Below are positions 1-64,000 of a stretch of 64,000 nt of DNA, piece by piece (the first letter of the stretch is position 1; every line of letters starts with the position of its first letter). The DNA comes from Bacteroidetes bacterium GWF2_33_16. Lineage in GTDB: Bacteria; Bacteroidota; Bacteroidia; Bacteroidales; UBA12077. Both the position numbers and the translations under genes were made by a program. Below the pieces are notes generated by a model that saw only the letters and a list, made by a program, of their open reading frames with translations, was not told where the DNA came from and made no database searches. The stretch spans positions 82,267 through 146,266 of the forward strand of contig MEOE01000014.1 of NCBI GenBank assembly GCA_001768565.1. Reading direction: 5' to 3'.

Positions 1-50
1 AACGAATTATACAAACAAAAGATGAGCAAGAAAAGAGCTCTCCGGTTGAT

Positions 51-512
51 TTGAGCTTAATGGATCATCTACTCGAAAAGTATAAAAATAAAAAAGGCAA
101 TCTTATTCCCATATTGCAGGGAACTCAAAATATTTATGGTTACCTGCCCGAAAGTGCTTTTTATAAAATCGCAGATGTTACCGGATTAAAATTAAGCGAT
201 ATGTTTGGAGTGGCTACGTTCTACACACAGTTCAGACTTCATCCTGTAGGTAAAAATATTGTAAAAGTTTGTCACGGAACAGCATGCCACGTTCAGAATG
301 CAACTGCTATTTCTGAAGCTATTGAAGATGCGCTCGAAATTAAAGATGGAGAAACTACTCCCGATGGTTTGTTTACTCTCGAATCGGTTGCTTGCCTGGG
401 TTGTTGTTCACTAGCTCCGGTTATGATGATTGGAGATAATACTTACGGAAAGCTTACCGGAAGTAATGCAGTTAAAATCTTAAAAGAAATTAAGATTAAA
501 GAAAGCAACTAA
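51..512 (+). CDS. NuoE/HydC(HndA)-type thioredoxin-like [2Fe-2S] subunit; 5' end uncertain
   Basis: NuoE-family cluster ligand pattern (VCHGTACH ... ACLGCCSLAP) and the LIPILQ..Q..YGYLP N-terminal segment. The frame has no stop from nt 3 to 51, so the true start may lie upstream of the window (TTG at 51, ATG at 60). Confidence 0.8.
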   Translation: MSLMDHLLEKYKNKKGNLIPILQGTQNIYGYLPESAFYKIADVTGLKLSDMFGVATFYTQFRLHPVGKNIVKVCHGTACHVQNATAISEAIEDALEIKDGETTPDGLFTLESVACLGCCSLAPVMMIGDNTYGKLTGSNAVKILKEIKIKESN

Positions 513-553
513 ACTAACCATCTGTTTTAATCTGAATTACAAACTTTACAAAA

Positions 554-2332
554 ATGACAAAAACAAAAGTTCTTATAGGTTTAGCCAGTTGTGGTATTGC
601 TGCTGGTGCCAACAAAGTTTATGATAAATTAAAAGCATTACAGGATGCAGAAAAGATCGATATTGTACTGAAAAGAACAGGCTGTATCGGAATGTGTTTC
701 AGAGAGCCACTTGTTGAGGTAATCGACGAGTCAGGATCATATTTATATGGAGATGTTAACGAAGAAAAGGCTGTTGAGATTTTTGATAAACATTTGAAGC
801 AGAACGAGCCTGTAAAAGAATATATCGTTAGAAGCGACTTATTTTCATCGAAAGATGATCCATTCTGGGATGGCCAAATAAAAATTGCTTTACGTAATTG
901 TGGCGTTATCGATCCCGAAAATATTGATGAATACGAAGAGTTAGGCGGTTATAAGGCCATAAAAAAGATTTTAGGAGAAAAATTGTCAGCTGAGCAGGTT
1001 ATACAAACTGTTCTTGATTCAGGAATTCGTGGTCGGGGAGGAGGCGGATTTCCTACAGGTCTAAAATGGAGGTTTGCATTCAACAATAAAGCCGAATCAA
1101 AATATATTATTTGCAATGCCGACGAAGGCGATCCCGGAGCATTTATGGACAGATCACTGCTCGAAGGTGATCCGCATGCTGTAATCGAAGGCTTAATTAT
1201 TGGAGCATATGCAATTGGTGCAAAAGAAGGTGTAATATATTGCCGTGCCGAGTATCCATTAGCAATTAAACGATTAAATATTGCTTTAGATCAAGCTCGT
1301 AAAAAAGGATACTTGGGTAAAAATATATTGGGATATAAAGATTTCTATTTCGATTTATATGTTAAAGAAGGTGCCGGTGCTTTTGTTTGTGGAGAAGAAA
1401 CAGCGCTTATGGCATCTATCGAAGGTGAACGCGGAATGCCACGCAAACGACCACCTTTCCCGGCTGAATCCGGATTGTGGGCTAAGCCAACAAATATAAA
1501 TAACGTGGAGACTTTTGCCAATATTCCATATATTATATTAAACAATGCAGAATCATTTTCTAAATTCGGAACCGAAAAAAGCAAAGGAACAAAAGTTTTT
1601 GCTTTAACAGGCAAAATAAGTCATGGTGGACTCGTTGAAGTACCTATGGGTATTTCTATTCGTGATATTATTTTTAAGCTGGGTGGAGGAATTATTGGTG
1701 GCAAAAAATTTAAAGCAGTACAGCTTGGTGGCCCATCTGGTGGTTGTATTCCAGAATATATGGCCGACACTATTGTCGATTACGATTCTGTAAATGCTAC
1801 TGGTGCAATTATGGGCTCAGGTGGTATGGTTGTTATGGACGAAACTACTTGTATGGTCGATATGGCTAGATTTTTTCTCGATTTTACATGTAAAGAATCT
1901 TGTGGTAAATGTACTTTCTGTAGGGTTGGAACAAAAAGAATGCTTGAAATACTTACCCGCATTACAAAGGGCGAAGGTAAAGAAGGCGATATTCAAAAAC
2001 TCGAAGACTTAGCGTATCAGATTAAAGAAACATCTCTTTGCGGATTAGGACAAACAGCACCAAATCCTGTTCTTACTACAATTAAATATTTCAGAGACGA
2101 ATACGAAGCTCATATTACAGATAAAAAGTGTCCTGCAAAAAATTGTAAACAGCTTCTTACATATACTGTCGATCCGGAGAAATGCACCGGATGTACTGTT
2201 TGTGCTAAAAACTGTCCATCAAATGCTATTGATGGCGAACGTAAAACAGTACATTTTATCAGACAAGATGCGTGTATAAAATGTGGTGCATGCTTTTCAA
2301 AATGTAAGTTTGATGCCATCTTGGTATCTTAA
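554..2332 (+). CDS. NuoF/HydB(HndC)-type FMN- and NAD(H)-binding FeS subunit with extra N- and C-terminal cluster domains
   Basis: GRGGGGFPTGLKW FMN/NuoF signature; CGKCTFCR 4Fe-4S motif. N-terminal thioredoxin-like segment (SCGIAAG...GCIGMC) and two C-terminal ferredoxin motifs (CTGCTVCAKNCP, CIKCGACFSKC), as in bifurcating HydB-type subunits. Confidence 0.9.
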   Translation: MTKTKVLIGLASCGIAAGANKVYDKLKALQDAEKIDIVLKRTGCIGMCFREPLVEVIDESGSYLYGDVNEEKAVEIFDKHLKQNEPVKEYIVRSDLFSSKDDPFWDGQIKIALRNCGVIDPENIDEYEELGGYKAIKKILGEKLSAEQVIQTVLDSGIRGRGGGGFPTGLKWRFAFNNKAESKYIICNADEGDPGAFMDRSLLEGDPHAVIEGLIIGAYAIGAKEGVIYCRAEYPLAIKRLNIALDQARKKGYLGKNILGYKDFYFDLYVKEGAGAFVCGEETALMASIEGERGMPRKRPPFPAESGLWAKPTNINNVETFANIPYIILNNAESFSKFGTEKSKGTKVFALTGKISHGGLVEVPMGISIRDIIFKLGGGIIGGKKFKAVQLGGPSGGCIPEYMADTIVDYDSVNATGAIMGSGGMVVMDETTCMVDMARFFLDFTCKESCGKCTFCRVGTKRMLEILTRITKGEGKEGDIQKLEDLAYQIKETSLCGLGQTAPNPVLTTIKYFRDEYEAHITDKKCPAKNCKQLLTYTVDPEKCTGCTVCAKNCPSNAIDGERKTVHFIRQDACIKCGACFSKCKFDAILVS

Positions 2333-2389
2333 TGCAGTTTTTAAATTAAAATGTTGTAGAATACTGATTTTGTAACAAACCAAACAAAA

Positions 2390-5300
2390 ATGAAAATGAG
2401 TAACCAATTAAATATAATACTTAACGGAAAAAATGTTAAGGGAAATACTGGAGAAACAATATTACAGCTTGCCAATAGAAATGGTATTGATATTCCTACT
2501 TTATGTAACGACCAACGGTTAAAACCGTTTTCGTCGTGCTACGTTTGTGTTGTTCAGATTGATGGAGTAAAAAACTTGCAACCATCCTGTTCAACAATAA
2601 TTCAGGAAGGAATGAAAATAGAAACAGAAAATGCAAAGGTAAAAAAAGCCAGAAAAACAGCCCTGGATTTATTATTGAGTAATCACTATGCCGACTGCGA
2701 AGCTCCTTGCAAACAAAGATGTCCTGCAGGTGTTGATGTTCAGGGTTATATTTCGCTAATAGAAAAAGGATTATATAGTGAAGCTATTGGATTAATTAAG
2801 CAAACCAATCCGTTGCCAGCAATTTGCGGTCGCGTATGCGTTCGCCCATGTGAAGTAGCTTGTAGACGAAATAATTTAGACGAAGGCACTGCTGTTGGTA
2901 TTGATTATTTAAAGCGTTTTGCTGCTGATAAGGATTTATTATCTAAAACCAGATATATACCCGAGATTGCTCCATCAACAGGAAAAAAAGTTGCTATAAT
3001 TGGAGCGGGCCCAGGAGGATTGTCAACAGCTTATTTCATGCAACAAAAAGGCCATCAGTGTGATATTTTCGAAGCCAACTCAAATCCTGGTGGTTGGTTG
3101 CGATACGGTATTCCAGAATATCGATTGCCAAATGATATACTTGACAAAGAAGTTAGGGCAGTTACTGAATTAGGCGTTACTATTTTTTATAATAAAAAAC
3201 TTGGCGAAAACTTAAGTTTTAAAGAACTTAATAGTAACTATAATGCAGTAGTTTTAACAATTGGATCACAACGTGGAACAACAATTGGTTGCGAAGGAGA
3301 TGATGCCGAAAATGTATTTTCAGGTATAGATTTTTTACGTAACATGGAAGTTACAGGCCAGAAATATGATTTTAAAGGAAAAACAATTGCAGTAGTTGGT
3401 GGTGGTAATACTGCTATGGATTGCTGTCGTACTTCAATCCGTTGTGGTGCTGAGAAAGTTTATGTAATTTATCGTCGTACTGAAAAAGAAATGCCTGCAA
3501 ATCCGATTGAAATTCACGAATCGAAAATTGAAGGTGTAGAATATCTGTTTCTAACAAATCCTACTAGAGTAAATAAAGATAAAGATGGTAAAATCAAATC
3601 AATGACCTGCATAAAAATGGCGTTGGGTGAACCAGATGCATCAGGTCGTCGACGTCCTGTGCCTATTGAAGGTTCCGAATTTGATATTGAACTTGATTTT
3701 GCACTTGCTGCAATTGGACAAAAAACTGAAGTTACATTTTTAGATGATATAAATAAATTTGCAAAAGATGGCCAATTGGAAGTTAATCGCTGGGGAGATA
3801 TTACAGCAGATAAAGCAACCTTACAAACTGGTATAAAATCAGTTTTTGCAGCAGGTGATGGTGTTACTGGTCCTGCTACAATTATTGAGGCTGTAGCACA
3901 GGCAAAAATTGCCAGCAGAAGCTGTCATCAATTTTTAATGGGAGAAGAACTAAAACCCGAACCCAAAGAATTTGTTAGCCGAAAAGACAACTTTAAAGAA
4001 TTGACCAAATCCGATTTTCTGGGTCGTTATCAAAAGCAGATTCGTGAAGAGATGCCTGTTTTGAAAGCTGAAAGCAGAATGAATTTTAATGAGGTAGAAC
4101 TAGGTTATACAAATGAAAAAGTAGCAAAGCACGAAACAGAAAGATGCCTGGAGTGCGGTTGTAATGAGTTCTTTACTTGCGATCTTAAAAAATTTGCTAC
4201 TGAGTACGATGCTGATCAAAAACACTACGATGGAGATTTCAATAACTATAATATTGATTTTAGTCACCCTTATATAGAGATCGATAATAACAAATGTATA
4301 TTATGCGCTCGTTGTGTTCGAATTTGCAAAGAGGTGGTGGGAGCTAATGCTCTTGGTCTAGTGAACCGTGGATTTAAGACCTATGTTGCTCCAAGTATGG
4401 GATTGTCGCTTACCGAAACTAATTGTGAATCTTGTGGATTGTGTATTTCAACCTGTCCAACTGGAGCAATTACAGAGAACTTTACATTTAAACCCGGACC
4501 TGTAAAATTAAATACTGTTAATACTTTATGTAAGTATTGCTCTGTTGGGTGCGAAGTTGAATATCATTACAGAGGTGATTTTGTTTGGAAAGTTACCGGC
4601 AAAAATGGATTAGTAAATAAAGACGGGAATATTTGCAGATATCCAAAATTCGGATACCAAATAATGCATGATACAAAACGGATAACTCAACCATTATTCC
4701 GAGTTGATGATAATTATGAAGTTATTACCTGGCAAAAAGCATTTGATATTATTGTAGATGAGATAAAAGGCTCAGATCCAAACGAAATAGGATTTTTTGC
4801 AGGTGCACGTTTGAGTAACGAAGAATTGTATCTTATTCAAAAACTTGCTCGTGTTGGAGCTAAGAGCAATAATATTTCAAGTTTCCATTATGTTGGGCAG
4901 GGAAGTGGTTATGCTACTAACTCGGTTGCTAATGTTCCTTTTGATCAGATTAAGCAGGCAAGTCGTATTTATTTACTTGGTTCAGAAGTTAATCGTGATA
5001 ATGCGGTGGTTGGTTTTATGATTAATAATGCCCGAGAAATTAATAAAATACCAGTTGAATTAATTACTAACCTTAATAATAGTAAATTATCTCATAAGGT
5101 TGATAAACAACTAAATATAAAATCATATTACCATTTTGTTAAGGCAGTGAATTTTTATCTGCTTAAAAAAGGTCTGCAAAATGCACTATTTTTAAAAGAT
5201 CAATGCGAAGGATTTAATGAGTACAAGAAAAGCTTGCTAAATGAGAATTTTGATTTATTGGTTACGGAATCGGGTGTTGCTTCCAAAGAGTACCTTGAAG

Positions 5301-6127
5301 AATTTGCAGAAAAATATAATAATGAATTAAATGCCATTATTGTATTCTCCGAAAAAGAAGTTTCATCAAATACAAGTATTGAGCTATTTAACCTGGCAAT
5401 TATAACTGGTAAGCTAGGTAAAACTGCTAATGGCCTTATCTCTCTAAAAGAAAAAAATAATTCTCAAGGATTATTCGATATGGGAATATCATCTAAAAAT
5501 GGTATTGGTTATATTGATCTTGAGAATCCAAGGCTCCTGGCAAAACTAAAGGATACCTGGGGTATTAACAGTTTTCCTGAAAAAAGTGATAAATGCATGA
5601 AAGAGCTTCTGAACGATGCGAGCATTAAAAGTTTCTTTATTTTTGGCGAAGATCCTGTTGGTTGCGCTATTGATAAAGAAAAAGTGCAAAAATGGTTTGC
5701 CGAATCGGAGTTTGTTATGGTGCAGGATTACTTTATGACTGAAACAGCAAAAATTGCAAATCTCATTTTGCCTGCTGTATTCCCTCTTGAAACAACCGGA
5801 AGTTTTACCAATACACAAAAAATGATTCAGGAGTTCGTGAAACAAACTACTATTCCTGTCGAAAAGGAAAACTACGAACAATTAATAGCTCTACTTAATA
5901 ATTTTACAGATAAGAATCACAAAACTATTGATGATGTTCGTAAAGAAATATATAAACTTCTGCCCGAACAAAAAGAGAAATTGAAATATTCACTTGTTTA
6001 TACGCAAAAAGAAAACCTGAATAAATCGTTTAAGTATGGTTGCGATTTTGTAGTGAAATATTTTGATGAGAATTTCGAGAAATCGTTGGTTAAGAAAAAT
6101 GAGAAAATAGTTTCCGAGAAAAAATAA
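2390..6127 (+). CDS. 1245-aa fusion: plant-type 2Fe-2S domain + GltD/NfnB-like NADPH-FAD module + NuoG-like 4Fe-4S domains + cysteine-less molybdopterin-oxidoreductase-like domain
   Basis: N-terminal C..SCYVC..C ferredoxin fold. GltD-like CKQRCPAG...ICGRVCVRPCEVAC, then the IIGAGPGGL and VVGGGNTAMDC dinucleotide folds. NuoG-type CILCARCVRIC and CESCGLCISTCP; MopB-type CKYCSVGCEV. Where formate dehydrogenases have CxRxC/U-H, this protein reads NNISSFHYVGQG. Confidence 0.85.
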   Translation: MKMSNQLNIILNGKNVKGNTGETILQLANRNGIDIPTLCNDQRLKPFSSCYVCVVQIDGVKNLQPSCSTIIQEGMKIETENAKVKKARKTALDLLLSNHYADCEAPCKQRCPAGVDVQGYISLIEKGLYSEAIGLIKQTNPLPAICGRVCVRPCEVACRRNNLDEGTAVGIDYLKRFAADKDLLSKTRYIPEIAPSTGKKVAIIGAGPGGLSTAYFMQQKGHQCDIFEANSNPGGWLRYGIPEYRLPNDILDKEVRAVTELGVTIFYNKKLGENLSFKELNSNYNAVVLTIGSQRGTTIGCEGDDAENVFSGIDFLRNMEVTGQKYDFKGKTIAVVGGGNTAMDCCRTSIRCGAEKVYVIYRRTEKEMPANPIEIHESKIEGVEYLFLTNPTRVNKDKDGKIKSMTCIKMALGEPDASGRRRPVPIEGSEFDIELDFALAAIGQKTEVTFLDDINKFAKDGQLEVNRWGDITADKATLQTGIKSVFAAGDGVTGPATIIEAVAQAKIASRSCHQFLMGEELKPEPKEFVSRKDNFKELTKSDFLGRYQKQIREEMPVLKAESRMNFNEVELGYTNEKVAKHETERCLECGCNEFFTCDLKKFATEYDADQKHYDGDFNNYNIDFSHPYIEIDNNKCILCARCVRICKEVVGANALGLVNRGFKTYVAPSMGLSLTETNCESCGLCISTCPTGAITENFTFKPGPVKLNTVNTLCKYCSVGCEVEYHYRGDFVWKVTGKNGLVNKDGNICRYPKFGYQIMHDTKRITQPLFRVDDNYEVITWQKAFDIIVDEIKGSDPNEIGFFAGARLSNEELYLIQKLARVGAKSNNISSFHYVGQGSGYATNSVANVPFDQIKQASRIYLLGSEVNRDNAVVGFMINNAREINKIPVELITNLNNSKLSHKVDKQLNIKSYYHFVKAVNFYLLKKGLQNALFLKDQCEGFNEYKKSLLNENFDLLVTESGVASKEYLEEFAEKYNNELNAIIVFSEKEVSSNTSIELFNLAIITGKLGKTANGLISLKEKNNSQGLFDMGISSKNGIGYIDLENPRLLAKLKDTWGINSFPEKSDKCMKELLNDASIKSFFIFGEDPVGCAIDKEKVQKWFAESEFVMVQDYFMTETAKIANLILPAVFPLETTGSFTNTQKMIQEFVKQTTIPVEKENYEQLIALLNNFTDKNHKTIDDVRKEIYKLLPEQKEKLKYSLVYTQKENLNKSFKYGCDFVVKYFDENFEKSLVKKNEKIVSEKK

Positions 6128-6138
6128 AACCTAAGAAT

Positions 6139-6594
6139 ATGAGCGAATTTAAATCTATTAATGATATTCTTGATTTTGCAATGAATGCAGAACAGGAAGC
6201 AGTTGATTTTTACAATCAACTTTCGGAAAATGCCAAAACAAAAGATATGAAGGCAGTATTTACCCAGTTTGCACAAGAAGAGATCGGACACAAAACCCGA
6301 TTATTAAAAATCAAAAATGAAGGTATATATAAACTCGAAAAAGAAGAAATAGCAGATCTTAAAATAGCAGATTATGTTGTGAGTGCAAAGCCAACTCCAG
6401 AGATGAGCTATCAGGAAGCACTTGTTTTAGCAATGAAAAAAGAAAAAGCGGCATTCAAATTATACCTCGAACTCTCTAATAGAGCTAAAAATACTGATAT
6501 GAAAAATGTTTTTCTTTCTTTGGCTCAGGAAGAATCAAAGCATAAGCTAAGATTCGAGCTTGAATACGATGAGCATGTTTTACGTGAAAACTAA
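6139..6594 (+). CDS. Ferritin-like diiron-carboxylate protein (rubrerythrin-family four-helix bundle without rubredoxin domain)
   Basis: Two internal repeats each carrying E...EExxH (AEQEA...QEEIGH; KKEKA...QEESKH). Starts 11 nt after the preceding gene. Confidence 0.7.
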   Translation: MSEFKSINDILDFAMNAEQEAVDFYNQLSENAKTKDMKAVFTQFAQEEIGHKTRLLKIKNEGIYKLEKEEIADLKIADYVVSAKPTPEMSYQEALVLAMKKEKAAFKLYLELSNRAKNTDMKNVFLSLAQEESKHKLRFELEYDEHVLREN

Positions 6595-6612
6595 TATTCT
6601 TTAAATTGATAT

Positions 6613-6647
6613 AAGCATGAAAGAAATCCTTTCGTGCTTATTTTTTT
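6613..6647 (+). terminator. Rho-independent terminator after the ferritin-like gene
   Basis: aagcatgaaag / ctttcgtgctt stem (one G-U pair), 5-nt loop, followed by a T7 run. Confidence 0.7.
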
Positions 6648-6744
6648 ATTACTACCAGATAAGTTATTTTTGTGATTCTATTTTTGAATTAAGTTATATA
6701 TTTATTCAAGAATTTTAACGTTATATAAAATACAAATTAGCAAA

Positions 6745-8745
6745 GTGAAAAATCTCTTTTTATTTTTAAGTGTAAGTTTTTTGTCTATAAGTTTTTTGTT
6801 TGCTCAACCTGATACCTTGAAAATTGAAAAATCAAATGATAAGGTTATTATTGGCGGTCAGGTGTACTATGTTCATATAGTTAAACAAGGCGAAACGCTT
6901 TATTCTATTAGTAATGCTTATGGCGTTTCTCAAAAAGAGATTGCTAAAGAAAATCCGGAAATATTTCTTGGCTTAATTATTGGCCAAGCCTTAAAAATTC
7001 CATTGGTTAAACCTGAGAACGAAAATGACGAACAGGTAGAAAACGATAATTTTATTTATCACAAGGTTAAGAAAGGACATACATTGTATTCCCTATCAAG
7101 AAAGTACAATGTGTCTCAAGAGGAAATAATTAGACATAACCCAACAGTTCGTTATGGAATCAATATTGATCAGATAATAAAAATTCCAAAAACAAATTAT
7201 CAAAACGAAGAAGTATCTATACCCAAAACACAAACTTTAACTGACACAATTAAGATTAGTGATCAGTATTTGTATCATGAGGTAAAAAGTAAAGAAACTA
7301 TCTATTCATTAGTTAGGGTATACCATATTTCTGAAGAGCTTCTATATGATCTTAATCCATTTTTGTCAGATGGTTTAAAAGTTGGACAGATTTTAAAAAT
7401 TCCTAAAGTTCATGGTGCTGAAGATGGTTTCGTTTTTGAAGATATTACTGCTCAAGTAAAAGATACAGTTGTTTATGAACGTAGAAATCAACTTGCTTAT
7501 TCCGATTCTATTGTTTTTTCGCAATGTGATTCGTTGAGGCGAAAACAAGTTAATCCTTTTAATGTAGCTGTGCTTTTACCATTATATATAGAACATAGCG
7601 AACAAGAGTTTTATATTGATTCTTCAAAAGTAAATGAATTTGGAAAAAAGATTTATGAAACTATTTACCGTGCACCAAATTATATTTACCCTAGAGCAAT
7701 AAACTATGTAGAATTTTATGAAGGTATATTGTTAGCCGTAGATTCTCTCAAAAAGCAAGGGTTTTCAGTAAATCTTCATGTGTTTGATACAGATGGCGAT
7801 ACAAATAAAGTAAATGAAATCCTTCGTCAGCCAAAGATGAAGAATCTTGACCTAATAATTGGACCGGTATATTCTAATGAGGTCGAAATTGTTTCAAATT
7901 TCTCTCTTAAACATAGAATAAAAATGGTATCACCTTTTTCAGATAATATGTTATTGCTCGAAAAAAATCCATTTTTATTTCAGGTAAGTCCTAGCTTTTC
8001 TTCACAGTTTGATAAATTAGCACAATTTTCATCTGATTATAAAAATAAAAATATTGTTTTATTGCATAATATTGATTCAGGCCAATACGAGAGTATCAGT
8101 TTATTAAAAGAGAAACTTTTTAATTATTATTCGCTCGACACTTCTATACGAGATCTTCAGTTCAAAGAAGTTCACTTTAGCGATAGTATTCATGTAATTG
8201 AACATGCCCTTACAAAGAATAATGAGAACATTATTATTGTTCCATCGAATGACCAGGCTTTTGTTTCGCTTGTAATATCAAACTTAAATTCACTTGTTTC
8301 TAAGGGGTATTCTATAAAAACATTTGGAATGTCTCGATGGTACCGTTTTGATAATGTTGATCCCGAGTATTTCTATAACCTTGCTACTCATTTGGTTGTT
8401 CCCTTTTATATCGATTATAAAGATCAAAAGGTTAAAGATTTTATATTAAAATATAGGTATCTGTTTAAATCAGAGCCAGATCAGTATGTTATGCATGGAT
8501 TCGATGTAAGTATGTATTTTCTTACTGCATTGCAAAAATATGGTAACGATTTTCAAAATTGTATTTATCATCATAAGGTTGATTTACTTCAATCAGATAT
8601 GCATTTTGTTAAATGGTATGAATATTCTGGATTTGAGAATATAGGTGCATCTCTAATAAGATATGATAGCAATTATAGTATTACTATTGTAAGTGATGAT
8701 AAAAAAAGCGAACCCGAAAAGTCGCAAGTGTTTCTTAATAAATAA
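6745..8745 (+). CDS. Secreted protein with three LysM repeats fused to a type-1 periplasmic-binding-protein-like domain
   Basis: GTG start and signal peptide. Three LysM units (YVHIVKQGETLYSISNAYGV, YHKVKKGHTLYSLSRKYNV, YHEVKSKETIYSLVRVYHI), then a ~400-aa PBP-like region. Confidence 0.75.
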   Translation: MKNLFLFLSVSFLSISFLFAQPDTLKIEKSNDKVIIGGQVYYVHIVKQGETLYSISNAYGVSQKEIAKENPEIFLGLIIGQALKIPLVKPENENDEQVENDNFIYHKVKKGHTLYSLSRKYNVSQEEIIRHNPTVRYGINIDQIIKIPKTNYQNEEVSIPKTQTLTDTIKISDQYLYHEVKSKETIYSLVRVYHISEELLYDLNPFLSDGLKVGQILKIPKVHGAEDGFVFEDITAQVKDTVVYERRNQLAYSDSIVFSQCDSLRRKQVNPFNVAVLLPLYIEHSEQEFYIDSSKVNEFGKKIYETIYRAPNYIYPRAINYVEFYEGILLAVDSLKKQGFSVNLHVFDTDGDTNKVNEILRQPKMKNLDLIIGPVYSNEVEIVSNFSLKHRIKMVSPFSDNMLLLEKNPFLFQVSPSFSSQFDKLAQFSSDYKNKNIVLLHNIDSGQYESISLLKEKLFNYYSLDTSIRDLQFKEVHFSDSIHVIEHALTKNNENIIIVPSNDQAFVSLVISNLNSLVSKGYSIKTFGMSRWYRFDNVDPEYFYNLATHLVVPFYIDYKDQKVKDFILKYRYLFKSEPDQYVMHGFDVSMYFLTALQKYGNDFQNCIYHHKVDLLQSDMHFVKWYEYSGFENIGASLIRYDSNYSITIVSDDKKSEPEKSQVFLNK

Positions 8746-8868
8746 TTTGGATATTTTTTGTATTCATTTTTGCTTTTTATTAAATTACTATTGTTTTTTA
8801 AATTAAATACCAATATCTTTCTTTTTGAATTAAGAAAGAATTAATTACTATTTTAATCCATAGAGCAT

Positions 8869-9153
8869 ATGGCAAGTTGCAAAGAATTAAAAAAAGACAT
8901 CAACTTTTTGGCTCAGCAGATAATGACTGAATGTTTTTCGTATTTGGAATATTCACCTGTTAATAACCAGGAAAATGTACTGGAAATATTACACGAAACA
9001 GAAGAGTTACGTCGTGAATTAATATACAGGGCTAATCATTTGCCCAAAGGAACAAAACTGGAAAAAAAGAATTACTATAAAGAAATTAGCGAAGATTTGG
9101 TTAAACGTAATATTGAACTGCTCGATCGACTAAACAGTTTATCCGATTTTTAA
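8869..9153 (+). CDS. Small helical hypothetical protein (94 aa)
   Basis: ATG-initiated ORF followed directly by a strong hairpin; no recognisable motif. Confidence 0.5.
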   Translation: MASCKELKKDINFLAQQIMTECFSYLEYSPVNNQENVLEILHETEELRRELIYRANHLPKGTKLEKKNYYKEISEDLVKRNIELLDRLNSLSDF

Positions 9154-9158
9154 ATAAT

Positions 9159-9196
9159 AAAACAAAGAAGCCGGATTAACCCGGCTTCTTTGTTTT
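9159..9196. terminator. Bidirectional terminator hairpin between convergent genes
   Basis: Perfect 16-bp stem aaaacaaagaagccgg / ccggcttctttgtttt with 6-nt loop, located between 8869..9153 (+) and 9203..11782 (-). Confidence 0.8.
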
Positions 9197-9202
9197 ATTT
9201 AT

Positions 9203-11782
9203 TTATTTATTTATTACCTGACTTGCCCTAAATACTAAATCTGACGATTGTAATATTTTATTTTTAAGATTCTCCGGATAATCAGGATTTTCATTTAAAA
9301 AAACATTTGTTTCGATAACTGCATCAATACTCGAATGACCGCTATAAGTTGCCTCGAGCCATTGTTTTGGGAAAAAGATATCGCCTGTAATTTGGATTTC
9401 CTTTAAAAGTTCAAGCGATGGCCTAATATATTTTACACTCTCGGTACTTCGCAATGGGTGATGCAAATAATACAAAGCGGTTATTACCCAAACTTCTTTT
9501 TCGCGGTTTTGCTCAGATTTTAAACTTTCGAAAAATAGATTTCTTGTCTCATCGTTATTTGAAAGGGCGGGAATAATAAATTGCATTTGCTTTTTTCGCT
9601 CACTATTTGTAATTCTTTCGAGTTGTTCAGCTAAAACAGAATCGGAAATTTCGCCTGCTCTTATTGCAATCTCATATGATAGCTCGGTATAATCATTTTC
9701 TGATAGTTTTATATCTCTAAGAACTAAATCTTTGTTCCATATAGCCAATAAATTTTTCAAACTTGTTGAAGTATTACATATTTTAATATAGGATTTTAAG
9801 CATGTATTTTTAAGTTTTGGTAATTTGGAGTCCTGTATTCGTGTCCACAATAAATCTTCTAATAAACTGGAGAATTCATCCCTTTTTTCAAGGATTAAAA
9901 ACTTCCAGTAAATAGTAGAAATGTAATTTAGTATTAAACTTGTATTTTGCTCATCGGTTTCTATTTTAAAAGAATTAATATATGCCTGCAAAAGCTCTGT
10001 TGGCGATATATTCTGGTTAAGCATATTTTCCCATAAAGAGATGTAAATACTGCATCGAGTAACAGGGTTTGGAAAAGAAGATAAGTTATTTAGTAGATAT
10101 GCTTTTGATGCAGGCTCAAGTTCAAAATAACCATAACCAAATCCATCTGAATTTGTAAAAATAAACTCCGGTTGATTTATATATGAGTCAAAAGGAATAA
10201 CTGTAAATGTATCTTCAATCATTACATTTAGAAAGTCTATTCTCTCATCTTTCTGCAACATTAATTCTATTTTTTGCGACCAGCTTTTTCCTGATTTAGT
10301 AGGATCAGATTGTTCAATAATAAGTGAAGTCAGCTTGTCGTCGGCATTATAGGCTTTGCTTATCTGTAGCTTCGGCATACCGGGAGTTTCTACCCATTCT
10401 TTACTCCATTTTTTTAGATTAAAATCAGTTTTTGTGGCAAGTATATCAATTAAATCATTCCAGGTAGCATTTCCATTATAATAATTTAATAAATACTCTT
10501 GCAATCCTGATTTTAAAAGGCTATCACCAACTATTTTCTCGAGATGCTGCATTACAATTGGAGCTTTGTGATAAATGATTGAACCATATAGTGTACCTGC
10601 ATTTTTCATATTATCAAGAGCTTGATCAATTGGGTTTGCTCCCTTTGTTCTATCAACAGAATAAGATTCGGGATAATGACTAATTAAAAAATTAAGATGA
10701 TGGTTTACATCGGGAAACTGTGGATTAACAATTTTGTCGGCTATAAAGTTTGCAAAAACCTCTTTCAACCAAACCTGACTAAACCATTTCATAGTAACCA
10801 AATCACCAAACCAGATATGTGCCGTTTCGTGGGCAATAAGATTGGCCCGACTAAGCTCATCGCGAATACTTGCCGACTCATCTAAAAAAAGCTTAGAATC
10901 TCGATATAATATAGCTCCAGGGTGCTCCATACCTGAATATTGAAACGAAGGAATTACAACAAAATCAAATTTTTTGAATGGATATGGTATTCTTGTATAT
11001 TCTTCGAGCCATTTAAGAGATGAAAAATGGAGATCGAAAATTTGTTGTTGATTACGTAAAACTTTAAGAGAGTCGCTCTCGCGATGATACATGGTAATTG
11101 TTCTTTCGTTTTGAGTAGCTGTTATTGATTTAAAAACTCCTGCAGCAAAAGAAAATAAATAAGTACTCATGGGTTCCGATTCGTTAAATGAGAATAGATT
11201 GTAATTCTCTAGATGTTGTTTCTCAATTAAAGCAGAATTGGCAACCGCTGTCCACGTCACAGGCGTTTTAAGTTCGAGTGAGTAGGTAGCTTTTAACGAG
11301 GGTTGATCGAAACAAGGAAATGCAGTTGAAGCACGATCAGGAACAAAAAGGGTAAATAAATAATCAATATTTCTATTTAAAGAACGGTCGGTAGCTATAA
11401 AATCAATTTCGATAGAGTTCTTACCATTAGTAAGTTTCCTTCCAGGTATTACAATATGCATATTTATAAATTGATAGCTAATATCCTTTTGATTTAGTTT
11501 AATCGATAAGATTTTGTCCTTACTGTTCTGGAAATCAATAATAAGTGGTTTTTTTTCTGATTTCGAAAAGTTAAATTCAATGCTTACTTTTCCTTTAATT
11601 TCTTCGGTTATTGAATCTGGTATCTCAAAAAAAGTAAAATACCGTATTTCTGATAGCTGTTTTTCGCGTAATTCGGTAAGATCTTTAGAAACTCCCTGAA
11701 CAATTATTTTATCGATATTCTTTGAGCAAGAAACAAGAAAAAAAACCAAAATGATTAAGCAGAATTTTAATATGGGTTTCAT
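9203..11782 (-). CDS. M1-family zinc aminopeptidase (aminopeptidase N-like) lipoprotein
   Basis: GAMEN-type exopeptidase motif (SGMEHPGA), HETAHIWFGD zinc motif with downstream WLKEVFANF glutamate, and an N-terminal lipoprotein signal (LVSCS). Confidence 0.9.
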   Translation of the reverse strand: MKPILKFCLIILVFFLVSCSKNIDKIIVQGVSKDLTELREKQLSEIRYFTFFEIPDSITEEIKGKVSIEFNFSKSEKKPLIIDFQNSKDKILSIKLNQKDISYQFINMHIVIPGRKLTNGKNSIEIDFIATDRSLNRNIDYLFTLFVPDRASTAFPCFDQPSLKATYSLELKTPVTWTAVANSALIEKQHLENYNLFSFNESEPMSTYLFSFAAGVFKSITATQNERTITMYHRESDSLKVLRNQQQIFDLHFSSLKWLEEYTRIPYPFKKFDFVVIPSFQYSGMEHPGAILYRDSKLFLDESASIRDELSRANLIAHETAHIWFGDLVTMKWFSQVWLKEVFANFIADKIVNPQFPDVNHHLNFLISHYPESYSVDRTKGANPIDQALDNMKNAGTLYGSIIYHKAPIVMQHLEKIVGDSLLKSGLQEYLLNYYNGNATWNDLIDILATKTDFNLKKWSKEWVETPGMPKLQISKAYNADDKLTSLIIEQSDPTKSGKSWSQKIELMLQKDERIDFLNVMIEDTFTVIPFDSYINQPEFIFTNSDGFGYGYFELEPASKAYLLNNLSSFPNPVTRCSIYISLWENMLNQNISPTELLQAYINSFKIETDEQNTSLILNYISTIYWKFLILEKRDEFSSLLEDLLWTRIQDSKLPKLKNTCLKSYIKICNTSTSLKNLLAIWNKDLVLRDIKLSENDYTELSYEIAIRAGEISDSVLAEQLERITNSERKKQMQFIIPALSNNDETRNLFFESLKSEQNREKEVWVITALYYLHHPLRSTESVKYIRPSLELLKEIQITGDIFFPKQWLEATYSGHSSIDAVIETNVFLNENPDYPENLKNKILQSSDLVFRASQVINK

Positions 11783-11809
11783 TTTAGTGAGAGTATTTAA
11801 TTTGATTTT

Positions 11810-12184
11810 CTAAAGTGATAGTGCTTTAACTATTGTTTGAATCTTACTAAAAGAATATGGTTTGGTAAGCAAGTGATTGAATCCTGCATCTTTGTAATCA
11901 TCAAAAAAATCTTCCGGATTGTAAGCAGTGATTGCAATAATTGGAATATTACATAAGGGTGATGATAATCGCCTTCTTATATATTTAGTTGTTTCAAGTC
12001 CATTCATAATAGGCATTTCAATATCCATAAAAACAATATTGATTTTATGGGTTTGCAGTAATTCAATTGCTGTTTTACCATTATCTGCTTCATAAATTTG
12101 AGTACAAAATCCTTTAACTATTTCCTTTAAAAGAATTCTATTCATAAAAATATCGTCAATTATCAAACATGAAAATGGGTTCAT
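11810..12184 (-). CDS. Single-domain response regulator (REC only)
   Basis: IIDD acidic pair, FMDIEMP phospho-acceptor Asp, AITA Thr and LTKP Lys. Starts 3 nt after the Crp/Fnr gene stop. Confidence 0.85.
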   Translation of the reverse strand: MNPFSCLIIDDIFMNRILLKEIVKGFCTQIYEADNGKTAIELLQTHKINIVFMDIEMPIMNGLETTKYIRRRLSSPLCNIPIIAITAYNPEDFFDDYKDAGFNHLLTKPYSFSKIQTIVKALSL

Positions 12185-12187
12185 AGA

Positions 12188-12880
12188 TTATCCGAGTTTA
12201 CTTAATGTATTTATAATATCAAAACTATTTATTTTTATATATCTACCGTCGATATCAATAATTTTATCGTTCTTAAATTCAGCTAAAGTTCTTATTATGC
12301 TTTCTTTTGTAGTACCAGCTAATTCAGCAATTTCAGTTCTCGACAAAGGAAATTCAAATGTATCTGAATTATAAATTTGTTTCGAGAAAAAAAGTAGTAT
12401 TTCTGCAACCCTTCCTGGAAGTTGCTTCTGATTTTGAGTCATCAGTTTATCAAAAAAATAAAGATTGTCAGTGCTTAATAATTGTAGTAATAAAGATGCA
12501 AATTTCCCATTTTGTTCAATAACACTCTTAAATGTTGCGATATCGATGAATAATATTTTAGCGTCAGTGATTGCGGAGGCCGAATAACGAAAAGTTTCCT
12601 CCCCAAAAATTGAAATATTGGCTAAAAAATGCTCAGGGGTAATTATTTTAAAAATGATTACTTTTTTATTACGGCCTTCTTTAAGGATTTTTATTAATCC
12701 CGATTTAATAAACATAACATGCGATGTGCGTGTATTTTGCTTAAAAATAATATCTTTTGCATTAAATTTAACGATATTACTATTATTACTTATAAGTTCA
12801 ATTTGTTCAGAGGTCAGATATTCTGAATAAGGAATTTCACTTTGGGATTTATTTTTAACAGAAGGAGAAACCATAAGCAT
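12188..12880 (-). CDS. Crp/Fnr-family transcriptional regulator (cNMP-binding-like domain + C-terminal HTH)
   Basis: 230 aa, beta-roll-like N-terminal half and C-terminal LSRTEIAELAGTTKESIIRTL helix-turn-helix. No N-terminal Cys cluster, so it is not a classical FNR. Confidence 0.8.
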   Translation of the reverse strand: MLMVSPSVKNKSQSEIPYSEYLTSEQIELISNNSNIVKFNAKDIIFKQNTRTSHVMFIKSGLIKILKEGRNKKVIIFKIITPEHFLANISIFGEETFRYSASAITDAKILFIDIATFKSVIEQNGKFASLLLQLLSTDNLYFFDKLMTQNQKQLPGRVAEILLFFSKQIYNSDTFEFPLSRTEIAELAGTTKESIIRTLAEFKNDKIIDIDGRYIKINSFDIINTLSKLG

Positions 12881-12948
12881 ATTGGATTTTTGTAAATATA
12901 GAAAAAAAACTTAATAGATGACCTGTTGATCTTTTTCTAGTGATCTAA

Positions 12949-12977
12949 ATCATTAAATTCAATGATAGGAAATCATT
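12949..12977. promoter_or_regulatory. Candidate operator: ATCATT-N6-AATGAT-N5-ATCATT half-site array in the divergent crp/che intergenic region
   Basis: Read directly: atcatt (12949-12954), aatgat (12961-12966), atcatt (12972-12977). The last two form a 17-bp palindrome. Confidence 0.3.
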
Positions 12978-13058
12978 CAATATAATTTGTTTTAAAATCT
13001 GAGGTCATGTATTTTTATCAATTGTAGACTTTATTATTAATTCAATTATATAGCTATA

Positions 13059-13427
13059 ATGAATATAGAAAAAAATATTCTGGTGGTCGATGATTCAGAA
13101 ACAAACCTTGTACTAATAGAAGCTATTTTAGAAGATGAAGGATTTTTAATTAAATCGGCATTTAGTGTAAAGGAAGCTACAGAACTACTTAGTGATTATA
13201 TTCCTGATTTAATCTTGCTCGATTTACTTATGCCAAATGAAAATGGATTCGATTTATTGAAGAAATTAAAATCAAATATTAACTATTCAAAAATACCTGT
13301 AATAATAGTTACAGCCTTTGCAAATAAGGAAAATTCAGCTATGTCATTTGATCTGGGGGCAATTGATATTATCGAAAAACCTATTGATATTCCATTGTTT
13401 TTAGAAAAAGTTAATAAGGCATTATAA
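13059..13427 (+). CDS. Single-domain response regulator (REC only), first gene of the chemosensory cluster
   Basis: VVDDSE, LLDLLMP phospho-acceptor Asp, VTAF, IEKP Lys. Confidence 0.85.
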   Translation: MNIEKNILVVDDSETNLVLIEAILEDEGFLIKSAFSVKEATELLSDYIPDLILLDLLMPNENGFDLLKKLKSNINYSKIPVIIVTAFANKENSAMSFDLGAIDIIEKPIDIPLFLEKVNKAL

Positions 13428-13450
13428 ATAAGCTTTATACCTCATCCAGT

Positions 13451-15232
13451 ATGACAATTAAAAACAAGCCAAATAAAATTGAAATAGATGCTTTGCTGAA
13501 CACATATTCTGTAAAGGAGATAACAGATATGTTCGCTACAATTGACGAGAAAATTATGTCGTTACATGAATGTTCATCTGATGATTTTCTTATGTTAAAT
13601 TCAAGCTTCAAGGATGCGTACAAACTTGCAAAAAGTATTGATTCAAATGTTGCAATTACTTTAAATGATATAGAAAAAATTAATATTTCACAGTTGCTTG
13701 GTACATTAAATGGGTTAAACAAAAAGATAAAGATAATCAATAAAGAAGCTGCAATAATCGATAATCAAATAGTGAAGATTCTTGAAGATTTATTAAATAA
13801 AACCAGATTAGTTTATATCCCTTTAAAAAATCATGGGCAAAATTTAATGAGTCTGAAACTTTTAATCACCAACCTTAAGTTTTATGATTCTACCGATATT
13901 GAGGTAATCCCTGATTTAATTGATTTTATTTTAATATCAGAGCGATTTTTATTAAAAAGTAAAGTATTAACAGAACGAAATTTTAGAGAGGTAAATAATC
14001 TTAGAAAAAAGACAAAAAATTGTATTACTAACTTTAAAATTCTATTAAAAAGTAAATCAGAAATTAATTCCATAATAAATGAAGAAACTGCTAAAACAAT
14101 TGAGTCTCTTCGCAAATTGGATAAATTACTAAAACATAAACCTACACTTAAAAAAAGATGTGATGATTTAAATAATAGTGTTGAATATATAATTACTAAT
14201 TTGCAATATCAGGATATTATCAGGCAAAAAATGGAGCATATTCAACAAACTCATAAAGATTTTTTGCATGAACTTGATACGTTTGATAAAAGCTTTACTG
14301 AGAATAATGTAATCAGTGAAAAGGCAAAACAGTTTGTACGAATACGCGATATCTCTGGATTACATGCAGCCAAATTATTACAAACAAATAAAGAATATCA
14401 GGGAGCAATCGAGGTTATTATAAGAAAGTTCTTGAAAATAAGTGATAATATAGGTAAGAATTCGAATCTTTTTCAAAGCCTAGGAATACAAAAAACTTTC
14501 ACTTCTGAGGACTTTAATAAAATATCAGGTCATCTCGAAAATTGTAAAACAAAACAAAAACAGGTTTGTAATGAATTAAATGCCTTATATAGGGAGTATA
14601 ATCGTGAATTAATTAATGCAAATCAATTAGATGTATTAGAAAAAGACATTCATTTGCATTTTACTCAAAACATAGAACGACTGCAGGATTTCTATCCAGA
14701 TAAAGAAAATACAAAAAGCCATCTAAAACAGTTAATCCAATATATAAATGATTTAAGGTTAAATGTTGATCGTTTAAACAAGCATTTTGTACCAATTTTT
14801 AAATTAAAAGAAGAATTTAATTCAGCGAATTTTAAAATACAGAATTTTAAAAAGCAAAGAGACCTATATGCTCAAACAATAAATAAAAATACCAGGATTA
14901 CAACTATTATTTCTCCTGTAATTGATAAAATAGTTAATAATGAAAAAAACAATATCGAGCTTGTAAATTGTATTAAGCAAGCAACTTCATCGGTAAAATA
15001 CTATGGGTTCTTCGATAATATAATTAATGAGATAATTAATATTCTTGGTAGTATTAATCTTCGTCTTAAAAATTCATATTCAGGAACCATCGATATGGAA
15101 AAAGAAAAGCTTAATCAATTGAAAGAGTATTATACAATGGATATAGAATATAAAATCCATGACCGTGTGCTAAAAACTAAAACAAATAGGAAAACTAACG
15201 AAACGTTGGATAAAGGAATTGAGTTTTTTTAA
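13451..15232 (+). CDS. 593-aa predicted all-helical/coiled-coil protein of unknown function; CheZ-like D-x3-Q motif and MCP-like C-terminal tail
   Basis: Long uninterrupted ORF 23 nt after the REC gene with K/E/N/L-rich heptad-like sequence. Motif LQYQDIIRQKMEHI at nt 14201-14242; C-terminus LDKGIEFF. Function is not assigned. Confidence 0.8.
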   Translation: MTIKNKPNKIEIDALLNTYSVKEITDMFATIDEKIMSLHECSSDDFLMLNSSFKDAYKLAKSIDSNVAITLNDIEKINISQLLGTLNGLNKKIKIINKEAAIIDNQIVKILEDLLNKTRLVYIPLKNHGQNLMSLKLLITNLKFYDSTDIEVIPDLIDFILISERFLLKSKVLTERNFREVNNLRKKTKNCITNFKILLKSKSEINSIINEETAKTIESLRKLDKLLKHKPTLKKRCDDLNNSVEYIITNLQYQDIIRQKMEHIQQTHKDFLHELDTFDKSFTENNVISEKAKQFVRIRDISGLHAAKLLQTNKEYQGAIEVIIRKFLKISDNIGKNSNLFQSLGIQKTFTSEDFNKISGHLENCKTKQKQVCNELNALYREYNRELINANQLDVLEKDIHLHFTQNIERLQDFYPDKENTKSHLKQLIQYINDLRLNVDRLNKHFVPIFKLKEEFNSANFKIQNFKKQRDLYAQTINKNTRITTIISPVIDKIVNNEKNNIELVNCIKQATSSVKYYGFFDNIINEIINILGSINLRLKNSYSGTIDMEKEKLNQLKEYYTMDIEYKIHDRVLKTKTNRKTNETLDKGIEFF

Positions 15233-15245
15233 AAACCAAAAATAT

Positions 15246-15569
15246 ATGAGTAACAAGGATTTTAAAATAAAAACGTTGCCTTCTAAAAACAAAAGGGAGA
15301 AAAAAGCAGAAATAGTCCTCGAAAACGAATTGACTATTTTTACATTAGAAACTCTTCAACACGATTTGGTTAAGGCGCTAAATGAATTTGATGACATTAC
15401 AATAAAGCTTAGAAATATTGAAAATATAGATTTGAGTTTTATTCAGTATCTTTTTTCATTGCAAACATCTGCCGCTGCAAAATCTAAAAATTTGAGCTTT
15501 ACTGCAGAGTATAGCGATGAAATAAAATCATTATTGGTTAATACAGGACTATTAAGATTATTCAATTAA
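15246..15569 (+). CDS. STAS-domain protein (SpoIIAA/anti-sigma-antagonist-like)
   Basis: ~107 aa with STAS-like topology (ENELTIFTLETLQHDL...IDLSFIQYLFSL...LLVNTGL). I prefer ATG 15246 over the track's TTG 15219, which overlaps the upstream gene. Confidence 0.65.
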   Translation: MSNKDFKIKTLPSKNKREKKAEIVLENELTIFTLETLQHDLVKALNEFDDITIKLRNIENIDLSFIQYLFSLQTSAAAKSKNLSFTAEYSDEIKSLLVNTGLLRLFN

Positions 15570-15591
15570 AAATTTATAATTATTTAGTATT

Positions 15592-15957
15592 ATGGCAAAA
15601 ACTATTTTAATTGTTGATGATTCTGAAAGCATTAGAGAAGTAGTAAAATTTACACTCGAAAACGAAGGTTACACCGTTTTGGTTGGTGTGGATGGAAAAG
15701 ATGCTCTAAAATTTCTGGATGGACAAACCATCGATTTGGTTATTACTGATTTACATATGCCAAACATGGATGGTATTGAGCTTATTAAGCATATTCGAAC
15801 AATCGAGGCTTATAAGCGAATTCCTATTTTGTTCTTAACAACCGAATCGCAAGTATCCAGAAAAATGGAGGCAAAAGATGCCGGAGCCACAGGTTGGATA
15901 ATTAAACCATTTGTTCCTACTAAATTGTTAGAAGCACTTAAAAAAGTAATACGATGA
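15592..15957 (+). CDS. cheY: Chemotaxis response regulator CheY
   Basis: VDDSES, ITDLHMPNMDG, LTTES, IIKPF; stop overlaps the cheA start (ATGA). Confidence 0.9.
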   Translation: MAKTILIVDDSESIREVVKFTLENEGYTVLVGVDGKDALKFLDGQTIDLVITDLHMPNMDGIELIKHIRTIEAYKRIPILFLTTESQVSRKMEAKDAGATGWIIKPFVPTKLLEALKKVIR

Positions 15958-18005
15958 GTATTGACAAATTTAAAGACAAATTTAAAGAAGAAGCCTCCGA
16001 TAACATCAATGACTTAGAAAATGCATTGTTGGAACTCGAGAAAAATACGACTAATAAAGATCTTATTGAGCGTGTTTTCAGAGCAATGCATTCACTAAAA
16101 GGAGGTGGTGCAATGTTTGGGTTTACTGCTTTAAGTGAGTTTACACACAACCTTGAGACATTGTACGATAAGGTTAGAAATGGCTTAAAAGTTATTGACA
16201 GAAAAATTCTGGATATCACTTTTGAGGCTGCTGATCATATGAAATCCTTATTGGCTGACGAATTGATGACAAATAATGAAATTAAAACCAAACACAAACA
16301 ATTGGCAGCCAATATTGAGTCTCTGATTTCTGATGATACTCAAACCGATGTAATTCCAAAGTCAGGTTCATCATCCGAATCTTCAATTAAAACATATTAT
16401 ATTTATTTTGAACCAAATCCTGATATTTTTGCCAATGGTACAAATCCCTTATATTTAATTGATGAATTAAATTCTCTTGGTAATTGCAAAGTGTTTGCTC
16501 ATTTTAATAAAATACCTCCAATTGATGAGATTGATATTAATAAATGCTATACATATTGGGAAATTTTATTAGCTACAAGCACTGACGAGAATAGTATTGC
16601 CGATGTTTTTATTTTTGTAGAAGATCAATGCAAACTTGAAATAGATGAAGTTGCTGATAACGATATAACAATCCATGCTGATTTTATACATGCAATTACA
16701 AGATTAGCCATTGAAAAGAAGGATGTTGGAATAGTAGAAATAAAAAATCTTATTAAGAAGCTAAAGTTAAATGCTAATGTAGCTTTAGCGGAATTGAATG
16801 AACCTGAAAAAAGGATTGAGAGCTCTAAGGTTAAAGAAACCACTATTTCAAGTATTCGTGTTTCATCAATTAAATTGGACCAGATGATGAATCTTGTAAG
16901 TGAGTTAGTTACTACTCAGGCAAGATTAACTTTATTTGCAGAGAAAACAAACAATACTGAACTAAATGCAATTGTTGAAAATATGCAGAAACTGTCGCGC
17001 CAGATTCGCGATAATGCATTCGATATTGTTCTTATTCCTATTGAGACAATGCTTATTCGTTTTCAGCGATTGGTTCGGGATTTGTCTCAGGAACTGAAGA
17101 AAAATGTTGTATTCGAAGCTATTGGCGCCGAAACAGAACTTGATAAAACAATCATCGAAACACTTACTGATCCAATCTTACATATTTTAAGAAATTGCCT
17201 TGATCATGGTATCGAATTGCCCGAAGTAAGAAAGAAATTGGGTAAACCGGAACAAGGGAAAATTATTTTAAAATCATTTTATTCTGGAACCAATGTTCAT
17301 ATTCAGATTATTGATGATGGTGCAGGAATTGATCCGGAAAAAATTCGTAAGAAAGCAATTCAAAAAGGAATTATCTCGGAAAATGATGAATTATCAGATA
17401 CTGAAATTTTTGATTTGGTATTTATGCCAGGATTCTCTACAGCCGAAAATGTTACGGATGTTTCGGGAAGAGGCGTTGGAATGGATGTCGTTAAAAGAAA
17501 TATTAATGAGTTAAGAGGGGATGTGGTTGTCGATTCCGAAATTAATAAAGGAACAACTTTAACAATCAGGTTACCACTTACTCTTTCAATTATTGATGGG
17601 CTACTTGTGCGAATTGATAATGATTTATACGTAATTCCATTATCTGTTGTAAATAAAATCCATGTAGTTGATCATGATAGTATTTCATCCAAGTTCAATA
17701 ATTTAATAGTACTTGATGGTGTTCAGTACTCATTCTTTGTACTTAGAAATGAGTTGGGTTATAAGAGCGAGCCACCAAAGACTGAAAGGTTAATACTTGT
17801 ATCATACGAAACTGGATTAGTTGGTTTGGTTGTTGATGAAGTATTCGGAGAAAACCAAGCTGTTTTAAAATCATTAGGGAAATTGTATAAAAATCAGGCA
17901 CTTATTTCGGGTGCTACAATTCTTGGTGATGGTACTGTTGCTCTCGTGCTCGATACTAATAAAATGATTAAGAAATTTTCAAAAAACTCAGAAATAATTA
18001 ATTAA
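15954..18005 (+). CDS. cheA: Chemotaxis histidine kinase CheA (P1 Hpt to P5 CheW-like)
   Basis: Hpt site FRAMHSLKGGG, N box HILRNCLDHGIE, G1 DDGAGID, F box GFSTA, G2 GRGVGMDVV, and a C-terminal CheW-like domain. Confidence 0.95.
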   Translation: MSIDKFKDKFKEEASDNINDLENALLELEKNTTNKDLIERVFRAMHSLKGGGAMFGFTALSEFTHNLETLYDKVRNGLKVIDRKILDITFEAADHMKSLLADELMTNNEIKTKHKQLAANIESLISDDTQTDVIPKSGSSSESSIKTYYIYFEPNPDIFANGTNPLYLIDELNSLGNCKVFAHFNKIPPIDEIDINKCYTYWEILLATSTDENSIADVFIFVEDQCKLEIDEVADNDITIHADFIHAITRLAIEKKDVGIVEIKNLIKKLKLNANVALAELNEPEKRIESSKVKETTISSIRVSSIKLDQMMNLVSELVTTQARLTLFAEKTNNTELNAIVENMQKLSRQIRDNAFDIVLIPIETMLIRFQRLVRDLSQELKKNVVFEAIGAETELDKTIIETLTDPILHILRNCLDHGIELPEVRKKLGKPEQGKIILKSFYSGTNVHIQIIDDGAGIDPEKIRKKAIQKGIISENDELSDTEIFDLVFMPGFSTAENVTDVSGRGVGMDVVKRNINELRGDVVVDSEINKGTTLTIRLPLTLSIIDGLLVRIDNDLYVIPLSVVNKIHVVDHDSISSKFNNLIVLDGVQYSFFVLRNELGYKSEPPKTERLILVSYETGLVGLVVDEVFGENQAVLKSLGKLYKNQALISGATILGDGTVALVLDTNKMIKKFSKNSEIIN

Positions 18006-18013
18006 GGAGGTAA

Positions 18014-18508
18014 ATGATGAAAAATGATTCTCTTATAAAAATAAATTCATATTTATCATTTAAGTTGGGTGATGATGAATTTGCTGCTCATGTTGGTAAA
18101 GTTCTAAATATATTGGAACTGGTAAAAATTACTCCTGTACCAAAATCTCCCGAGTATATGAAAGGCGTTATTAACTTGCGAGGTGCAGTTTTGCCTATAA
18201 TTGACACACGAATGAAATTCGGGATGTCGCCGACTCAATTCACTCAAAATACGTGTATTGTTGTTATGGAAATACTAATGGAAAAAGATACCATACAATT
18301 GGGTGCATTGGTTGATTCTGTTCTCTCAGTTGTTGAAATTGAAGATGATCAGATTCAGCCACCACCAAGCCTTGGTAGTAAATACAAATCTGAATTTATC
18401 TTGGGCGTAGCTAAGGTTGAAGAAAAATTTATTATGATTCTTGATATGGATAAGGTATTTTCTTCTGATGAACTTATTCTTGTCATGGATAGTACTGAGG
18501 ACTTATAA
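18014..18508 (+). CDS. cheW: Coupling protein CheW
   Basis: 164-aa CheW fold (EFAAHV...[16 protein letters not shown]...). Preceded by GGAGG at 18006-18010; the start could be ATG 18014 or 18017. Confidence 0.9.
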
Positions 18509-18518
18509 AAACAAGCTA

Positions 18519-20438
18519 ATGAAATCATTAAATAATATAAAAATTGGTACAAGACTAAAAATTCTTGTAGGATTAGCCATAATCTTTGTAATCTCGTTAT
18601 TGGGTTTTGAAACCTATATTGTTAATAAAAGAGTAATTACAAGAAATACCGATTTACAGGTCTTTTCTAACATTGATCAGATTTCGGACTTGATTGATCA
18701 TCACCTGATATCGGGGAAAGCTCAAATTCATGATGCCATGTTGATTTTGAGTAATACCCTTGGGCAATCAAACAGTTTGACAATTAATAAGGGTAATCAA
18801 GTGCTTTACACTGAAGATATTCAGGGAAATAAAACTAGCTATAATACATATCAATGGAATTTTAAAGGAGAGATAATTAATAAAAACAAGGAATTTATCA
18901 AAAGCTTTGATATGAATGCAGGAGTTAAAGTAACTATGTATCAGAAGTATAAGGATGGTTATTTACTAATTTTTTCAAATATTGATAGAGCAGATCAAAG
19001 TTTTGTTTATCAATCCACGTTGGCTAAATCTCTTCCTGAGATTCAGAAAATTGAAAACGGTGAAAAATTTGAAACTCTTAAAATTGTAAATGGTAACTAT
19101 ATTAATTATTTATGCGATCCCATTTGGCTAAATGGAGAGATCGCAGGAATGGTTGTTTTGCAGAATAAAGCATTAGATTTTTCGGTTTTATCTGAAATAT
19201 TAAAAAGAAAAAAATACTTTGAGGATGGATTTGTTTCATTAATTCGAAACGACGGTTATTTTCTGTATCATCCAGAATTACAAGGCTTGCAAGCAAATCA
19301 GTATAACTTTTTTAAACAACTTGCAAAAAGCACTCAAGAGCAAAATAAAATTGAATTTTTGTGGCCTGAAAATGAATCTGGGAAAACGAAGTTTTTTTAT
19401 TCAAAGTATAAAACAGGACTTGATTTTTATATTACAATTATTTTCGATAAGGGAAATTTATTTGAATCGTTGAATAAACTTGTTATATCGATTTTATTTG
19501 CAATAACTTTAGCCGTATTATTGTTTTTTGCAATAATATCAGCTTTTTCTAAAAAACTTGTTGGCAATATAAACCAGGGTGTCAATTTTGCTCAAAAGGT
19601 TTCTGAAGGTGATTTGTCGGCTACATTTGATTTAAATCAAAAGGATGAAATTGGCGTATTGGCAAATGCATTAAACAATATGGTTGTTCACCTCAGAAGT
19701 ATTGTTGATCAGGTAAATGTTAGCTCAACAAACATTGCATCTGCCAGCCAGGAAATAAATTCAGGTTCGCAGCAGTTGTCCCAAGGAGCAAATGAACAGG
19801 CTGCTTCCACTGAAGAAATATCCTCATCTATGGAGCAAATGGTGGCAAATATTCATCAGAATACAAATAATGCTATCCAAACTGAAAAAATATCGCGAAA
19901 ATCATCTGAAGGAATGCATACTGTGCTTAACTCTGCAATGCAAAACAGAAGATCAATTATAAATATTGCAGAAAAAATTACAATTATAAACGAAATAGCT
20001 TTTCAAACAAATATTCTCGCACTTAATGCTGCAGTTGAGGCTGCAAGAGCAGGTGAGCATGGAAGAGGTTTTGCTGTAGTGGCAAACGAAGTAAGACGAT
20101 TAGCTGAACGAAGTAAGTTTGCTGCTCAGGAAATTGATGAATTATCAAGAACTAGTGTTGATGTTAACGATGAGGTTGCAAAATTGATGGAACAAATTAC
20201 ACCAGAAATTGAAAGAACTTCCAGACTTGTTCAGGAAATAGCCACTTCAAGTCTTGAACAGAATTCTGGAGCTGAACAAGTAAATAGTGCCATTCAACAA
20301 CTGAATCTGGTTACACAACAAAATGCTGCCGCATCTGAAGAATTAGCTTCTTCGGCTCAGCAACTCGAATTTCAGGCAAATAAACTTAAAGAGAATATCA
20401 GGTTTTTTCAAAAGGAATCAACAATCCTGATTAAATAA
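18519..20438 (+). CDS. Methyl-accepting chemotaxis protein 1 (periplasmic Cache-like sensor, HAMP, MA domain; no C-terminal tail)
   Basis: Start moved to ATG 18519 ([10 protein letters not shown]), since the track's 18441 start overlaps cheW. Two TM segments, HAMP ([13 protein letters not shown]), tip [35 protein letters not shown]. Confidence 0.9.
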
Positions 20439-20468
20439 AAAGCTTTTTACTAATCTTAAAATTAGATT

Positions 20469-22418
20469 ATGAAAATAAATGATTTGAAAATAGGAGTCAA
20501 GCTCGTTATAACCCTTATGTCAGTTACTATAATAATTGTACTCATGTTGGGAACATATGCCTATTTAAAAAATAAAACCAGGATTCGAAATTATTCTGAT
20601 GAATATATAAAAGGAGTAATAAACGGATTGGATGAATATATAAATTATCATTTTCTTGATTATAGAAGTAATCAATTAAAATCAAATGATTTAATAGTAA
20701 AATTAATAAATGAAAAAGGAGATATTAATTCTATAACTTCTGATTTATTAAATCAAATTAAGATCATAACAAATACAAGTTCTGCTGTATTTCAAAAAAC
20801 AGCTAAAGGCTTTGTTTGCATTGGTTGTTCAGACAATAAAAAATGGAGTATTGGAGATGTTATTACATTGAGCTCTGATACTGTTATCGAAATAGAACAA
20901 CAAGGTGCATTTTATGATCAATTATTTACTAATTCAATAAAAGAATATGGTATTTACAAACCAATCTATAGTAAAGAAAAACTGCATTCAATAGTATATA
21001 CAGGCACAAATAAAAACTATGTAAATATTGTTTATGAATTATTTAACTCAAAATCATTTTATACTGACGGTTTTGTATTTATGGTATCGAAAAATGGAGA
21101 TATAATAATTGAACCAGAAATTGCTAAAGATTTAATTGATATTGATCTGGTAAAGAATCAGATACTAAAACAAAAAAAAGATACAGGAAAGATTAAATAT
21201 ACTGATGATTCGGGAAATGTAAAATACTTGTATTATAAATTCAACATTAATTCAAATGCATACCTTGGTGCAATGGCATCTGATCAATATATTTTTGTGG
21301 AGTTGGTTAATTTTAGAAAACTTATTTATGTAAGTATTTTCTTTGCTTTAACTATCTTCTTTATTTTACTCGTTTTTATATCAAAAAACATTACAAGACC
21401 ATTAAAAAAAGGAGTTGAATTTGCTCAAGAAGTAACTAATGGAAACCTTGAGGTTACAATAAATATTGAACAGAATGATGAGGTTGGTTCATTAATAAGT
21501 GCACTAAACAAAATGGTACTAAATCTTAGAAATATTGTAACCGAAATAAATACAAGTACCGATCAGATTGCCGTTTTAAGTATGCAAATGAGTTCAAGTT
21601 CACAGCAATTATCTCAGGGCGCAAGTGAACAAGCATCATCAGCCGAAGAGGTTTCATCCTCAATGGAGGAAATGGTTTCAAATATTCAACAAAATGCAGA
21701 TAATGCTCAGCAAACAGATAAAATTTCGCTAAAAGCTGCAGAAGGAATGAATAAGGTTAAAGATTCATCAGCGCATAATTATGAAGCTGTTAATAATATT
21801 GCTGATAAGATTTCTGTCATTAATGATATTGCATTTCAAACCAATATTCTTGCATTGAATGCAGCAGTTGAAGCTGCAAGAGCTGGCGAACATGGAAAAG
21901 GATTTGCTATGGTTGCCAATGAAGTCCGTAAACTTGCTGAACGAAGTCGTGTTGCTGCTGATCAGATCGAGAAACTTTCCAGAACAAGTGTAAAAGCAAA
22001 TGAACAGGTAGCTCGATTAATGGAAGAGATTGCACCTCAGATAGAAACCACAGCAAAACTGGTTCAGGATATTACTGCTGCTAGTCTCGAACAAAACTCA
22101 GGGGCCGACCAGGTAAATAGTGCAATTCAGCAATTAAATCAGGTTACACAACAAAATGCTGCGGCTTCAGAAGAACTTGCTACTAGTGCCGAAGAGCTTG
22201 CCAGTCAGGCGCAACATCTTAAAGATACTATATCCTATTTTAAAATTGGTATCGATAAAACATCCGAAATTGAACAAAAATTAACCAATTATAATGTTAC
22301 GCCCAAAATAATGTCTCAGGATAGTTTTGCAATGAAAGTACAGGATGTTCAAAAATCGGGAGTCGAAATTAACCTAATTGATGATAAAAAATTAGATGAT
22401 AGTTACGAAAGTTTTTAA
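20469..22418 (+). CDS. Methyl-accepting chemotaxis protein 2 (Cache-like sensor, HAMP, MA domain, C-terminal ...[12 protein letters not shown] tail)
   Basis: Same architecture and conserved hairpin tip ([22 protein letters not shown]). ~60-aa linker after the signalling domain, ending in YESF. Confidence 0.9.
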
Positions 22419-22456
22419 TTAAGAAATTATAAATAATAACTCAAAATAAATCAATT

Positions 22457-23176
22457 ATGAAAAAAAGCTACATTTTACTATTGCTTGTATTTACAGCAAG
22501 TATTAATTTCAATGCATTTTCTCAAGAAGATGAAAAATCAGGTTGGGATGCCAGTGTGGGAACCGACCTCGTAAGCAGATATATCTGGAGAGGCCTTGCT
22601 AGTTCAAAAACTCCTGCTTTACAACCATATTTAGAAGTTTCTAATGGAGGATTTGCTATTGGAACCTGGGCTTCTTATACTATTGGTCAGGAAATTATTC
22701 AGGAAATAGATTTGTATGTTTCATACTCAATTGGAGGAGTTACATTCGCTATAACCGACTATTTTGCTTATGAAGATACACTTCCATCGTTCGATTTTTT
22801 TAATTTTAGTAGTAGATCAACCGCTCATTTACTCGATGCTCAATTAGTTTACGAAGGCCCTGAGTCATTTCCCATTAAAGCAACTTTATCTACATTATTT
22901 TTTGGTCCCGATAAAAATGTTGATGGTAAAAATAATTATTCCACTTATATTGAACTTGGTTATAATTTCGGTATAAATGATTTTTCAATTTTACCTTTTG
23001 CTGGATTTAGTGTAAACGAAGGATTCTATAATTCAAAAGCAGGATTTATTAATTGTGGCATTACTGGCGAAAGCGAAATCAAAGTAAATGAAAATTTTAC
23101 TGTTCCAATATCTGTTTCTTTTATTACTAATCCTTTAGATAATAATGCATTTGTAGTATTAATGTTAAGCTTTTAA
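22457..23176 (+). CDS. Signal-peptide-bearing predicted outer-membrane beta-barrel, possibly TorF/Gcw_chp-family porin
   Basis: Signal peptide, alternating-hydrophobic strands, C-terminal aromatic residue (LSF). N-terminal [36 protein letters not shown] resembles the SDYxFRGxSQT..PAxQG motif of the TorF family as I recall it. Confidence 0.55.
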
Positions 23177-23187
23177 AAATTATACAT

Positions 23188-25272
23188 ATGAATAACTTTA
23201 AATTATCCTTACGAGCAAAAATGATATTATTAATACTTTCAACAGTATTTATTGTTTTTGCAGCCATTTTTTCATATCTGGCAATTTCAACCCGGTCTGA
23301 AGCTATTAATAAAGCTAAAGAACTTGCTGTAATAACAGCAAGAAGTGTTGCACACGAAACTGAAGCATTCTTTTCGCAGGGAGCTTTAGTTACAAGAAGT
23401 GTAGCCCAAAACTTACTCGCCTTAAAAGAATCAGGAATGACAGACCGTAAGCATACAAACCAAATTCTAATAAATACTTTGGAACAAAATAAAAATTTCT
23501 TATCATTCTGGACTCAGTGGGAGCTTGGTGCATGGGACGATAAAGACAAACAATATATAAACCAAATTGGATCTGATAAACTTGGAAGATATGCAAATAC
23601 CTATTTCCGTGATCAGGGCAAAACAGTATTAAGTGATGCTACTTTAACTGAGGTAGCAGATGAAGAAGACTACTATGCTATACCTAAAGAAACGAAGAAA
23701 GAAACAATTCTTGAACCTTACTATTATAGCTACACAATTGATAGTGAAACAGAATTTTATGAAACTTCTTTTATAGTCCCTGTTTTATACAAAAAAGAGT
23801 TTTTGGGAGTTGTTGGAGTTGATTTCGAACTAACTGAGTTGCAAAAAATCTGTAACAAAGTAAAATTGTTTAATTCTGGTTATGCATATATAGTTTCAAA
23901 TCAATTCATAATTACTGCATTTAAAGATTCCTCATTTATTAATAAAAACTATTTTGATTTTATTAAAAAAGATGGTGAACTAATAAAAAATGCAATCTCA
24001 TCTGGTTTTGAGTTTAATAATGAAGATATATCATTTCTTGAAAATGAAAATGTCTTTCGCTCGTATGTTCCAATCAAAATTGGTAATACAACTTCTCCGT
24101 GGAGTGTTTGTGTTGAAGTGAATAAGGATGAAATATTAGCAGAAGCACAAGGTAAATTTATAACCATTATCTTAATTGGTATTGCTGGCATACTTATAAT
24201 TGCTATGCTAATTTCAATTATTGCTCGCAACATTACAATTCCTTTATTTAAAGGAGTTGAATTTGCACAAAAAATTGCCGAAGGTGATCTTGAGCATGAT
24301 ATTGATATTAATCAGAACGATGAGATTGGGTTACTTGCCGAAGCATTGCAGAATATGGTGGTTAAGTTACGCGAAATTGTAAATGGTATAATTTTTAGTG
24401 CCGATAATATCTTTTCTGCTAGTCAGCAACTGAGTTCAAACTCCCAGCAAATGTCGCAGGGAGCTAACGAACAAGCATCATCTGCTGAAGAAGTATCGTC
24501 ATCAATGGAACAAATGGCTGCAAATATCCAGCAAAATACCGATAATGCGCAACAAACTGTTAAAATTTCGACCAATGCGGCTGATGGTATGAAAGTGGTA
24601 ATGAAAGCTGCCAAAGATAATAGTATAGCTATTAAGCAAATTGCAAAGAAAATCTCTATAATTGACGATATAGCCTTCCAAACCAATATATTGGCCTTGA
24701 ATGCAGCCGTTGAGGCAGCCAGAGCAGGTGAACATGGAAGAGGATTTGCTGTGGTTGCAAACGAAGTTAGAAAGTTGGCTGAAAGAAGTAAAGTAGCTGC
24801 CGATGAAATTGATACATTGTCAAAATCGAGTGTTGATGTTAATGATGAAGTAACCAAACTTATTGAATCTATTGTGCCAGAAATTGAAAAAACATCAAAA
24901 CTTGTTCATGAAATTTCAGCTGCTAGTCTCGAACAAAATTCAGGTGCTGAACAAGTCAATAGTGCTATTCAACAACTTAGTCAGGTTACACAACAAAATG
25001 CTGCTGCTTCAGAAGAATTAGCTACTAGTTCAGAAGAATTAGCCAGCCAGGCCAAACAGCTTAAAGATAATATTGCGTATTTTAAAACTGGCCTGGAAAT
25101 GGAATATGATGAGGCTGATGATGAATTGGTTGCACTGAAGAAAACAAAAAAAATAGTTTCTAAAACAAAAAAAGTAAATATCGTTAAAAAGACTAAAGGA
25201 AATTCACAACATGGAGTGGAAATAAATCTGAGCGACGATAGAAAACTTGATAGTGATTATGAAAGTTTCTAG
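23188..25272 (+). CDS. Methyl-accepting chemotaxis protein 3 (double-Cache-like sensor, HAMP, MA domain, C-terminal ...[12 protein letters not shown] tail)
   Basis: Cache-like [19 protein letters not shown]...[24 protein letters not shown], tip [22 protein letters not shown], and a lysine-rich linker followed by the YESF tail. Confidence 0.9.
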
Positions 25273-25353
25273 TTTGATTTTTAATTGATGATTGGGTTTT
25301 TAAATTTTAGGTTAAGGTGTTAAATTTTATTCAAAAAAATCATCTTTTGAGAC

Positions 25354-25378
25354 AGAGAGGGAATAAAATTCCCTCTCT
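25354..25378 (+). terminator. Hairpin after MCP3 (possible terminator or processing site splitting the cluster)
   Basis: Perfect 11-bp stem agagagggaat / attccctctct with 3-nt loop, in the only >100-nt gap of the cluster. No T-run follows. Confidence 0.45.
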
Positions 25379-25395
25379 TAAACTATATTTAAAAT

Positions 25396-26253
25396 ATGCA
25401 GGATACAGGTATATTCTCTTTTTATAATGCTAAATTATCTCAGGCTGACTTTGAAAGGTTAAGTCGCTTTATTTTTGATCAGTCAGGAATAAAACTACCT
25501 CAGGTAAAGCTAATTATGCTACAGAGTCGTTTGCAAAAAAGACTCCGCGATTTAAGCATGACTACTTTCAAAGAATACGTTGATTATGTTTTTAGCCCCG
25601 AAGGTCTCGAAAATGAGATTGTCCATATGCTCGATGTAGTTAGTACCAATAAAACTGATTTTTACAGAGAGCCAGTGCATTTCGACTTTTTAAATAATGT
25701 GGCCCTACCAGAATTTTACGAAAATGGAAAAAATCTGAATAATTTTCTAGTTTGGAGTGCTGGATGCTCAAGTGGTGAAGAACCATATACTATTGCATTC
25801 ACATTGTCAGAATTTAGAGAGAAATTTCCAGCTTTTAATTATAATATAATTGCTACCGATATTTCTGCTCAGATTTTAAATAAAGCGAAATTAGCAGTAT
25901 ATAAAGAAGATTTGATTAGCTCGGTACCGTTTTTTATTAAGAAGAAATATATACTTAAAAGTAAAGATCGAAATAATAAAACTATCCGAATTAATAAAGA
26001 ATTAAGAGATAAAGTAAATTTCTTTAGGTTTAACTTTATGGAAACTACTTATAATTTGCCACATATGTTTGATGTTATTTTTTGTCGGAATGTACTTATA
26101 TATTTTACGCGTGAAACTCAGGAACAGGTTCTTATAAAACTTTGCTCAAAACTTAAACCTGGAGGATATTTATTTATTGGACATTCTGAATCAATTCTTG
26201 GAATGGAACTTCCAATTCTGCAAATTAAACCAACAGTTTATAAAAGGATTTAA
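25396..26253 (+). CDS. cheR: Chemotaxis protein methyltransferase CheR
   Basis: N-terminal helical CheR domain, TDFYRE motif, SAM-binding VWSAGCSSGEEPYT, and FCRNVLIYF. Confidence 0.9.
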   Translation: MQDTGIFSFYNAKLSQADFERLSRFIFDQSGIKLPQVKLIMLQSRLQKRLRDLSMTTFKEYVDYVFSPEGLENEIVHMLDVVSTNKTDFYREPVHFDFLNNVALPEFYENGKNLNNFLVWSAGCSSGEEPYTIAFTLSEFREKFPAFNYNIIATDISAQILNKAKLAVYKEDLISSVPFFIKKKYILKSKDRNNKTIRINKELRDKVNFFRFNFMETTYNLPHMFDVIFCRNVLIYFTRETQEQVLIKLCSKLKPGGYLFIGHSESILGMELPILQIKPTVYKRI

Positions 26254-26264
26254 TTCATATAATC

Positions 26265-27191
26265 ATGAGTCAACTAAATGATCAGGAGCTAATTAATGAA
26301 CTTGTAAAACGTTTTGATGAAACGAAGAAAGCATTAAGTGAAGTTCAGAAATTAAATGAAGAACTAAAGGAGGTAAATAAAAAACTTGAAGAATCAGAGT
26401 CAATGAAAAGTCATTTTATTTCAAATATAACAAATGAAATAATTAATCCTTTTGCTTCTATATTAGCTCTTTCAAAAAACATTCTTTCTGTTGAAAAAGA
26501 AAACTGGAAGAAAGTAATTACAATGGTTTCACATATTTATACAGAAGCTTTTCATCTCGATTTTCAATTCCGGAATATTTTTGCTGCAGCAAAGCTTGAA
26601 GCAGGAGAGGTTGTTCCCGAAATACTTAATGTTGATGTAAGTTCACTTGTTGAGAGTATTATAGAGTCCTTTAGCCATTTAGCTAAGAAAAAATTTATTG
26701 GTATTGAGCTAAAAAACGATTTAAAAGAAGAGAAGAGTAAAATTGTTCTATTTAAAACTGATCCTGAAAAATTACGACTTATCATTTCAAATTTATTAAG
26801 CAATGCAATAAATTTTAGTTTCGAAAAAAGTCGAATAATTATAAAAATATGGAAGTCAGAGAATTTTTTATTGATTTCTGTACAGGATTTTGGTACAGGT
26901 ATTTCTGTTGAAAATCAGAAAATCATTTTCGATCGATTTAAGAGATTAAGTTCTGGTATCGATTCTATTAATCGTGGACATGGCTTAGGCCTTTCGGTTA
27001 ATAAAGCAATGATTGATTTGTTGGGTGGTAAAATTGATATTAAAACAGAATTAAACAAAGGTTCGGTATTTACTGTTTGTATTCCTGAATATGATGGAGA
27101 AATATCTGGAATAGCATTCGATGACAACGAATTTTTCTTTAATTCTGATGAAGTTAAAATGTCAGAAAATGATAAAGAAGAAGTCTTTTAA
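26265..27191 (+). CDS. Cytoplasmic histidine-kinase-like protein (coiled coil + HisKA-like + intact HATPase) with the H-box His replaced by Asn
   Basis: H-box region reads KSHFISNITNEIINPF, against the canonical FLxNxSHEIRTP seen in this window's other kinase (AFLTSISHEIRTPM). N box NLLSNAINFS, G1 DFGTGIS, F box FDRF and G2 GHGLGLS are present. The Asn codon is at 26433-26435. Confidence 0.8.
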   Translation: MSQLNDQELINELVKRFDETKKALSEVQKLNEELKEVNKKLEESESMKSHFISNITNEIINPFASILALSKNILSVEKENWKKVITMVSHIYTEAFHLDFQFRNIFAAAKLEAGEVVPEILNVDVSSLVESIIESFSHLAKKKFIGIELKNDLKEEKSKIVLFKTDPEKLRLIISNLLSNAINFSFEKSRIIIKIWKSENFLLISVQDFGTGISVENQKIIFDRFKRLSSGIDSINRGHGLGLSVNKAMIDLLGGKIDIKTELNKGSVFTVCIPEYDGEISGIAFDDNEFFFNSDEVKMSENDKEEVF

Positions 27192-27201
27192 TTTAAATTA
27201 A

Positions 27202-27675
27202 ATGGTGCTTTACGAATCCTTTTTTTTGTATCCTTCGGCCTTATATGCTACACAAAAACCAAATCATATTACTACAATTTTGGGTTCGTGTGTTGCTGTA
27301 TGTTTGTGGGATCCTTTATATAAGTATGGAGGCATGTGCCATTATATGTTGCCATTATGGAATGGTGAGGGATTAGCATCACCAAAATATGGAAATATTG
27401 CCATTGAAAAGTTAATAGAGAAAATGATTTCATTTGGGTCTAAAAAGGAAAACATTCAAGCCAAAATTTTTGGTGGCGGTGATATTTTTCAAAGACGATT
27501 AAATCATTTTAATATTGGTGAGAAGAATATCTGGATTGCTCAAAGCTATCTTAAGGAGCAAAATGTTCCAATTATTAGCTCAAGCACTGGAGGTGAATCT
27601 GGTCGTAAAATTATCTTTAATACATATAATGGTGAAGTAAGGCAACGATATGTAAGAAAACAAACCGAATTATAA
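27202..27675 (+). CDS. cheD: Chemoreceptor glutamine deamidase CheD
   Basis: Typical CheD sequence: [13 protein letters not shown] (catalytic Cys), HYMLP, KIFGGG, NIGEKN. Confidence 0.9.
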
Positions 27676-27685
27676 TTTTAACTCT

Positions 27686-28771
27686 ATGAGTGATAAAATA
27701 AGAGTATTGGTTGTCGACGATTCAGCAGTTGTTCGTCAAAACCTTTCAGATATTATTAATTCAGATCCTGATCTTGAGGTAATGGGAACTGCATCAGATC
27801 CATTTATAGCGGCAAACAAAATAAAAGTAGAAGTTCCTGATGTTATTACACTTGATATAGAAATGCCACGAATGGATGGACTTACATTTCTTCAAAAAAT
27901 AATGTCGCAACATCCAATTCCGGTTGTTATTATTTCTAGTTTAACTGATAAAGGAACAGAAACCGGCATAAAAGCTCTTGAATACGGTGCTGTTGAGATA
28001 ATTACTAAACCACAATTGCATAACAAAGAAGCATTAAATGAATCAAAAATTATTATTTGTGATGCCATACATGCTGCTGCAGGTGCCAAAATCAAAAGAA
28101 AAGTAATAAAGCATACTGTAATGCAGGTTGAACCAAAATATTCTGCTGATGCCATTTTGCCTCCTGTTCAGAATAAAAGCATGATTCATACAACAGAGAT
28201 GGTTGTTGCCATAGGGGCTTCAACAGGTGGAACAGAGGCACTCAATAAACTTATCCAAGAGCTTCCTGCGGATGCTCCTGGTATTGTTGTGGTGCAGCAT
28301 ATGCCTGAAAAGTTCACTACATCTTTTGCAAAAAGATTAAATGAATTAAGTAAAGTAACTGTAAAAGAAGCTGAAGATGGTGATTCTGTGTTTCCTGGAA
28401 GAGTCCTGATAGCTCCAGGGAATTTTCATATGCTTTTAAAACGCAGTGGCGCAAAGTATTATGTCGAAGTTAAAGGAGGGCCGATGGTAAATAGACACCG
28501 TCCTTCAGTAGATGTATTATTCAGATCTACAGCACGATATGCTGGAGCAAATGCTGTTGGTGTTATATTAACTGGTATGGGCGATGATGGTGCAAGAGGT
28601 TTGCTTGAAATGAAGCAGAATGGTGCATTTACAATTGCACAGGATGAAAAATCGTGTGTTGTTTTTGGAATGCCTAAAGAAGCTATTAAGCTTAATGCAG
28701 TTGACAAAATTCTTCATCTTGATATGATTAATAATTCCATTCTTAATTTTGTGAAAAATAGACCTCATTAG
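27686..28771 (+). CDS. cheB: Chemotaxis methylesterase/response regulator CheB
   Basis: REC ([20 protein letters not shown]) plus esterase triad contexts GASTGG, VVQHMP and GMGDDG. Confidence 0.95.
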
Positions 28772-28922
28772 AGCAAAAAACAAATCTTTTTTGAAGCTCA
28801 TAGTATAAATTATCTGTATAATGTTTTTTTAAGGTAAAAGATTTTTTAAATTTAAGCCTTACTTTATTGATGTTTGTGTTTAGCAATAATAATTACCTGT
28901 TTTAATAAAAATAGTTGTAACT

Positions 28923-31199
28923 ATGAATGAACGTAATTCTCAAAGCATTGTATATAAGTACACTATAAGCGGATTTGTTATTGGTCTAGTGACTGTAATG
29001 TTTGTAATATTTATTGATTTTTTAATTAAAAAAATAAGTTTCTCAGAGTTAATTGAAATTCATAAATCGAATCCTGTTTATATTATTCTCGATTTGTCTC
29101 CACTTGTATTGGGATTTTATGCTTATCTAATAAGCAAGAAATATGCAGACACATCTACTACTTTACACAATTCTTTAAAACATGAGTTTGATAAAACACA
29201 AAAGATATACCGCTTTGTTGAAAAAATAAGAAATGGGCAATTTGAATCAGAGTATAAAGTTCAAGGTGCGGATGATGTGTTAGGACAATCAATTCTCGAT
29301 TTGAGAGATAATTTAAAGAAGAATAAAATCGAAGAAGATAACCGACGTAAAGAAGATCAGCAGCGAAATTGGATAGCCGAAGGATTGGCAATGTTTGGCG
29401 ATATTCTTCGAAACAATACCGACAATCTTAATGAATTGTCATATAGCCTTATTTCTCAGCTTGTTAAATATATTAAAGCAAATCAAGGTGCTTTTTTTAT
29501 TATTAACGACGAGTCAATGACAGATAAACATTTTGAGATGACCGCCTGTTATGCATATGAGCGTAGAAAGTTTGCTGATAAAAGAGTGGAATGGGGCGAA
29601 GGTGTGATAGGAGCGGCTATATTAGAGCAGCAAACCATTTATATGACCGATGTTCCCGAAACCTATGTAAATATTACATCTGGTTTGGGTCAAGCAACTC
29701 CCCGATGTTTATTAGTTGTTCCATTAAAGATAAACGACGAATCTCATGGTGTTTTAGAAATAGGATCGTTTCAGCCAATAGAGTCGTATGTAATTGAATT
29801 TGTAGAAAAAGTAGCCGAGAATGTAGCATCTACAATCTCTAATGTTAAAATAAATACACGTACTGCCAAACTTTTAAGAGAATCTCAGCTTCAAGCAGAA
29901 ACCTTAGCGGCTCAGGAAGAGCAAATGCGCCAAAACATGGAAGAGCTGCAAGCTACACAGGAAGAAGCAGCGCGCCAAAGTGAAAAGTTTATTACATTCA
30001 CTAACGCCGTTAATCACACACTTATTCGTGCTGAATATGACGCTTTTGGAAACCTATTATATGCAAATACAAAGTTCCTGAAAAAAATGGGGTATGAAAG
30101 TAATACCGAAGTTGAAGGAAAACATATATCATTGTTTATTAACGAGAAAGACAGAGAGTGGTTCGATCCAATTTGGGAAAGCCTTGCCAAGGGAGGTAAA
30201 CATTTTGAAGGTGATATGAAGCATGTTACTAAACAAGGACGTGATTTATGGACTATGTCCACGTATACTTGCATGAGGAGCGAGGCTGGAACAGTCGAGA
30301 AAATATTATTTCTGGCAATTGATACTACCGAACAGAAAAAGCAAAGTCTCGATTACCAAGGCCAAATTCAAGCACTTAATAAATCTACAATAAAAGTTGA
30401 ATTCCTTCCTACTGGTGATTTATTGGAATGCAATCAAAAATTTATCGACTTAATGGAATTTTCATTATATGAATTAAAGGAAAAAACAATTTTTGACTTT
30501 GTTGATAAATCTGATCTGAATAAATTACGAGACCTCTGGGATGATGTAACTCAGGGTGAAACATGGGAAGGTACTTTGCGCCAAAGAACCAAAGACGATA
30601 AAGATGTATGGCTTAGAGTTTCTTTATCTGCTGTGCGTGATATGTATGATGATATATCGAAGATTATTTGTATCGGAAATGATGAAACAAAAGAACGTTT
30701 AATGGAGATAGAAGCAAGGAGACAAACCGAACTTTTACGAAAACAAGAAGAAGAATTGCGAATCTCAAGGTTGGATTTAAGAGCTCAGTTGAAACAATCA
30801 AAAGATGAAGTGAGACAGCAATTTAAAGAAATAGAAAAAGCTAAATTAAGAAATGAGCGAACTCTTGAAGGTGCACTTGATGCTATAATTACTATTGATA
30901 GCCATGGTATAATTAAATTCTTTAATAATGCAGCTGAAGAATTGTGGGGTATTAAAAAAGATAGTGCCTTAGGACGAAGTATTACAAAACTATTTGCTGA
31001 AAGAGAATATAAAGATGAGTTTATAAATGCGTTTATTGACCCTAATTCTGAGAAAATAATTGGCCAGAGAAAAGAAGTGACAATAAAAGATACTAATGGG
31101 GTAGAAAAATCAGTAATTTTCTTGTTATCTCAGGCTAAAGTCGAAGAAGAAACAACTTATACAGCATTTATTCAAAATATTTCGGTGGATTTATTCTAA
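28923..31199 (+). CDS. Membrane-anchored GAF + three PAS sensor protein without a recognisable output domain
   Basis: Two N-terminal TM helices, a GAF-like region (QGAFFIINDE...HGVLEIGSF), the coiled-coil AQEEQMRQNMEELQATQEEAARQ, and three PAS-like repeats. Ends without HisKA, HATPase, GGDEF or HTH motifs. Confidence 0.75.
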   Translation: MNERNSQSIVYKYTISGFVIGLVTVMFVIFIDFLIKKISFSELIEIHKSNPVYIILDLSPLVLGFYAYLISKKYADTSTTLHNSLKHEFDKTQKIYRFVEKIRNGQFESEYKVQGADDVLGQSILDLRDNLKKNKIEEDNRRKEDQQRNWIAEGLAMFGDILRNNTDNLNELSYSLISQLVKYIKANQGAFFIINDESMTDKHFEMTACYAYERRKFADKRVEWGEGVIGAAILEQQTIYMTDVPETYVNITSGLGQATPRCLLVVPLKINDESHGVLEIGSFQPIESYVIEFVEKVAENVASTISNVKINTRTAKLLRESQLQAETLAAQEEQMRQNMEELQATQEEAARQSEKFITFTNAVNHTLIRAEYDAFGNLLYANTKFLKKMGYESNTEVEGKHISLFINEKDREWFDPIWESLAKGGKHFEGDMKHVTKQGRDLWTMSTYTCMRSEAGTVEKILFLAIDTTEQKKQSLDYQGQIQALNKSTIKVEFLPTGDLLECNQKFIDLMEFSLYELKEKTIFDFVDKSDLNKLRDLWDDVTQGETWEGTLRQRTKDDKDVWLRVSLSAVRDMYDDISKIICIGNDETKERLMEIEARRQTELLRKQEEELRISRLDLRAQLKQSKDEVRQQFKEIEKAKLRNERTLEGALDAIITIDSHGIIKFFNNAAEELWGIKKDSALGRSITKLFAEREYKDEFINAFIDPNSEKIIGQRKEVTIKDTNGVEKSVIFLLSQAKVEEETTYTAFIQNISVDLF

Positions 31200-31266
31200 T
31201 ATAGCCAAAATCTATAGTTGAATTAATCAGAATATTCTTATTGAAATAAACAAAACAAGTAAACCC

Positions 31267-33627
31267 TTGGAAAAAGATTATAAATCTTGTTTATTCTACA
31301 TTTTTTTATATGTTATTTGTATTAAATTTTGTATTGTTCTTTTATTAATTATTGGTTCTACCACTTTAGTAAAATCTCAGTCAAATAAAACAGATAGTTT
31401 ACTCCATTTGCTTCAAAAGGAGGATGGAAATAAAAAGGTTGATATTCTAAACGAGATTTCTATTTCCTATCGTATTAATTCACTAAATAATTCGCTCGAT
31501 TATGCCAAAAAAGCATTAGCTTTTGCTCAAAAGAATGATTATATCTTTGGACAGGCTGAAGCATATAAAAATATTGGTGTTGTCTTTTTTATGCAGAATA
31601 AACCACAGGAAGCCCTTGTGGAATATAATAAATCTTTAGACTTATTTAGAGTAGATAAAAATGCATATAAGATAGCTGCAATGCTTAATAATATTGGAAT
31701 TATTTATGTTGCCCAGGGCGATTATCAACTCGCTTTGAATAATTTTAACGAAGCTGTTATTGTCAATCAAAAAGAAAGAAAACCAGAAGCCGTAGCAAAT
31801 ATTTATAATAATATTGGGATGGTTTATAGTAAATGGGGTATTTATGATAAATCACAAGATTATTATCAAAAATCTTTAGAAATAAATCGAGAACTAAATA
31901 ATAAACTGGGTGTTGCCGCTGCATTAAATAACCTGGCACTTATTCAAAAAACATTTGGAAAATACGATAAGGCAATAGAATACTATCAGGAAGCCATAAA
32001 AGTTAATGAAGAAATTGAAGATAAATCTGGAATCGCACGATGTTTTGGTAATATGGCAAATGTTTATATCAGCTTAGGTGATACATTAAAAGCGATTGAG
32101 CTAAATACCCAATCTTTAGAACTAAAAATGGAGCTTAATGACGAACAAGGAATTGTTCTTTCCTATTTATCTATTGGTGAGTTGCAGAGACAAATGGGGG
32201 AAAATGACAAAGCCATTCATTCTTATAAAAAGTCATTAGAGATATCGAAAATTACTAATGATAAAGAAAATATGATGGACTCATATTCGGCACTTGGAAA
32301 TACTTTCCTTCAAATGAATAAAACAAATGATGCTTTTGAATATTTTACATTGGCACTCGAAATCGCAAATGAACTTAACAGTAAAAATAGTATCGCTTTT
32401 ATTCGAAATAAAATTGGAAAATGTTTAGCCAAAACCCATCAATATAATAGTGCCAGGCAGAACTTATTGTATAGTTTAAACCTTGCCAATGAGTTAGACA
32501 TTAAACCATTAATTGAAAGAAATTACCTTGATTTGACAGAGGTTTCAAAACAAATGAAGAATTTTGAGGAAGCTTATGAGTATCAAAACGAATATATTAA
32601 AATACATCAGACTATTTTTAATGAGGCGTCACAAGCCAAAATAGCCCAACTGGAAGCAAACTACGAAAACGAGAAAAAGGAAAAGGAAATCGTTGAACTA
32701 AAAATAAAACAAGAGAAAATTAATCAACGGAATCAATTAATTATTATTCTGGCTGTTGTTCTTATTTTTTTTATAAGTTTTATCTTTTTGCTAAACAAAA
32801 ATTTAACTAAAAGAAGATCAATTAAGCTTCTTGATCAAAAAAATACCCTGCTAAAAAAAACAAATATAGAATTAGTAGCTGCAAAGGAAAAAGCTGAAGA
32901 ATCAGATAAACTTAAAACGGCTTTTCTTACTTCAATTTCTCATGAAATAAGAACTCCTATGAATGCTATTATTGGATTTTCTGAATTTCTGGCAGATAAT
33001 AGTATAAGCGAAATCGAAAGAATTGAATTCTTCCAGATAGTTAAACTTAATAGCGAAATGCTCTTAGGATTAATTGATGATATTCTTGATGTTTCACTTA
33101 TAGAAACAGGTCAATTGCGAATTAGAACTGAGAAAGTTTCATTAAATAAAATTATGGATGAAACGTACCAATTATTTAAAGAGAATGAAAAGCTGAAACT
33201 ATCACATATAGATTTTACCTACTTTGTTCATGATATCCAAAAGGATATTTTCATTTTATCTGATTCCTTTAGATTAAAACAAATCCTTTCTAATCTTATC
33301 GATAATGCAATAAAATTTACCGATTCAGGTCAGGTGTCTTTTACTTATAAAATCATTGAAATAGACAATCGAAATTTCATTAAGTTTCAGGTTGATGATT
33401 CAGGTATAGGAATTGATAATAAATATCAGAATAGAATCTTTGAACGATTTTTTAGAATCACCACCGATAATAATCACTTATACAAGGGTTCAGGAGTAGG
33501 TCTGTCTATCGTTAAAAGTCTTGTTGACATAATGGGCGGAGAGATCTGGTATTCATCTGCCCCAAACAGTGGATCAACTTTCTTCTTTACAGTCCCTTTT
33601 ATCGAAAGTAAAAATGAATTTTCTTAA
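31267..33627 (+). CDS. TPR-repeat sensor histidine kinase (periplasmic TPR array, one TM, HisKA + HATPase)
   Basis: ~10 TPR-like repeats (A..YNNIG..Y...G.YD.A..YY), a TM at LIIILAVVLIFFISFIFLL, H box SISHEIRTPMNAI, N box NLIDNAIKFT, G1 DDSGIGI, G2 GSGVGLS. TTG start; there is no in-frame ATG nearby. Confidence 0.85.
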   Translation: MEKDYKSCLFYIFLYVICIKFCIVLLLIIGSTTLVKSQSNKTDSLLHLLQKEDGNKKVDILNEISISYRINSLNNSLDYAKKALAFAQKNDYIFGQAEAYKNIGVVFFMQNKPQEALVEYNKSLDLFRVDKNAYKIAAMLNNIGIIYVAQGDYQLALNNFNEAVIVNQKERKPEAVANIYNNIGMVYSKWGIYDKSQDYYQKSLEINRELNNKLGVAAALNNLALIQKTFGKYDKAIEYYQEAIKVNEEIEDKSGIARCFGNMANVYISLGDTLKAIELNTQSLELKMELNDEQGIVLSYLSIGELQRQMGENDKAIHSYKKSLEISKITNDKENMMDSYSALGNTFLQMNKTNDAFEYFTLALEIANELNSKNSIAFIRNKIGKCLAKTHQYNSARQNLLYSLNLANELDIKPLIERNYLDLTEVSKQMKNFEEAYEYQNEYIKIHQTIFNEASQAKIAQLEANYENEKKEKEIVELKIKQEKINQRNQLIIILAVVLIFFISFIFLLNKNLTKRRSIKLLDQKNTLLKKTNIELVAAKEKAEESDKLKTAFLTSISHEIRTPMNAIIGFSEFLADNSISEIERIEFFQIVKLNSEMLLGLIDDILDVSLIETGQLRIRTEKVSLNKIMDETYQLFKENEKLKLSHIDFTYFVHDIQKDIFILSDSFRLKQILSNLIDNAIKFTDSGQVSFTYKIIEIDNRNFIKFQVDDSGIGIDNKYQNRIFERFFRITTDNNHLYKGSGVGLSIVKSLVDIMGGEIWYSSAPNSGSTFFFTVPFIESKNEFS

Positions 33628-33699
33628 TGTTTTTTTTATTTTTGGTAAACTTTACTCCTTAATATTGGTTTGTAAAGCTAAAATTCAAATATACACGAT

Positions 33700-35472
33700 A
33701 TGAGAAAAAGCTATTTTTTATTTTATTTTTTTATTGCTCTTCTATTATGGAATTGTTCGAATTCTAATAAGCCTCCTGAATATGAAATTAAAATTATTGA
33801 AACCAGCGATGTTCATGGCGCAATATTTAATTATGATTTTATTCAAAATACAAAATCAAATACTTCTTTATCGCAGGTTCAAACTTATTTAAAAAAAGAA
33901 AGACAGAATCTAGATATTATTCTGCTTGATAATGGAGATATTTTACAAGGCCAACCCACAGTTTATTATTATAATTTTCAAAATACGATTGATTCTCACA
34001 TTGTTTCTAAAGTTGGCAATTACCTGCAATATGATGCTGCAACTGTAGGGAATCATGATATCGAAGCAGGACACGATGTTTATGATAAAATAGTTAAGGA
34101 GTTTAATTATCCTCTACTAGCTGCAAATGCAGTGCGAACAGATAATGGAAAGCCTTACTTCAAACCCTATGTAATAATAAACAGAAAAGGATTTAGAATA
34201 GCGGTATTAGGGTTAATAACTCCCCGAATTCCCGATTGGTTACCGGAGGAGTTATGGTCAGGCATTGAATTCGAAGATATGATAGAATCAGCAAAAAAAT
34301 GGGTGCCAATTATATTAGAAAGAGAAAAACCAGATTTATTAGTTGGTCTCTTTCATTCCGGATTCGATTTTAAATATGCAAATTCAGATGAGAATACTTA
34401 TAAAAATGAAAATGCTTCAATTCTGGTCGCAAAAAATGTACCTGGTTTCGATATTATATTTATTGGGCACGATCATGCAACATGGAATGAAAGTATAATA
34501 AATACAGAAGGCAATAAAGTAATTATTTTAGGCCCAAAGAATAATGCAAAACAGGTAGCGGAGGCTAAAATTATTTTTAAAAAAAATAGTAATGGCTTAT
34601 ACGATAAGATTATAGAGGCACAGATTGTTGATATAAAAAATTTCCCTGTCGATAGTTTGTTTGATGTTAAGTTTCAGAAAGAATTCAACGAAGTAAGTGA
34701 TTATGTATCAAAACAAATTGGAGAACTTAGTCACACATTAAACTCTCATGATGCCATATATGGTCCATCTCAATTTATGGAGTTTATTCATAGTATTCAG
34801 CTTGATTTAACTCATGCAGACATTTCTTTTGCGGCAAATCAATCTTTTAATTCAACTATTGAAAAAGGCCCAATATATATACGTGATATGTTTAAACTAT
34901 TCCGATACGAGAATTTCCTTTATACAATGAATTTAACTGGTACCGAAATTAAAAATTATCTCGAATATTCGTATGCTAACTGGTTTAATACAATGAACGA
35001 TGAATCAGATCATCTGTTATTATTTAAATTAGATGAGAGTGGAAATCCTGAATTTAATGAGACAAATAAATCATATTCATTAAAAAATATGTTTTATAAT
35101 TTTGATGTTGCTGGCGGTTTAAATTATCATATTGATATTTCTAAACCAATAAATCAAAAAATTAATATAATTTCACTTACCAATGGGGAACCGTTTTATT
35201 CAGACAGTATTTATACGGTTGCAATAAATAGTTATCGGGGAAATGGTGGTGGAGGTTTACTTGAATTAGGTGCAGGAATACCAAAAAACGATATCGCAAA
35301 ACGAAGAATTAGTTCCACAGATAAAGATTTACGCTATTATTCAATAAATTGGATCGAAGAAAAGAAAATAGTAAATACAGATTTTAAATCGACCTGGTAT
35401 ATTGTACCTGAAAAATGGTGGAAAAAAGCATCACAAAAAGATAAAGAACTGTTAAATATAAAAAATAACTGA
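33700..35472 (+). CDS. Bifunctional metallophosphatase/5'-nucleotidase (UshA/CpdB-like) lipoprotein
   Basis: Calcineurin-like motifs TSDVHG, GDILQG, GNHD and GHDH, plus a C-terminal 5'-nucleotidase-like domain. Lipobox LWNCS. Confidence 0.85.
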   Translation: MRKSYFLFYFFIALLLWNCSNSNKPPEYEIKIIETSDVHGAIFNYDFIQNTKSNTSLSQVQTYLKKERQNLDIILLDNGDILQGQPTVYYYNFQNTIDSHIVSKVGNYLQYDAATVGNHDIEAGHDVYDKIVKEFNYPLLAANAVRTDNGKPYFKPYVIINRKGFRIAVLGLITPRIPDWLPEELWSGIEFEDMIESAKKWVPIILEREKPDLLVGLFHSGFDFKYANSDENTYKNENASILVAKNVPGFDIIFIGHDHATWNESIINTEGNKVIILGPKNNAKQVAEAKIIFKKNSNGLYDKIIEAQIVDIKNFPVDSLFDVKFQKEFNEVSDYVSKQIGELSHTLNSHDAIYGPSQFMEFIHSIQLDLTHADISFAANQSFNSTIEKGPIYIRDMFKLFRYENFLYTMNLTGTEIKNYLEYSYANWFNTMNDESDHLLLFKLDESGNPEFNETNKSYSLKNMFYNFDVAGGLNYHIDISKPINQKINIISLTNGEPFYSDSIYTVAINSYRGNGGGGLLELGAGIPKNDIAKRRISSTDKDLRYYSINWIEEKKIVNTDFKSTWYIVPEKWWKKASQKDKELLNIKNN

Positions 35473-35479
35473 AAAACAC

Positions 35480-36565
35480 ATGATAAGATTTCTAGCAATT
35501 ATTGTACTGCTTTTTGCAGTAAACTCTTGCAAATTAATTAAAAAGAAAGATGAGCAAAAATTACCAAAAGCCAAAAATATTATATTACTCGTTGGTGATG
35601 GGATGGGTGTAAGTCAGATTTATGCAGCCATGTCAACTGCTAGCAAACCATTAAATATTGAGCAATTTAAATATATTGGATTTCATAAAACATACTCTGC
35701 AACACATTATATTACCGACTCAGGTGCTGGAGGAACAGCATTATCTACAGGTATAAAAACCTGTAATAATTGTATTGCAACTGATACATCAGGGAATTCA
35801 ATAAAAACGATCTTAGAATATGCCAAAGAAAATGAACTTGCTACAGGTTTAGTTTCTACTAGTTCAATTTTACATGCAACTCCTGCTTCTTTTATCGCTC
35901 ATGTTCTAAGTCGCAATTCATATGAAGAAATTGCCCTATATTTCTTAAGAACAGATATCGATTTATTTATTGGAGGTGGTAAAAAGCAATTTATTCAACG
36001 AAAAGATAGTTTGAATCTTATCGATTCTTTAATAGCTCGTAATTATTTGGTTGCAGATAGCATACATCAAATTCCTGAAAATTATAAAGGTAAATTAGCT
36101 ATTCTGAGTGCAAGGGAACATAATCCTTCATATTTAAAAGGTAGAGGCGATTTGCTCCCAGAAGCTACAGAAAAAGCAATCCAAATTCTAAGTAAAAACG
36201 AAAATGGTTTTTTTCTTATGATAGAGGGCTCTCAGATTGATTGGGGTGGCCATGATAAAGATATTGATTATGTTGTTTCTGAAACAATCGATTTTGATAA
36301 AGCAATTGGAAAAGCACTTGAATTTGCAAAGAAAGATGGCGAAACCCTTGTAATCGTTACTGCTGATCATGAGACGGGTGGTTTAACTTTAACAGACGGT
36401 GATTTAAAAGGGAAAACAATTGTTGCTAACTTTTCAACCGATCATCATACTGGAGTTATGGTGCCTGTTTTTGCATTTGGTCCTGATGCTGAAGATTTTA
36501 TTGGCATATATGAAAATACCAAAGTGTTTGAAAAAATGATGACGGCTTTTCAATTTAAAAAATAG
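35480..36565 (+). CDS. Alkaline phosphatase (PhoA family)
   Basis: VGDGMG, active-site TDSGAGGTALSTG, GSQIDWGGH and TADHETGG motifs, with a signal peptide. Confidence 0.9.
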   Translation: MIRFLAIIVLLFAVNSCKLIKKKDEQKLPKAKNIILLVGDGMGVSQIYAAMSTASKPLNIEQFKYIGFHKTYSATHYITDSGAGGTALSTGIKTCNNCIATDTSGNSIKTILEYAKENELATGLVSTSSILHATPASFIAHVLSRNSYEEIALYFLRTDIDLFIGGGKKQFIQRKDSLNLIDSLIARNYLVADSIHQIPENYKGKLAILSAREHNPSYLKGRGDLLPEATEKAIQILSKNENGFFLMIEGSQIDWGGHDKDIDYVVSETIDFDKAIGKALEFAKKDGETLVIVTADHETGGLTLTDGDLKGKTIVANFSTDHHTGVMVPVFAFGPDAEDFIGIYENTKVFEKMMTAFQFKK

Positions 36566-36605
36566 AGTAAAAAAATGATAGGGACTATCCTTGACCTGTA
36601 TAAAT

Positions 36606-36637
36606 AAAAATATCTGGGGTTAGCCCCAGATATTTTT
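36606..36637. terminator. Bidirectional terminator hairpin between convergent genes
   Basis: Perfect 14-bp stem aaaaatatctgggg / ccccagatattttt with 4-nt loop and A/T runs on both sides. Confidence 0.8.
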
Positions 36638-36672
36638 ATTTACACGCATTATGAGTTTTATTAATCCAAATC

Positions 36673-37755
36673 TTAGTACAATTTAATATTACCATATTTA
36701 GTAATAATATTTACTTTCGATTGCGTATTTTGATCACTTCCTATAATGCCTTCAATGCTAAGCTCATTAGAATCTTTAATTTTGCTAACTCTGCCTGTAC
36801 CTGGATAATCAATATCTCCATATTTTGCATTTCCTACAATTTGATATGATGCGCTTTCTTCAATGCCCAACTTTGCGCTTCCATATTCATTGTTGATTTT
36901 AATCTCTTCGAAATCTTTTGGAATAAAACCTACAGAAAATCCTCCATAACGGTTTTCAACTTCAATTTTCTTAGTAATCTCATCAAATTTAAAATCTGTA
37001 TAAGCAGCTGTAGTTACAAAATTAGCTAGGCTTCCGATTTTATAAACATCATATTTCGATTCGCAAACAATAGAACTCGATTTGGTAACATAAAGTTTTG
37101 AATATTTTGTAATAGCAATTAATGCTTTGCTTTTTTCAACCTCGAGCTTTGAGTATTTCATGTTTATCTTAAGCCATCCGCATTCTTCTATTCTACCATC
37201 GGAATAGCCAAGACTTATTTCTGTTAATGGTTTTGTATTGTCTCTTATAATCTTGTTTATTTTTAAGTTGCCATATTTTACTGCAATTAAAGAATGACCG
37301 GTTATTTCATTAATAAAAACACTGCCATATTTATTTTCAAGTTCAAGTTGAAGATTTTTTGGCATTTTAACTTCATAATTAATGCTAAACTCTTTGTCAT
37401 TATCACTCCAGGAAATACTGGTTCTGCTAAATTTATCATCTATTGTAGTAATAGCCTTAATAGTATTACCTTCTTGACTAAATTCTACATTTAGATAGTT
37501 GAGCAGTTCTTTTGCCTTTTCTTCATTTTTATGATCAACTTTTATAGTTACATCAATAGATACTTCATTTTTATCCCAATTATTGATATTTACATTTCCA
37601 AATTTATTTTGGATAACGAGAAGAGTGTTTTGATCTGCCGGATATTCTTTATGCAGATTCTTTGAATATTCTTGTGTGCCTGCCAAAGCAGTAAATATTA
37701 CAATTAGCTGAATGCTAAGTAATAAAAGGATTGATTTAGATTTCAGTGCTTTCAT
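36673..37755 (-). CDS. DUF4097-like beta-strand-repeat protein (putative adhesin), third gene of the ECF sigma operon
   Basis: Signal peptide and repeated (K/R/E)(Y/F)G(N/S/G/D)(I/V/F/A).(I/V/L) units (KFGNVNI, KYGSVFI, KYGNLKI, RYGGFSV, EYGSAKL, KYGDIDY, KYGNIKL). Confidence 0.7.
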   Translation of the reverse strand: MKALKSKSILLLLSIQLIVIFTALAGTQEYSKNLHKEYPADQNTLLVIQNKFGNVNINNWDKNEVSIDVTIKVDHKNEEKAKELLNYLNVEFSQEGNTIKAITTIDDKFSRTSISWSDNDKEFSINYEVKMPKNLQLELENKYGSVFINEITGHSLIAVKYGNLKINKIIRDNTKPLTEISLGYSDGRIEECGWLKINMKYSKLEVEKSKALIAITKYSKLYVTKSSSIVCESKYDVYKIGSLANFVTTAAYTDFKFDEITKKIEVENRYGGFSVGFIPKDFEEIKINNEYGSAKLGIEESASYQIVGNAKYGDIDYPGTGRVSKIKDSNELSIEGIIGSDQNTQSKVNIITKYGNIKLY

Positions 37756-38299
37756 AGTTGTCAGATTTTTGTTGATTAAGTGCTTTAACTTGATGTAATT
37801 GATTTAATATTTGATTCATAATATCTACTTTCATTTGATAATGCTGTATCATCGCATTTATTACTCGCTCATCCGAAGGGTTTTTCTTTAAGTCGCGTTT
37901 TAAATTTTCATAAACGGCATCCATTTGTTTTAATTCGTTGAGAAGTATTGTTTTTTGAGTACTATCTACAAACTCTAAAGAACTTATTTCATTAAGTTTT
38001 TGGCTTGCAAGTGTTGCATAATAAATTTCCACCTCATTATATTCGGGTGATAGCTGATGCAATGCTAAACCGGTTCTTGTTTCTATAGTAGGATTTATCC
38101 TGTCGTATACCCATAATCCTGAAATCACAACTAAAATAGCTATTGCTGCAGCCTTTAGTAAAAGACCAAATGAAAAGCTATGTTGCTTTTTGTTAAAACG
38201 AGCCAATTTTTGTTCAAACCTTTCTAGATGTCCATCATCTGGTTCGAAAGAATCAAAAATGGGTCTGTTTTCCTGAATTATTTTTTCTATATCTTTCAT
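37736..38299 (-). CDS. Single-pass membrane protein, probable anti-sigma factor
   Basis: Position directly after the ECF sigma gene (1-nt gap), a cytoplasmic N-terminus, one TM (LLKAAAIAILVVISGLWVY) and an extracytoplasmic helical domain. No zinc-finger anti-sigma motif. Confidence 0.55.
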   Translation of the reverse strand: MKDIEKIIQENRPIFDSFEPDDGHLERFEQKLARFNKKQHSFSFGLLLKAAAIAILVVISGLWVYDRINPTIETRTGLALHQLSPEYNEVEIYYATLASQKLNEISSLEFVDSTQKTILLNELKQMDAVYENLKRDLKKNPSDERVINAMIQHYQMKVDIMNQILNQLHQVKALNQQKSDNYESTEI

Positions 38300-38300
38300 A

Positions 38301-38882
38301 TTAATATATTTTTTCTCTTTTCTTATTTCTTAATAATTCTATTAGCTTTTGTTTAGCTCTTGCACATTGCGATCGTGATGTTGAACTACTTATTTTTAAA
38401 ATCTCTCCGATCTCATCATGATCGTACCCCTCAATTAAATAAAGCGAAAGAACAATTCGGTAACCATCAGGCAAGTAATTAATCTGATCTCTTATTTCTT
38501 CTGCTCTTACCTGTATTTCTTCTTCATCTTCCTTTGAGTTGTTGTTTTCAGTCGCAGGATTTATTCCAGATTCTTCAATCGATTGTAAATCAAGTTTCTT
38601 TTTTCTTAATTCATCGAGCGAATGATTAACAACAATCCTTTTTAACCAGGCTCCAAAACTTACTTCACCTTTGTAAGTAATAATTTTTTCAAATGCTTTT
38701 AAGAACGACTCCTGCATTATGTCTTCCGCCTCTAACCTATCATTAACAATTCGTAAGCAGGTATTAAACATTGCTTTGTAGTACAATTTATATAATTGAA
38801 ATTGTGCCTTTGGCTCTCCCGATTTACACCGGTCAATTATATCCTGATGGATATTTAAATAAATACTTTCCTGTCTATTCAT
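38301..38882 (-). CDS. ECF-type RNA polymerase sigma-70 family factor
   Basis: Region 2 (EDIMQESFLKAF...WLKRIVVN) and region 4 HTH (YDHDEIGEILKISSSTSRSQCARAKQKL). Confidence 0.9.
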   Translation of the reverse strand: MNRQESIYLNIHQDIIDRCKSGEPKAQFQLYKLYYKAMFNTCLRIVNDRLEAEDIMQESFLKAFEKIITYKGEVSFGAWLKRIVVNHSLDELRKKKLDLQSIEESGINPATENNNSKEDEEEIQVRAEEIRDQINYLPDGYRIVLSLYLIEGYDHDEIGEILKISSSTSRSQCARAKQKLIELLRNKKREKIY

Positions 38883-38892
38883 TTTCTAACTT

Positions 38893-38921
38893 AATGACGT
38901 AAAAAATAAATTATTGCTGCA
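38893..38921 (-). promoter_or_regulatory. Bipartite motif copy 1 (minus strand TGCAGCA-N15-CGTCATT), candidate ECF-type promoter just upstream of the sigma gene
   Basis: Plus strand reads aatgacg-N15-tgctgca. The CGTC-containing element lies 11-17 nt upstream of the sigma gene ATG. Confidence 0.35.
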
Positions 38922-38980
38922 TTAATTGTACAATTTATGAAAATTTATTTTTAAGAACATCATTATCGTAATTCTATATA

Positions 38981-39009
38981 AATGACGCTAATAAATTCTC
39001 GATGCTGCA
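38981..39009 (-). promoter_or_regulatory. Bipartite motif copy 2 (same TGCAGCA-N15-CGTCATT, same orientation, 88 bp further upstream)
   Basis: Both 7-mers and the 15-nt spacing repeat exactly; the spacer shares AATTTATT. Confidence 0.3.
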
Positions 39010-39059
39010 CATAGTTAAATATCTTATTATTATTTTGACTTGTTATAATTCATTTTGAT

Positions 39060-39067
39060 TAATTTTG
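39060..39067 (+). promoter_or_regulatory. Bacteroidetes-type -7 promoter element (TAnnTTTG) upstream of the TonB receptor gene
   Basis: taattttg 29 nt upstream of ATG 39096. The motif is short and expected by chance in AT-rich DNA. Confidence 0.25.
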
Positions 39068-39095
39068 AGGCCTTAAAAATGCAATTCAAATCAAT

Positions 39096-41159
39096 ATGAT
39101 AAAAGTAAATTCAACTAGCCAAAAGCATAAAACTATTCGTTTTAATAAATGGTCAAATAAAAAGTACTCAGTATTTAACTCGCTAAAAAGAGTAATTAAA
39201 ATTAGTACACTTAATGTTGCCTATTCAATTGTTATTTTGCCAATTCAACTAATTGCACAAACTGATACTACCAGAATAATTCAAAACATCGATTTAGAAG
39301 AGGTTGTTGTGAGTGCAGAACGATCGCCTGTAGTTTATTCGAGTCTTGCACGTATAGTTACTATTATTGATAATCAAGATTTCGGTCTAATGCCAGTAAC
39401 CTGTATAAATGAATTAATTGAGTCAGGTTCGTTTGTCGATATCAGGCAGCGTGGTTCAAATGGAGTTCAAGCCGACATAAGTATCCGTGGTGGAACATTC
39501 GACCAAAATCTTATCCTTCTAAATGGCATTAATATTAGCGATCCTCAAACTGGTCATCATAGTTTAAACCTTCCTATTGATCTTAATTCTGTTCAACGTA
39601 TTGAAATTCTTGAAGGCCCTGGTTCAAGAATATTTGGCCCAAACGCTTTTAGTGGAGCAATAAACATTATTACCAATCAATCCGATAAAAATTATATACG
39701 AAGCCGTTTTGCTATTGGAGATTTTGGATTATACTCAGGATCTATTTCAGGATCGATAAAAAATAAAAAATTCGGACAGTTTATTTCAGTATCTAAAACC
39801 ATATCAGGAGGATACACCCAGAATACCGATTATGATAATATGAATATATTTTATAATCCTTACCTAAACTCAAAAATTGGAAAAATCGATTTTCAAATTG
39901 GTTATACAAATCGCGCTTTTGGTGCAAATAGCTTTTATACTCCTGAATATCCTGATCAGTACGAACAAATAAAAACAACCTTTTCAAGTCTGAAGTTGGA
40001 GACTGGAAATAAAATTAAAATTATTCCTGCTGTATATTACAGAGCTCATAAAGATAGGTTTGAATTATTCAGAACGAAACCAGCTACATGGTATAGTGGC
40101 CACAATTATCATTATACACAGGTTTATGGGGCAAAAATTGATGCACGCTTTTCATGGAGCTTAGGAAATACATCTTTGGGTGCTGAATATCGATCAGAAA
40201 ATATACTTAGTAACAAACTTGGATTACCCATGAACGATACAATTGAAATATCTGACGAACCAAATGGTTTTTATGATAAAGAGTATGCAAGGGATATTAC
40301 CAATATTTTCATGGAGCATTCAATATATCTGGATAAATTTTCTATTACAGCTGGTATGTTGGGAAGTTATTTAGATGAAAAAAACAATAAATTAAGTTTT
40401 TACCCAGGTATTGATATTAGTTTCAAAATTGCAGATAATCTCAGGATATATTCCTCAATAAACAAATCGTTACGTTTACCAACATTTACCGATTTGTTTT
40501 ATACTGGACCCAAAAATAATGGAAACCCAAATTTAGTTCCGGAGGAAGCATGGAGCTATGAAGGAGGAATCAGGTTTTATTCTAATTCTGTTAATTCAAA
40601 TGGGAGTGTTTTTTTTAGAGATTCAGAAAACTTAATTGAATGGGTTCGTCATAAAGATTCAACGCAATCAGCCAAGTGGGAAACTCAAAATTTAACCGAA
40701 GTTAAAACCTTTGGAATTCAATTTCAAACAAAAATAAAACTACATGATATTTATGAAAATCAGCTAGTTAAAGAAATAACTTTAAATTACGCTTATTTGA
40801 ATCAGTCAATAGCATCGAATAACTATGAAACAAAATATTCACTTAATTATTTAAAGCACAATATGAATCTTACTATTTTACACAAAGTGCTTAAAAAGGT
40901 TGATTTGTCGTGGAATTTTAAATATCAGGATCGGGCAGGTGAATATCAATTATATAATTTCCAGGACAAAACGTATGAACCTGAAAAAGAATTTAAACCA
41001 GTTTTTATTGTTGATGCCAAATTAATCTGGAAACATAAGTGGCTAAATGTATTTATCGAATCAACAAATTTGTTTAATGTTTCATATGCTGATTTTGCCA
41101 ATATGAATATGCCTGGTAGATGGTTTGTTGCTGGTCTTGAACTTAATTATAGCTGGTAA
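39096..41159 (+). CDS. TonB-dependent outer-membrane receptor
   Basis: Plug-domain motifs (EEVVVSAER, IEILEGPGSRIFGPNAFSGAINIIT), a long beta-barrel and a C-terminal aromatic residue (NYSW). Confidence 0.9.
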   Translation: MIKVNSTSQKHKTIRFNKWSNKKYSVFNSLKRVIKISTLNVAYSIVILPIQLIAQTDTTRIIQNIDLEEVVVSAERSPVVYSSLARIVTIIDNQDFGLMPVTCINELIESGSFVDIRQRGSNGVQADISIRGGTFDQNLILLNGINISDPQTGHHSLNLPIDLNSVQRIEILEGPGSRIFGPNAFSGAINIITNQSDKNYIRSRFAIGDFGLYSGSISGSIKNKKFGQFISVSKTISGGYTQNTDYDNMNIFYNPYLNSKIGKIDFQIGYTNRAFGANSFYTPEYPDQYEQIKTTFSSLKLETGNKIKIIPAVYYRAHKDRFELFRTKPATWYSGHNYHYTQVYGAKIDARFSWSLGNTSLGAEYRSENILSNKLGLPMNDTIEISDEPNGFYDKEYARDITNIFMEHSIYLDKFSITAGMLGSYLDEKNNKLSFYPGIDISFKIADNLRIYSSINKSLRLPTFTDLFYTGPKNNGNPNLVPEEAWSYEGGIRFYSNSVNSNGSVFFRDSENLIEWVRHKDSTQSAKWETQNLTEVKTFGIQFQTKIKLHDIYENQLVKEITLNYAYLNQSIASNNYETKYSLNYLKHNMNLTILHKVLKKVDLSWNFKYQDRAGEYQLYNFQDKTYEPEKEFKPVFIVDAKLIWKHKWLNVFIESTNLFNVSYADFANMNMPGRWFVAGLELNYSW

Positions 41160-41227
41160 TACCAAATGATTCAATAAAAAAAATAAATAAAAACTGTCAA
41201 TGGGTTTAGTTTTAAGAATATTTTTTT

Positions 41228-41235
41228 TACTTTTG
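41228..41235 (+). promoter_or_regulatory. Bacteroidetes-type -7 promoter element (TAnnTTTG) upstream of the acidic lipoprotein gene
   Basis: tacttttg 38 nt upstream of ATG 41273; low specificity. Confidence 0.25.
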
Positions 41236-41272
41236 CTAGGAATCCTAAATTATAATTAAATCAAATTACAAG

Positions 41273-41470
41273 ATGAAAAAATTACAATTATTATTAGTTG
41301 CCTTGGCACTTGTTAGCTTTACTGCTTTCTATTCTTGCGCACCAAAACAAGAAAAACCTGCTGAAGAAGCTACTGAACAAGTAGAAGAAGCTACAACAGA
41401 AGAAGCTACAACAGAAGAAGCTCCAGTTGAAGAAGTTGCAGAAGAAGTTGCAGAAGAAGCTGCTGAATAG
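41273..41470 (+). CDS. 65-aa lipoprotein with a highly acidic Glu/Ala/Thr repeat tail
   Basis: Signal peptide plus lipobox (FYSC), then EEATEQVEEATTEEATTEEAPVEEVAEEVAEEAAE. Followed by a canonical terminator. Confidence 0.7.
   Translation: MKKLQLLLVALALVSFTAFYSCAPKQEKPAEEATEQVEEATTEEATTEEAPVEEVAEEVAEEAAE
41384..41467 (+). repeat. Short in-frame tandem repeats (15-bp x2, 12-bp x2 GAAGAAG-based units)
   Basis: gaagaagctacaaca twice, then gaagaagttgca twice, flanked by related gaagaagct units. Confidence 0.8.
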
Positions 41471-41495
41471 TTTTTTAAGTGCTTAGAAAAAATAG

Positions 41496-41520
41496 AGCAG
41501 GACTAGGTCCTGCTTTTTTT
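41496..41520 (+). terminator. Rho-independent terminator
   Basis: agcaggac / gtcctgct stem, 3-nt loop, then a T6 run. Lies between convergent genes. Confidence 0.85.
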
Positions 41521-41524
41521 ATGT

Positions 41525-42349
41525 TTAAAAGATTCCTGTAATTATTCCGGTTACAACTTTTCCCTGGGAATAATCAAACTCCGATCCATACAGGCTATGA
41601 GGTATAATGTAAATAAGGAATAAAATAATTGATGCTAAAAGAGTAATTCTGTAATTTGCTTTTTTCATGTTTACCAAAACAGCAATTAACCAAAAAATGA
41701 GTGCTATCAAAGTCTTGTTATCTGTTAAGTCCCATCCAAAAGGTACTCCTGTCCATGCTTGTCCGAATGCAAATTGCTGAATCACTGGGCCAAAAATCAT
41801 TCCGCCTACTATCAAAAATAAAAGGGTTAGTCTACCATAAAGCATTTGTTTTTCATTATTTATAGCTGCCATAATGCCTGAAATAGTAGAAAAAAGCATT
41901 GCTAAAAACATTAAGAGTATATGTGGAATCATAGCCCAGGCTGGCACATTTCCTTTGAATCGAATTATTACAAGCTCAGAATTTACCGTGTTTTCTGGAT
42001 TATACTTTTTCGATAGCGATACATAATACTGCAATTTACCAGCAGCTGGTTGCTTTGGCAAATAAGCAATTAATTTATCAGCGTTTCTAACTAAGTCAAT
42101 GGTTTTCCAATTATCATCAACCGGAAACAATTTGTAATTAAGACTTCCTGTTATTGATGTATCTTGAATAAGAATCTCAATTTTTGCATCTTTATCATTA
42201 TTGCTAGTTCGCAATAACTTAAACTCATGAATAGCTCCAGCCACTTCCATTTTTATTTTCTTTGGATAAGTTGGACCTGTCTTTCGCTGATAATATGCTG
42301 CTCCTACAGTTATAATAACAGCTAATACCCAAATAAGTGATTTTTTCAT
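41525..42349 (-). CDS. Membrane protein of unknown function (N-terminal extracytoplasmic domain + ~5 TM helices)
   Basis: Signal/anchor sequence, ~130-aa soluble region, then hydrophobic helices (IPHILLMFLAMLFSTISGIM, LTLLFLIVGGMIFGPVI, etc.). Confidence 0.6.
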   Translation of the reverse strand: MKKSLIWVLAVIITVGAAYYQRKTGPTYPKKIKMEVAGAIHEFKLLRTSNNDKDAKIEILIQDTSITGSLNYKLFPVDDNWKTIDLVRNADKLIAYLPKQPAAGKLQYYVSLSKKYNPENTVNSELVIIRFKGNVPAWAMIPHILLMFLAMLFSTISGIMAAINNEKQMLYGRLTLLFLIVGGMIFGPVIQQFAFGQAWTGVPFGWDLTDNKTLIALIFWLIAVLVNMKKANYRITLLASIILFLIYIIPHSLYGSEFDYSQGKVVTGIITGIF

Positions 42350-42356
42350 ATTGATT

Positions 42357-44135
42357 TTAAAGCTGAATAATTAGTACTTTGTTTTCATTTTCTCTAATTA
42401 CTTCAACAGTAATTATTTGTCCCAATTCTAGTTTTGTAAGTCTTTCCATATAACCGTAAATATCTTTTACAGCAAGCCCGTCAATAGCAATAATTATATC
42501 TCCCGTTTTCATTCCGGCTTTATCTGCAGCTTTACCTTCAATAACAAGATCAACTCGTAATCCTCGCTTCTCTACTCCCGAAAAATCGGGCATAATACCA
42601 AATGTAACTTTCATTTTGCGATTGCCCATAGCAGGCGAAGGAGCTTTTGAACCTGCTTCGGTAAATAATAATTGAGATTTTGTAGTTGCCAGATTAAAAG
42701 CTAAATCATGAATGTAATTAGTAACCTGAAATAATCCATCAAAGTTGATATTTCCAAGACTGTCACCTGGTGTATGATAATCGGTGTGAGCTCCTGTTGA
42801 AAGAAAGAAAACAGGAATATTTATACTGTAAAACGATGAGTGATCAGATGGGCCATATCCCTCTTTCGATAAGCCAAGTTTAAAGTTGTAGTTCGTATTA
42901 ATCATGTTTACAAGCGAATCGCTTATTGTTGTTGTACCAATACCTCCAATTTGAAGACTATTATCTGGTTTCATCCTTCCGATCATATCAATATTGATCA
43001 TCGCAACAATCTGATTATTCTTTATTGGTAAATTTTGTGTAAAATGTTTCGAACCTAAAAGACCCATTTCTTCGGCTCCAAATGCGGCAAAAATAAAATT
43101 GCATTTCAATTGATCCTTTGTAGATGAAAGTTTTTGTGCAATCTCTAATACAGCCGATACTCCTGAAGCATTATCATCTGCACCATAATGTACCGAAGTT
43201 ACATTTGGATTTCGTGAACCAGTTCCTATGCCTCCAAATCCAAGATGATCATAATGTCCTCCTATAATAATAAACTTAGCGTTTTCTGATGAATCAACGA
43301 TTAATTGTGAAACAATATTGAATGTATTGTTCTTAACCTCTTGCAAATCAGTAATTATTTTAATTGTTTCGTTTAAAGAAAATGAAATTGACTTTTTTTC
43401 TGAATTTAATTCTGATTCTAAATCTAAAATTGTATGACCCGATTTTTTTAGTATTTTATCTGCTAATTCTCTCTTAATCTGAACCACAGGAATATTAATT
43501 TGTCCTTGAGAATTTTCAATTTTTACCAATTTATCATCCTTATCAAAAGTTGGTCCAGATACAAGGATCACACCTGCCGCTCCATGATCTTCAGCAGCTG
43601 TTGCTTTTGATCGTGCGCTGCTGAATGCTTCGTAAACCGAAAAAGCTGTGTTTGATTTAGGAGAACTCAGAAGAATCATCACCCATTTGCCTGTTAAATC
43701 AATTCCAGTATAATCATCCCAAACAATGGAGTCAGTTTTTATATTAAAACCATAACCTGCAAATACAATTTCGGCTTCCAACTCTTTATTTATTGAAAAA
43801 GGATATGGAGAGAAATCTGAATTTAACGAATAGCTTGTGTTGTTAAATCTCAATAAATTGTTCTGACCTGCAATAAGAGTCGGTCTAATTTCAAATTCTT
43901 GCAATCCATTATTATAAAGTAATTCAAGATTCGAATTTTTAAAATTCTTTGCAATATAATTAGCAGCAACTTTATCTTCTGCTGTTCCGGGAAATCTACC
44001 TTTTAATGAGTCGCTGGCCAAAAAATGAATATGATGGTATAATTCATCTTTAGTAATATCTTTGTTTATCTGTTGTGCATTAATGCATGATGTAAGAAAA
44101 ACAAATATAATAAGTGCAGAAAGATTTAATTTCAT
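42357..44135 (-). CDS. M28-family aminopeptidase with PA insert and C-terminal PDZ domain
   Basis: M28 metal-ligand contexts (GGHYDHLG, GADDNASG, FGAEEMGLLGS, NIDMIG, DYHTPGD) and a C-terminal PDZ-like GLRVDLVIEGKAADKAGMKTGDIIIAIDG. Confidence 0.85.
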   Translation of the reverse strand: MKLNLSALIIFVFLTSCINAQQINKDITKDELYHHIHFLASDSLKGRFPGTAEDKVAANYIAKNFKNSNLELLYNNGLQEFEIRPTLIAGQNNLLRFNNTSYSLNSDFSPYPFSINKELEAEIVFAGYGFNIKTDSIVWDDYTGIDLTGKWVMILLSSPKSNTAFSVYEAFSSARSKATAAEDHGAAGVILVSGPTFDKDDKLVKIENSQGQINIPVVQIKRELADKILKKSGHTILDLESELNSEKKSISFSLNETIKIITDLQEVKNNTFNIVSQLIVDSSENAKFIIIGGHYDHLGFGGIGTGSRNPNVTSVHYGADDNASGVSAVLEIAQKLSSTKDQLKCNFIFAAFGAEEMGLLGSKHFTQNLPIKNNQIVAMINIDMIGRMKPDNSLQIGGIGTTTISDSLVNMINTNYNFKLGLSKEGYGPSDHSSFYSINIPVFFLSTGAHTDYHTPGDSLGNINFDGLFQVTNYIHDLAFNLATTKSQLLFTEAGSKAPSPAMGNRKMKVTFGIMPDFSGVEKRGLRVDLVIEGKAADKAGMKTGDIIIAIDGLAVKDIYGYMERLTKLELGQIITVEVIRENENKVLIIQL

Positions 44136-44146
44136 AATTGTATTTT

Positions 44147-45913
44147 TTACCAGTAAAATGAAGTATAATATGTATTGATATTTCCTTTTTGATCTATTAC
44201 AAAAAGCTCTAGCTCATGGTTCGTATGTTTTTTAATCCGTTGATCGTCCAAAATATAAAAAAGCAAATCATTTTTCATATCGTATTCAAAAAGAGCCCAA
44301 TTATTGTCAATATAACCATTAAATATTTTTATCCCTGAGAGTTCATCTTTAATTGTGAATTTTATGGTATCAGAATTATTAAACTTTTTATTTTCAACTA
44401 ATGGAATTATTGAAGGTGCAATTGTATCAACAAGTACAAAAAAATCACCTAATTCTTTACTATTGGCAACCACATAACCATTAATAAAATCACCACCCAA
44501 GGATATCATTTTTCCATTTCCATTGCCGTTTCCATTTTCCTTCTTTTGCGCAATAATTGCTTTTTCTCTTAGGTTTTCAGGGAGATTAATGGTTTTTATT
44601 GAAATTGAATAAGGCTTGAGTACCGGTGTATATTTATCATGAATTTTATGAACCAAAGAGTAGCTGTTTTCTATTGGTTCAGATGTGGTATAAACAAAAT
44701 TTGTAGTTTCAAAAAAAGTATTCGCCGGAAAAACAAGCTGAATGTTTTCATCTGTAAAGCTGTTTTCGATATTCCAATAAAACGTTTTCGCTTTTAATGT
44801 ATCTTCATTAATGTAATTATTATTGAATGATGAGCTTTTTACATTAAAAAGTAGTTTAGACCTATTTCCGTGCACATCGGTAGCTAGAAATTGGATAGTA
44901 TATGCAGAATCAGTATTAAAATCAAATATACCATTACTAACTTTAACTTGATAAATTGAAAGATTATTGTTAGGTGCAATGTAGGTTTTTTGGAATGTCT
45001 TTTTTGTTCTTACTCGTTCAGAATAATCAATATGACTTTTAACATATGCCATTTCTGAAAATGAGAGTTTGTCTAAAGTATGAAGATAAACTTCTTTATC
45101 ATTTACAAGGATAGACATCGTATAAATACCACAGCGGTTTTTCGAATCGTTGAGAAAATCATTTATTTCGTAACCAAAATAAAACCTGCCTGACAGTTGC
45201 AGAGTATCAATAATCTTATAATCTCCATTTGCTTTTTCCACACTGTAAAATTTGGGTTGGTTTAATCCATTTGCAAGACTCTCTTTTGAGGCTGGGTAAA
45301 CAAACAAACTATAGAAAACAGGTGAAATGTCATCCTGAACAGAAAAATTAAATAGTAAAGGATTCAATGGATCCTGATTTTTGGAATCCCGAATCTCAAA
45401 ATGCAGGTGTGGTCCACTTGATTGTCCGGTATTTCCCGAAAATCCTATTAATTCGCCTTTTTTAACCTTTAAACTATTTATTGGAGCATAAAAATCAACT
45501 TCAAATTCTTTGTTCTTGTATTGAATGTCTTTTATAAGATTATTAATTTCAGGTTTGAAATTACTTAAATGCCCATAAACAGATGTATATCCACTTGGAT
45601 GATTAATGTAAAGAGTTTTACCGTATCCATTTGCCGAAATCTTTATTCTCGAAATATACCCCTCGTCGATTGAATATATATTTTTACCCTCAACACCCTG
45701 GGTTTTTATATCTATTCCTGCATGAAAATGTTCTGCTCTTATCTCACCAAAGTTACCTGCAAGGTAAATAGGAAAATCAACTGGTGATTGAAAATTGTTT
45801 TTTTTCGTTTTTATCTGACTAAATAGATAAAGATTGAGTAAACAGAAAGAAAAAAGAAGCGCGATTTTTTTTAATTGTATTATTTTCATTAAATTTATAC
45901 AGGTTTTTTGCAA
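44147..45913 (-). CDS. M23-family metallopeptidase (LytM-like) with a large C-terminal extension
   Basis: HFHAGIDI and GPHLHFEI zinc motifs in the N-terminal third. The real start may be the downstream MKII (45889). Confidence 0.85.
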   Translation of the reverse strand: MQKTCINLMKIIQLKKIALLFSFCLLNLYLFSQIKTKKNNFQSPVDFPIYLAGNFGEIRAEHFHAGIDIKTQGVEGKNIYSIDEGYISRIKISANGYGKTLYINHPSGYTSVYGHLSNFKPEINNLIKDIQYKNKEFEVDFYAPINSLKVKKGELIGFSGNTGQSSGPHLHFEIRDSKNQDPLNPLLFNFSVQDDISPVFYSLFVYPASKESLANGLNQPKFYSVEKANGDYKIIDTLQLSGRFYFGYEINDFLNDSKNRCGIYTMSILVNDKEVYLHTLDKLSFSEMAYVKSHIDYSERVRTKKTFQKTYIAPNNNLSIYQVKVSNGIFDFNTDSAYTIQFLATDVHGNRSKLLFNVKSSSFNNNYINEDTLKAKTFYWNIENSFTDENIQLVFPANTFFETTNFVYTTSEPIENSYSLVHKIHDKYTPVLKPYSISIKTINLPENLREKAIIAQKKENGNGNGNGKMISLGGDFINGYVVANSKELGDFFVLVDTIAPSIIPLVENKKFNNSDTIKFTIKDELSGIKIFNGYIDNNWALFEYDMKNDLLFYILDDQRIKKHTNHELELFVIDQKGNINTYYTSFYW

Positions 45914-46005
45914 TAATAATGGATTTCAATTTAACAAAACTAAAATTAAATTTGTTTTATACTAAAAAACTATAAGTATTATTTTTGAATTTGTTGAACC
46001 TATAT

Positions 46006-46013
46006 TAATTTTG
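46006..46013 (+). promoter_or_regulatory. Bacteroidetes-type -7 promoter element (TAnnTTTG) upstream of the zapA operon
   Basis: taattttg 19 nt upstream of ATG 46032, with TTTG motifs ~20 nt further upstream (45984-45993). Confidence 0.3.
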
Positions 46014-46031
46014 CGATTTATTTGAACTATT

Positions 46032-46325
46032 ATGGAAGTTGAACAAAAAGAAATGGTTGGAACTTTAAAACAGAAAGTTAACAAGGTAATTTCATTATAT
46101 AATAACTTAAAAATTGAGAATAATAAATTACATCAACAACAAAAAGAACTAAAAGAAACATTAAAAATAAGAGAAACAGAATTAGATTTTTTTAAAAATA
46201 AGTATAATAAGCTTAAATTAGCAAAAAGTATTGTAGCATCAGCAGGAGAATCGCACGATGCTAAGATAAAGATTAACAGGATAGTGCGGGAGATAGATAA
46301 GTGTATTGCTCTTTTGAACAGATAG
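46032..46325 (+). CDS. 97-aa coiled-coil protein (ZapB-like by position and composition)
   Basis: Continuous heptad-rich sequence (LKIENNKLHQQQKELKETLKIRETELDFFKNKYNKLKL) immediately upstream of zapA. Confidence 0.55.
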   Translation: MEVEQKEMVGTLKQKVNKVISLYNNLKIENNKLHQQQKELKETLKIRETELDFFKNKYNKLKLAKSIVASAGESHDAKIKINRIVREIDKCIALLNR

Positions 46326-46339
46326 AATCTGATTAGATA

Positions 46340-46633
46340 ATGGAAGATAAATTATCAATAAGGGTTAATATCGCAGATAGATATTATCCACTTAAAATAG
46401 ATAGGGGAGATGAGGAAAAGATTCGCAAAGCGGCTAAGATGATCAATGATAGGGTATTGCAGTATAAACAGCGATATACCGATAAAGATGTTCAGGATTT
46501 TTTGGCAATGGCTGCCTTGCAATATGTAATTAAAATGATTGAATGCGAGTCGAGTATGGAATTATCGCCAATGCTTGATGAGCTGAAGGGATTGAATGAA
46601 GAATTAGACGAATTTATAAAAAGAGAGTACTAA
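46340..46633 (+). CDS. zapA: Cell division protein ZapA
   Basis: 97 aa; N-terminal LSIRVNIADRYYPLKIDRGDEEKIRKAAKMINDRV matches the ZapA family pattern (V.I.gr.Y.l....ee..l..aa..l...). Confidence 0.8.
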   Translation: MEDKLSIRVNIADRYYPLKIDRGDEEKIRKAAKMINDRVLQYKQRYTDKDVQDFLAMAALQYVIKMIECESSMELSPMLDELKGLNEELDEFIKREY

Positions 46634-46649
46634 ACGTTCTTTGTATAAC

Positions 46650-46853
46650 AATATTGCCCGCATTGTTTCTTTATTATCTGTAAAACTCAACACTTTACAA
46701 ATTGGAGCAAAGCTTATTTGATCAAGAGCAGGCCCTACTTCCGATTCGTCGGAATTCCCTTCGGGGAACAAGGGAAGGTCGAAATTGAATAGCGGTTCCA
46801 CCCATGTCATTTTGGGGTTTTTAGAGAATTGGAGAAATCAATGCGGGTTTTTT
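46650..46853 (+). ncRNA. Structured ~200-nt ncRNA, probable 6S RNA
   Basis: Long-range closing stem cccgcattg (46657-46665) / caatgcggg (46839-46847), extended by tttct/agaaa and followed by a T6 run. Two internal UUCG-tetraloop hairpins (ccga-ttcg-tcgg 46741-46752; ttccc-ttcg-gggaa 46755-46768). Locally G+C-rich. Lies immediately downstream of zapA, as ssrS does in E. coli. Confidence 0.5.
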
Positions 46854-46882
46854 ATATATAAACCATTAAATAAATTTTGAAT

Positions 46883-48454
46883 ATGATAATTTTAAACATA
46901 ATAGGAGCATTTTCGGTTGCTGTATTAGGCACGATTATTGCCATAGCTGCGTTTGCAGTGGGGGGGGTTGTTTCTTACCTGATATGGGATAAAGCTCTGT
47001 CAACCAAAAGAAACCGAATAGTTAAAGATGCTGAATCTGAAGCTGAGGTGATTAGAAAAGATAAAATCCTTCAGGCTAAAGAAAAATTTCTTCAACTAAA
47101 AGCTGAACACGAGCAGGAAATAAACGAACGATCAAGCAAATTAGTTATAGATGAAAATCGTTTTAGACAAAAAGATCTTGCTTTATCTCAAAGAATAGAA
47201 GAAACTCAGAGAAAAAAGAAAGAAGTTGAAGTTATACGCGAAAACTTACAAACTCAGATCGAGCTTGTAGAAAAACGTAATGAAGAGCTTGAGCGAATGC
47301 ATAAACAACAAGTTGAACAATTAGAAGCAATTTCAGGTTTGTCTGCTGATCAGGCAAAAGAACAACTTATAGAATCATTAAAAGCCGAGGCTCGAACCGA
47401 AGCTATGTCTCATATCAATGAGATTATGGAAGAAGCACGCATGACAGCAAATAAAGAGGCAAAACGAATTGTTGTACAAACGGTTCAGCGCGTTGCTACT
47501 GAATCTGCTGTAGAGAACTCGGTAACTGTTTTTAATATAGATAGTGATGAGATTAAGGGTAGAATAATTGGTCGTGAAGGTAGGAATATACGTGCATTGG
47601 AAGCTGCAACAGGCGTAGAGATTATCGTTGATGATACTCCAGAAGCAATTATTCTTTCAGCATTTGATCCAGTTAGAAGAGAAATAGCACGTCTTGCTCT
47701 ACATCAGTTAGTTACCGATGGTAGAATACATCCAGCACGTATTGAAGAAGTTGTACTAAAAACACAGAAGCAAATCGAAGAAGAGATTGTTGAAGTTGGT
47801 AAACGTACAGCAATAGATTTGGGTGTACATGGTTTGCACCCTGAAATTATCAGATTAATTGGTAAGATGAAATACCGGTCCTCATATGGACAAAATTTAT
47901 TACAACACTCACGCGAAGTTGCAAACCTTTCTGCAATTATGGCATCTGAGCTTGGATTGAATGCTAAATTAGCCAAACGAGCAGGGTTGTTGCATGATAT
48001 TGGAAAAGTTCCAGATGATGAACCAGAATTGCCACATGCAATTCTTGGTATGAAAATAGCCGAGAAATACAAAGAAAAACCAGAGGTGTGCAATGCTATT
48101 GGTGCTCACCACGATGAAGTAGAAATGACCTCGTTGTTGTCTCCAATTATTCAGGTTTGTGATGCAATTTCTGGCGCACGTCCTGGTGCTCGACGCGAAG
48201 TGGTTGAGTCGTATATTAAACGATTGAAAGACCTTGAAGAACTGGCATTGTCGTATCCAGGTGTTATGAAAACATATGCTATACAAGCTGGACGTGAGCT
48301 ACGTGTAATTGTTGGTAGCGATAAAGTAACCGATGGTGATGCAGAAAAACTTTCGTTTGATATTTCTCAGAAAATTCAGAACGAAATGACTTATCCAGGA
48401 CAGATAAAGATTACTGTTATAAGGGAAACAAGAGCTATTAATTACGCAAAATAG
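46883..48454 (+). CDS. rny: Ribonuclease Y
   Basis: N-terminal TM, long coiled coil, KH domain ([26 protein letters not shown]) and HD domain (LLHDIGK...GAHH). ATG 46883 preferred over TTG 46877. Confidence 0.95.
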
Positions 48455-48524
48455 AACAAGCTGCTGGCTTGCCTGCTCTAAGCAGGTTGCTGGTTGAAGA
48501 TTAATTTATAATAATCGCTAAGCT

Positions 48525-49652
48525 ATGCAAATACAGATGGTTGACTTAAAGAGTCAGTACAACAAAATTAAAGAAGAGATCGATACTGCCATTCAGGACG
48601 TAATCGATTCTTCTGCTTTTATAAATGGTCCCAAAGTAAGTGAGTTTGTGGATCATCTTTCGAGATATCTTGGAGGTATAAATATTATTCCTTGTGCCAA
48701 CGGAACCGATGCTATTCAAATAGCCTTAATGGCTCTGGATCTTAAACCAGGCGATGAAGTAATTTTGCCCGTACATACCTATGTTGCTACAGCCGAAGTT
48801 ATTGCCTTACTCCAACTAAAACCTGTTTTTGTTGATGTTCATCCCGATTACTTTACAATTGATGTTGATTTGATCGAAGAGAAAATCACTTCTAAAACAA
48901 AAGCGATAGTACCTGTTCATTTATATGGACAGTGTGCTGATATGGATGAAATAGTGAGAATAGCCAGTAAACATAATTTATTTGTAATTGAAGATACTGC
49001 CCAAGCGATTGGTGCAAAATATACATTTCCTGACGGATCTAAAGCCTTTGCAGGTACAATAGGACATTTTGGAACAACCTCATTCTTTCCATCAAAAAAT
49101 CTTGGTTGTTTTGGTGATGGAGGAGCAATGTTTGTCCGTGATGACAATATGGCCAAAAAGGCACATATGATTGCAAACCATGGCCAACGTATTAAATACC
49201 ATCATGACATAATTGGCTGTAATTCAAGACTCGATACAATGCAGGCAGCAATTTTAGATGTTAAGCTTAAATATCTTGATGAGTACTGTGAATCCAGACA
49301 AAAAGCTGCAATAATTTATGATGAATTGCTTAAAGATGTTTCAGGTGTAAAAACTCCTTGCATTTTTTCCCAATCAACTCATGTATATCATCAATATACT
49401 TTAACACTTGATAAATCAATCGACCGAAATGAATTACAGAGTTTTTTAAAAGATAATGGCATTCCTTCAATGGTTTATTACCCAGTACCGTTGCATTGGC
49501 AGGTTGGATATAAGTCTTTTAATAAGGGAGAAGTTTTTCCAGTAACAGAGAAGTTATCAAAAACAGTGCTTTCATTACCTATCCATACCGAATTGATTCT
49601 GGAAGAGCAAGAATATATTGTTAAAATGATCAAAAAATTTTTAAAAAAGTAA
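48525..49652 (+). CDS. DegT/DnrJ/EryC1-family PLP sugar aminotransferase (WbpE-like)
   Basis: Typical family sequence, including the [17 protein letters not shown]-lysine context. Clustered with WbpD/B/A-like genes. Confidence 0.85.
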
Positions 49653-49653
49653 T

Positions 49654-50235
49654 ATGGAAAAGAATTTTTTTGCACACGAGACATCAGTAATAGATGAAGG
49701 ATGTCAAATTGGTGATGGCACCAAAATATGGCACTTTTCGCATATAATGACTAATTGCAGAATAGGTAAGAATTGTAATATTGGTCAAAATGTTGTTGTA
49801 TCGCCCGAGGTTATTTTAGGTGATAAAGTAAAAGTACAGAATAATGTTTCAATTTATACCGGAGTTATTTGTGAAGATGATGTTTTTTTAGGTCCATCAA
49901 TGGTATTCACCAATATAACAAATCCAAGAAGTGCAATAATTAGAAAAGATAAATACGAGACTACTTTAGTAAAGAAGGGTGCTAGTATAGGCGCAAATGC
50001 AACTATTGTTTGTGGAAATACAATCGGTGAATATTCTTTTATTGGGGCTGGAACAGTCGTAACAAAAGATGTTAAACCCTATGCACTGGTTGTAGGAAAC
50101 CCTGGGAGACAAATTGGATGGATGAGTGAATATGGTCATAAATTAGAATTTAATAAAGATGGAATAGCTGAATGCCCTGAAGGTAAAGAAAAGTATTTAT
50201 TAAAAAATAATACAGTAGAAAAAATAAATATATAA
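49654..50235 (+). CDS. Left-handed beta-helix N-acetyltransferase (WbpD-like)
   Basis: Hexapeptide repeats throughout ([29 protein letters not shown]...). Starts 1 nt after the aminotransferase. Confidence 0.8.
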
Positions 50236-50257
50236 TTAAATATAATACGATAATTTT

Positions 50258-51202
50258 ATGACTGAACAAAAGAAGTTTGCCTTGATTGGGGTAGCTGGAT
50301 TTATAGCTGGTCGGCATTTAAAAGCAATTAAAGAAACAGATAATATTCTTGTTGCATCACTTGATAAATTCGATAGTGTCGGAACAATTGATAGTTTTTT
50401 TCCTGATTCAGACTTTTTTACCGAGTATGAACGATTTGATAGACACATTGATAAGCTTAAAAGACAAGGTACTAAAATAGATTATGTAAGTATTTGTACC
50501 CCAAATTATTTACATGATTCGCATATTCGATTTGCATTACGTCATGGTGCTGATGCTATCTGCGAAAAACCGGTTGTTCTTAATCCATGGAATATTGATG
50601 CATTGCAGGAGATAGAAAAGGAAACAGGAAAGAAAGTTTATAATATATTACAGTTGAGGTTGCATCCATCTATAATTGCTCTTAAGAAAAAAATTCAAGA
50701 AGGCCCAAAGGACAAAATATATAACGTTGATCTTTCATATATTACATCACGCGGTAAATGGTATTTTATTTCATGGAAGGGTGATATTCAGAAATCAGGT
50801 GGTGTTGCAACAAATATAGGAGTTCATTTTTATGACATGCTCACATGGATTTTTGGAGATGTAACTGAAAACGTTGTTAATATTTCAACTCCATCAAAAG
50901 CTTCAGGAATATTAAAGTTAAAAAATGCAAATGTACGATGGTTCTTAAGCGTTGATTATAATGATATTCCTTTAGAAATTAAAGTAAAAGGACAACGAAC
51001 TTTTAGATCTATTACAGTTGAAGGAGAAGAAATTGAGTTTAGTGAAGGATTTACTAATCTTCATACACTTTCATATATTGAAATTTTAAAAGGTAATGGT
51101 TTTGGACTTGAAGAAACAAAAAAATCAATTCAAACTGTTTACACTATAAGAAATTCTGTTCCAATAGGTTTAAAAGGAGATTATCATCCATTTTGTAAAT
51201 AA
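50258..51202 (+). CDS. Gfo/Idh/MocA-family NAD-dependent sugar oxidoreductase (WbpB-like)
   Basis: N-terminal Rossmann fold FALIGVAGFIAGRHLKAI and the EKP motif (CEKPVVL). Confidence 0.8.
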   Translation: MTEQKKFALIGVAGFIAGRHLKAIKETDNILVASLDKFDSVGTIDSFFPDSDFFTEYERFDRHIDKLKRQGTKIDYVSICTPNYLHDSHIRFALRHGADAICEKPVVLNPWNIDALQEIEKETGKKVYNILQLRLHPSIIALKKKIQEGPKDKIYNVDLSYITSRGKWYFISWKGDIQKSGGVATNIGVHFYDMLTWIFGDVTENVVNISTPSKASGILKLKNANVRWFLSVDYNDIPLEIKVKGQRTFRSITVEGEEIEFSEGFTNLHTLSYIEILKGNGFGLEETKKSIQTVYTIRNSVPIGLKGDYHPFCK

Positions 51203-51230
51203 AAATCATAATTTCTTTAATTTTAAAAAT

Positions 51231-52520
51231 ATGTACAATAAATTAGTAAAAAAAGAGGCCAAGCTTGCTGTGATTGGACTTGGATATGTTGGTCTGCCAA
51301 TTGCTCTCGAATTTGCCAGAAAGATATCCGTTATAGGTTTTGATATTAAACCAGAACGAGTTGAATTAATGAAAAAAGGAGTTGATCCTAGTCGTGAATT
51401 ACCTGCGGAGGCTTTTGATGATTGTGATGTAATGTTTACTTCAAAATTAAATGATCTAAAAGCAGCTCAATTTTATATTATAGCTGTTCCTACTCCAATT
51501 GATGATCATAATTTGCCTGACCTTACCCCTGTTATCTTGGCTTCTGAAACAGTAGGTAAAGTTCTTAAAAAAGGAGATTATGTGGTTTATGAATCAACAG
51601 TTTATCCCGGATGTACAGAAGAAGATTGCGTTCCTGTATTAGAAAAAATGTCTGGATTAAAATACATTCAGGATTTTAAGGTTGGTTTTTCACCTGAACG
51701 AATAAATCCAGGTGATAAAGTACATACATTAACTACTATTGTAAAAGTTACATCAGGTTGTGATGCCGAATCGGACGAAAATATTGCAAAAACATACGAA
51801 CTTGTAATTAAGGCAGGAGTTCACAGAGCAAGCTCCATTAAAGTTGCAGAAGCATCTAAAATCATTGAGAACACACAGCGTGATATTAACATTGCCTTTA
51901 TGAACGAGCTTTCGATAATTTTTAACCGTATGGGAATAAATACTTTCGAAGTACTGGAAGCTGCTGGAACAAAATGGAATTTCTTAAAATTTTTCCCCGG
52001 TTTGGTTGGAGGACATTGTATAGGTGTTGATCCTTACTATTTGACTCATAAAGCAAAACAATTAGGTTATCATGCACAAATGATAAATTCTGGTCGTTTT
52101 ATTAACGATTCAATGGGTGGATATATCGCAAAACAGATTGTTAAAAAACTTGTTAAAGCTGGCAAGCACATTCAAAATTCAAAAGTACTTATAATGGGTG
52201 TTACATTTAAGGAGGATGTGAGTGATATTCGAAACTCTAAAGTGGTTGATGTTTACCGTGAATTACTTTCCTATGGAGTTGCAGTAGATATTATTGATCC
52301 ATATGCTGATCCTTATGAAGTTAAAGAAGAGTATAATTTTGAAATTGCCAAAGAGCCAGGCAAGAATTATGATGTTGTAATTGCTGCTGTTAGCCATGAT
52401 AAATATAAAGACTTAACTGAAGATTATTTTACCTCAATAACTAATGAAAATGCACTTTTTGTTGATGTTAAAGGAATTTATAGAAACAAAATTAAGAACT
52501 TGAATTATTGGAGTTTGTAG
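51231..52520 (+). CDS. UDP-N-acetyl-hexosamine 6-dehydrogenase (WbpA/TviB/WecC-type nucleotide-sugar dehydrogenase)
   Basis: VIGLGYVGLP Rossmann fold, catalytic GGHCIGVDP, ~429 aa as in the TviB/WbpA group. Exact substrate not resolvable by eye. Confidence 0.8.
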   Translation: MYNKLVKKEAKLAVIGLGYVGLPIALEFARKISVIGFDIKPERVELMKKGVDPSRELPAEAFDDCDVMFTSKLNDLKAAQFYIIAVPTPIDDHNLPDLTPVILASETVGKVLKKGDYVVYESTVYPGCTEEDCVPVLEKMSGLKYIQDFKVGFSPERINPGDKVHTLTTIVKVTSGCDAESDENIAKTYELVIKAGVHRASSIKVAEASKIIENTQRDINIAFMNELSIIFNRMGINTFEVLEAAGTKWNFLKFFPGLVGGHCIGVDPYYLTHKAKQLGYHAQMINSGRFINDSMGGYIAKQIVKKLVKAGKHIQNSKVLIMGVTFKEDVSDIRNSKVVDVYRELLSYGVAVDIIDPYADPYEVKEEYNFEIAKEPGKNYDVVIAAVSHDKYKDLTEDYFTSITNENALFVDVKGIYRNKIKNLNYWSL

Positions 52521-52588
52521 AAAAAGTGAAATCGAAAAATTGAAAAAAGATATATTGATAAATGTTGTAAAGTGTTTTCTATATAAAT

Positions 52589-53578
52589 ATGCAAGAGAGA
52601 ATTATTAAAAACAAAAAAGTACTTGTTACTGGTGGGGCTGGTTTTATAGGTTCTAATTTGTGTGAAGAACTAGTGAGGCAAGATAATAAGGTTGTTTGTC
52701 TTGATAATTTTTCAACAGGATTTAAGCGAAATATTGAAGCTCTTTTTAGCAAGTCAAATTTTACTTTTATTGAAGGGGATATTCGTAATTACGATGATTG
52801 CCAGAGAGCAGTAAGAGGAGTTGAAATAGTTTTGCATCAGGCTGCATTAGGAAGTGTTCCAAGATCAATGAAAGATCCAATGACTACTACTGATGTAAAT
52901 ATTGGAGGCTTTGTTAAAATGCTTTTTGCTGCAAAAGAAGAAGGTGTTAAGCGATTTGTTTATGCGGCAAGTTCCTCCACCTATGGCGACCATCCTGATT
53001 TACCAAAAGTGGAAGATAAAGTAGGGAATCCATTGTCTCCTTACGCAATTACAAAATTTGCTAATGAACTTTATGCTCAAAACTTTTCAAAAATATATGG
53101 AATAGAAACTATTGGTTTAAGGTATTTTAATGTTTTTGGTCGCAAACAGGACTCTAATGGAGCTTATGCAGCTGTTATTCCTAAGTTTGTTAAACTTTTA
53201 ATGGATCATCAAAGTCCGGTAATTAATGGTGACGGAACGCATTCGCGTGATTTTACCTATATAGATAATGTGATTCAGATTAACCAATTAGCTGCATTAA
53301 CAGACAATTCGCAAGCTATCAACCAGGTTTTTAATGTTGCTTGTGGTGAAAATAATAACCTAAACCAAATGGTGGATTATCTCAAAGAATATCTGAGTTT
53401 GTATGATCCTCAAATTAAGAATGTAAATGTAATACATGGGCCTGAGCGAGAAGGAGATATAAAACACTCATTAGCCAGTATTGAAAAAGCCAAAAATCTT
53501 CTTGGCTATAGGCCATCTCATCTATTTAAAGATGGCCTAAAAGTAGCTGTTAATTGGTATTGGGAGAATTTAAGGTGA
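52589..53578 (+). CDS. SDR-family NAD-dependent nucleotide-sugar epimerase (WbpP/TviC-like)
   Basis: VTGGAGFIGSNL, AASSSTYG and the YAITKFANE (YxxxK) catalytic motif. Confidence 0.85.
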   Translation: MQERIIKNKKVLVTGGAGFIGSNLCEELVRQDNKVVCLDNFSTGFKRNIEALFSKSNFTFIEGDIRNYDDCQRAVRGVEIVLHQAALGSVPRSMKDPMTTTDVNIGGFVKMLFAAKEEGVKRFVYAASSSTYGDHPDLPKVEDKVGNPLSPYAITKFANELYAQNFSKIYGIETIGLRYFNVFGRKQDSNGAYAAVIPKFVKLLMDHQSPVINGDGTHSRDFTYIDNVIQINQLAALTDNSQAINQVFNVACGENNNLNQMVDYLKEYLSLYDPQIKNVNVIHGPEREGDIKHSLASIEKAKNLLGYRPSHLFKDGLKVAVNWYWENLR

Positions 53579-53745
53579 TTAAATCTCTTTCATATAAATA
53601 TATTTGAGTTTATTCTAATTAACTTTTTTCTCGGGTACCCATTTCTTTTCTCATTTAATATTACAGTTCATTTGGAATGCAACATATTAGTCATAACAAG
53701 CAGGTTATCTTTAAAGACTGTCTGCCGGACGATTTTGCTTACCGG

Positions 53746-53870
53746 GAAAGGAAAGTAACCGGGCTTCAATTACTCTTCCAGAAATCTTTCTCAGTTACTC
53801 TTCCTTTCTTTTAGCCCTTTCGATCGCGAAAGGTACTAAAGGCTTTCAGGAAGGTAAAACAATCTGAAGA
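53746..53870 (+). other. Cluster of stable hairpins inside a 651-bp ORF-free gap (candidate leader/attenuator or small RNA)
   Basis: The arm gaaaggaaagtaac (53746-53759) can pair with either copy of the direct repeat ttactcttcc (53770-53779; 53795-53804). The longer helix (14 bp, one bulge) is followed by tttctttt. Further hairpins: cctttcg-atcg-cgaaagg (53816-53833) and ttcag/ctgaa (53844-53869). Confidence 0.35.
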
Positions 53871-54229
53871 GAGACGCAATTGCCAATTCAGGCTTTTTCT
53901 TAGTGAATTTTTGCTAGGATTGTCATTTCTGTATAATGCTCAAAAAATATGCATATCCTCACATTGATAAATCAAGATAATTGTGCCGTAGGAATAAACT
54001 ATTGGAAGAATCAATATTATAAAATAAAAAGTGTGCCTTCAGATACACAATAAATACATAAACTACCTTAAAATTGATTTCTGTTAATAAGAATTTATAT
54101 TAAATTTGATGCAATTTGGCAGTAAGCCCCTAAAAGATTATTTTTGTTTTCTTTTTAAAAAGATACATATTTTTTACTTACAATGCTTAGAAGTATCTTT
54201 TTTTTAAATAATAATTAATTTCATTTACG

Positions 54230-55627
54230 ATGAAAGTTGTTAAAAATATTTGTTGTATTGGTGCGGGTTATGTTGGTGGTCCAACCATGGCAGTTATCGC
54301 GCTTAAAAATCCACATATAAAAATTAATGTAGTTGATATTAATCCTGAACGAATTGCTGCGTGGAATACAGATGACTTACCAATCTATGAGCCGGGATTA
54401 TTAGAAGTTGTTAAACTAGCCCGGGGCAAAAATTTGTTTTATAACACAGATATAGACTCAGCAATAAAAGAAGCCGATATGGTTTTTATGAGTGTTAATA
54501 CCCCAACTAAAACTTATGGTGTTGGCAAAGGACGTGCTGCTGATTTAAAATACATTGAACTTTGTGCCCGTCAGATTGCAAGGGTAGCCTTATCTGATAA
54601 AATCGTTGTGGAAAAGTCAACACTACCTGTTCGAACTGCCGAATCAATTAAAGCCATACTGGCAGAATCAAGTAATGGTGTGAAATTTCAAGTGCTTTCA
54701 AATCCTGAATTTTTAGCAGAGGGAACAGCTATAAATGATTTATTGAACCCAGACAGAGTATTAATTGGAGGAGATCAGACTTCTGAGGGATTGGACGCAA
54801 TCGAATCACTGACTTCAATTTACGCAAGTTGGGTACCAAGAGAAAAGATTATTCAAACAAAACTGTGGTCATCTGAACTTTCAAAACTCACTGCGAATGC
54901 ATTTCTTGCACAACGGATTTCGTCGATTAACAGTTTATCGGCATTATGTGAAGTAACCGGAGCTGATGTAGATGAGGTTGCATTTGCGATTGGTTCCGAT
55001 ACGCGAATAGGATCTAAATTCCTAAAAGCGTCTGTAGGTTTTGGTGGATCATGTTTTCAGAAAGATATTTTAAATCTGGTGTATTTGTGCGAATTTTTCG
55101 GTCTGCCAGAGGTAGCTGCGTACTGGGATCAGGTAATTATTATGAATGATTATCAGAAACGAAGATTTGCAAATAATATAATTCAAACATTGTTTAATAC
55201 GATTTCAGGCAAAAAAATTGCACTACTTGGTTGGGCATTTAAGAAGGATACAAATGACACCAGAGAAAGTCCTGCTATTTATGTGACAGATCATCTGTTG
55301 ACCGATATGGCCAATGTATGGGTTTATGATCCAAAAGTTCCTGCAAAAAAAATGTATGATGATTTGGATTATCTTGAAACAAGAGAATCTGATAAAAATA
55401 GAGAGCTACTCAAAGTAGTGGCTGATCCCTATGAAGCATGCAAAAATGCTCATGCAATAGCTGTAATAACAGAGTGGGATGAGTTTAAAGATTACGACTG
55501 GCAAAAGATTTATGATAATATGTTGAAGCCTGCATTTATTTTTGATGGCAGAAATATTTTGAATCAGAATAAGCTAGAAAGAATAGGTTTTAAATTTTAT
55601 GGAATAGGAAAAAGTTTTAATAATTAA
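54230..55627 (+). CDS. ugd: UDP-glucose 6-dehydrogenase (long, eukaryote-like type)
   Basis: [11 protein letters not shown] Rossmann fold, catalytic [24 protein letters not shown]; 465 aa. Confidence 0.9.
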
Positions 55628-55825
55628 AGTAACGTATTCTTATATAGTTATGAATTTATTTGATTTATTGACAAAATTAAACTTTATTAGTAAAGTTATG
55701 GCCATTAATTGAAATACATCACATTGAAAAGCAAAGTGAGTAAAAGGATTACACTACATTATTTGAAAAAATTAAAGGAGTTTATAAAATAAAATTAAAG
55801 GATTTAATTATGGGGATTTGAAAAC

Positions 55826-55853
55826 ATACAAAATAATAATAATTATTTTGTAT
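55826..55853. repeat. Perfect 12-bp inverted repeat (atacaaaataat-aata-attattttgtat)
   Basis: Read directly; located 60 nt upstream of the wbqC-like start, at the boundary to the most AT-rich part of the locus. Confidence 0.6.
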
Positions 55854-55913
55854 AGAATTAAAAGAATGTTATTTCACATTAATAATTAAGTAATTAATAA
55901 TTTGTTTGTTCGT

Positions 55914-56609
55914 ATGGAAACTGGAAAAAAAATTGCTATTCTACAATCAAATTATATTCCATGGAAAGGTTATTTTGATATAATAAACTCAGTAGACGAG
56001 TTCATTATATATGATGATGTTCAATTTACTAAAAATGATTGGCGAAATAGAAATAAAATTAAAACCAATCAAGGAATTAAATGGATTACAATACCTGTTT
56101 ATAATAGCATAAATAAAAAAATCAGAGAAACAAAAATTACAAATAAAAAATGGAATATTAATCATTGGAACAATTTAGAAACAAATTATTCAAAAGCTAA
56201 ACATTTTGTTGAATTTAAAGATATTATTAAAGAATTATATTTAAATTGTAATTCTGAATATTTAAGTGAAATTAATTTTTATTTTATTCAAAATATTAAT
56301 GACATTTTAGGAATAAAAACAAAGTTAAGTTGGTCTTGGGATTATAATCTGGTTAATGGGAAAACTGAAAGATTAGTAGATTTATGTAAACAATCGAATG
56401 CAACTTTTTATTTATCGGGACCTTCTGCTAAGAATTATATTAATGATTCTTTATTTAAAAATGAAAATATAAAGCTTTTGTGGATGGATTATTCAGGATA
56501 TCCAGAATATAATCAATTATTCCCCCCATTTGAACATGGTGTGAGTATTTTAGATTTGATTTTTAATGAAGGAAAAAATGCCAATACTTTTTTAAAAAGT
56601 TTTATTTAA
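55914..56609 (+). CDS. WbqC-family protein (unknown function, polysaccharide loci)
   Basis: N-terminal KIAILQSNYIPWKGYFDII is the hallmark start of the WbqC-like family as I recall it. ATG 55914 preferred over TTG 55902. Confidence 0.7.
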   Translation: METGKKIAILQSNYIPWKGYFDIINSVDEFIIYDDVQFTKNDWRNRNKIKTNQGIKWITIPVYNSINKKIRETKITNKKWNINHWNNLETNYSKAKHFVEFKDIIKELYLNCNSEYLSEINFYFIQNINDILGIKTKLSWSWDYNLVNGKTERLVDLCKQSNATFYLSGPSAKNYINDSLFKNENIKLLWMDYSGYPEYNQLFPPFEHGVSILDLIFNEGKNANTFLKSFI

Positions 56610-56634
56610 CATTAAGTTTAACCTTTGTTAGACT

Positions 56635-57528
56635 ATGATTAATCTACATATGAAATTATCTGATTTTTTTGATCAACAATTAATAGTTCGTGATAATGAA
56701 TTTAATGTAACATATTCACAATACTTTGAAGCTGAAAAATGTATTGCATATGTTGACAATATTGAATTTCTAAATAAATTGAATTTGAACAAAAATATTA
56801 GTGTAGTTCTTACTAGTAAGGAATTCATTAATTTAATTTCTGATGAAAAAGGTATCGTATTATGTGAAAAACCTAAAGAAGAATTTTTTAAACTTCATAA
56901 TAAATTAGCATTAGAAAAGAAATTTAATCTAGTCAATGAGCATTTTATTCATGAGTCTGCAAAAATTGCTCCAACTGCAATAATTGGGAATAATGTACAA
57001 ATTGGGGCCAATGTTTATATTTGTGATTATGCAATTATTAAAGATAATACAATAATTGGAAATAATACAAGAATTGAATCAAATGCTATTATTGGAGCTG
57101 ATGGAATGCAAACATCTTATATCGAAGATAAAAGTTTTTTCATTGAGCATTTGGGAGGTGTTAAAATAGGAAATTATTGTCATATTTATGAAGGAGCAAT
57201 TATTCAAAAACCGTACCAAGCATATTTTACAGAAATTGGAAATTATTCAAAAATAAGTGTTTATGTTAATGTTGGACATGGATCAAAAATTGGAGAGAAT
57301 ACAGTGCTTGCAGGTGGTGCTCAAATTTCTGGTAATAGTAAAATAGGTAACAATGTTTGGATTGGTCCTTCTGTTACTATTGCAGATAGTATTATAGTTG
57401 GAGATAATGCAAAAGTAAGAATAGGATCTGTTGTTATTAAAAATGTCAAAGATTCCGAAGATATTTCGGGTAATTTTGCTGTCAGTCATAATTCTAATTT
57501 AAAAAACTATTTAAAATTGATAAGATGA
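56635..57528 (+). CDS. LpxD-like left-handed beta-helix acyltransferase (probable acyl-ACP-dependent amino-sugar N-acyltransferase)
   Basis: ~110-aa N-terminal domain followed by hexapeptide repeats (IGNNVQIGANVYICDYAIIKDNTIIGNNTRIESNAIIG...). Neighbours include KAS III and ACP genes. Confidence 0.7.
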   Translation: MINLHMKLSDFFDQQLIVRDNEFNVTYSQYFEAEKCIAYVDNIEFLNKLNLNKNISVVLTSKEFINLISDEKGIVLCEKPKEEFFKLHNKLALEKKFNLVNEHFIHESAKIAPTAIIGNNVQIGANVYICDYAIIKDNTIIGNNTRIESNAIIGADGMQTSYIEDKSFFIEHLGGVKIGNYCHIYEGAIIQKPYQAYFTEIGNYSKISVYVNVGHGSKIGENTVLAGGAQISGNSKIGNNVWIGPSVTIADSIIVGDNAKVRIGSVVIKNVKDSEDISGNFAVSHNSNLKNYLKLIR

Positions 57529-58133
57529 AAGAATCTGTTAATTTAAACTTTAAGTTCAAAGGAACCAGAAATTATGTGCATGGTACCGATATGTATAATG
57601 ATATTAGTAAGTGGATTGAATTAAACGGATATCAAAATATCGAAGGAATTGATATGTCAATCCATAAGATAAGTAAAAAAAATCTTTCTGGTTATATAAC
57701 TGATGAAATAACTACTAAAGACAAAACGAATCCTAATGTAATATTTTCATTTATTTCTAATAAAAATGTTTTTAAAATTGTTTTATTTGAAAATAATGAA
57801 GAAGTTAAGGGTAGCTATGAATACAAGGAAAATGAAATAGTAGAAGCTTCAATAATAGAAGAAGGAGATCAAAAAATATCGTTAAATATTCCAATGGATT
57901 ATACTGCAATCGAAAAAATTGTTGCTATGAATAAAGCATTACATGAACACTTATTAATAAATGCAATTGGGAAATGGTATTTTACTAAGCTTCAACTTAA
58001 TAAAAGTATTTATTTGATAAAACCATCAAAAATAGAAGTAAAACTAATAAAAAATCTAAATAATTATCTAACAAAATCTTACATAAGCATTGATGGAGAT
58101 AAAATAGGTAATATTTTCTTTTCAATAGTTTAA
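57525..58133 (+). CDS. Hypothetical protein (202 aa), translationally coupled to the acyltransferase
   Basis: ATGA overlap with the upstream gene, and 9 nt from the KAS III gene. No motif recognised. Confidence 0.6.
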   Translation: MKESVNLNFKFKGTRNYVHGTDMYNDISKWIELNGYQNIEGIDMSIHKISKKNLSGYITDEITTKDKTNPNVIFSFISNKNVFKIVLFENNEEVKGSYEYKENEIVEASIIEEGDQKISLNIPMDYTAIEKIVAMNKALHEHLLINAIGKWYFTKLQLNKSIYLIKPSKIEVKLIKNLNNYLTKSYISIDGDKIGNIFFSIV

Positions 58134-58142
58134 ATAAAACAA

Positions 58143-59063
58143 ATGATAGGAATACAAGAAATTGCAACATATTTGCCGGAAAAAAGACTATCCAATTTTG
58201 ACCTGGTTAAAAAATTTGAGTTAGAACCAGGTTTCATTGAAAACAAAATAGGAATTAGTTCAGTTTCAATTAAAGAACCTAATGAAGAGGCATCTGACCT
58301 TTGTGTTAAAGCATTCAGGTTACTTGAAGCAAAAACAGAAATTGACAAGTCAAAAATAGACTGTTTAATTGTAGTTACTCAAAATGGAGATTACAATCTA
58401 CCTCATACTTCGGCAATAGTTCACGGAAAACTTGATATGCAAGAGAAATGTGCCTGTTTCGATATCTCTCTTGGTTGTTCAGGATTTGTTTATGGATTAT
58501 CAGTTATTGAATCATTTATGAGCTCTAATAATTATTCTAAAGGTTTATTGTTTACAGCAGATCCATATTCAAAAGTTATTGATAATAATGATAAAAATAC
58601 AAGACTCCTTTTTGGAGATGCTGCAACTGTAACTCTGATTACAAATCAGCCAGTATTAACATCAGGGAAATTTAATTTTGGAACAATTGGAAAAGATTAT
58701 GAAAATTTAATCTGCAAAAATAATATTCTGCAAATGAACGGCAGAATGATATTTAATTTTGCAGCAAAATATGTTCCCGAAGATATTAAGGATTTACTTT
58801 TAAATAATAATATTGAACTTGACGAAATTGATTTATTTGTTTTCCATCAAGGAAGTAAATTTATTGTTGATACAATAACTAAAAGAATGAAAATAGAAAG
58901 CAATAAAGTGCCTTTTAATATTCAGAATTTTGGGAATACTATATCATCTTCAATTCCAATTATTTTAGAAGAAGTAATTGCAAATAAATCAATTAAAAAG
59001 ATTGTTGTTTGCGGTTTTGGTGTTGGACTTTCATGGAGTAGTACAATATTAACTAAAATATAA
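58143..59063 (+). CDS. 3-oxoacyl-ACP synthase III-like (FabH/KAS III family)
   Basis: Cys-His-Asn triad contexts DISLGCSGFVYGL, FVFHQGSKFI and FGNTISSSIP. Confidence 0.85.
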   Translation: MIGIQEIATYLPEKRLSNFDLVKKFELEPGFIENKIGISSVSIKEPNEEASDLCVKAFRLLEAKTEIDKSKIDCLIVVTQNGDYNLPHTSAIVHGKLDMQEKCACFDISLGCSGFVYGLSVIESFMSSNNYSKGLLFTADPYSKVIDNNDKNTRLLFGDAATVTLITNQPVLTSGKFNFGTIGKDYENLICKNNILQMNGRMIFNFAAKYVPEDIKDLLLNNNIELDEIDLFVFHQGSKFIVDTITKRMKIESNKVPFNIQNFGNTISSSIPIILEEVIANKSIKKIVVCGFGVGLSWSSTILTKI

Positions 59064-59073
59064 AATTTAAAAT

Positions 59074-59310
59074 ATGAATGATTTAGAAATAAAAATCAGG
59101 GAAATTATTAAAAAAGAAGTTAGCCCATCAATAGATATTGACAATCTTGATGATGATACAACATTTAAGGATTATGATATTGATTCCTTAGATAGAATGT
59201 CGATTTATCTAGCAATAGAAGAAGAATTTGGACTAAAAGTTCCTGAAGATGAGCTTCCTCTACTTTCATCAATAAATATGATAGCTAAATACATTTTAAG
59301 TAAAAAATAA
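59074..59310 (+). CDS. Dedicated acyl carrier protein
   Basis: 78 aa with the DIDSLDRMSI phosphopantetheine-Ser motif. Confidence 0.8.
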   Translation: MNDLEIKIREIIKKEVSPSIDIDNLDDDTTFKDYDIDSLDRMSIYLAIEEEFGLKVPEDELPLLSSINMIAKYILSKK

Positions 59311-59382
59311 ACTAATCAAATTTTTTTTACTGGATTTTTATTGATTCTAAGGATTTAATGTTTAATATTCAAAAATAATAAA

Positions 59383-60366
59383 TTGCTCAGAAAAACGCGT
59401 TGGATAAAATTTTTAATTGGTTTTATAATTATAGCTATTTTAGTTTGGTCTATTGATATAAATCTTTTATCTGCCTTTAAATCAATTAAGTATTTATATT
59501 TTTTAGGCTTTGCACTAATTATTCCCTTGATTATTAATCCAATAATCAGTAATAACAGATGGAAAATATTTTTAAAAGTTCAGGGGATTGATGAACATTT
59601 TTTTTCCCTTGTTAAAATTAATTTTGTGTCTGTTTTCTTTGGAATTTTATTACCATCATCAACGGGTTTTGATGCAATAAGAATATATATAATTGAAAAA
59701 AGAAATAAAAAACAAAAAGGTGGAGGAGGAGCATCTGTAGTTATTGAACGTTTGCTCGGATTTTATATTTTATCAGTAATAGGGATAATTGGCTCAATAT
59801 TTGCCTTAAAACATCAATTATCAAAGGATTTACTATTTAGTATCATAGCAATTAATATCTGTATTACTTTGGTTTTTATAATCTTTAAAAATCAATTTTT
59901 ATTTCATAAAATAAACATTCTATTTTCAAAAGTAAAAAGGTTTAAACGATTAAATAATTATTTAAGTTTATTATATAGTTCACTCAATAGTTTTCCTTTA
60001 AAGAATGTTCTTTTATCTACCATACCATTAATTTTATTATTTCAATTTTCAAGTATAATTTGTGGATTTTTAATATTTAAGGCATTTAATGTTAATATAC
60101 CTTTTTTTTATCATTTAGCTTTTTTGCCTTTAATTAGTATTATTTCAATTATTCCAGTATCTATTTCTGGTTTCGGATTGCGTGAAGGTGGATTTGTGTA
60201 TTTTTATGGCCTACTTGGTATTGATGGGAATATTTGTTTTCTTTCATCATTAATTTATTATTTTATTCTGATGATTATTCCTGCAATTATTGGATTTTTA
60301 ATATATGTATTTGGGCCTGATCAATTTAAAATTATTAAAAACGAATTAGATAAAAAAAATGATTGA
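59383..60366 (+). CDS. Polytopic membrane protein, flippase-like / LPG-synthase-TM (UPF0104)-like
   Basis: ~8 TM helices with cytoplasmic basic loops. Family assignment comes from architecture and its pairing with a GT2 gene, not from a strong motif. TTG start. Confidence 0.5.
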   Translation: MLRKTRWIKFLIGFIIIAILVWSIDINLLSAFKSIKYLYFLGFALIIPLIINPIISNNRWKIFLKVQGIDEHFFSLVKINFVSVFFGILLPSSTGFDAIRIYIIEKRNKKQKGGGGASVVIERLLGFYILSVIGIIGSIFALKHQLSKDLLFSIIAINICITLVFIIFKNQFLFHKINILFSKVKRFKRLNNYLSLLYSSLNSFPLKNVLLSTIPLILLFQFSSIICGFLIFKAFNVNIPFFYHLAFLPLISIISIIPVSISGFGLREGGFVYFYGLLGIDGNICFLSSLIYYFILMIIPAIIGFLIYVFGPDQFKIIKNELDKKND

Positions 60367-61300
60367 TAGTAAAGTAAATACAGATTTTTTAAGTATTATA
60401 ATACCTGTATATAATGATTATGAAGTACTAGATGAGTTATATAATAGATTAGTACAGGTGATACCTGAATTATGTAATAAATATGAAATTATTTTAATTG
60501 ACGATGGCAGTAAAGATAATTCATGGAGTAAAATAAAAGAATTAAAAAACAAAAATGGTAATATCGTTGGTATAAAACTAATCAGAAATTTTGGACAACA
60601 TAATGCTATTAGCGCTGGTTTGAATAATGTTTCTGGAGATCTTGTAGTTTTAATGGATTCAGATTTACAAGATAAACCTGAAGATATTTCTAAACTTATA
60701 GATGCTCTTATTCAAAATGATTCATCAATGTGTATTGCCAAATGGAAAAGTAGAAAAGATACCTTTTCTAAGAAATTAGTATCCCGTTTATTTCATATAA
60801 TAACTACTCGAATTACAAAACTTCGACATGAACCGAATCTCGGTGTTTTTAGAGTTATTAGAAAAGAACTTGTTAATGAATTGGCCAAATATAATGAAAA
60901 AACAGCAACTTCCTTAAGTTTGCTGTATTGGATTGGGGCTGATTATGTTACAGTTGATCTAGATAGAGATGAAAGGTTTGCCGGCAAAAGTGGGTATTCA
61001 ATTAGAAAAATGATTAAGCTTACTTTAGATAGGATTTTTTCTTTCTCAATGTTTCCTATCAGACTTGCAATTTTTTCCGGAATAAGTATTTCTTTAATTA
61101 GTTTTGTAATTGCTATTGTTTTAATAATTAAAAGATTAAATGGAATAGTTGCGCCTGGATGGACTTCTTTGGCAGTTTTGATTTTATTCCTCTTTGGGCT
61201 AACATTTCTTTTTCTTGGTGTAATAGGTGAATACTTGGGAAGAATATTTCTTGAATCTAAACAACGTCCAAATTATATAATTAAAAAAATTTTAAAGTAA
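60359..61300 (+). CDS. GT2 polyprenyl-phosphate glycosyltransferase (ArnC/GtrB/DPM1-like, two C-terminal TM helices)
   Basis: SIIIPVYND, LIDDGSKDNS, RNFGQHNAISAGL and MDSDLQD motifs plus two C-terminal TM helices. Overlaps the upstream gene by 8 nt. Confidence 0.85.
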   Translation: MIDSKVNTDFLSIIIPVYNDYEVLDELYNRLVQVIPELCNKYEIILIDDGSKDNSWSKIKELKNKNGNIVGIKLIRNFGQHNAISAGLNNVSGDLVVLMDSDLQDKPEDISKLIDALIQNDSSMCIAKWKSRKDTFSKKLVSRLFHIITTRITKLRHEPNLGVFRVIRKELVNELAKYNEKTATSLSLLYWIGADYVTVDLDRDERFAGKSGYSIRKMIKLTLDRIFSFSMFPIRLAIFSGISISLISFVIAIVLIIKRLNGIVAPGWTSLAVLILFLFGLTFLFLGVIGEYLGRIFLESKQRPNYIIKKILK

Positions 61301-61353
61301 TCTGAGGATTATTAATTTATAGTATTTAATATTTGAGATTTATATAAAAGCTA

Positions 61354-62490
61354 ATGATTTCATTCAATAAACCATATCTTACAGGGAAAGAAGTACATTA
61401 TATTTATCAGGCTGTTAATTCGATGAAACTTTCAGGAAATGGTGTTTATACAAAGAAATGTCACGATTTTTTCGAAAAAAAGTATGGTTTTAAAAAGTGT
61501 TTGCTTACTACAAGTTGCACTGATGCATTAGAAATGGCATCAATATTAATTGATATAAAAGAAGGTGACGAAGTAATTATACCCTCATATACTTTTGTAT
61601 CAACAGCAAATCCTTTTGTAATGCGTGGTGCTAAAATAATATTTGCAGATAGTGAAGTAGATACACCAAATATTGATGCAACTAAAATTGAAGATCTTAT
61701 TACTCCAAAAACAAAGGCAATAATTGTAGTTCATTATGCAGGCATTGCCTGCAATATGGATTTAATAATGGCATTGGCAGAAAAATATAAGCTTTTTGTT
61801 GTCGAAGATGCAGCACAAAGTATAGATAGCTATTACAAAGGAAAACCACTTGGCAGCATTGGTCATTTAGGTTGTTTTTCATTCCACGAAACCAAGAATA
61901 TTATTTCTGGAGAGGGAGGTATGTTAACAATTAATGATGAAAGATTCTTGAAAAGAGCTGAAATTATTTGGGAAAAAGGAACCAATCGTGCAGAATTTTT
62001 TAGAGGCGAAGTTAATAAATATGGCTGGGTCGATATTGGATCTTCCTTTTTACCATCAGAACTGATAGCTGCTTTTTTATATGCCCAACTTGAAAATATT
62101 GAAGATATTCAAAATCAACGAAAAAAAAATTGGAATGAATATTATTCTAATTTAAAAAATTTGGAGGATAAAGGATATTTTAAATTATTGAGCATACCTG
62201 AATATGCTACAAATAATGCGCATATGTTTTGTATTATTGTAAAAAATGCTTTAACTAAAGATAAATTATTAGCTTATTTAAAAAAGAATGATATCGGAGC
62301 AGTATTTCATTATCTTTCATTACATAAATCTGATTTTTATAAATTAAAACATGATTCCAGAGAGTTATTAATGAGTGATTTTTATACAGATTGTTTAATA
62401 AGATTACCTTTATTTTATGAATTGACACTTTTAGAAATAACTTTTATTTGTGATACTATTAAACTTTTCTTTAACAATGAGATTAAATAA
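61354..62490 (+). CDS. wecE: dTDP-4-amino-4,6-dideoxygalactose transaminase (WecE/RffA-like)
   Basis: Extended similarity to E. coli WecE as I recall it (PSYTFVSTAN, VHYAGIAC, LFVVEDAAQ, GCFSFHETKN, EKGTNR..FFRG.V.KY.W.DIGSS, NAHMF, VFHY, LRLPLFY). Confidence 0.85.
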   Translation: MISFNKPYLTGKEVHYIYQAVNSMKLSGNGVYTKKCHDFFEKKYGFKKCLLTTSCTDALEMASILIDIKEGDEVIIPSYTFVSTANPFVMRGAKIIFADSEVDTPNIDATKIEDLITPKTKAIIVVHYAGIACNMDLIMALAEKYKLFVVEDAAQSIDSYYKGKPLGSIGHLGCFSFHETKNIISGEGGMLTINDERFLKRAEIIWEKGTNRAEFFRGEVNKYGWVDIGSSFLPSELIAAFLYAQLENIEDIQNQRKKNWNEYYSNLKNLEDKGYFKLLSIPEYATNNAHMFCIIVKNALTKDKLLAYLKKNDIGAVFHYLSLHKSDFYKLKHDSRELLMSDFYTDCLIRLPLFYELTLLEITFICDTIKLFFNNEIK

Positions 62491-64000
62491 TTCGAATATC
62501 TTAAGATACTTAAATAGCAATCTTTTACTAACATCCGTTTTAATAAATCTAATTTTATTTATTATTGTTTATACATTGTTTATTCCTGTATATAATACTA
62601 ATGATGATGTGGCAATGATGTTTATTGTGTCTGGAGTAAGAAACTTTACCCAGCCATCTGAGTTTATGATATTTTCAAATATATTTATTGGTTATATCTT
62701 AAAAATATTATACAACATTTACAATAACTTTATTTGGTACGAACTTTATCTTATATTTTGCTTATTCATCTCTCATGTCGCAATCCTGTATGTTTTAATT
62801 TGCCGGTCGATAAGTAAAAAAATTACTATATTGTCTTATTTGCTATATTTTTTATTAATAGGAATTGTATTATTATTAAATCTACAATTTACCATAATTG
62901 CAACATTCATAACAATTGCAGGAGCAGTACTAATAGTATTTAATTCAGATTCCAAGCCTATAACTTTACAATTAATTACTGGTATATTGTTCATTGTATT
63001 AGGAAGTCTTATTCGATTTAAATCTTGTTATTTGGGATTACTGGTTTTCTTTCCTCTTTTTTGTTATTTTATTTATGTTAACTATAAAAGGTTTTTCTCT
63101 AAAAGAAACATTAAAATATACTCATCTTTTTTCATTGCTATTACTTTAAGTTTTTTATTTTTTAAAGCAGATAGATATTTATATTCAAAATCAAATAATT
63201 ACGAAAAACAATTTTATGAGTTTAATCGCTTAAGAAGTAATATTATTGATTACAAAGTATTGGAATTGAATTCTGATTCTAATAAACAAAAAATATTAAC
63301 TTCAATAAATTGGTCTGAAAATGATTATTTCATGCTTTCCAGATGGTTTTTCTTTGATGAGAATAAGTATAGTATTAACAACCTTAAAAAAATTGTAGAA
63401 GATAAAAATCAAAAACAAAGAATATCTACTTTTAAAATAATTGAATCAATAAAATGGTGTTCCTCGTTATTTAATAAAGAAATAATTATATTTTCAGTTT
63501 CGATCACTCTTTTCTTTATCGTTTTATTTGATCTAAAAAAGAAAGAATTGTTTTTTGTTCTACTATATTATATATTCAATTTATTATTGCTTATTCTAAT
63601 ATATATATTCACTAAAGCACCTCCATTCAGAGTATATATAACCATATTTGGATTTTCTACTTTGATCCCTTTAATTTTAAACAAAAAAAATGATGTTATC
63701 AAAGGGGTCGATAATTATAGTAATATAATAAATGGTCTTAAATATTTCAATTGGAAAAAAAGCACTAGCGTTTTCCGTAATCTCTTTTTAATCATTAATA
63801 TTGCATTTTTTTTAAAGTTCGCTATAGCCTGTTGTTTTATTAATTGGCAAAACTCTCGCATTATTAGCGAGAAGAATAAACAATTTAAGAAGAAAATAGA
63901 AACATTATCAAATTTGAATAAAAAATATGTTAACTGGAATGCTATACCCTGGGAACAGATGCCTGTATTTGAATCAAAAAAATTCTTAAATAGTATTAAT
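62477..64000 (+). CDS. Polytopic membrane protein, 3'-truncated by the window end; candidate GT-C-type glycosyltransferase
   Basis: Not in the supplied ORF track. I translated it codon by codon from ATG 62477, which overlaps the wecE stop by 14 nt, and found 508 sense codons with no stop up to nt 64000. It has ~9 hydrophobic helices. An acidic DD pair (nt 62603-62608, PVYNTNDDVAMM) follows TM1. Confidence 0.7.
   Translation, partial: MRLNNSNILRYLNSNLLLTSVLINLILFIIVYTLFIPVYNTNDDVAMMFIVSGVRNFTQPSEFMIFSNIFIGYILKILYNIYNNFIWYELYLIFCLFISHVAILYVLICRSISKKITILSYLLYFLLIGIVLLLNLQFTIIATFITIAGAVLIVFNSDSKPITLQLITGILFIVLGSLIRFKSCYLGLLVFFPLFCYFIYVNYKRFFSKRNIKIYSSFFIAITLSFLFFKADRYLYSKSNNYEKQFYEFNRLRSNIIDYKVLELNSDSNKQKILTSINWSENDYFMLSRWFFFDENKYSINNLKKIVEDKNQKQRISTFKIIESIKWCSSLFNKEIIIFSVSITLFFIVLFDLKKKELFFVLLYYIFNLLLLILIYIFTKAPPFRVYITIFGFSTLIPLILNKKNDVIKGVDNYSNIINGLKYFNWKKSTSVFRNLFLIINIAFFLKFAIACCFINWQNSRIISEKNKQFKKKIETLSNLNKKYVNWNAIPWEQMPVFESKKFLNSIN

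Follow-up and report, generated by a model that had tools for sequence, protein, structure and literature searches.

An intact chemosensory gene cluster fitting class F8 in an uncultured Bacteroidales genome, with a histidine-less kinase core encoded ahead of cheD

Chemosensory class F8 is characterized in the published class table by CheD and 34H receptors. In P. syringae, the F8 system forms its own array and has no known function; experiments showed that it is not required for chemotaxis. For the ancestral F7 systems a non-flagellar, stress-linked output was described. Ancestral F7 clusters typically have a STAS gene ahead of cheY-cheA, as do the alphaproteobacterial CheS systems, in which CheS binds CheA and accelerates the turnover of CheY1~P; the presence of STAS proteins in che operons is already known. 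Here, we describe a cluster that shares features with these systems in a 281 kb contig from a groundwater metagenome, of which a stretch of 64 kb, referred to as the window, was examined.

The cluster comprises 14 co-directional open reading frames on the plus strand, spanning positions 13059–28771 of the window according to the ORF listing, in the order REC, 593-aa helical protein, STAS, CheY, CheA, CheW, two MCPs, a TorF-type porin, MCP3, CheR, a HisKA-type core, CheD and CheB (Table 1). The intergenic gaps range from −14 to +38 nt with a single exception of 123 nt ahead of cheR, and judged by this spacing alone we infer that the 14 genes form one operon; a promoter and terminator scan gave no excess over chance. 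Domains were assigned with Pfam and NCBIfam and catalytic motifs were read in the translations. CheA contains H46 and the N, G1 (DDGAG), F and G2 (GRGVGMD) boxes, CheR the SAM motif WSAGCSSGEEPYT, CheD the motifs GSCV and CHYMLP, and CheB the Ser/His/Asp motifs GASTGG, QHMP and GMGDDG. CheY carries D9, D10, D53, T83 and K105, with equivalents in REC1, REC0 (D10, D11, D54, T86, K108) and the CheB REC domain. Reading frames, domains and motifs agree, confirming a real and intact chemotaxis-like signalling locus, as the preliminary description of this DNA had claimed for both the gene set and its catalytic signatures.

Table 1. Coordinates of the cluster genes and their conserved or possibly associated neighbours within the window.
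Feature	Position	Strand	Assignment
REC0, stand-alone receiver downstream of the Crp gene	11810..12184	-	Pfam Response_reg 7e-23
Crp/FNR-family regulator	12188..12880	-	Pfam cNMP_binding, HTH_Crp_2; divergently transcribed
REC1, stand-alone receiver, first cluster gene	13059..13427	+	Pfam Response_reg 1.7e-24
H593, uncharacterised all-alpha family, 593 aa	13451..15232	+	no match in Pfam or NCBIfam
STAS protein, CheS-like position	15219..15569	+	Pfam STAS_2 7e-07
CheY, V. cholerae CheY4 type	15592..15957	+	Pfam Response_reg
CheA	15954..18005	+	Pfam Hpt, H-kinase_dim, HATPase_c, CheW; NCBIfam CheA 1e-119
CheW	18014..18508	+	Pfam CheW 2.6e-35
MCP1, transmembrane, Cache-like periplasmic domain, 34H	18519..20438	+	Pfam dCache, HAMP, MCPsignal
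MCP2, transmembrane, 34H	20469..22418	+	Pfam HAMP, MCPsignal; C-terminal DSYESF
Putative outer-membrane porin, Gcw_chp/TorF family	22457..23176	+	Pfam Gcw_chp 2.3e-08; NCBIfam TorF family
MCP3, transmembrane, 34H	23188..25272	+	Pfam dCache, HAMP, MCPsignal; C-terminal SDYESF
CheR	25396..26253	+	Pfam CheR_N, CheR 2.7e-59
HK308 (K), 308 aa	26265..27191	+	Pfam HATPase_c; NCBIfam HK cores over residues 41-274
CheD, receptor deamidase	27202..27675	+	Pfam CheD 1.9e-27; NCBIfam CheD 5e-40
CheB	27686..28771	+	Pfam and NCBIfam REC, methylesterase
GAF-3xPAS protein, membrane-anchored, without output domain	28923..31199	+	Pfam; C-terminal VDLF
TPR-HisKA-HATPase histidine kinase, possibly associated	31267..33627	+	Pfam

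Based on receptor class, the presence of CheD and gene order, the system fits class F8. All MCPs of the cluster lack exactly one heptad per arm (7+7) compared to Tsr (36H) and are therefore 34H receptors; in MCP3, aligned to Tsr structures, 4+3 residues are missing from the N-arm and 7 from the C-arm. CheA has one Hpt domain and no REC domain, and CheR has no TPR domain (Pfam). The order S-Y-A-W-M-R-D-B is that of stage-1 F7, here with K inserted ahead of D. An ACF or Tfp class was ruled out by the 34H receptors and CheD under the published class criteria. F8 nominally belongs to the ‘flagellar’ F classes. As a consequence, one half of what had been named as speaking against an alternative function, a flagellar class beside a flagellar regulon, is what was found.

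An aromatic C-terminal pentapeptide (DYESF or SYESF) of the type that tethers CheR and CheB is present in two of the three receptors, giving tails that end in [YF]-E-x-F, and is absent from MCP1, which ends in STILIK and for which the start was taken from the gene call of the source contig rather than from a TTG at 18441. An [E/D]-x-F tail is common to five cluster proteins, which is a new observation. The best PDB match of CheR is Salmonella CheR (1af7/1bc5), with a β-subdomain that aligns without gaps and has the Salmonella length; compared with P. aeruginosa CheR1, the loop contains four additional residues. Cache-type periplasmic sensors are found in two of the three transmembrane 34H receptors, and the TorF-type porin flanking one receptor is restricted to the nearest relatives (loci L003 and L004).

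The protein K is a soluble HisKA-type DHp+CA core with Asn57 at the position of the phospho-acceptor histidine; in a BLASTP comparison with the TPR-containing histidine kinase of the window, N57 falls on the phospho-His. The Asn is present in 18/18 orthologs from related loci and in 130 of the 134 readable representatives among the top 150, and long conventional kinases account for two of the four exceptions. The family, with at least 901 representatives, keeps E58, N61 and the N, G1, F and G2 boxes, has an acidic tail with Phe usually last (EEVF here), and is confined to che clusters, recurring in many clusters of the same type. In all 24 recovered contexts carrying K, its gene lies directly upstream of cheD, and its stop codon often overlaps the cheD start codon. 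The near-universal Asn at the phospho-His site and the position of K preceding CheD are new here. The previous label of an HK-like pseudo-kinase understates a full HisKA-type DHp+CA core in which Asn57 takes the place of the acceptor histidine.

K would not autophosphorylate at the canonical site, while the E-x-x-N phosphatase motif and an apparently intact nucleotide pocket are kept, and it might be translationally coupled to CheD. Comparable to its E-x-x-N are the catalytic pair in CheX/CheC and, among HisKA kinases, the phosphatase motif H-E-x-x-N/T, and DivL of Caulobacter, a HisKA fold without acceptor histidine that binds DivK~P, serves as a further lead. Retention of the motif suggests a phosphatase role, in which K may act as a dedicated binder and phosphatase of CheY~P (or REC~P), replacing the missing CheZ, CheC or CheX; Pfam searches found none of these, nor CheV, in the cluster. 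Alternatively, the conserved ATP-binding domain could point to a substrate that K phosphorylates as a kinase.

The further accessory genes are also shared with other loci. H593 (n = 214 homologs, all of about 600 aa) carries an invariant LQYxDIIxQKxEH and, in addition, the motif YTMxxExxxH, and it ends in IEFF; an AF2 model (pLDDT 78) predicts 12 helices, eight of them spanning 44–75 residues. H593 recurs in many clusters of the same type, and the family HMM matches a 575-aa protein of a Methylosinus che cluster (E = 1e-19); this recurrence of the family in an alphaproteobacterial cluster is likewise new here. REC1 and the 593-aa gene also occur as a pair in loci L003, L030 and L034. A STAS gene ahead of cheY is conserved across nearly all of the related loci. 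Considering this recurrence of K and H593, the typical position of the STAS gene and the listing of a histidine-kinase gene among che-cluster gene-order symbols (PMC9239204), calling these parts non-standard was an overstatement.

Moreover, the conserved unit extends past the 14 genes, since the divergent Crp gene with REC0 and the GAF-3xPAS gene are syntenic in relatives. The Crp gene holds the same divergent position in locus L003 and in AP027304 (Tenuifilaceae), and REC0 is syntenic in loci L003, L006 and L034. Conservation of both is restricted to the Tenuifilaceae-like clade and does not extend to Marinilabiliaceae or Prolixibacteraceae, which excludes them as the universal output. The GAF-3xPAS gene follows cheB in Marinilabiliaceae and Tenuifilaceae, with its tail kept as VELF or VDLF; in Prolixibacteraceae loci, cheB is followed directly by TPR-HK and REC genes, and in locus L036 by a TPR-cyclase gene.

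The assignment of the host to Bacteroidota and the conservation of gene order, raised as a check in the preliminary description, were both borne out. The contig is most closely related to Bacteroidales MAGs. The nearest homologs of CheA, K and the 593-aa protein come with Bacteroidales, Tenuifilaceae or Marinilabiliaceae labels, and the core is also present in cultured Marinilabiliaceae (Saccharicrinis, Labilibacter, Plebeiibacterium), in Williamwhitmania, in Prolixibacteraceae MAGs and, syntenically, in the complete Tenuifilaceae genome AP027304. Identity drops with taxonomic distance (83% to a Bacteroidales MAG, ~49% to Marinilabiliaceae and ~42% to Prolixibacteraceae), the core order is maintained throughout and the cluster does not differ from its flanks in GC content, which argues that the cluster is native to Bacteroidia and ancient.

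Taken together, we favor a complete, functional F8-type pathway, native to an uncultured Bacteroidales bacterium and with an inferred non-flagellar output, at a probability of roughly 60%. In such a pathway CheA would phosphorylate CheY, CheB and probably REC1 and REC0. The STAS protein might act in a CheS-like manner, modulating CheY traffic while bound to CheA, and not as an anti-sigma antagonist, because its SpoIIAA-type Ser position varies among orthologs (S, T, G or A) and CheS is a CheA-binding STAS protein. The output would most likely be a protein-protein switch exerted by CheY~P or REC~P, with no flagellar motor, which in this lineage may feed the adjacent Crp-family regulator, REC0 and signalling proteins with PAS, GAF and TPR domains; the main alternative output would be control of gliding.

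A non-flagellar output is probable. In line with the earlier claim that motility genes are absent nearby, the Pfam-scanned ORFs of the window include no flagellar, pilus or gliding gene, and flagella are regarded as absent from Bacteroidetes (PMC6767994). The best PDB match of CheY is V. cholerae CheY4 (4h60/4hnr; 104.8 bits vs. ~81 bits for flagellar CheYs), and Trp102 occupies the Y106 switch position, the counterpart of W101 in VcCheY4, which is phosphorylatable and does not bind FliM. This makes the proposed alternative cellular function plausible, although the class is nominally ‘flagellar’. Ordinary chemotaxis with flagella encoded elsewhere in the genome, which would be unusual for Bacteroidia, is in turn highly improbable: F8 is formally an ‘F’ class, the inspection covered 64 kb of the genome, and flagellated Ignavibacteria occur among the wider Bacteroidota/Chlorobi relatives (PMC3362086), but the nearest relatives are Bacteroidales and not Ignavibacteria, a CheY4-type CheY would be expected to fail in FliM binding, even the flagellated P. 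syringae does not need F8 for chemotaxis, and the cluster is without CheZ, CheC, CheX and CheV.

Steering of T9SS/SprB gliding, with control of reversals or speed as a Bacteroidia counterpart of Myxococcus Frz, is a tentative and rather doubtful reading. Transmembrane Cache receptors and a full adaptation system suit gradient sensing, a single-domain CheY must bind a target, and the carriers include the cultured Marinilabiliaceae and Williamwhitmania named above; however, gld, spr and por genes were found neither in the window nor in the inspected 10-kb flanks of related loci, and most carriers are known from MAGs. F. johnsoniae and C. hutchinsonii, both well studied as gliders, are not known to carry che genes, which counts against gliding control. 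A partner-switching module made up of STAS and K, of the RsbV/RsbW or CrsA/CrsR type, through which CheA and CheY would control a sigma factor in the way proposed for Shewanella Che1 and RpoS, is improbable as well. STAS and a GHKL ATPase share one putative operon, ancestral F7 clusters encode a Ser phosphatase alongside anti-sigma antagonists, there is an ECF sigma gene ~10 kb downstream, and Shewanella Che1 is tied to RpoS regulation (PMC9855816). Against this, STAS lacks a conserved residue at the phosphorylatable Ser position (the nearest relative and Tenuifilaceae have Gly, with Ala elsewhere), K is of the HisKA type and not RsbW-type (HATPase_c_2 match of E = 0.025 only), Pfam found no PP2C/SpoIIE gene in the window, and Chondrinema and Methylosinus have STAS without K.

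Compared with known systems, the F8-type pathway proposed here shares with F8 of P. syringae pv. tomato (cluster II/che1) the in-cluster 34H receptor with a C-terminal pentapeptide, a CheR with a β-subdomain insertion and CheD, tabulated as an auxiliary F8 component. In contrast, P. syringae is flagellated and has three further che systems, whereas the order of the host is not known to be flagellated, and the cluster adds REC1, the 593-aa protein, the porin, the GAF-PAS neighbour and perhaps K. With ancestral F7 (V. cholerae cluster III, P. aeruginosa Che2, S. oneidensis Che1) it has in common the order STAS-cheY-cheA-cheW-MCP-cheR-cheD-cheB, the CheY4-type CheY and receptor pentapeptides, in F7 of the form E-W/V-E-x-F. 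However, F7 receptors are 36H, of the Aer2-type PAS-haem kind without periplasmic domains, unlike the 34H transmembrane receptors here, and F7 adds a second STAS and a Ser phosphatase, whereas here there is no PP2C and K precedes cheD. The STAS protein is likened to CheS of Sinorhizobium meliloti/Agrobacterium by domain and position, as a small STAS-only protein directly upstream of cheY-cheA; CheS systems differ in driving flagella, with a second CheY as phosphate sink. K itself, judged from its sequence and gene contexts, appears distinct from DivL, CheZ, CheX, CheC and HisKA phosphatases in being a soluble protein of ~300 aa that occurs in che clusters only and always beside CheD.

The window carries fourteen consecutive forward-strand genes which, according to the ORF listing and to the Pfam and NCBIfam assignments of the encoded proteins, form the complete che-type cluster reported in the preliminary description. 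The intergenic gaps range from -14 to +38 nt, the exception being 123 nt in front of cheR, and the sole coordinate to be corrected is the start of MCP1, for which the position in the gene call of the source contig is the more likely one. The catalytic signatures described before as intact are all visible in the translations, i.e., H46 and the N, G1, F and G2 boxes in CheA, GASTGG, QHMP and GMGDDG in CheB, the SAM motif in CheR, the Cys and His motifs in CheD and the Asp, Thr and Lys residues in all four receivers. Encoded is a complete receptor-CheW-CheA-CheY pathway with CheR/CheB/CheD adaptation and with pentapeptide-bearing 34H receptors that have periplasmic sensors. None of the cluster ORFs has a match to CheC, CheX, CheZ or CheV. 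Scanning for promoters and terminators gave no signal above chance, the tRNA and Rfam scans of the window returned nothing, and an exact-sequence search with the RNase Y of the window had no match.

Features of the window, with positions and C-terminal residues of the [E/D]-x-F-tailed proteins
Feature	Position	Strand	Content	C-terminal tail
Dehydrogenase module	554-6594		NuoF-like flavoprotein, 1245-aa fusion, rubrerythrin	
LysM protein	6745-8745		666 aa	
Crp-family regulator and REC0	11810-12880	-	divergent Crp-family gene with stand-alone receiver	
che cluster	13059-28771	+	14 genes	
Gene 1, REC1		+	stand-alone receiver	
Gene 2, H593	C-terminus at 15230	+	593 aa, no domain match	KGIEFF
Gene 3, STAS		+	STAS_2 protein	
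Gene 4, CheY		+	CheY-like receiver	
Gene 5, CheA		+	Hpt, dimerisation, HATPase, CheW-like domains	
Gene 6, CheW		+	CheW	
Gene 7, MCP1	start at 18519	+	Cache, HAMP, signalling domain	
Gene 8, MCP2	C-terminus at 22416	+	HAMP, signalling domain	DSYESF
Gene 9, porin		+	Gcw_chp/TorF family	
Gene 10, MCP3	C-terminus at 25270	+	dCache, HAMP, signalling domain	SDYESF
Gene 11, CheR		+	CheR	
Gene 12, K	C-terminus at 27189	+	HATPase_c protein, 308 aa	DKEEVF
Gene 13, CheD		+	CheD (Pfam, NCBIfam)	
Gene 14, CheB		+	CheB	
GAF-PAS	28923-31199; C-terminus at 31197	+	GAF-3xPAS protein	ISVDLF
TPR kinase	31267-33627	+	TPR kinase	
Polysaccharide locus, distal part	56000-64000		GC 0.23-0.28	

The cluster is native to Bacteroidia and is neither a chimera nor a recent import, because CheA identities are graded across the group, the GC content of the cluster (0.27-0.34) is like that of the remainder of the window and its flanks are syntenic with AP027304, a complete Tenuifilaceae genome. 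In a search with one genome per species, CheA is 83% and 79% identical to homologs in Bacteroidales and Bacteroidetes MAGs, about 49% in Marinilabiliaceae, among them the cultured Saccharicrinis aurantiacus, Labilibacter sediminis, Plebeiibacterium marinum and P. sediminum, and about 42% in Prolixibacteraceae, Sunxiuqinia and one Odoribacter MAG. The exact CheA sequence is present in a groundwater metagenome (ENA ERZ909587 / SRR1658471), on a contig of 281.6 kb. The best named homologs of CheA, of the 308-aa kinase-like protein K and of the 593-aa helical protein H593 come from 'Bacteroidales bacterium', 'Bacteroidetes bacterium GWA2_31_9b', Tenuifilaceae and Williamwhitmania taraxaci. An origin from Ignavibacteria, which would explain the che genes via flagella, was rejected, as the closest homologs and the synteny point to Bacteroidales, Tenuifilaceae and Marinilabiliaceae; this taxonomic check also bears out the Bacteroidota host assumed at the outset. 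CheA and K proteins 62-68% identical to those of the window (P0056 and P0128) were also found on a 105-kb contig that bears the name of a gammaproteobacterium, 'Thiohalospira sp.', and is probably a mis-binned Bacteroidales contig.

In line with the earlier remark that no motility genes adjoin the cluster, flagellar, pilus or gliding genes are absent among the window ORFs scanned; those outside the cluster code for redox enzymes and peptidases, for an ECF sigma factor, a TonB receptor and RNase Y, and include a polysaccharide locus. At the start of the window lie, in this order, genes for a 592-aa NuoF-like flavoprotein, for a 1245-aa protein in which 2Fe-2S, GltD-like pyridine-nucleotide oxidoreductase, ferredoxin and molybdopterin-oxidoreductase domains are fused, and for rubrerythrin; together they look like an unusual fused dehydrogenase module, possibly electron-bifurcating. 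In the LysM protein an ANF_receptor-type periplasmic ligand-binding domain is joined to three LysM repeats, an odd pairing. The low-GC distal polysaccharide-biosynthesis genes (WbqC-like, acetyltransferases, KAS III-like, glycosyltransferase) may be a segment for O-antigen or capsule that varies and is exchanged horizontally.

For the class of the system, the criteria tabulated in an update of Wuichet and Zhulin's Fig. 6 (PMC9321776, S1 Table) were used, in which F8 is defined by CheD as auxiliary protein, 34H receptors and a gene order that is not fixed, F7 by the order YAW...R...B, CheD and 36H, ACF by the order WRW...ABO, CheA:REC, CheR:TPR and 40H, and Tfp by a CheA with 5-6 Hpt domains and REC and by 40H. 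Aligned with E. coli Tsr structures, which are 36H, MCP3 is short of 4+3 residues in the descending N-arm of its cytoplasmic domain and of 7 in the ascending C-arm. Multiple alignment revealed the same symmetric one-heptad (7+7) deletion in MCP1 and MCP2 and in receptors encoded by the clusters of Marinilabiliaceae, Prolixibacteraceae, Chondrinema and Methylosinus. Since one heptad per arm is absent relative to Tsr, the receptors are 34H. Together with the presence of CheD, of a CheA with a single Hpt domain and no REC and of a CheR without TPR, this heptad class makes the system fit F8, an assignment by tabulated criteria and not by class HMMs or phylogeny; CheD is here found without CheC, CheX, CheZ or CheV. 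The order S-Y-A-W-M-M-porin-M-R-K-D-B (STAS, CheY, CheA, CheW, MCP, CheR, K, CheD, CheB) includes the YAW...R...B pattern and the CheD of F7, the 36H receptors of which are missing. The alternative-cellular-function (ACF) class was rejected, as neither a REC domain in CheA nor a TPR domain in CheR is present, the receptors are 34H instead of 40H and the order is another one, and Tfp was discarded on account of the single Hpt domain, the lack of REC and the receptor class. As to the class of CheA, CheB and CheR, the tblastn identities are graded, with 38% to Methylosinus (34H cluster), 39% to Azospirillum, 33% to the E. coli F7 system and 31% to Listeria.

The gene order is conserved in relatives, as was seen when the window proteins were placed on related loci by phmmer. 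The constant core comprises STAS, CheY, CheA, CheW (two at times) and usually at least one MCP, followed by CheR, K, CheD and CheB. REC1 and H593 lie 5' of this core in the nearest relative (L003), in Tenuifilaceae and in a divergent contig (L030), and more weakly in L006, and the porin is restricted to the closest relatives. The synteny with Tenuifilaceae also covers the divergent Crp-family regulator with REC0 and the downstream GAF-PAS gene, which lies likewise 3' of cheB in Marinilabiliaceae and is replaced by a TPR-histidine kinase and a REC protein in Prolixibacteraceae. Several variations accompany the core. Most Marinilabiliaceae loci (L005-L018, L021) have a separate 127-aa weakly CheA-like ORF directly 5' of cheA (~9600-10000 in locus coordinates), and in all of them GAF-PAS is followed by a second CheR-like and a CheB-like gene as well as by further PAS proteins (~18400-21500). 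In one divergent cluster cheR and K are separated by the gene for an additional hybrid kinase, REC-HisKA-HATPase-REC (L033 8442-10001). TPR-containing signalling proteins recur directly 3' of cheB, at times overlapping it, in L019, L020, L023, L025 and L036; one is a TPR-adenylate/guanylate cyclase (L036 2523-4499), and the Prolixibacteraceae loci have the TPR-histidine kinase with REC. A cNMP-binding Crp-family regulator lies upstream in the window, which hints at a cyclic-nucleotide link.

The STAS protein had been counted among the parts foreign to textbook operons, a view that has to be revised, as STAS upstream of cheY-cheA is not unusual and corresponds to the ancestral F7 arrangement and to the position of rhizobial CheS, which binds CheA and speeds the turnover of CheY1~P. 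A classical STAS partner switch is unlikely judging from the sequences, because the position of the SpoIIAA phospho-Ser is occupied by S, T, G or A among STAS orthologs, with Gly in the nearest relative. Of the components of such a switch, i.e., a conserved Ser, an RsbW-type kinase and PP2C, none was found; the window encodes no PP2C, and K is of the HisKA type. That K acts as Ser kinase for STAS is disfavoured by the lack of conservation of the Ser and by the occurrence of STAS without K.

Residues 41-274 of K align with the DHp+CA core of HisKA kinases (NCBIfam HK models), and in a BLASTP alignment with the TPR kinase of the window Asn57 stands opposite the phospho-His. K has the core and boxes of a HisKA protein without the phospho-acceptor His. 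Asn is present at this position in all 18 K orthologs from Bacteroidia loci. Searching 1.84 billion representatives (E<=1e-30) yielded 901 proteins, and among the best 150 of these 130 of 134 readable H-boxes have Asn, two of the four exceptions being long conventional kinases. A relocation of the phospho-acceptor to His50, seven residues upstream, was rejected, since only 59 of the 134 have His there. Conserved among K orthologs are the N, G1, F and G2 boxes as well as the residues E58 and N61 of the motif N-E-x-x-N-P. Five divergent representatives are all encoded in che clusters directly 5' of cheD, at times with overlapping stop and start codons, in the arrangements S-Y-A-W-M-R-K-D-B, ...R-B-K-D and K-D-B; one of them lies on a contig of 61% GC with TctABC and a sigma-54 activator, showing that K is not confined to low-GC Bacteroidales. 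The clusters of Chondrinema and Methylosinus, which have no K, also have no CheD. In a tblastn search against plasmids the top full-length match, from Caballeronia, is an ordinary hybrid kinase outside a che cluster and was set aside. The K gene has already been noticed in the literature, in which no characterisation was found.

H593 has 214 homologs of about 600 aa, the named ones from Bacteroidales or Tenuifilaceae, and its invariant residues include Q252, D255, Q259, K260, H263, Y517, Y518, F521, Y561, T562, E566, E591 and F593. In the AF2 model (pLDDT 78) the protein is entirely alpha-helical, eight of its helices being 44-75 residues long, with the last 50 residues disordered, and a Foldseek comparison with the PDB returned only generic coiled coils (TM <0.3). 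The H593 HMM matches a 575-aa hypothetical protein (E=1e-19) encoded 3' of cheB in a Methylosinus plasmid cluster with the order STAS-Y-A-W-M-M-W-R-B and 34H receptors, which makes the family an accessory of this cluster type in more than one phylum. H593 itself was rejected as an MCP, as it has no Pfam match and hhalign against the cluster MCPs gave a probability of 0.2%; an MCP-tip-like segment is kept only in the Methylosinus relative (E=1.5e-8). In that protein (Methylosinus sp. C49 plasmid pMSC49c, L029 19431-21158) two segments resemble MCP hairpin tips, LTLNAKIEAARI and LVGINAALKSRHFG, and for this reason the family may have descended from a double-signalling-domain receptor.

A further feature links otherwise different proteins. 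Of the 15 proteins encoded from REC1 to GAF-PAS, five have C-termini of the form [E/D]-x-F, all between 13451 and 31199, as do none of the 32 other window ORFs (hypergeometric p ~0.002). Among 120 close K homologs, 119 end with Phe and 109 have Glu at -3; of 120 H593 homologs, 115 end with [ILV]-E-[FL]-F, and GAF-PAS orthologs end with VELF or VDLF. The published pentapeptide definition, i.e., aromatic residues at positions 2 and 5 after a linker (PMC7390727), applies to the receptor tails, SYESF in MCP2 and DYESF in MCP3, and not to those of H593, K and GAF-PAS; orthologous receptors end with EYEQF, NYEKF, EFERF or DYERF, and MCP1 has no pentapeptide. As the tail is shared across cluster proteins, it suggests a common docking partner, for which the pentapeptide site of CheR/CheB, a receiver domain (compare the C-terminal peptide of CheZ) and the TPR of a downstream kinase or cyclase would be candidate sites.

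Taken together, a probable course of signalling can be proposed. Ligands would enter the periplasm, perhaps via the co-encoded porin, and the receptors would modulate CheA, which would pass its phosphoryl group to CheY and CheB and probably also to REC1 and REC0, with STAS modulating the traffic between CheA and CheY by analogy with CheS. K would not autophosphorylate at the canonical site and would instead bind and dephosphorylate CheY~P or another phosphorylated receiver, standing in for the absent CheZ, CheC and CheX and coupling to CheD in a manner reminiscent of CheC-CheD. CheY~P or REC~P would act on a target that is not flagellar, the nearest candidates for this output in this lineage being the Crp-family regulator with REC0, GAF-PAS and the TPR kinase; the main alternative is control of gliding. 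In its most far-reaching form, which we regard as unlikely with a probability of roughly 0.2, F8-type clusters would be tether networks in which the tails of receptors, K, H593 and GAF-PAS dock to one shared site (the CheR/CheB pocket, a receiver or the TPR of the downstream kinase), K would represent a new kind of CheY~P phosphatase acting with CheD, and in flagella-less Bacteroidia periplasmic ligands would steer gliding or Crp-dependent transcription.

F8 is a class without an assigned function in any organism, and no paper linking it with Bacteroidota was found in the literature searched. An F8 system that is complete, occurs widely and has been conserved by vertical descent in an order not known for flagella would offer a clean setting for asking what F8 does, as there would be no flagellar pathway for cross-talk, and cultured carriers are available in Saccharicrinis, Labilibacter, Plebeiibacterium and Williamwhitmania. 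Apparently uncharacterised are the large family of ~300-aa HisKA cores with Asn in place of the acceptor His, adjoining CheD in all recovered contexts, the 600-aa helical family of Bacteroidales and one alphaproteobacterium, and the E-x-F tail common to four different cluster protein families. If the genome has flagella, or if the accessory proteins are inert, this is just another annotated che operon.

The F8 class and the STAS-first gene order are already described, Bacteroidetes chemoreceptors are present in databases, where their high pentapeptide content was remarked on, and che genes were mentioned in passing for an oral Bacteroidales MAG; a paper on Geobacter che systems mentions neither 34H nor STAS. 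Except for K, the order found here is that of the 'stage 1' F7 clusters of Ortega et al., which consist of an anti-sigma antagonist, cheY, cheA, two cheW, an Aer2-type MCP, cheR, cheD and cheB, with another antagonist and a Ser phosphatase gene after them. These authors describe the function of such clusters as undefined and stress-related, and their tree puts F8 together with early F7. As in the F8 system of P. syringae, receptors carry a C-terminal pentapeptide whose second and fifth residues are aromatic. CheR may share the second trait of that system, as its beta-subdomain loop has the length of that in the pentapeptide-binding Salmonella CheR, 4 residues more than in P. aeruginosa CheR1, although the glycines of the GxX insertion carried by pentapeptide-binding CheRs are not conserved (SKDRNNK). 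H593 resembles CheZ locally and nothing beyond, as its invariant mid-helix Y-Q-D-x3-Q and its acidic tail ending in Phe recall the catalytic D-x3-Q on a long helix and the CheY-binding C-terminus of CheZ; hhalign with E. coli CheZ gave a probability of 0.2%, and there is no Pfam match. Finally, the window CheY scores 104.8 bits against PDB 4h60/4hnr and ~81 bits against flagellar CheYs, and its Trp102 occupies the Y106 switch position as does the Trp of V. cholerae CheY4 (cluster III; 4H60 and 4HNR), which is phosphorylatable and does not bind FliM.

Follow-up and report, generated by a model that had tools for sequence, protein, structure and literature searches.

Chemosensory pathways beyond the control of flagella are poorly understood, and for the ancestral F7 system we know of neither an output nor a mechanism of signal termination. 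A chemosensory gene cluster of Bacteroidetes bacterium GWF2_33_16 raises the question of what is done in such a pathway by a protein, here called X, whose gene lies between the gene of a stand-alone receiver (REC0) and the STAS-CheY-CheA genes. The initial annotation of the window (the whole stretch of 64,000 nucleotides that was analysed, from contig MEOE01000014.1) had pointed to a D-x3-Q motif resembling that of the CheY-P phosphatase CheZ and to an MCP-like C-terminal end, and had proposed that X might be a receptor-array-associated phosphatase or scaffold. The ORF calls reproduced the reading frame of X and the position of the motif exactly, and coordinates and Pfam matches agree with the neighbours named at that time (Table 1).

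Table 1. Features of the chemosensory cluster and of protein X, in positions of the window
Feature	Positions	Strand	Basis
Crp-family regulator (12188-12880) and receiver (11810-12184), divergent from the REC0-X operon	11810..12880	-	Pfam
REC0, stand-alone receiver with complete DD/D/T/K active-site residues	13059..13427	+	Pfam Response_reg 1.7e-24
Gene of protein X	13451..15232	+	ATG ORF, 593 aa
Most conserved block of X, I247-D270 (IITNLQYQDIIRQKMEHIQQTHKD)	14189..14260	+	Family alignment; contains the motif, D255, Q259 and invariant H263
Second conserved block of X, R297-I323 (RIRDISGLHAAKLLQTNKEYQGAIEVI)	14339..14419	+	Opposite the motif block, on the other helix of the hairpin
C-terminal region of X, residues 543-593, likely disordered, ending GIEFF (15215-15229)	15077..15229	+	pLDDT <50
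STAS_2 protein; true start probably ATG at 15246	15219..15569	+	Pfam STAS_2 7e-07
CheY (15592-15957), CheA (15954-18005), CheW (18014-18508)	15592..18508	+	Pfam; order conserved in related loci
Three MCPs, 18441-20438 (no tail), 20469-22418 (SYESF) and 23188-25272 (DYESF), and Gcw_chp protein (22457-23176)	18441..25272	+	Pfam; tails by sequence
CheR methyltransferase	25396..26253	+	Pfam CheR 2.7e-59
His-less HisKA/HATPase protein, 308 aa, H-box FISNITNEIINPF, tail ...DKEEVF	26265..27191	+	Pfam HATPase_c, sequence
CheD (27202-27675), CheB (27686-28771)	27202..28771	+	Pfam
GAF + 3xPAS protein, 758 aa, ending ...NISVDLF	28923..31199	+	Pfam

The usual gene order in 80 related loci is REC-X-STAS-CheY-CheA-CheW-(MCP)-CheR-(His-less kinase)-CheD-CheB-(GAF/PAS). 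REC0 is directly upstream of X in 60 of the 80, with a median gap of 18 nt, and the STAS_2 gene directly downstream in 64. The divergently transcribed genes are also conserved beside REC0-X in related loci (Crp in 60 ORFs, the receiver in 50), and Pfam finds four receiver domains encoded in the cluster of the window. The STAS-cheY-cheA-cheW-...-cheR-cheD-cheB order of the F7 stage-1 type recurs in the window and in most of the 80 loci. Judged by gene order, the cluster has a core like that of the F7 "stage-1" type, to which genes specific to Bacteroidales are added. In 14 of the 80 loci, all from rumen or gut MAGs, X lies outside any che cluster and has no adjacent receiver, and motif and tail are kept; the neighbours in these dispersed gut-type loci are housekeeping genes.

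Protein X is an all-helical, cytoplasmic protein for which AlphaFold2 predicts about nine long helices of ~45-75 residues each (pLDDT 77). Its family consists of proteins of ~600 aa (311 representatives at 50% identity) and is present in 271 species genomes, all of Bacteroidales/Bacteroidota and including rumen and gut lineages; overall identity in an alignment of 49 sequences is 23-84%. X matched no Pfam or NCBIfam family and no known Pfam domain, and scans with X, the 49 homologues and isolated motif regions gave coiled-coil noise only. A core-based profile search for relatives with other architectures returned only three fragments, and Foldseek, queried with the whole model or the core hairpin, found nothing beyond generic coiled coils and hairpins. 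Literature searches yielded no description of the family or of Bacteroidales chemosensory accessories. X belongs to a previously undescribed family of Bacteroidales chemosensory clusters. The stretch 'IEIDALLN' of the window copy recalls a FliM-like N-terminus, which was rejected as a family feature because distant homologues do not conserve its acidic residues.

The motif, LQYQDIIRQKMEHI, comprises residues 251-264 of X (nt 14201-14242; codons of D255 at 14213-14215 and of Q259 at 14225-14227) and belongs to the block with the highest conservation in the family. In the alignment of 49 sequences Q252, D255, I256, I257, Q259, K260 and H263 are invariant, and all 82 homologues inspected for the motif LQ[YF][QH]DII[RKQ]QK had it, with D255 and Q259 kept in each, among proteins whose overall identity is only 23-45%. 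The strict pattern [FYW]QD[LIVM]xxQ is expected 0.0035 times per 593 aa, as estimated from a 343 kb-equivalent of background ORFs of the same genomes; at this rate its occurrence in 82 of 82 homologues is not a matter of chance. AlphaFold2 places the motif in the middle of a long helix (~H230-281), in agreement with the earlier prediction, and residues 226-345 modelled alone form an antiparallel hairpin (H230-280/H288-344, pLDDT 85) with a variable tip. L309, Y316, A319 and I323 of the second block are invariant among the 49 sequences. Helical periodicity puts Q252, D255, Q259 and E262/H263 on a polar stripe opposite the hydrophobic seam, and D255 and Q259 would accordingly be exposed on the helix surface, an assignment that depends on the periodicity analysis, in which the hydrophobic moment is weak.

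Could the motif reflect common descent with CheZ? The comparison was made with an E. coli CheZ sequence identical to chain Z of PDB 1KMI, in which D143 and Q147 lie in DFQDLTGQ as had been noted. With a cut-off as lax as E<=10, neither X nor its 49 homologues nor six motif regions taken by themselves matched PF04344. In hhalign the X family scored E=0.3 against CheZ and E=0.53 against an alignment of nine CheZ sequences, neither of them significant; this alignment (E. coli-like CheZ and plasmid-borne Ralstonia, Pantoea and Photobacterium CheZ, 31-100% identity) is less diverse than Pfam's and leaves out the H. pylori type. The sole local alignment, likewise not significant, joined X 232-285 to the active-site helix of CheZ (120-176), where a gap of four residues throws the D and Q out of register. 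CheZ-region HMMs, built on the active-site helix, gave X <=7 bits and did not rank it above background, and in Foldseek the hairpin found generic hairpins at E>=0.05, 1KMI not being among the top 50. Thus, of what the initial annotation had proposed, the conservation of D and Q held throughout the family, while the profile similarity to CheZ did not materialize. Homology of X and CheZ is not supported by the sequences; if the resemblance is real, it is convergent.

Acid-x3/x2-amide logic is common to the unrelated folds of CheZ, CheX/CheC, HisKA and HisKA_3, and the missing homology to CheZ is therefore no argument against the mechanism. What X shares with CheZ is an invariant D-x3-Q on a long helix. 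Our favoured explanation, to which we assign a probability of about 0.3, is that X is a Bacteroidales-specific accessory of an F7-like pathway acting as a tethered D-x3-Q phosphatase of a phosphorylated receiver. The hairpin (residues 230-344) would display the invariant polar stripe Q252-D255-Q259-H263; D255 would pair with the conserved Lys of the receiver, as in CheZ and the HisKA_3 kinases, and the amide of Q259, four residues on, would position the attacking water at the aspartyl-phosphate. The C-terminal phi-E-phi-F end may dock X to a pathway partner and so raise its local concentration. The adjacent REC0 would be the first candidate substrate, followed by CheY and the CheB receiver. 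The analysis shows the family with its invariant residues, the helical hairpin, the tail and the gene neighbourhood; exposure of D and Q, catalytic role, substrate and tail partner are in this scheme what we infer. On one side of the balance stand the invariance of the motif, the rarity of the pattern, the polar-face position, the receiver-adjacent gene, the CheZ-like C-terminal end, the fall of the sole (not significant) hhalign alignment on the active-site helix of CheZ, and the lack of a classical phosphatase among the ORFs scanned in the window; on the other, the lack of significant CheZ similarity, a size three times that of CheZ with five further conserved blocks, the 14 of 80 loci lacking an adjacent receiver, a tail found on MCPs and the GAF/PAS protein too, the absence of cheZ from proteobacterial stage-1/2 F7 clusters (PMC7184735), and the His-less kinase as an alternative.

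This last protein bears on the claim that the cluster has no classical CheY-P phosphatase. Among the ORFs scanned across the window no CheZ, CheC, CheX or FliY Pfam domain was found, and to that extent the claim stood, but it overlooked another candidate. The protein encoded between CheR and CheD has an Asn in place of the phospho-accepting His and keeps E-x-x-N, and its H-box is invariant in 41 of 44 orthologues. By its sequence it is possibly a second phosphatase in the same cluster.

H263, invariant and one turn after Q259 on the D255/Q259 stripe, allows the hairpin to be read differently, as that of a Spo0B- or Hpt-like phosphotransfer protein in which H263 would shuttle phosphoryl groups between REC0 and CheY or the Crp-adjacent receiver. 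The hairpin architecture resembles DHp/Spo0B, Thr is frequent at H+4 (T267, 71% of homologues) as in HisKA H-boxes, and the four receiver domains of the cluster would offer partners. We nevertheless find such a role improbable: X gave no profile match to Hpt, HisKA or Spo0B, nor to other histidine-kinase dimerisation domains including HisKA_3, the residue at H+1 is not acidic, and CheA already has an Hpt domain.

The C-terminal ends of X (LDKGIEFF), MCP2 (LDDSYESF) and MCP3 (LDSDYESF) align as first described. E591 and F593 are invariant in the 49 sequences, and 80 of 82 X proteins end in [DNE][ILV]E[FL]F, with Phe at position 5 in 80 of 82; almost every X has an aliphatic residue (Ile, Leu or Val) at position 2, and position 4 is hydrophobic. 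The region is acidic in most homologues, not in the window copy, and many homologues carry a second, internal copy of the tail, GDVDLF. Ends of the form [DE]-x-[FY]-COOH are carried by 80 of 82 X proteins and 31 of 38 cluster MCPs, and by the His-less kinase in 41 of 52 cases and the GAF/PAS protein in 13 of 14. They were essentially absent from CheA/W/R/B/D/Y; their background frequency is 7 in 821 ORFs (0.85%). The GAF/PAS protein, in which Pfam recognised no output domain, ends in [SE]V[DE]LF in 13 of 14 orthologues and falls into the same tail class as X, [ILV][DE][LF]F. The MCP tails fit x[YF]E[KSNQ][FY] (31/38) and so follow the pentapeptide rule (PMC7390727), which asks for an aromatic residue in second and in fifth place.

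To our knowledge, pentapeptide-like C-terminal tails have hitherto been described on chemoreceptors only. An aromatic residue at position 2 of the pentapeptide is considered essential for CheR binding (PMC7390727; bioRxiv 10.1101/2024.03.07.583918). Since this position is aliphatic in X, its tail is pentapeptide-like and not a canonical pentapeptide; the proposal of an MCP-like docking tail was thus borne out in that the ending is common to four protein classes, and has to be given up as far as the canonical form is concerned. The closest solved structure to the cluster CheR is the pentapeptide-binding Salmonella CheR (1AF7/1BC5), with the beta-subdomain aligned gap-free.

MCP pentapeptides are established tethers of CheR and CheB (PMC7390727), and the spread of the E-x-F-COOH tail over X, the His-less kinase, the GAF/PAS protein and the MCPs, with the core Che enzymes lacking it, would also fit a non-catalytic X. 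In this explanation, which we hold to be tentative but possible, X is a scaffold or adaptor whose tail links it with CheR/CheB or another common partner; it would help to build a Bacteroidales-specific module in which X is joined by the His-less kinase and by the GAF/PAS protein, the latter of the same tail class as X, and the hairpin surface would be a protein-binding site. The invariant hydrophobic residues I248 and I256 of the motif block, apparently exposed, suit a binding surface, and in the dispersed gut-type loci X is still associated with cheW or MCP genes. Against this, the aliphatic residue of X stands where CheR is thought to need an aromatic one, the 24-residue block is near-invariant on several helical faces, beyond the conservation usual for scaffolding surfaces, and known array scaffolds have no homology to X.

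A wider reading combines tail and motif. In E. coli the pentapeptide selects activated, phosphorylated CheB (PMC8609364), and X and the His-less kinase, both bearing tails, could therefore capture phosphorylated receivers. E-x-F-COOH would then be a cluster-wide docking code that extends the pentapeptide tether to non-receptors, X with its D-x3-Q and the His-less kinase with its E-x-x-N would both be phosphatases, tethered by their tails, that catch CheB~P, CheY~P or REC0~P and end its signal, and the GAF/PAS sensor would be recruited by the same code. Taken as a whole we consider this unlikely.

About 27 related clusters have CheR, CheD and CheB and lack an MCP gene inside the cluster. This observation, together with the tether-like tail, could suggest that X is itself a highly diverged soluble chemoreceptor, methyl-accepting and kinase-controlling, with a CheR/CheB tether. 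The first PDB match of the X profile was indeed the Thermotoga MCP TM1143 (E=5e-10), and 4 of 49 members had weak MCPsignal matches (best E=0.004). The TM1143 match, however, spans the variable region 317-520 and is followed in the list by myosin, tropomyosin and designed coiled coils, which marks it as compositional. Alignment of X with the MCP signalling domains of the window gave E=0.15 in hhalign, the MCP tip falls on non-conserved sequence of X, and AlphaFold2 shows about nine helices, not one long hairpin. X as a divergent MCP was rejected, with the kinase-control tip unconserved, no MCPsignal match in X itself, and the methylation consensus [ASTG][ASTG]xx[EQ][EQ]xx[ASTG][ASTG] nearly absent (0.02 per X, compared with 3.4 per cluster MCP). 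The receptor explanation is largely refuted.

Bacteroidales are not known to be flagellated, and an output other than a flagellum would then be required of the pathway; no flagellar gene was found among the ORFs scanned in the window. X could provide this output as a target that binds CheY~P or REC0~P, or could be a sensor whose conserved His and Cys residues bind a metal or cofactor. Outside the motif block X has five other conserved blocks, and H39, C41, H263, H268 and H570 are among its conserved residues; that gut MAGs keep X at a distance from the che cluster would also suit such a function. We rate it as rather doubtful, taking into account that X has no recognisable effector or cofactor-binding domain, that partner machinery is absent nearby, and that the neighbours in the gut loci are housekeeping genes.

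These results define a conserved, formerly unannotated component of an F7-like Bacteroidales pathway in 271 species genomes, one in which residues typical of receiver phosphatases stand on an unrelated scaffold, and a pentapeptide-like tail common to three non-receptor protein classes of one operon. Should X prove to be a phosphatase, the acid/amide mechanism would have arisen independently once more. A partner common to the tails, if there is one, would change the view of recruitment in chemosensory systems, and if the docking-code reading is true, there would be a new wiring of signal termination and adaptation in non-flagellated bacteria.

Among known systems, the cluster as a whole is closest to the stage 1 F7 clusters of Vibrio, Pseudomonas and Shewanella (Ortega et al. 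2020, PMC7184735), with which it shares the STAS-cheY-cheA-cheW-receptor-cheR-cheD-cheB order, a function unlinked to flagella and the lack of cheZ, which is missing from the stage-1/2 F7 clusters of Proteobacteria. The Bacteroidales clusters differ in having REC0 and X added in front, the His-less kinase between cheR and cheD and the GAF/PAS protein at the end; they are without the terminal second STAS and the PP2C phosphatase, and often without a receptor gene.

The tail of X resembles the chemoreceptor pentapeptide tether (NWETF type; x-[WYF]-x-x-[FWY]-COOH) in its location at the very end of the protein, behind a linker that is modelled with low confidence and is probably disordered, in having Glu and Phe as third and fifth residue, in its negative charge in most homologues, and in its co-occurrence with cluster MCPs that end in the canonical x[YF]Ex[FY]. 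It differs in being carried by a non-receptor and in having Ile/Leu/Val at position 2 and a hydrophobic residue at position 4.

Compared with CheZ (PF04344; 1KMI), X is much larger (~600 aa vs ~214 aa), is restricted to Bacteroidales, has its motif on the first and not the second helix of the hairpin, possesses extra invariant residues (Q252, K260, H263, H268) besides its five further conserved blocks, and ends in a tail that is not CheZ-specific, since the MCPs carry it as well, as do the GAF/PAS protein and the His-less kinase. The two families have in common aromatic-Q-D-[LI]-x-x-Q on a long helix, which in X is predicted to be part of an antiparallel hairpin as in CheZ, a D-x3-Q block that is the most conserved block in each, a C-terminal linker, flexible in CheZ and of low model confidence in X, with a hydrophobic end and terminal Phe (in CheZ ...DDLLDSLGF), and a gene directly after that of a stand-alone receiver, as in cheY-cheZ.

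The HisKA phosphatase motif (H-E/D-x-x-T/N) has its counterpart in the E-x-x-N variant of the cluster's His-less kinase. X itself departs from the HisKA_3 rule (NarX/DesK-type; H-D-x-x-x-Q), by which the phospho-accepting His immediately precedes D-x3-Q: the Asp of X is preceded by Tyr-Gln (Y253, Q/H254), and the ATPase domain of HisKA_3 and HisKA proteins is absent. With both it appears to share the placement of an acid and an amide on the exposed face of a helical hairpin.

The 593-residue protein X, encoded directly downstream of the stand-alone receiver REC0, is tentatively read as a tethered phosphatase of the D-x3-Q type that would act on a phosphorylated receiver and have evolved convergently with CheZ and HisKA_3 (probability about 0.3). 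X matched no model in Pfam or NCBIfam, its family is outside every curated family tested, and no description of it was found in the literature. A word-indexed search yielded 214 relatives, all of about 600 amino acids and, where named, all "hypothetical" and from MAGs of Bacteroidales or Bacteroidota. Searching 1.8 billion representatives exhaustively with phmmer yielded 311; leaving fragments aside, almost all of these are full length. When one genome per species was scanned, relatives were found in 271 genomes, all Bacteroidales/Bacteroidota except one Thiohalospira-labelled MAG. Its contig (L025, JBKHIH010000004.1), deposited as gamma-proteobacterial, carries a full Bacteroidales-type cluster, and the label is probably a binning error.

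The initial annotation had pointed to a CheZ-like motif in X, LQYQDIIRQKMEHI (residues 251-264), and to an MCP-like end, LDKGIEFF, comparable to LDDSYESF of MCP2 (20469-22418) and LDSDYESF of MCP3 (23188-25272). All its factual statements on motif, coordinates and tails were correct, as was the location of D143 and Q147 in the E. coli CheZ motif DFQDLTGQ. Conservation across 49 aligned family members, 23-84% identical to X of the window, peaked in IITNLQYQDIIRQKMEHIQxTHK, with Q252, D255, I256, I257, Q259, K260 and H263 invariant. The motif was kept in 82 of 82 sequences, including those outside che clusters; a chance origin is unlikely, as a protein this long is expected to contain it only 0.0035 times. 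Conservation of the D/Q pair among orthologues, and the aromatic-Gln prefix preceding it, argue for the phosphatase reading. A Spo0B-like phosphotransfer role, acting through H263, is improbable. Other conserved blocks are residues 28-60 (LHxCSSDDFLxLN), 118-145, 297-330, 505-535 (IKYYDFFE) and 555-575 (YTMxSEHxIHD). The last of these is followed by a linker that is variable and, in most homologues, acidic; it leads to the invariant E591...F593 terminus. Residues 10-17 (IEIDALLN) resemble the CheY-binding N-terminal motif of FliM (EIDALL). Close relatives retain I-x-ALL-[NE]-T and distant homologues lack the acidic residues, so this is probably not a family feature.

Homology between X and CheZ was not supported. 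PF04344 matched neither 49 X members nor six isolated motif regions even at E<=10, and hhalign of the family gave E=0.3 with E. coli CheZ (identical to PDB 1KMI chain Z) and E=0.53 with a nine-sequence CheZ alignment including Ralstonia, Pantoea and Photobacterium proteins. The sole alignment reported in both runs was to the CheZ active-site helix, with a four-residue gap breaking the D/Q register. With CheZ-helix HMMs X scored at most 7 bits and did not rank above 3,256 background ORFs. With the whole model as query, Foldseek returned coiled coils such as SMC and PrgA, and with the core hairpin only generic hairpins (all E>=0.05; 1KMI outside the top 50). The profile comparisons gave no significant similarity to CheZ, and this absence of detectable homology weighs against a phosphatase.

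X was predicted by AlphaFold2, using the 49-sequence alignment, to be all-helical (nine helices of 26-75 residues, mean pLDDT 77), with low confidence for residues 543-593. Modelled alone, residues 226-345 formed an antiparallel hairpin (helices 230-280 and 288-344, pLDDT 85). The first helix carries the D-x3-Q block halfway along its length, across from the second conserved block; the tip varies. By helical-periodicity analysis Q252, D255, Q259 and E262/H263 are on the face opposing a hydrophobic seam (weak hydrophobic moment); the invariant I248 and I256 are likewise off the seam. Such a placement fits an exposed surface for binding or catalysis but is no proof of one. An invariant, apparently exposed D/Q pair in a hairpin context favors the phosphatase reading, whereas the large extra mass with further conserved His and Cys residues argues against it. 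A non-catalytic scaffold or adaptor is a rival reading of X, slightly less probable than the phosphatase.

A divergent receptor is very improbable and largely refuted. The top PDB match of the X profile was the Thermotoga MCP TM1143 (E=5e-10), followed by myosin, tropomyosin and designed coiled coils, but that match covers residues 317-520, a variable part of X, and pairs the MCP tip with sequence that is not conserved in X. With the window's own MCP signalling domains hhalign gave E=0.15, and matches to the methylation-site consensus averaged 3.4 in a cluster MCP against 0.02 in an X protein. X was therefore rejected as an MCP.

Features of the window, with the basis of identification
Feature	Position	Strand	Basis
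Shared upstream genes	51-8745		
Receiver (divergent)	11810-12184	-	Pfam
Crp-family regulator (divergent)	12188-12880	-	Pfam
REC0, stand-alone receiver	13059-13427	+	Pfam
X	13451-15232	+	no Pfam match
FliM-like residues of X	13478-13501	+	
D-x3-Q motif of X	14201-14242	+	
STAS_2	15219-15569	+	Pfam
CheY	15592-15957	+	Pfam
CheA	15954-18005	+	Pfam
CheW	18014-18508	+	Pfam
Three MCPs and Gcw_chp protein	18441-25272	+	Pfam
MCP1	18441-20438	+	
Gcw_chp-family protein	22457-23176	+	
CheR	25396-26253	+	Pfam
308-aa HATPase_c protein (His-less kinase)	26265-27191	+	Pfam
CheD	27202-27675	+	Pfam
CheB	27686-28771	+	Pfam
758-aa GAF/PAS protein	28923-31199	+	Pfam
TPR histidine kinase	31267-33627	+	Pfam
ORF without Pfam match	36673-37755	-	
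ORF without Pfam match	37736-38299	-	
ECF sigma factor	38301-38882	-	
TonB-dependent receptor	39096-41159	+	

Exact protein look-up led to four loci, all of which repeat the window gene order. For 80 loci from the genome scan, ORFs were called anew and labelled by blastp with the window proteins; here the usual order was REC(-) Crp(-), then REC0 X STAS CheY CheA CheW [MCP] CheR His-less-kinase CheD CheB [GAF/PAS]; about 27 related clusters had no MCP gene. REC0 immediately preceded X in 60 of the 80 (median gap 18 nt), and STAS immediately followed X in 64. The REC0-X adjacency mirrors cheY-cheZ and supports a phosphatase; loci without an adjacent receiver count against it. X was outside a che cluster in 14 loci (L044, L047, L051, L057, L059, L062, L066, L068, L069, L070, L073, L076, L080 and L083), all rumen or gut Bacteroidales MAGs, typically in the order DUF4199-glycosyltransferase (GT2)-X. 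In these 14 loci X retained the motif and a ...NDVEFF tail. Seven of them had a cheW-, MCP- or cheY-like gene scattered within 10 kb, and in L066 cheW immediately followed X. An output or sensor function of X is unlikely.

The Crp-family cNMP-binding regulator and the receiver beside it lie on the opposite strand, diverging from the REC0-X operon; across related loci Crp-like ORFs were labelled 60 times and the divergent receiver 50 times, which hints at a transcriptional branch or output. The Gcw_chp gene, amid the MCP genes, recurs beside a dCache MCP in L006, L009, L033, L035 and L078. The TTG listed as the start of MCP1 overlaps cheW, so translation probably begins at an internal ATG close to 18519. 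The upstream genes (NuoE/NuoF-like, a 1245-aa Fe-S/molybdopterin oxidoreductase, rubrerythrin, a LysM protein and an M1 peptidase) have the same order in Bacteroidales MAG OY762280 (L006/L035; L006 1-5292), which indicates that the window belongs to a related Bacteroidales genome, of 31% GC. At 36673-41159 the ECF sigma factor precedes two minus-strand ORFs and is adjoined by the TonB-dependent receptor.

CheZ, CheC, CheX and FliY were matched by none of the ORFs scanned across the window, as the initial annotation had stated for the cluster, and this favors a phosphatase role for X. The premise that X is the sole candidate was weakened, however, by the His-less kinase, a HisKA-like protein whose gene separates cheR from cheD. 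It has the H-box FISNITNEIINPF, in which Asn stands where the canonical FLANMSHELRTPL has the phospho-accepting His, and which keeps E-x-x-N. This motif is linked to HisKA phosphatase activity. The H-box pattern LK[ST]HFISNITNEI[IV]NPF was invariant in 41 of 44 orthologues. The protein, which also has a conserved His seven residues upstream (KSHF), an internal NEFFF motif and a ...DKEEVF end, could be either a dedicated phosphatase or a pseudokinase; as a phosphatase it would compete with X.

The most robust new result is a shared [DE]-x-[FY]-COOH end. It was present in 80 of 82 X proteins (typically [DNE][ILV]E[FL]F), 41 of 52 His-less kinases ([ED][ED]E[TIV]F; some of those lacking it are unrelated kinases given the same label), 13 of 14 GAF/PAS proteins ([SE]V[DE]LF) and 31 of 38 cluster MCPs (x[YF]E[KSNQ][FY]), and in CheA 0/63, CheW 1/65, CheR 0/44, CheB 0/36, CheD 0/41, CheY 0/71, REC0 0/67 and other ORFs, taken as background, 7/821. 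Many X homologues have a second, internal copy, GDVDLF, and His-less kinases an internal NE[LFIM]FF. The window GAF/PAS protein (GAF and three PAS, no recognisable output domain) ends ...NISVDLF, and 13 of 14 orthologues end VDLF or VELF, the tail class of X. MCP1 lacks the C-terminal pentapeptide of MCP2 and MCP3. We know of no prior description of an E-x-F tail that non-receptor proteins carry throughout a cluster, and specialists will probably find this the most interesting aspect.

The linker and hydrophobic Phe-terminal peptide fit a tethered phosphatase, while the non-specific distribution of the tail argues against it. That X and MCP tails share a docking partner, as had been proposed, gained from the end being common to four protein classes, but the X tail, with an aliphatic position 2, breaks the published pentapeptide rule, under which positions 2 and 5 are aromatic and which the cluster MCP tails obey (PMC7390727; bioRxiv 10.1101/2024.03.07.583918). 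The nearest match to the window CheR is the Salmonella enzyme, which binds the pentapeptide, and the beta-subdomain aligns gap-free; the E. coli pentapeptide also binds CheB, selecting the phosphorylated, open form (PMC8609364). Together with tail-sharing, these observations strengthen the case for a putative common partner.

If the phosphatase reading were true, X would be a new structural vehicle for known catalytic logic. The ancestral "stage 1" F7 clusters of gamma-proteobacteria have no cheZ and no known output, and the window cluster has the same core order as these, STAS-cheY-cheA-cheW-receptor-cheR-cheD-cheB (PMC7184735).
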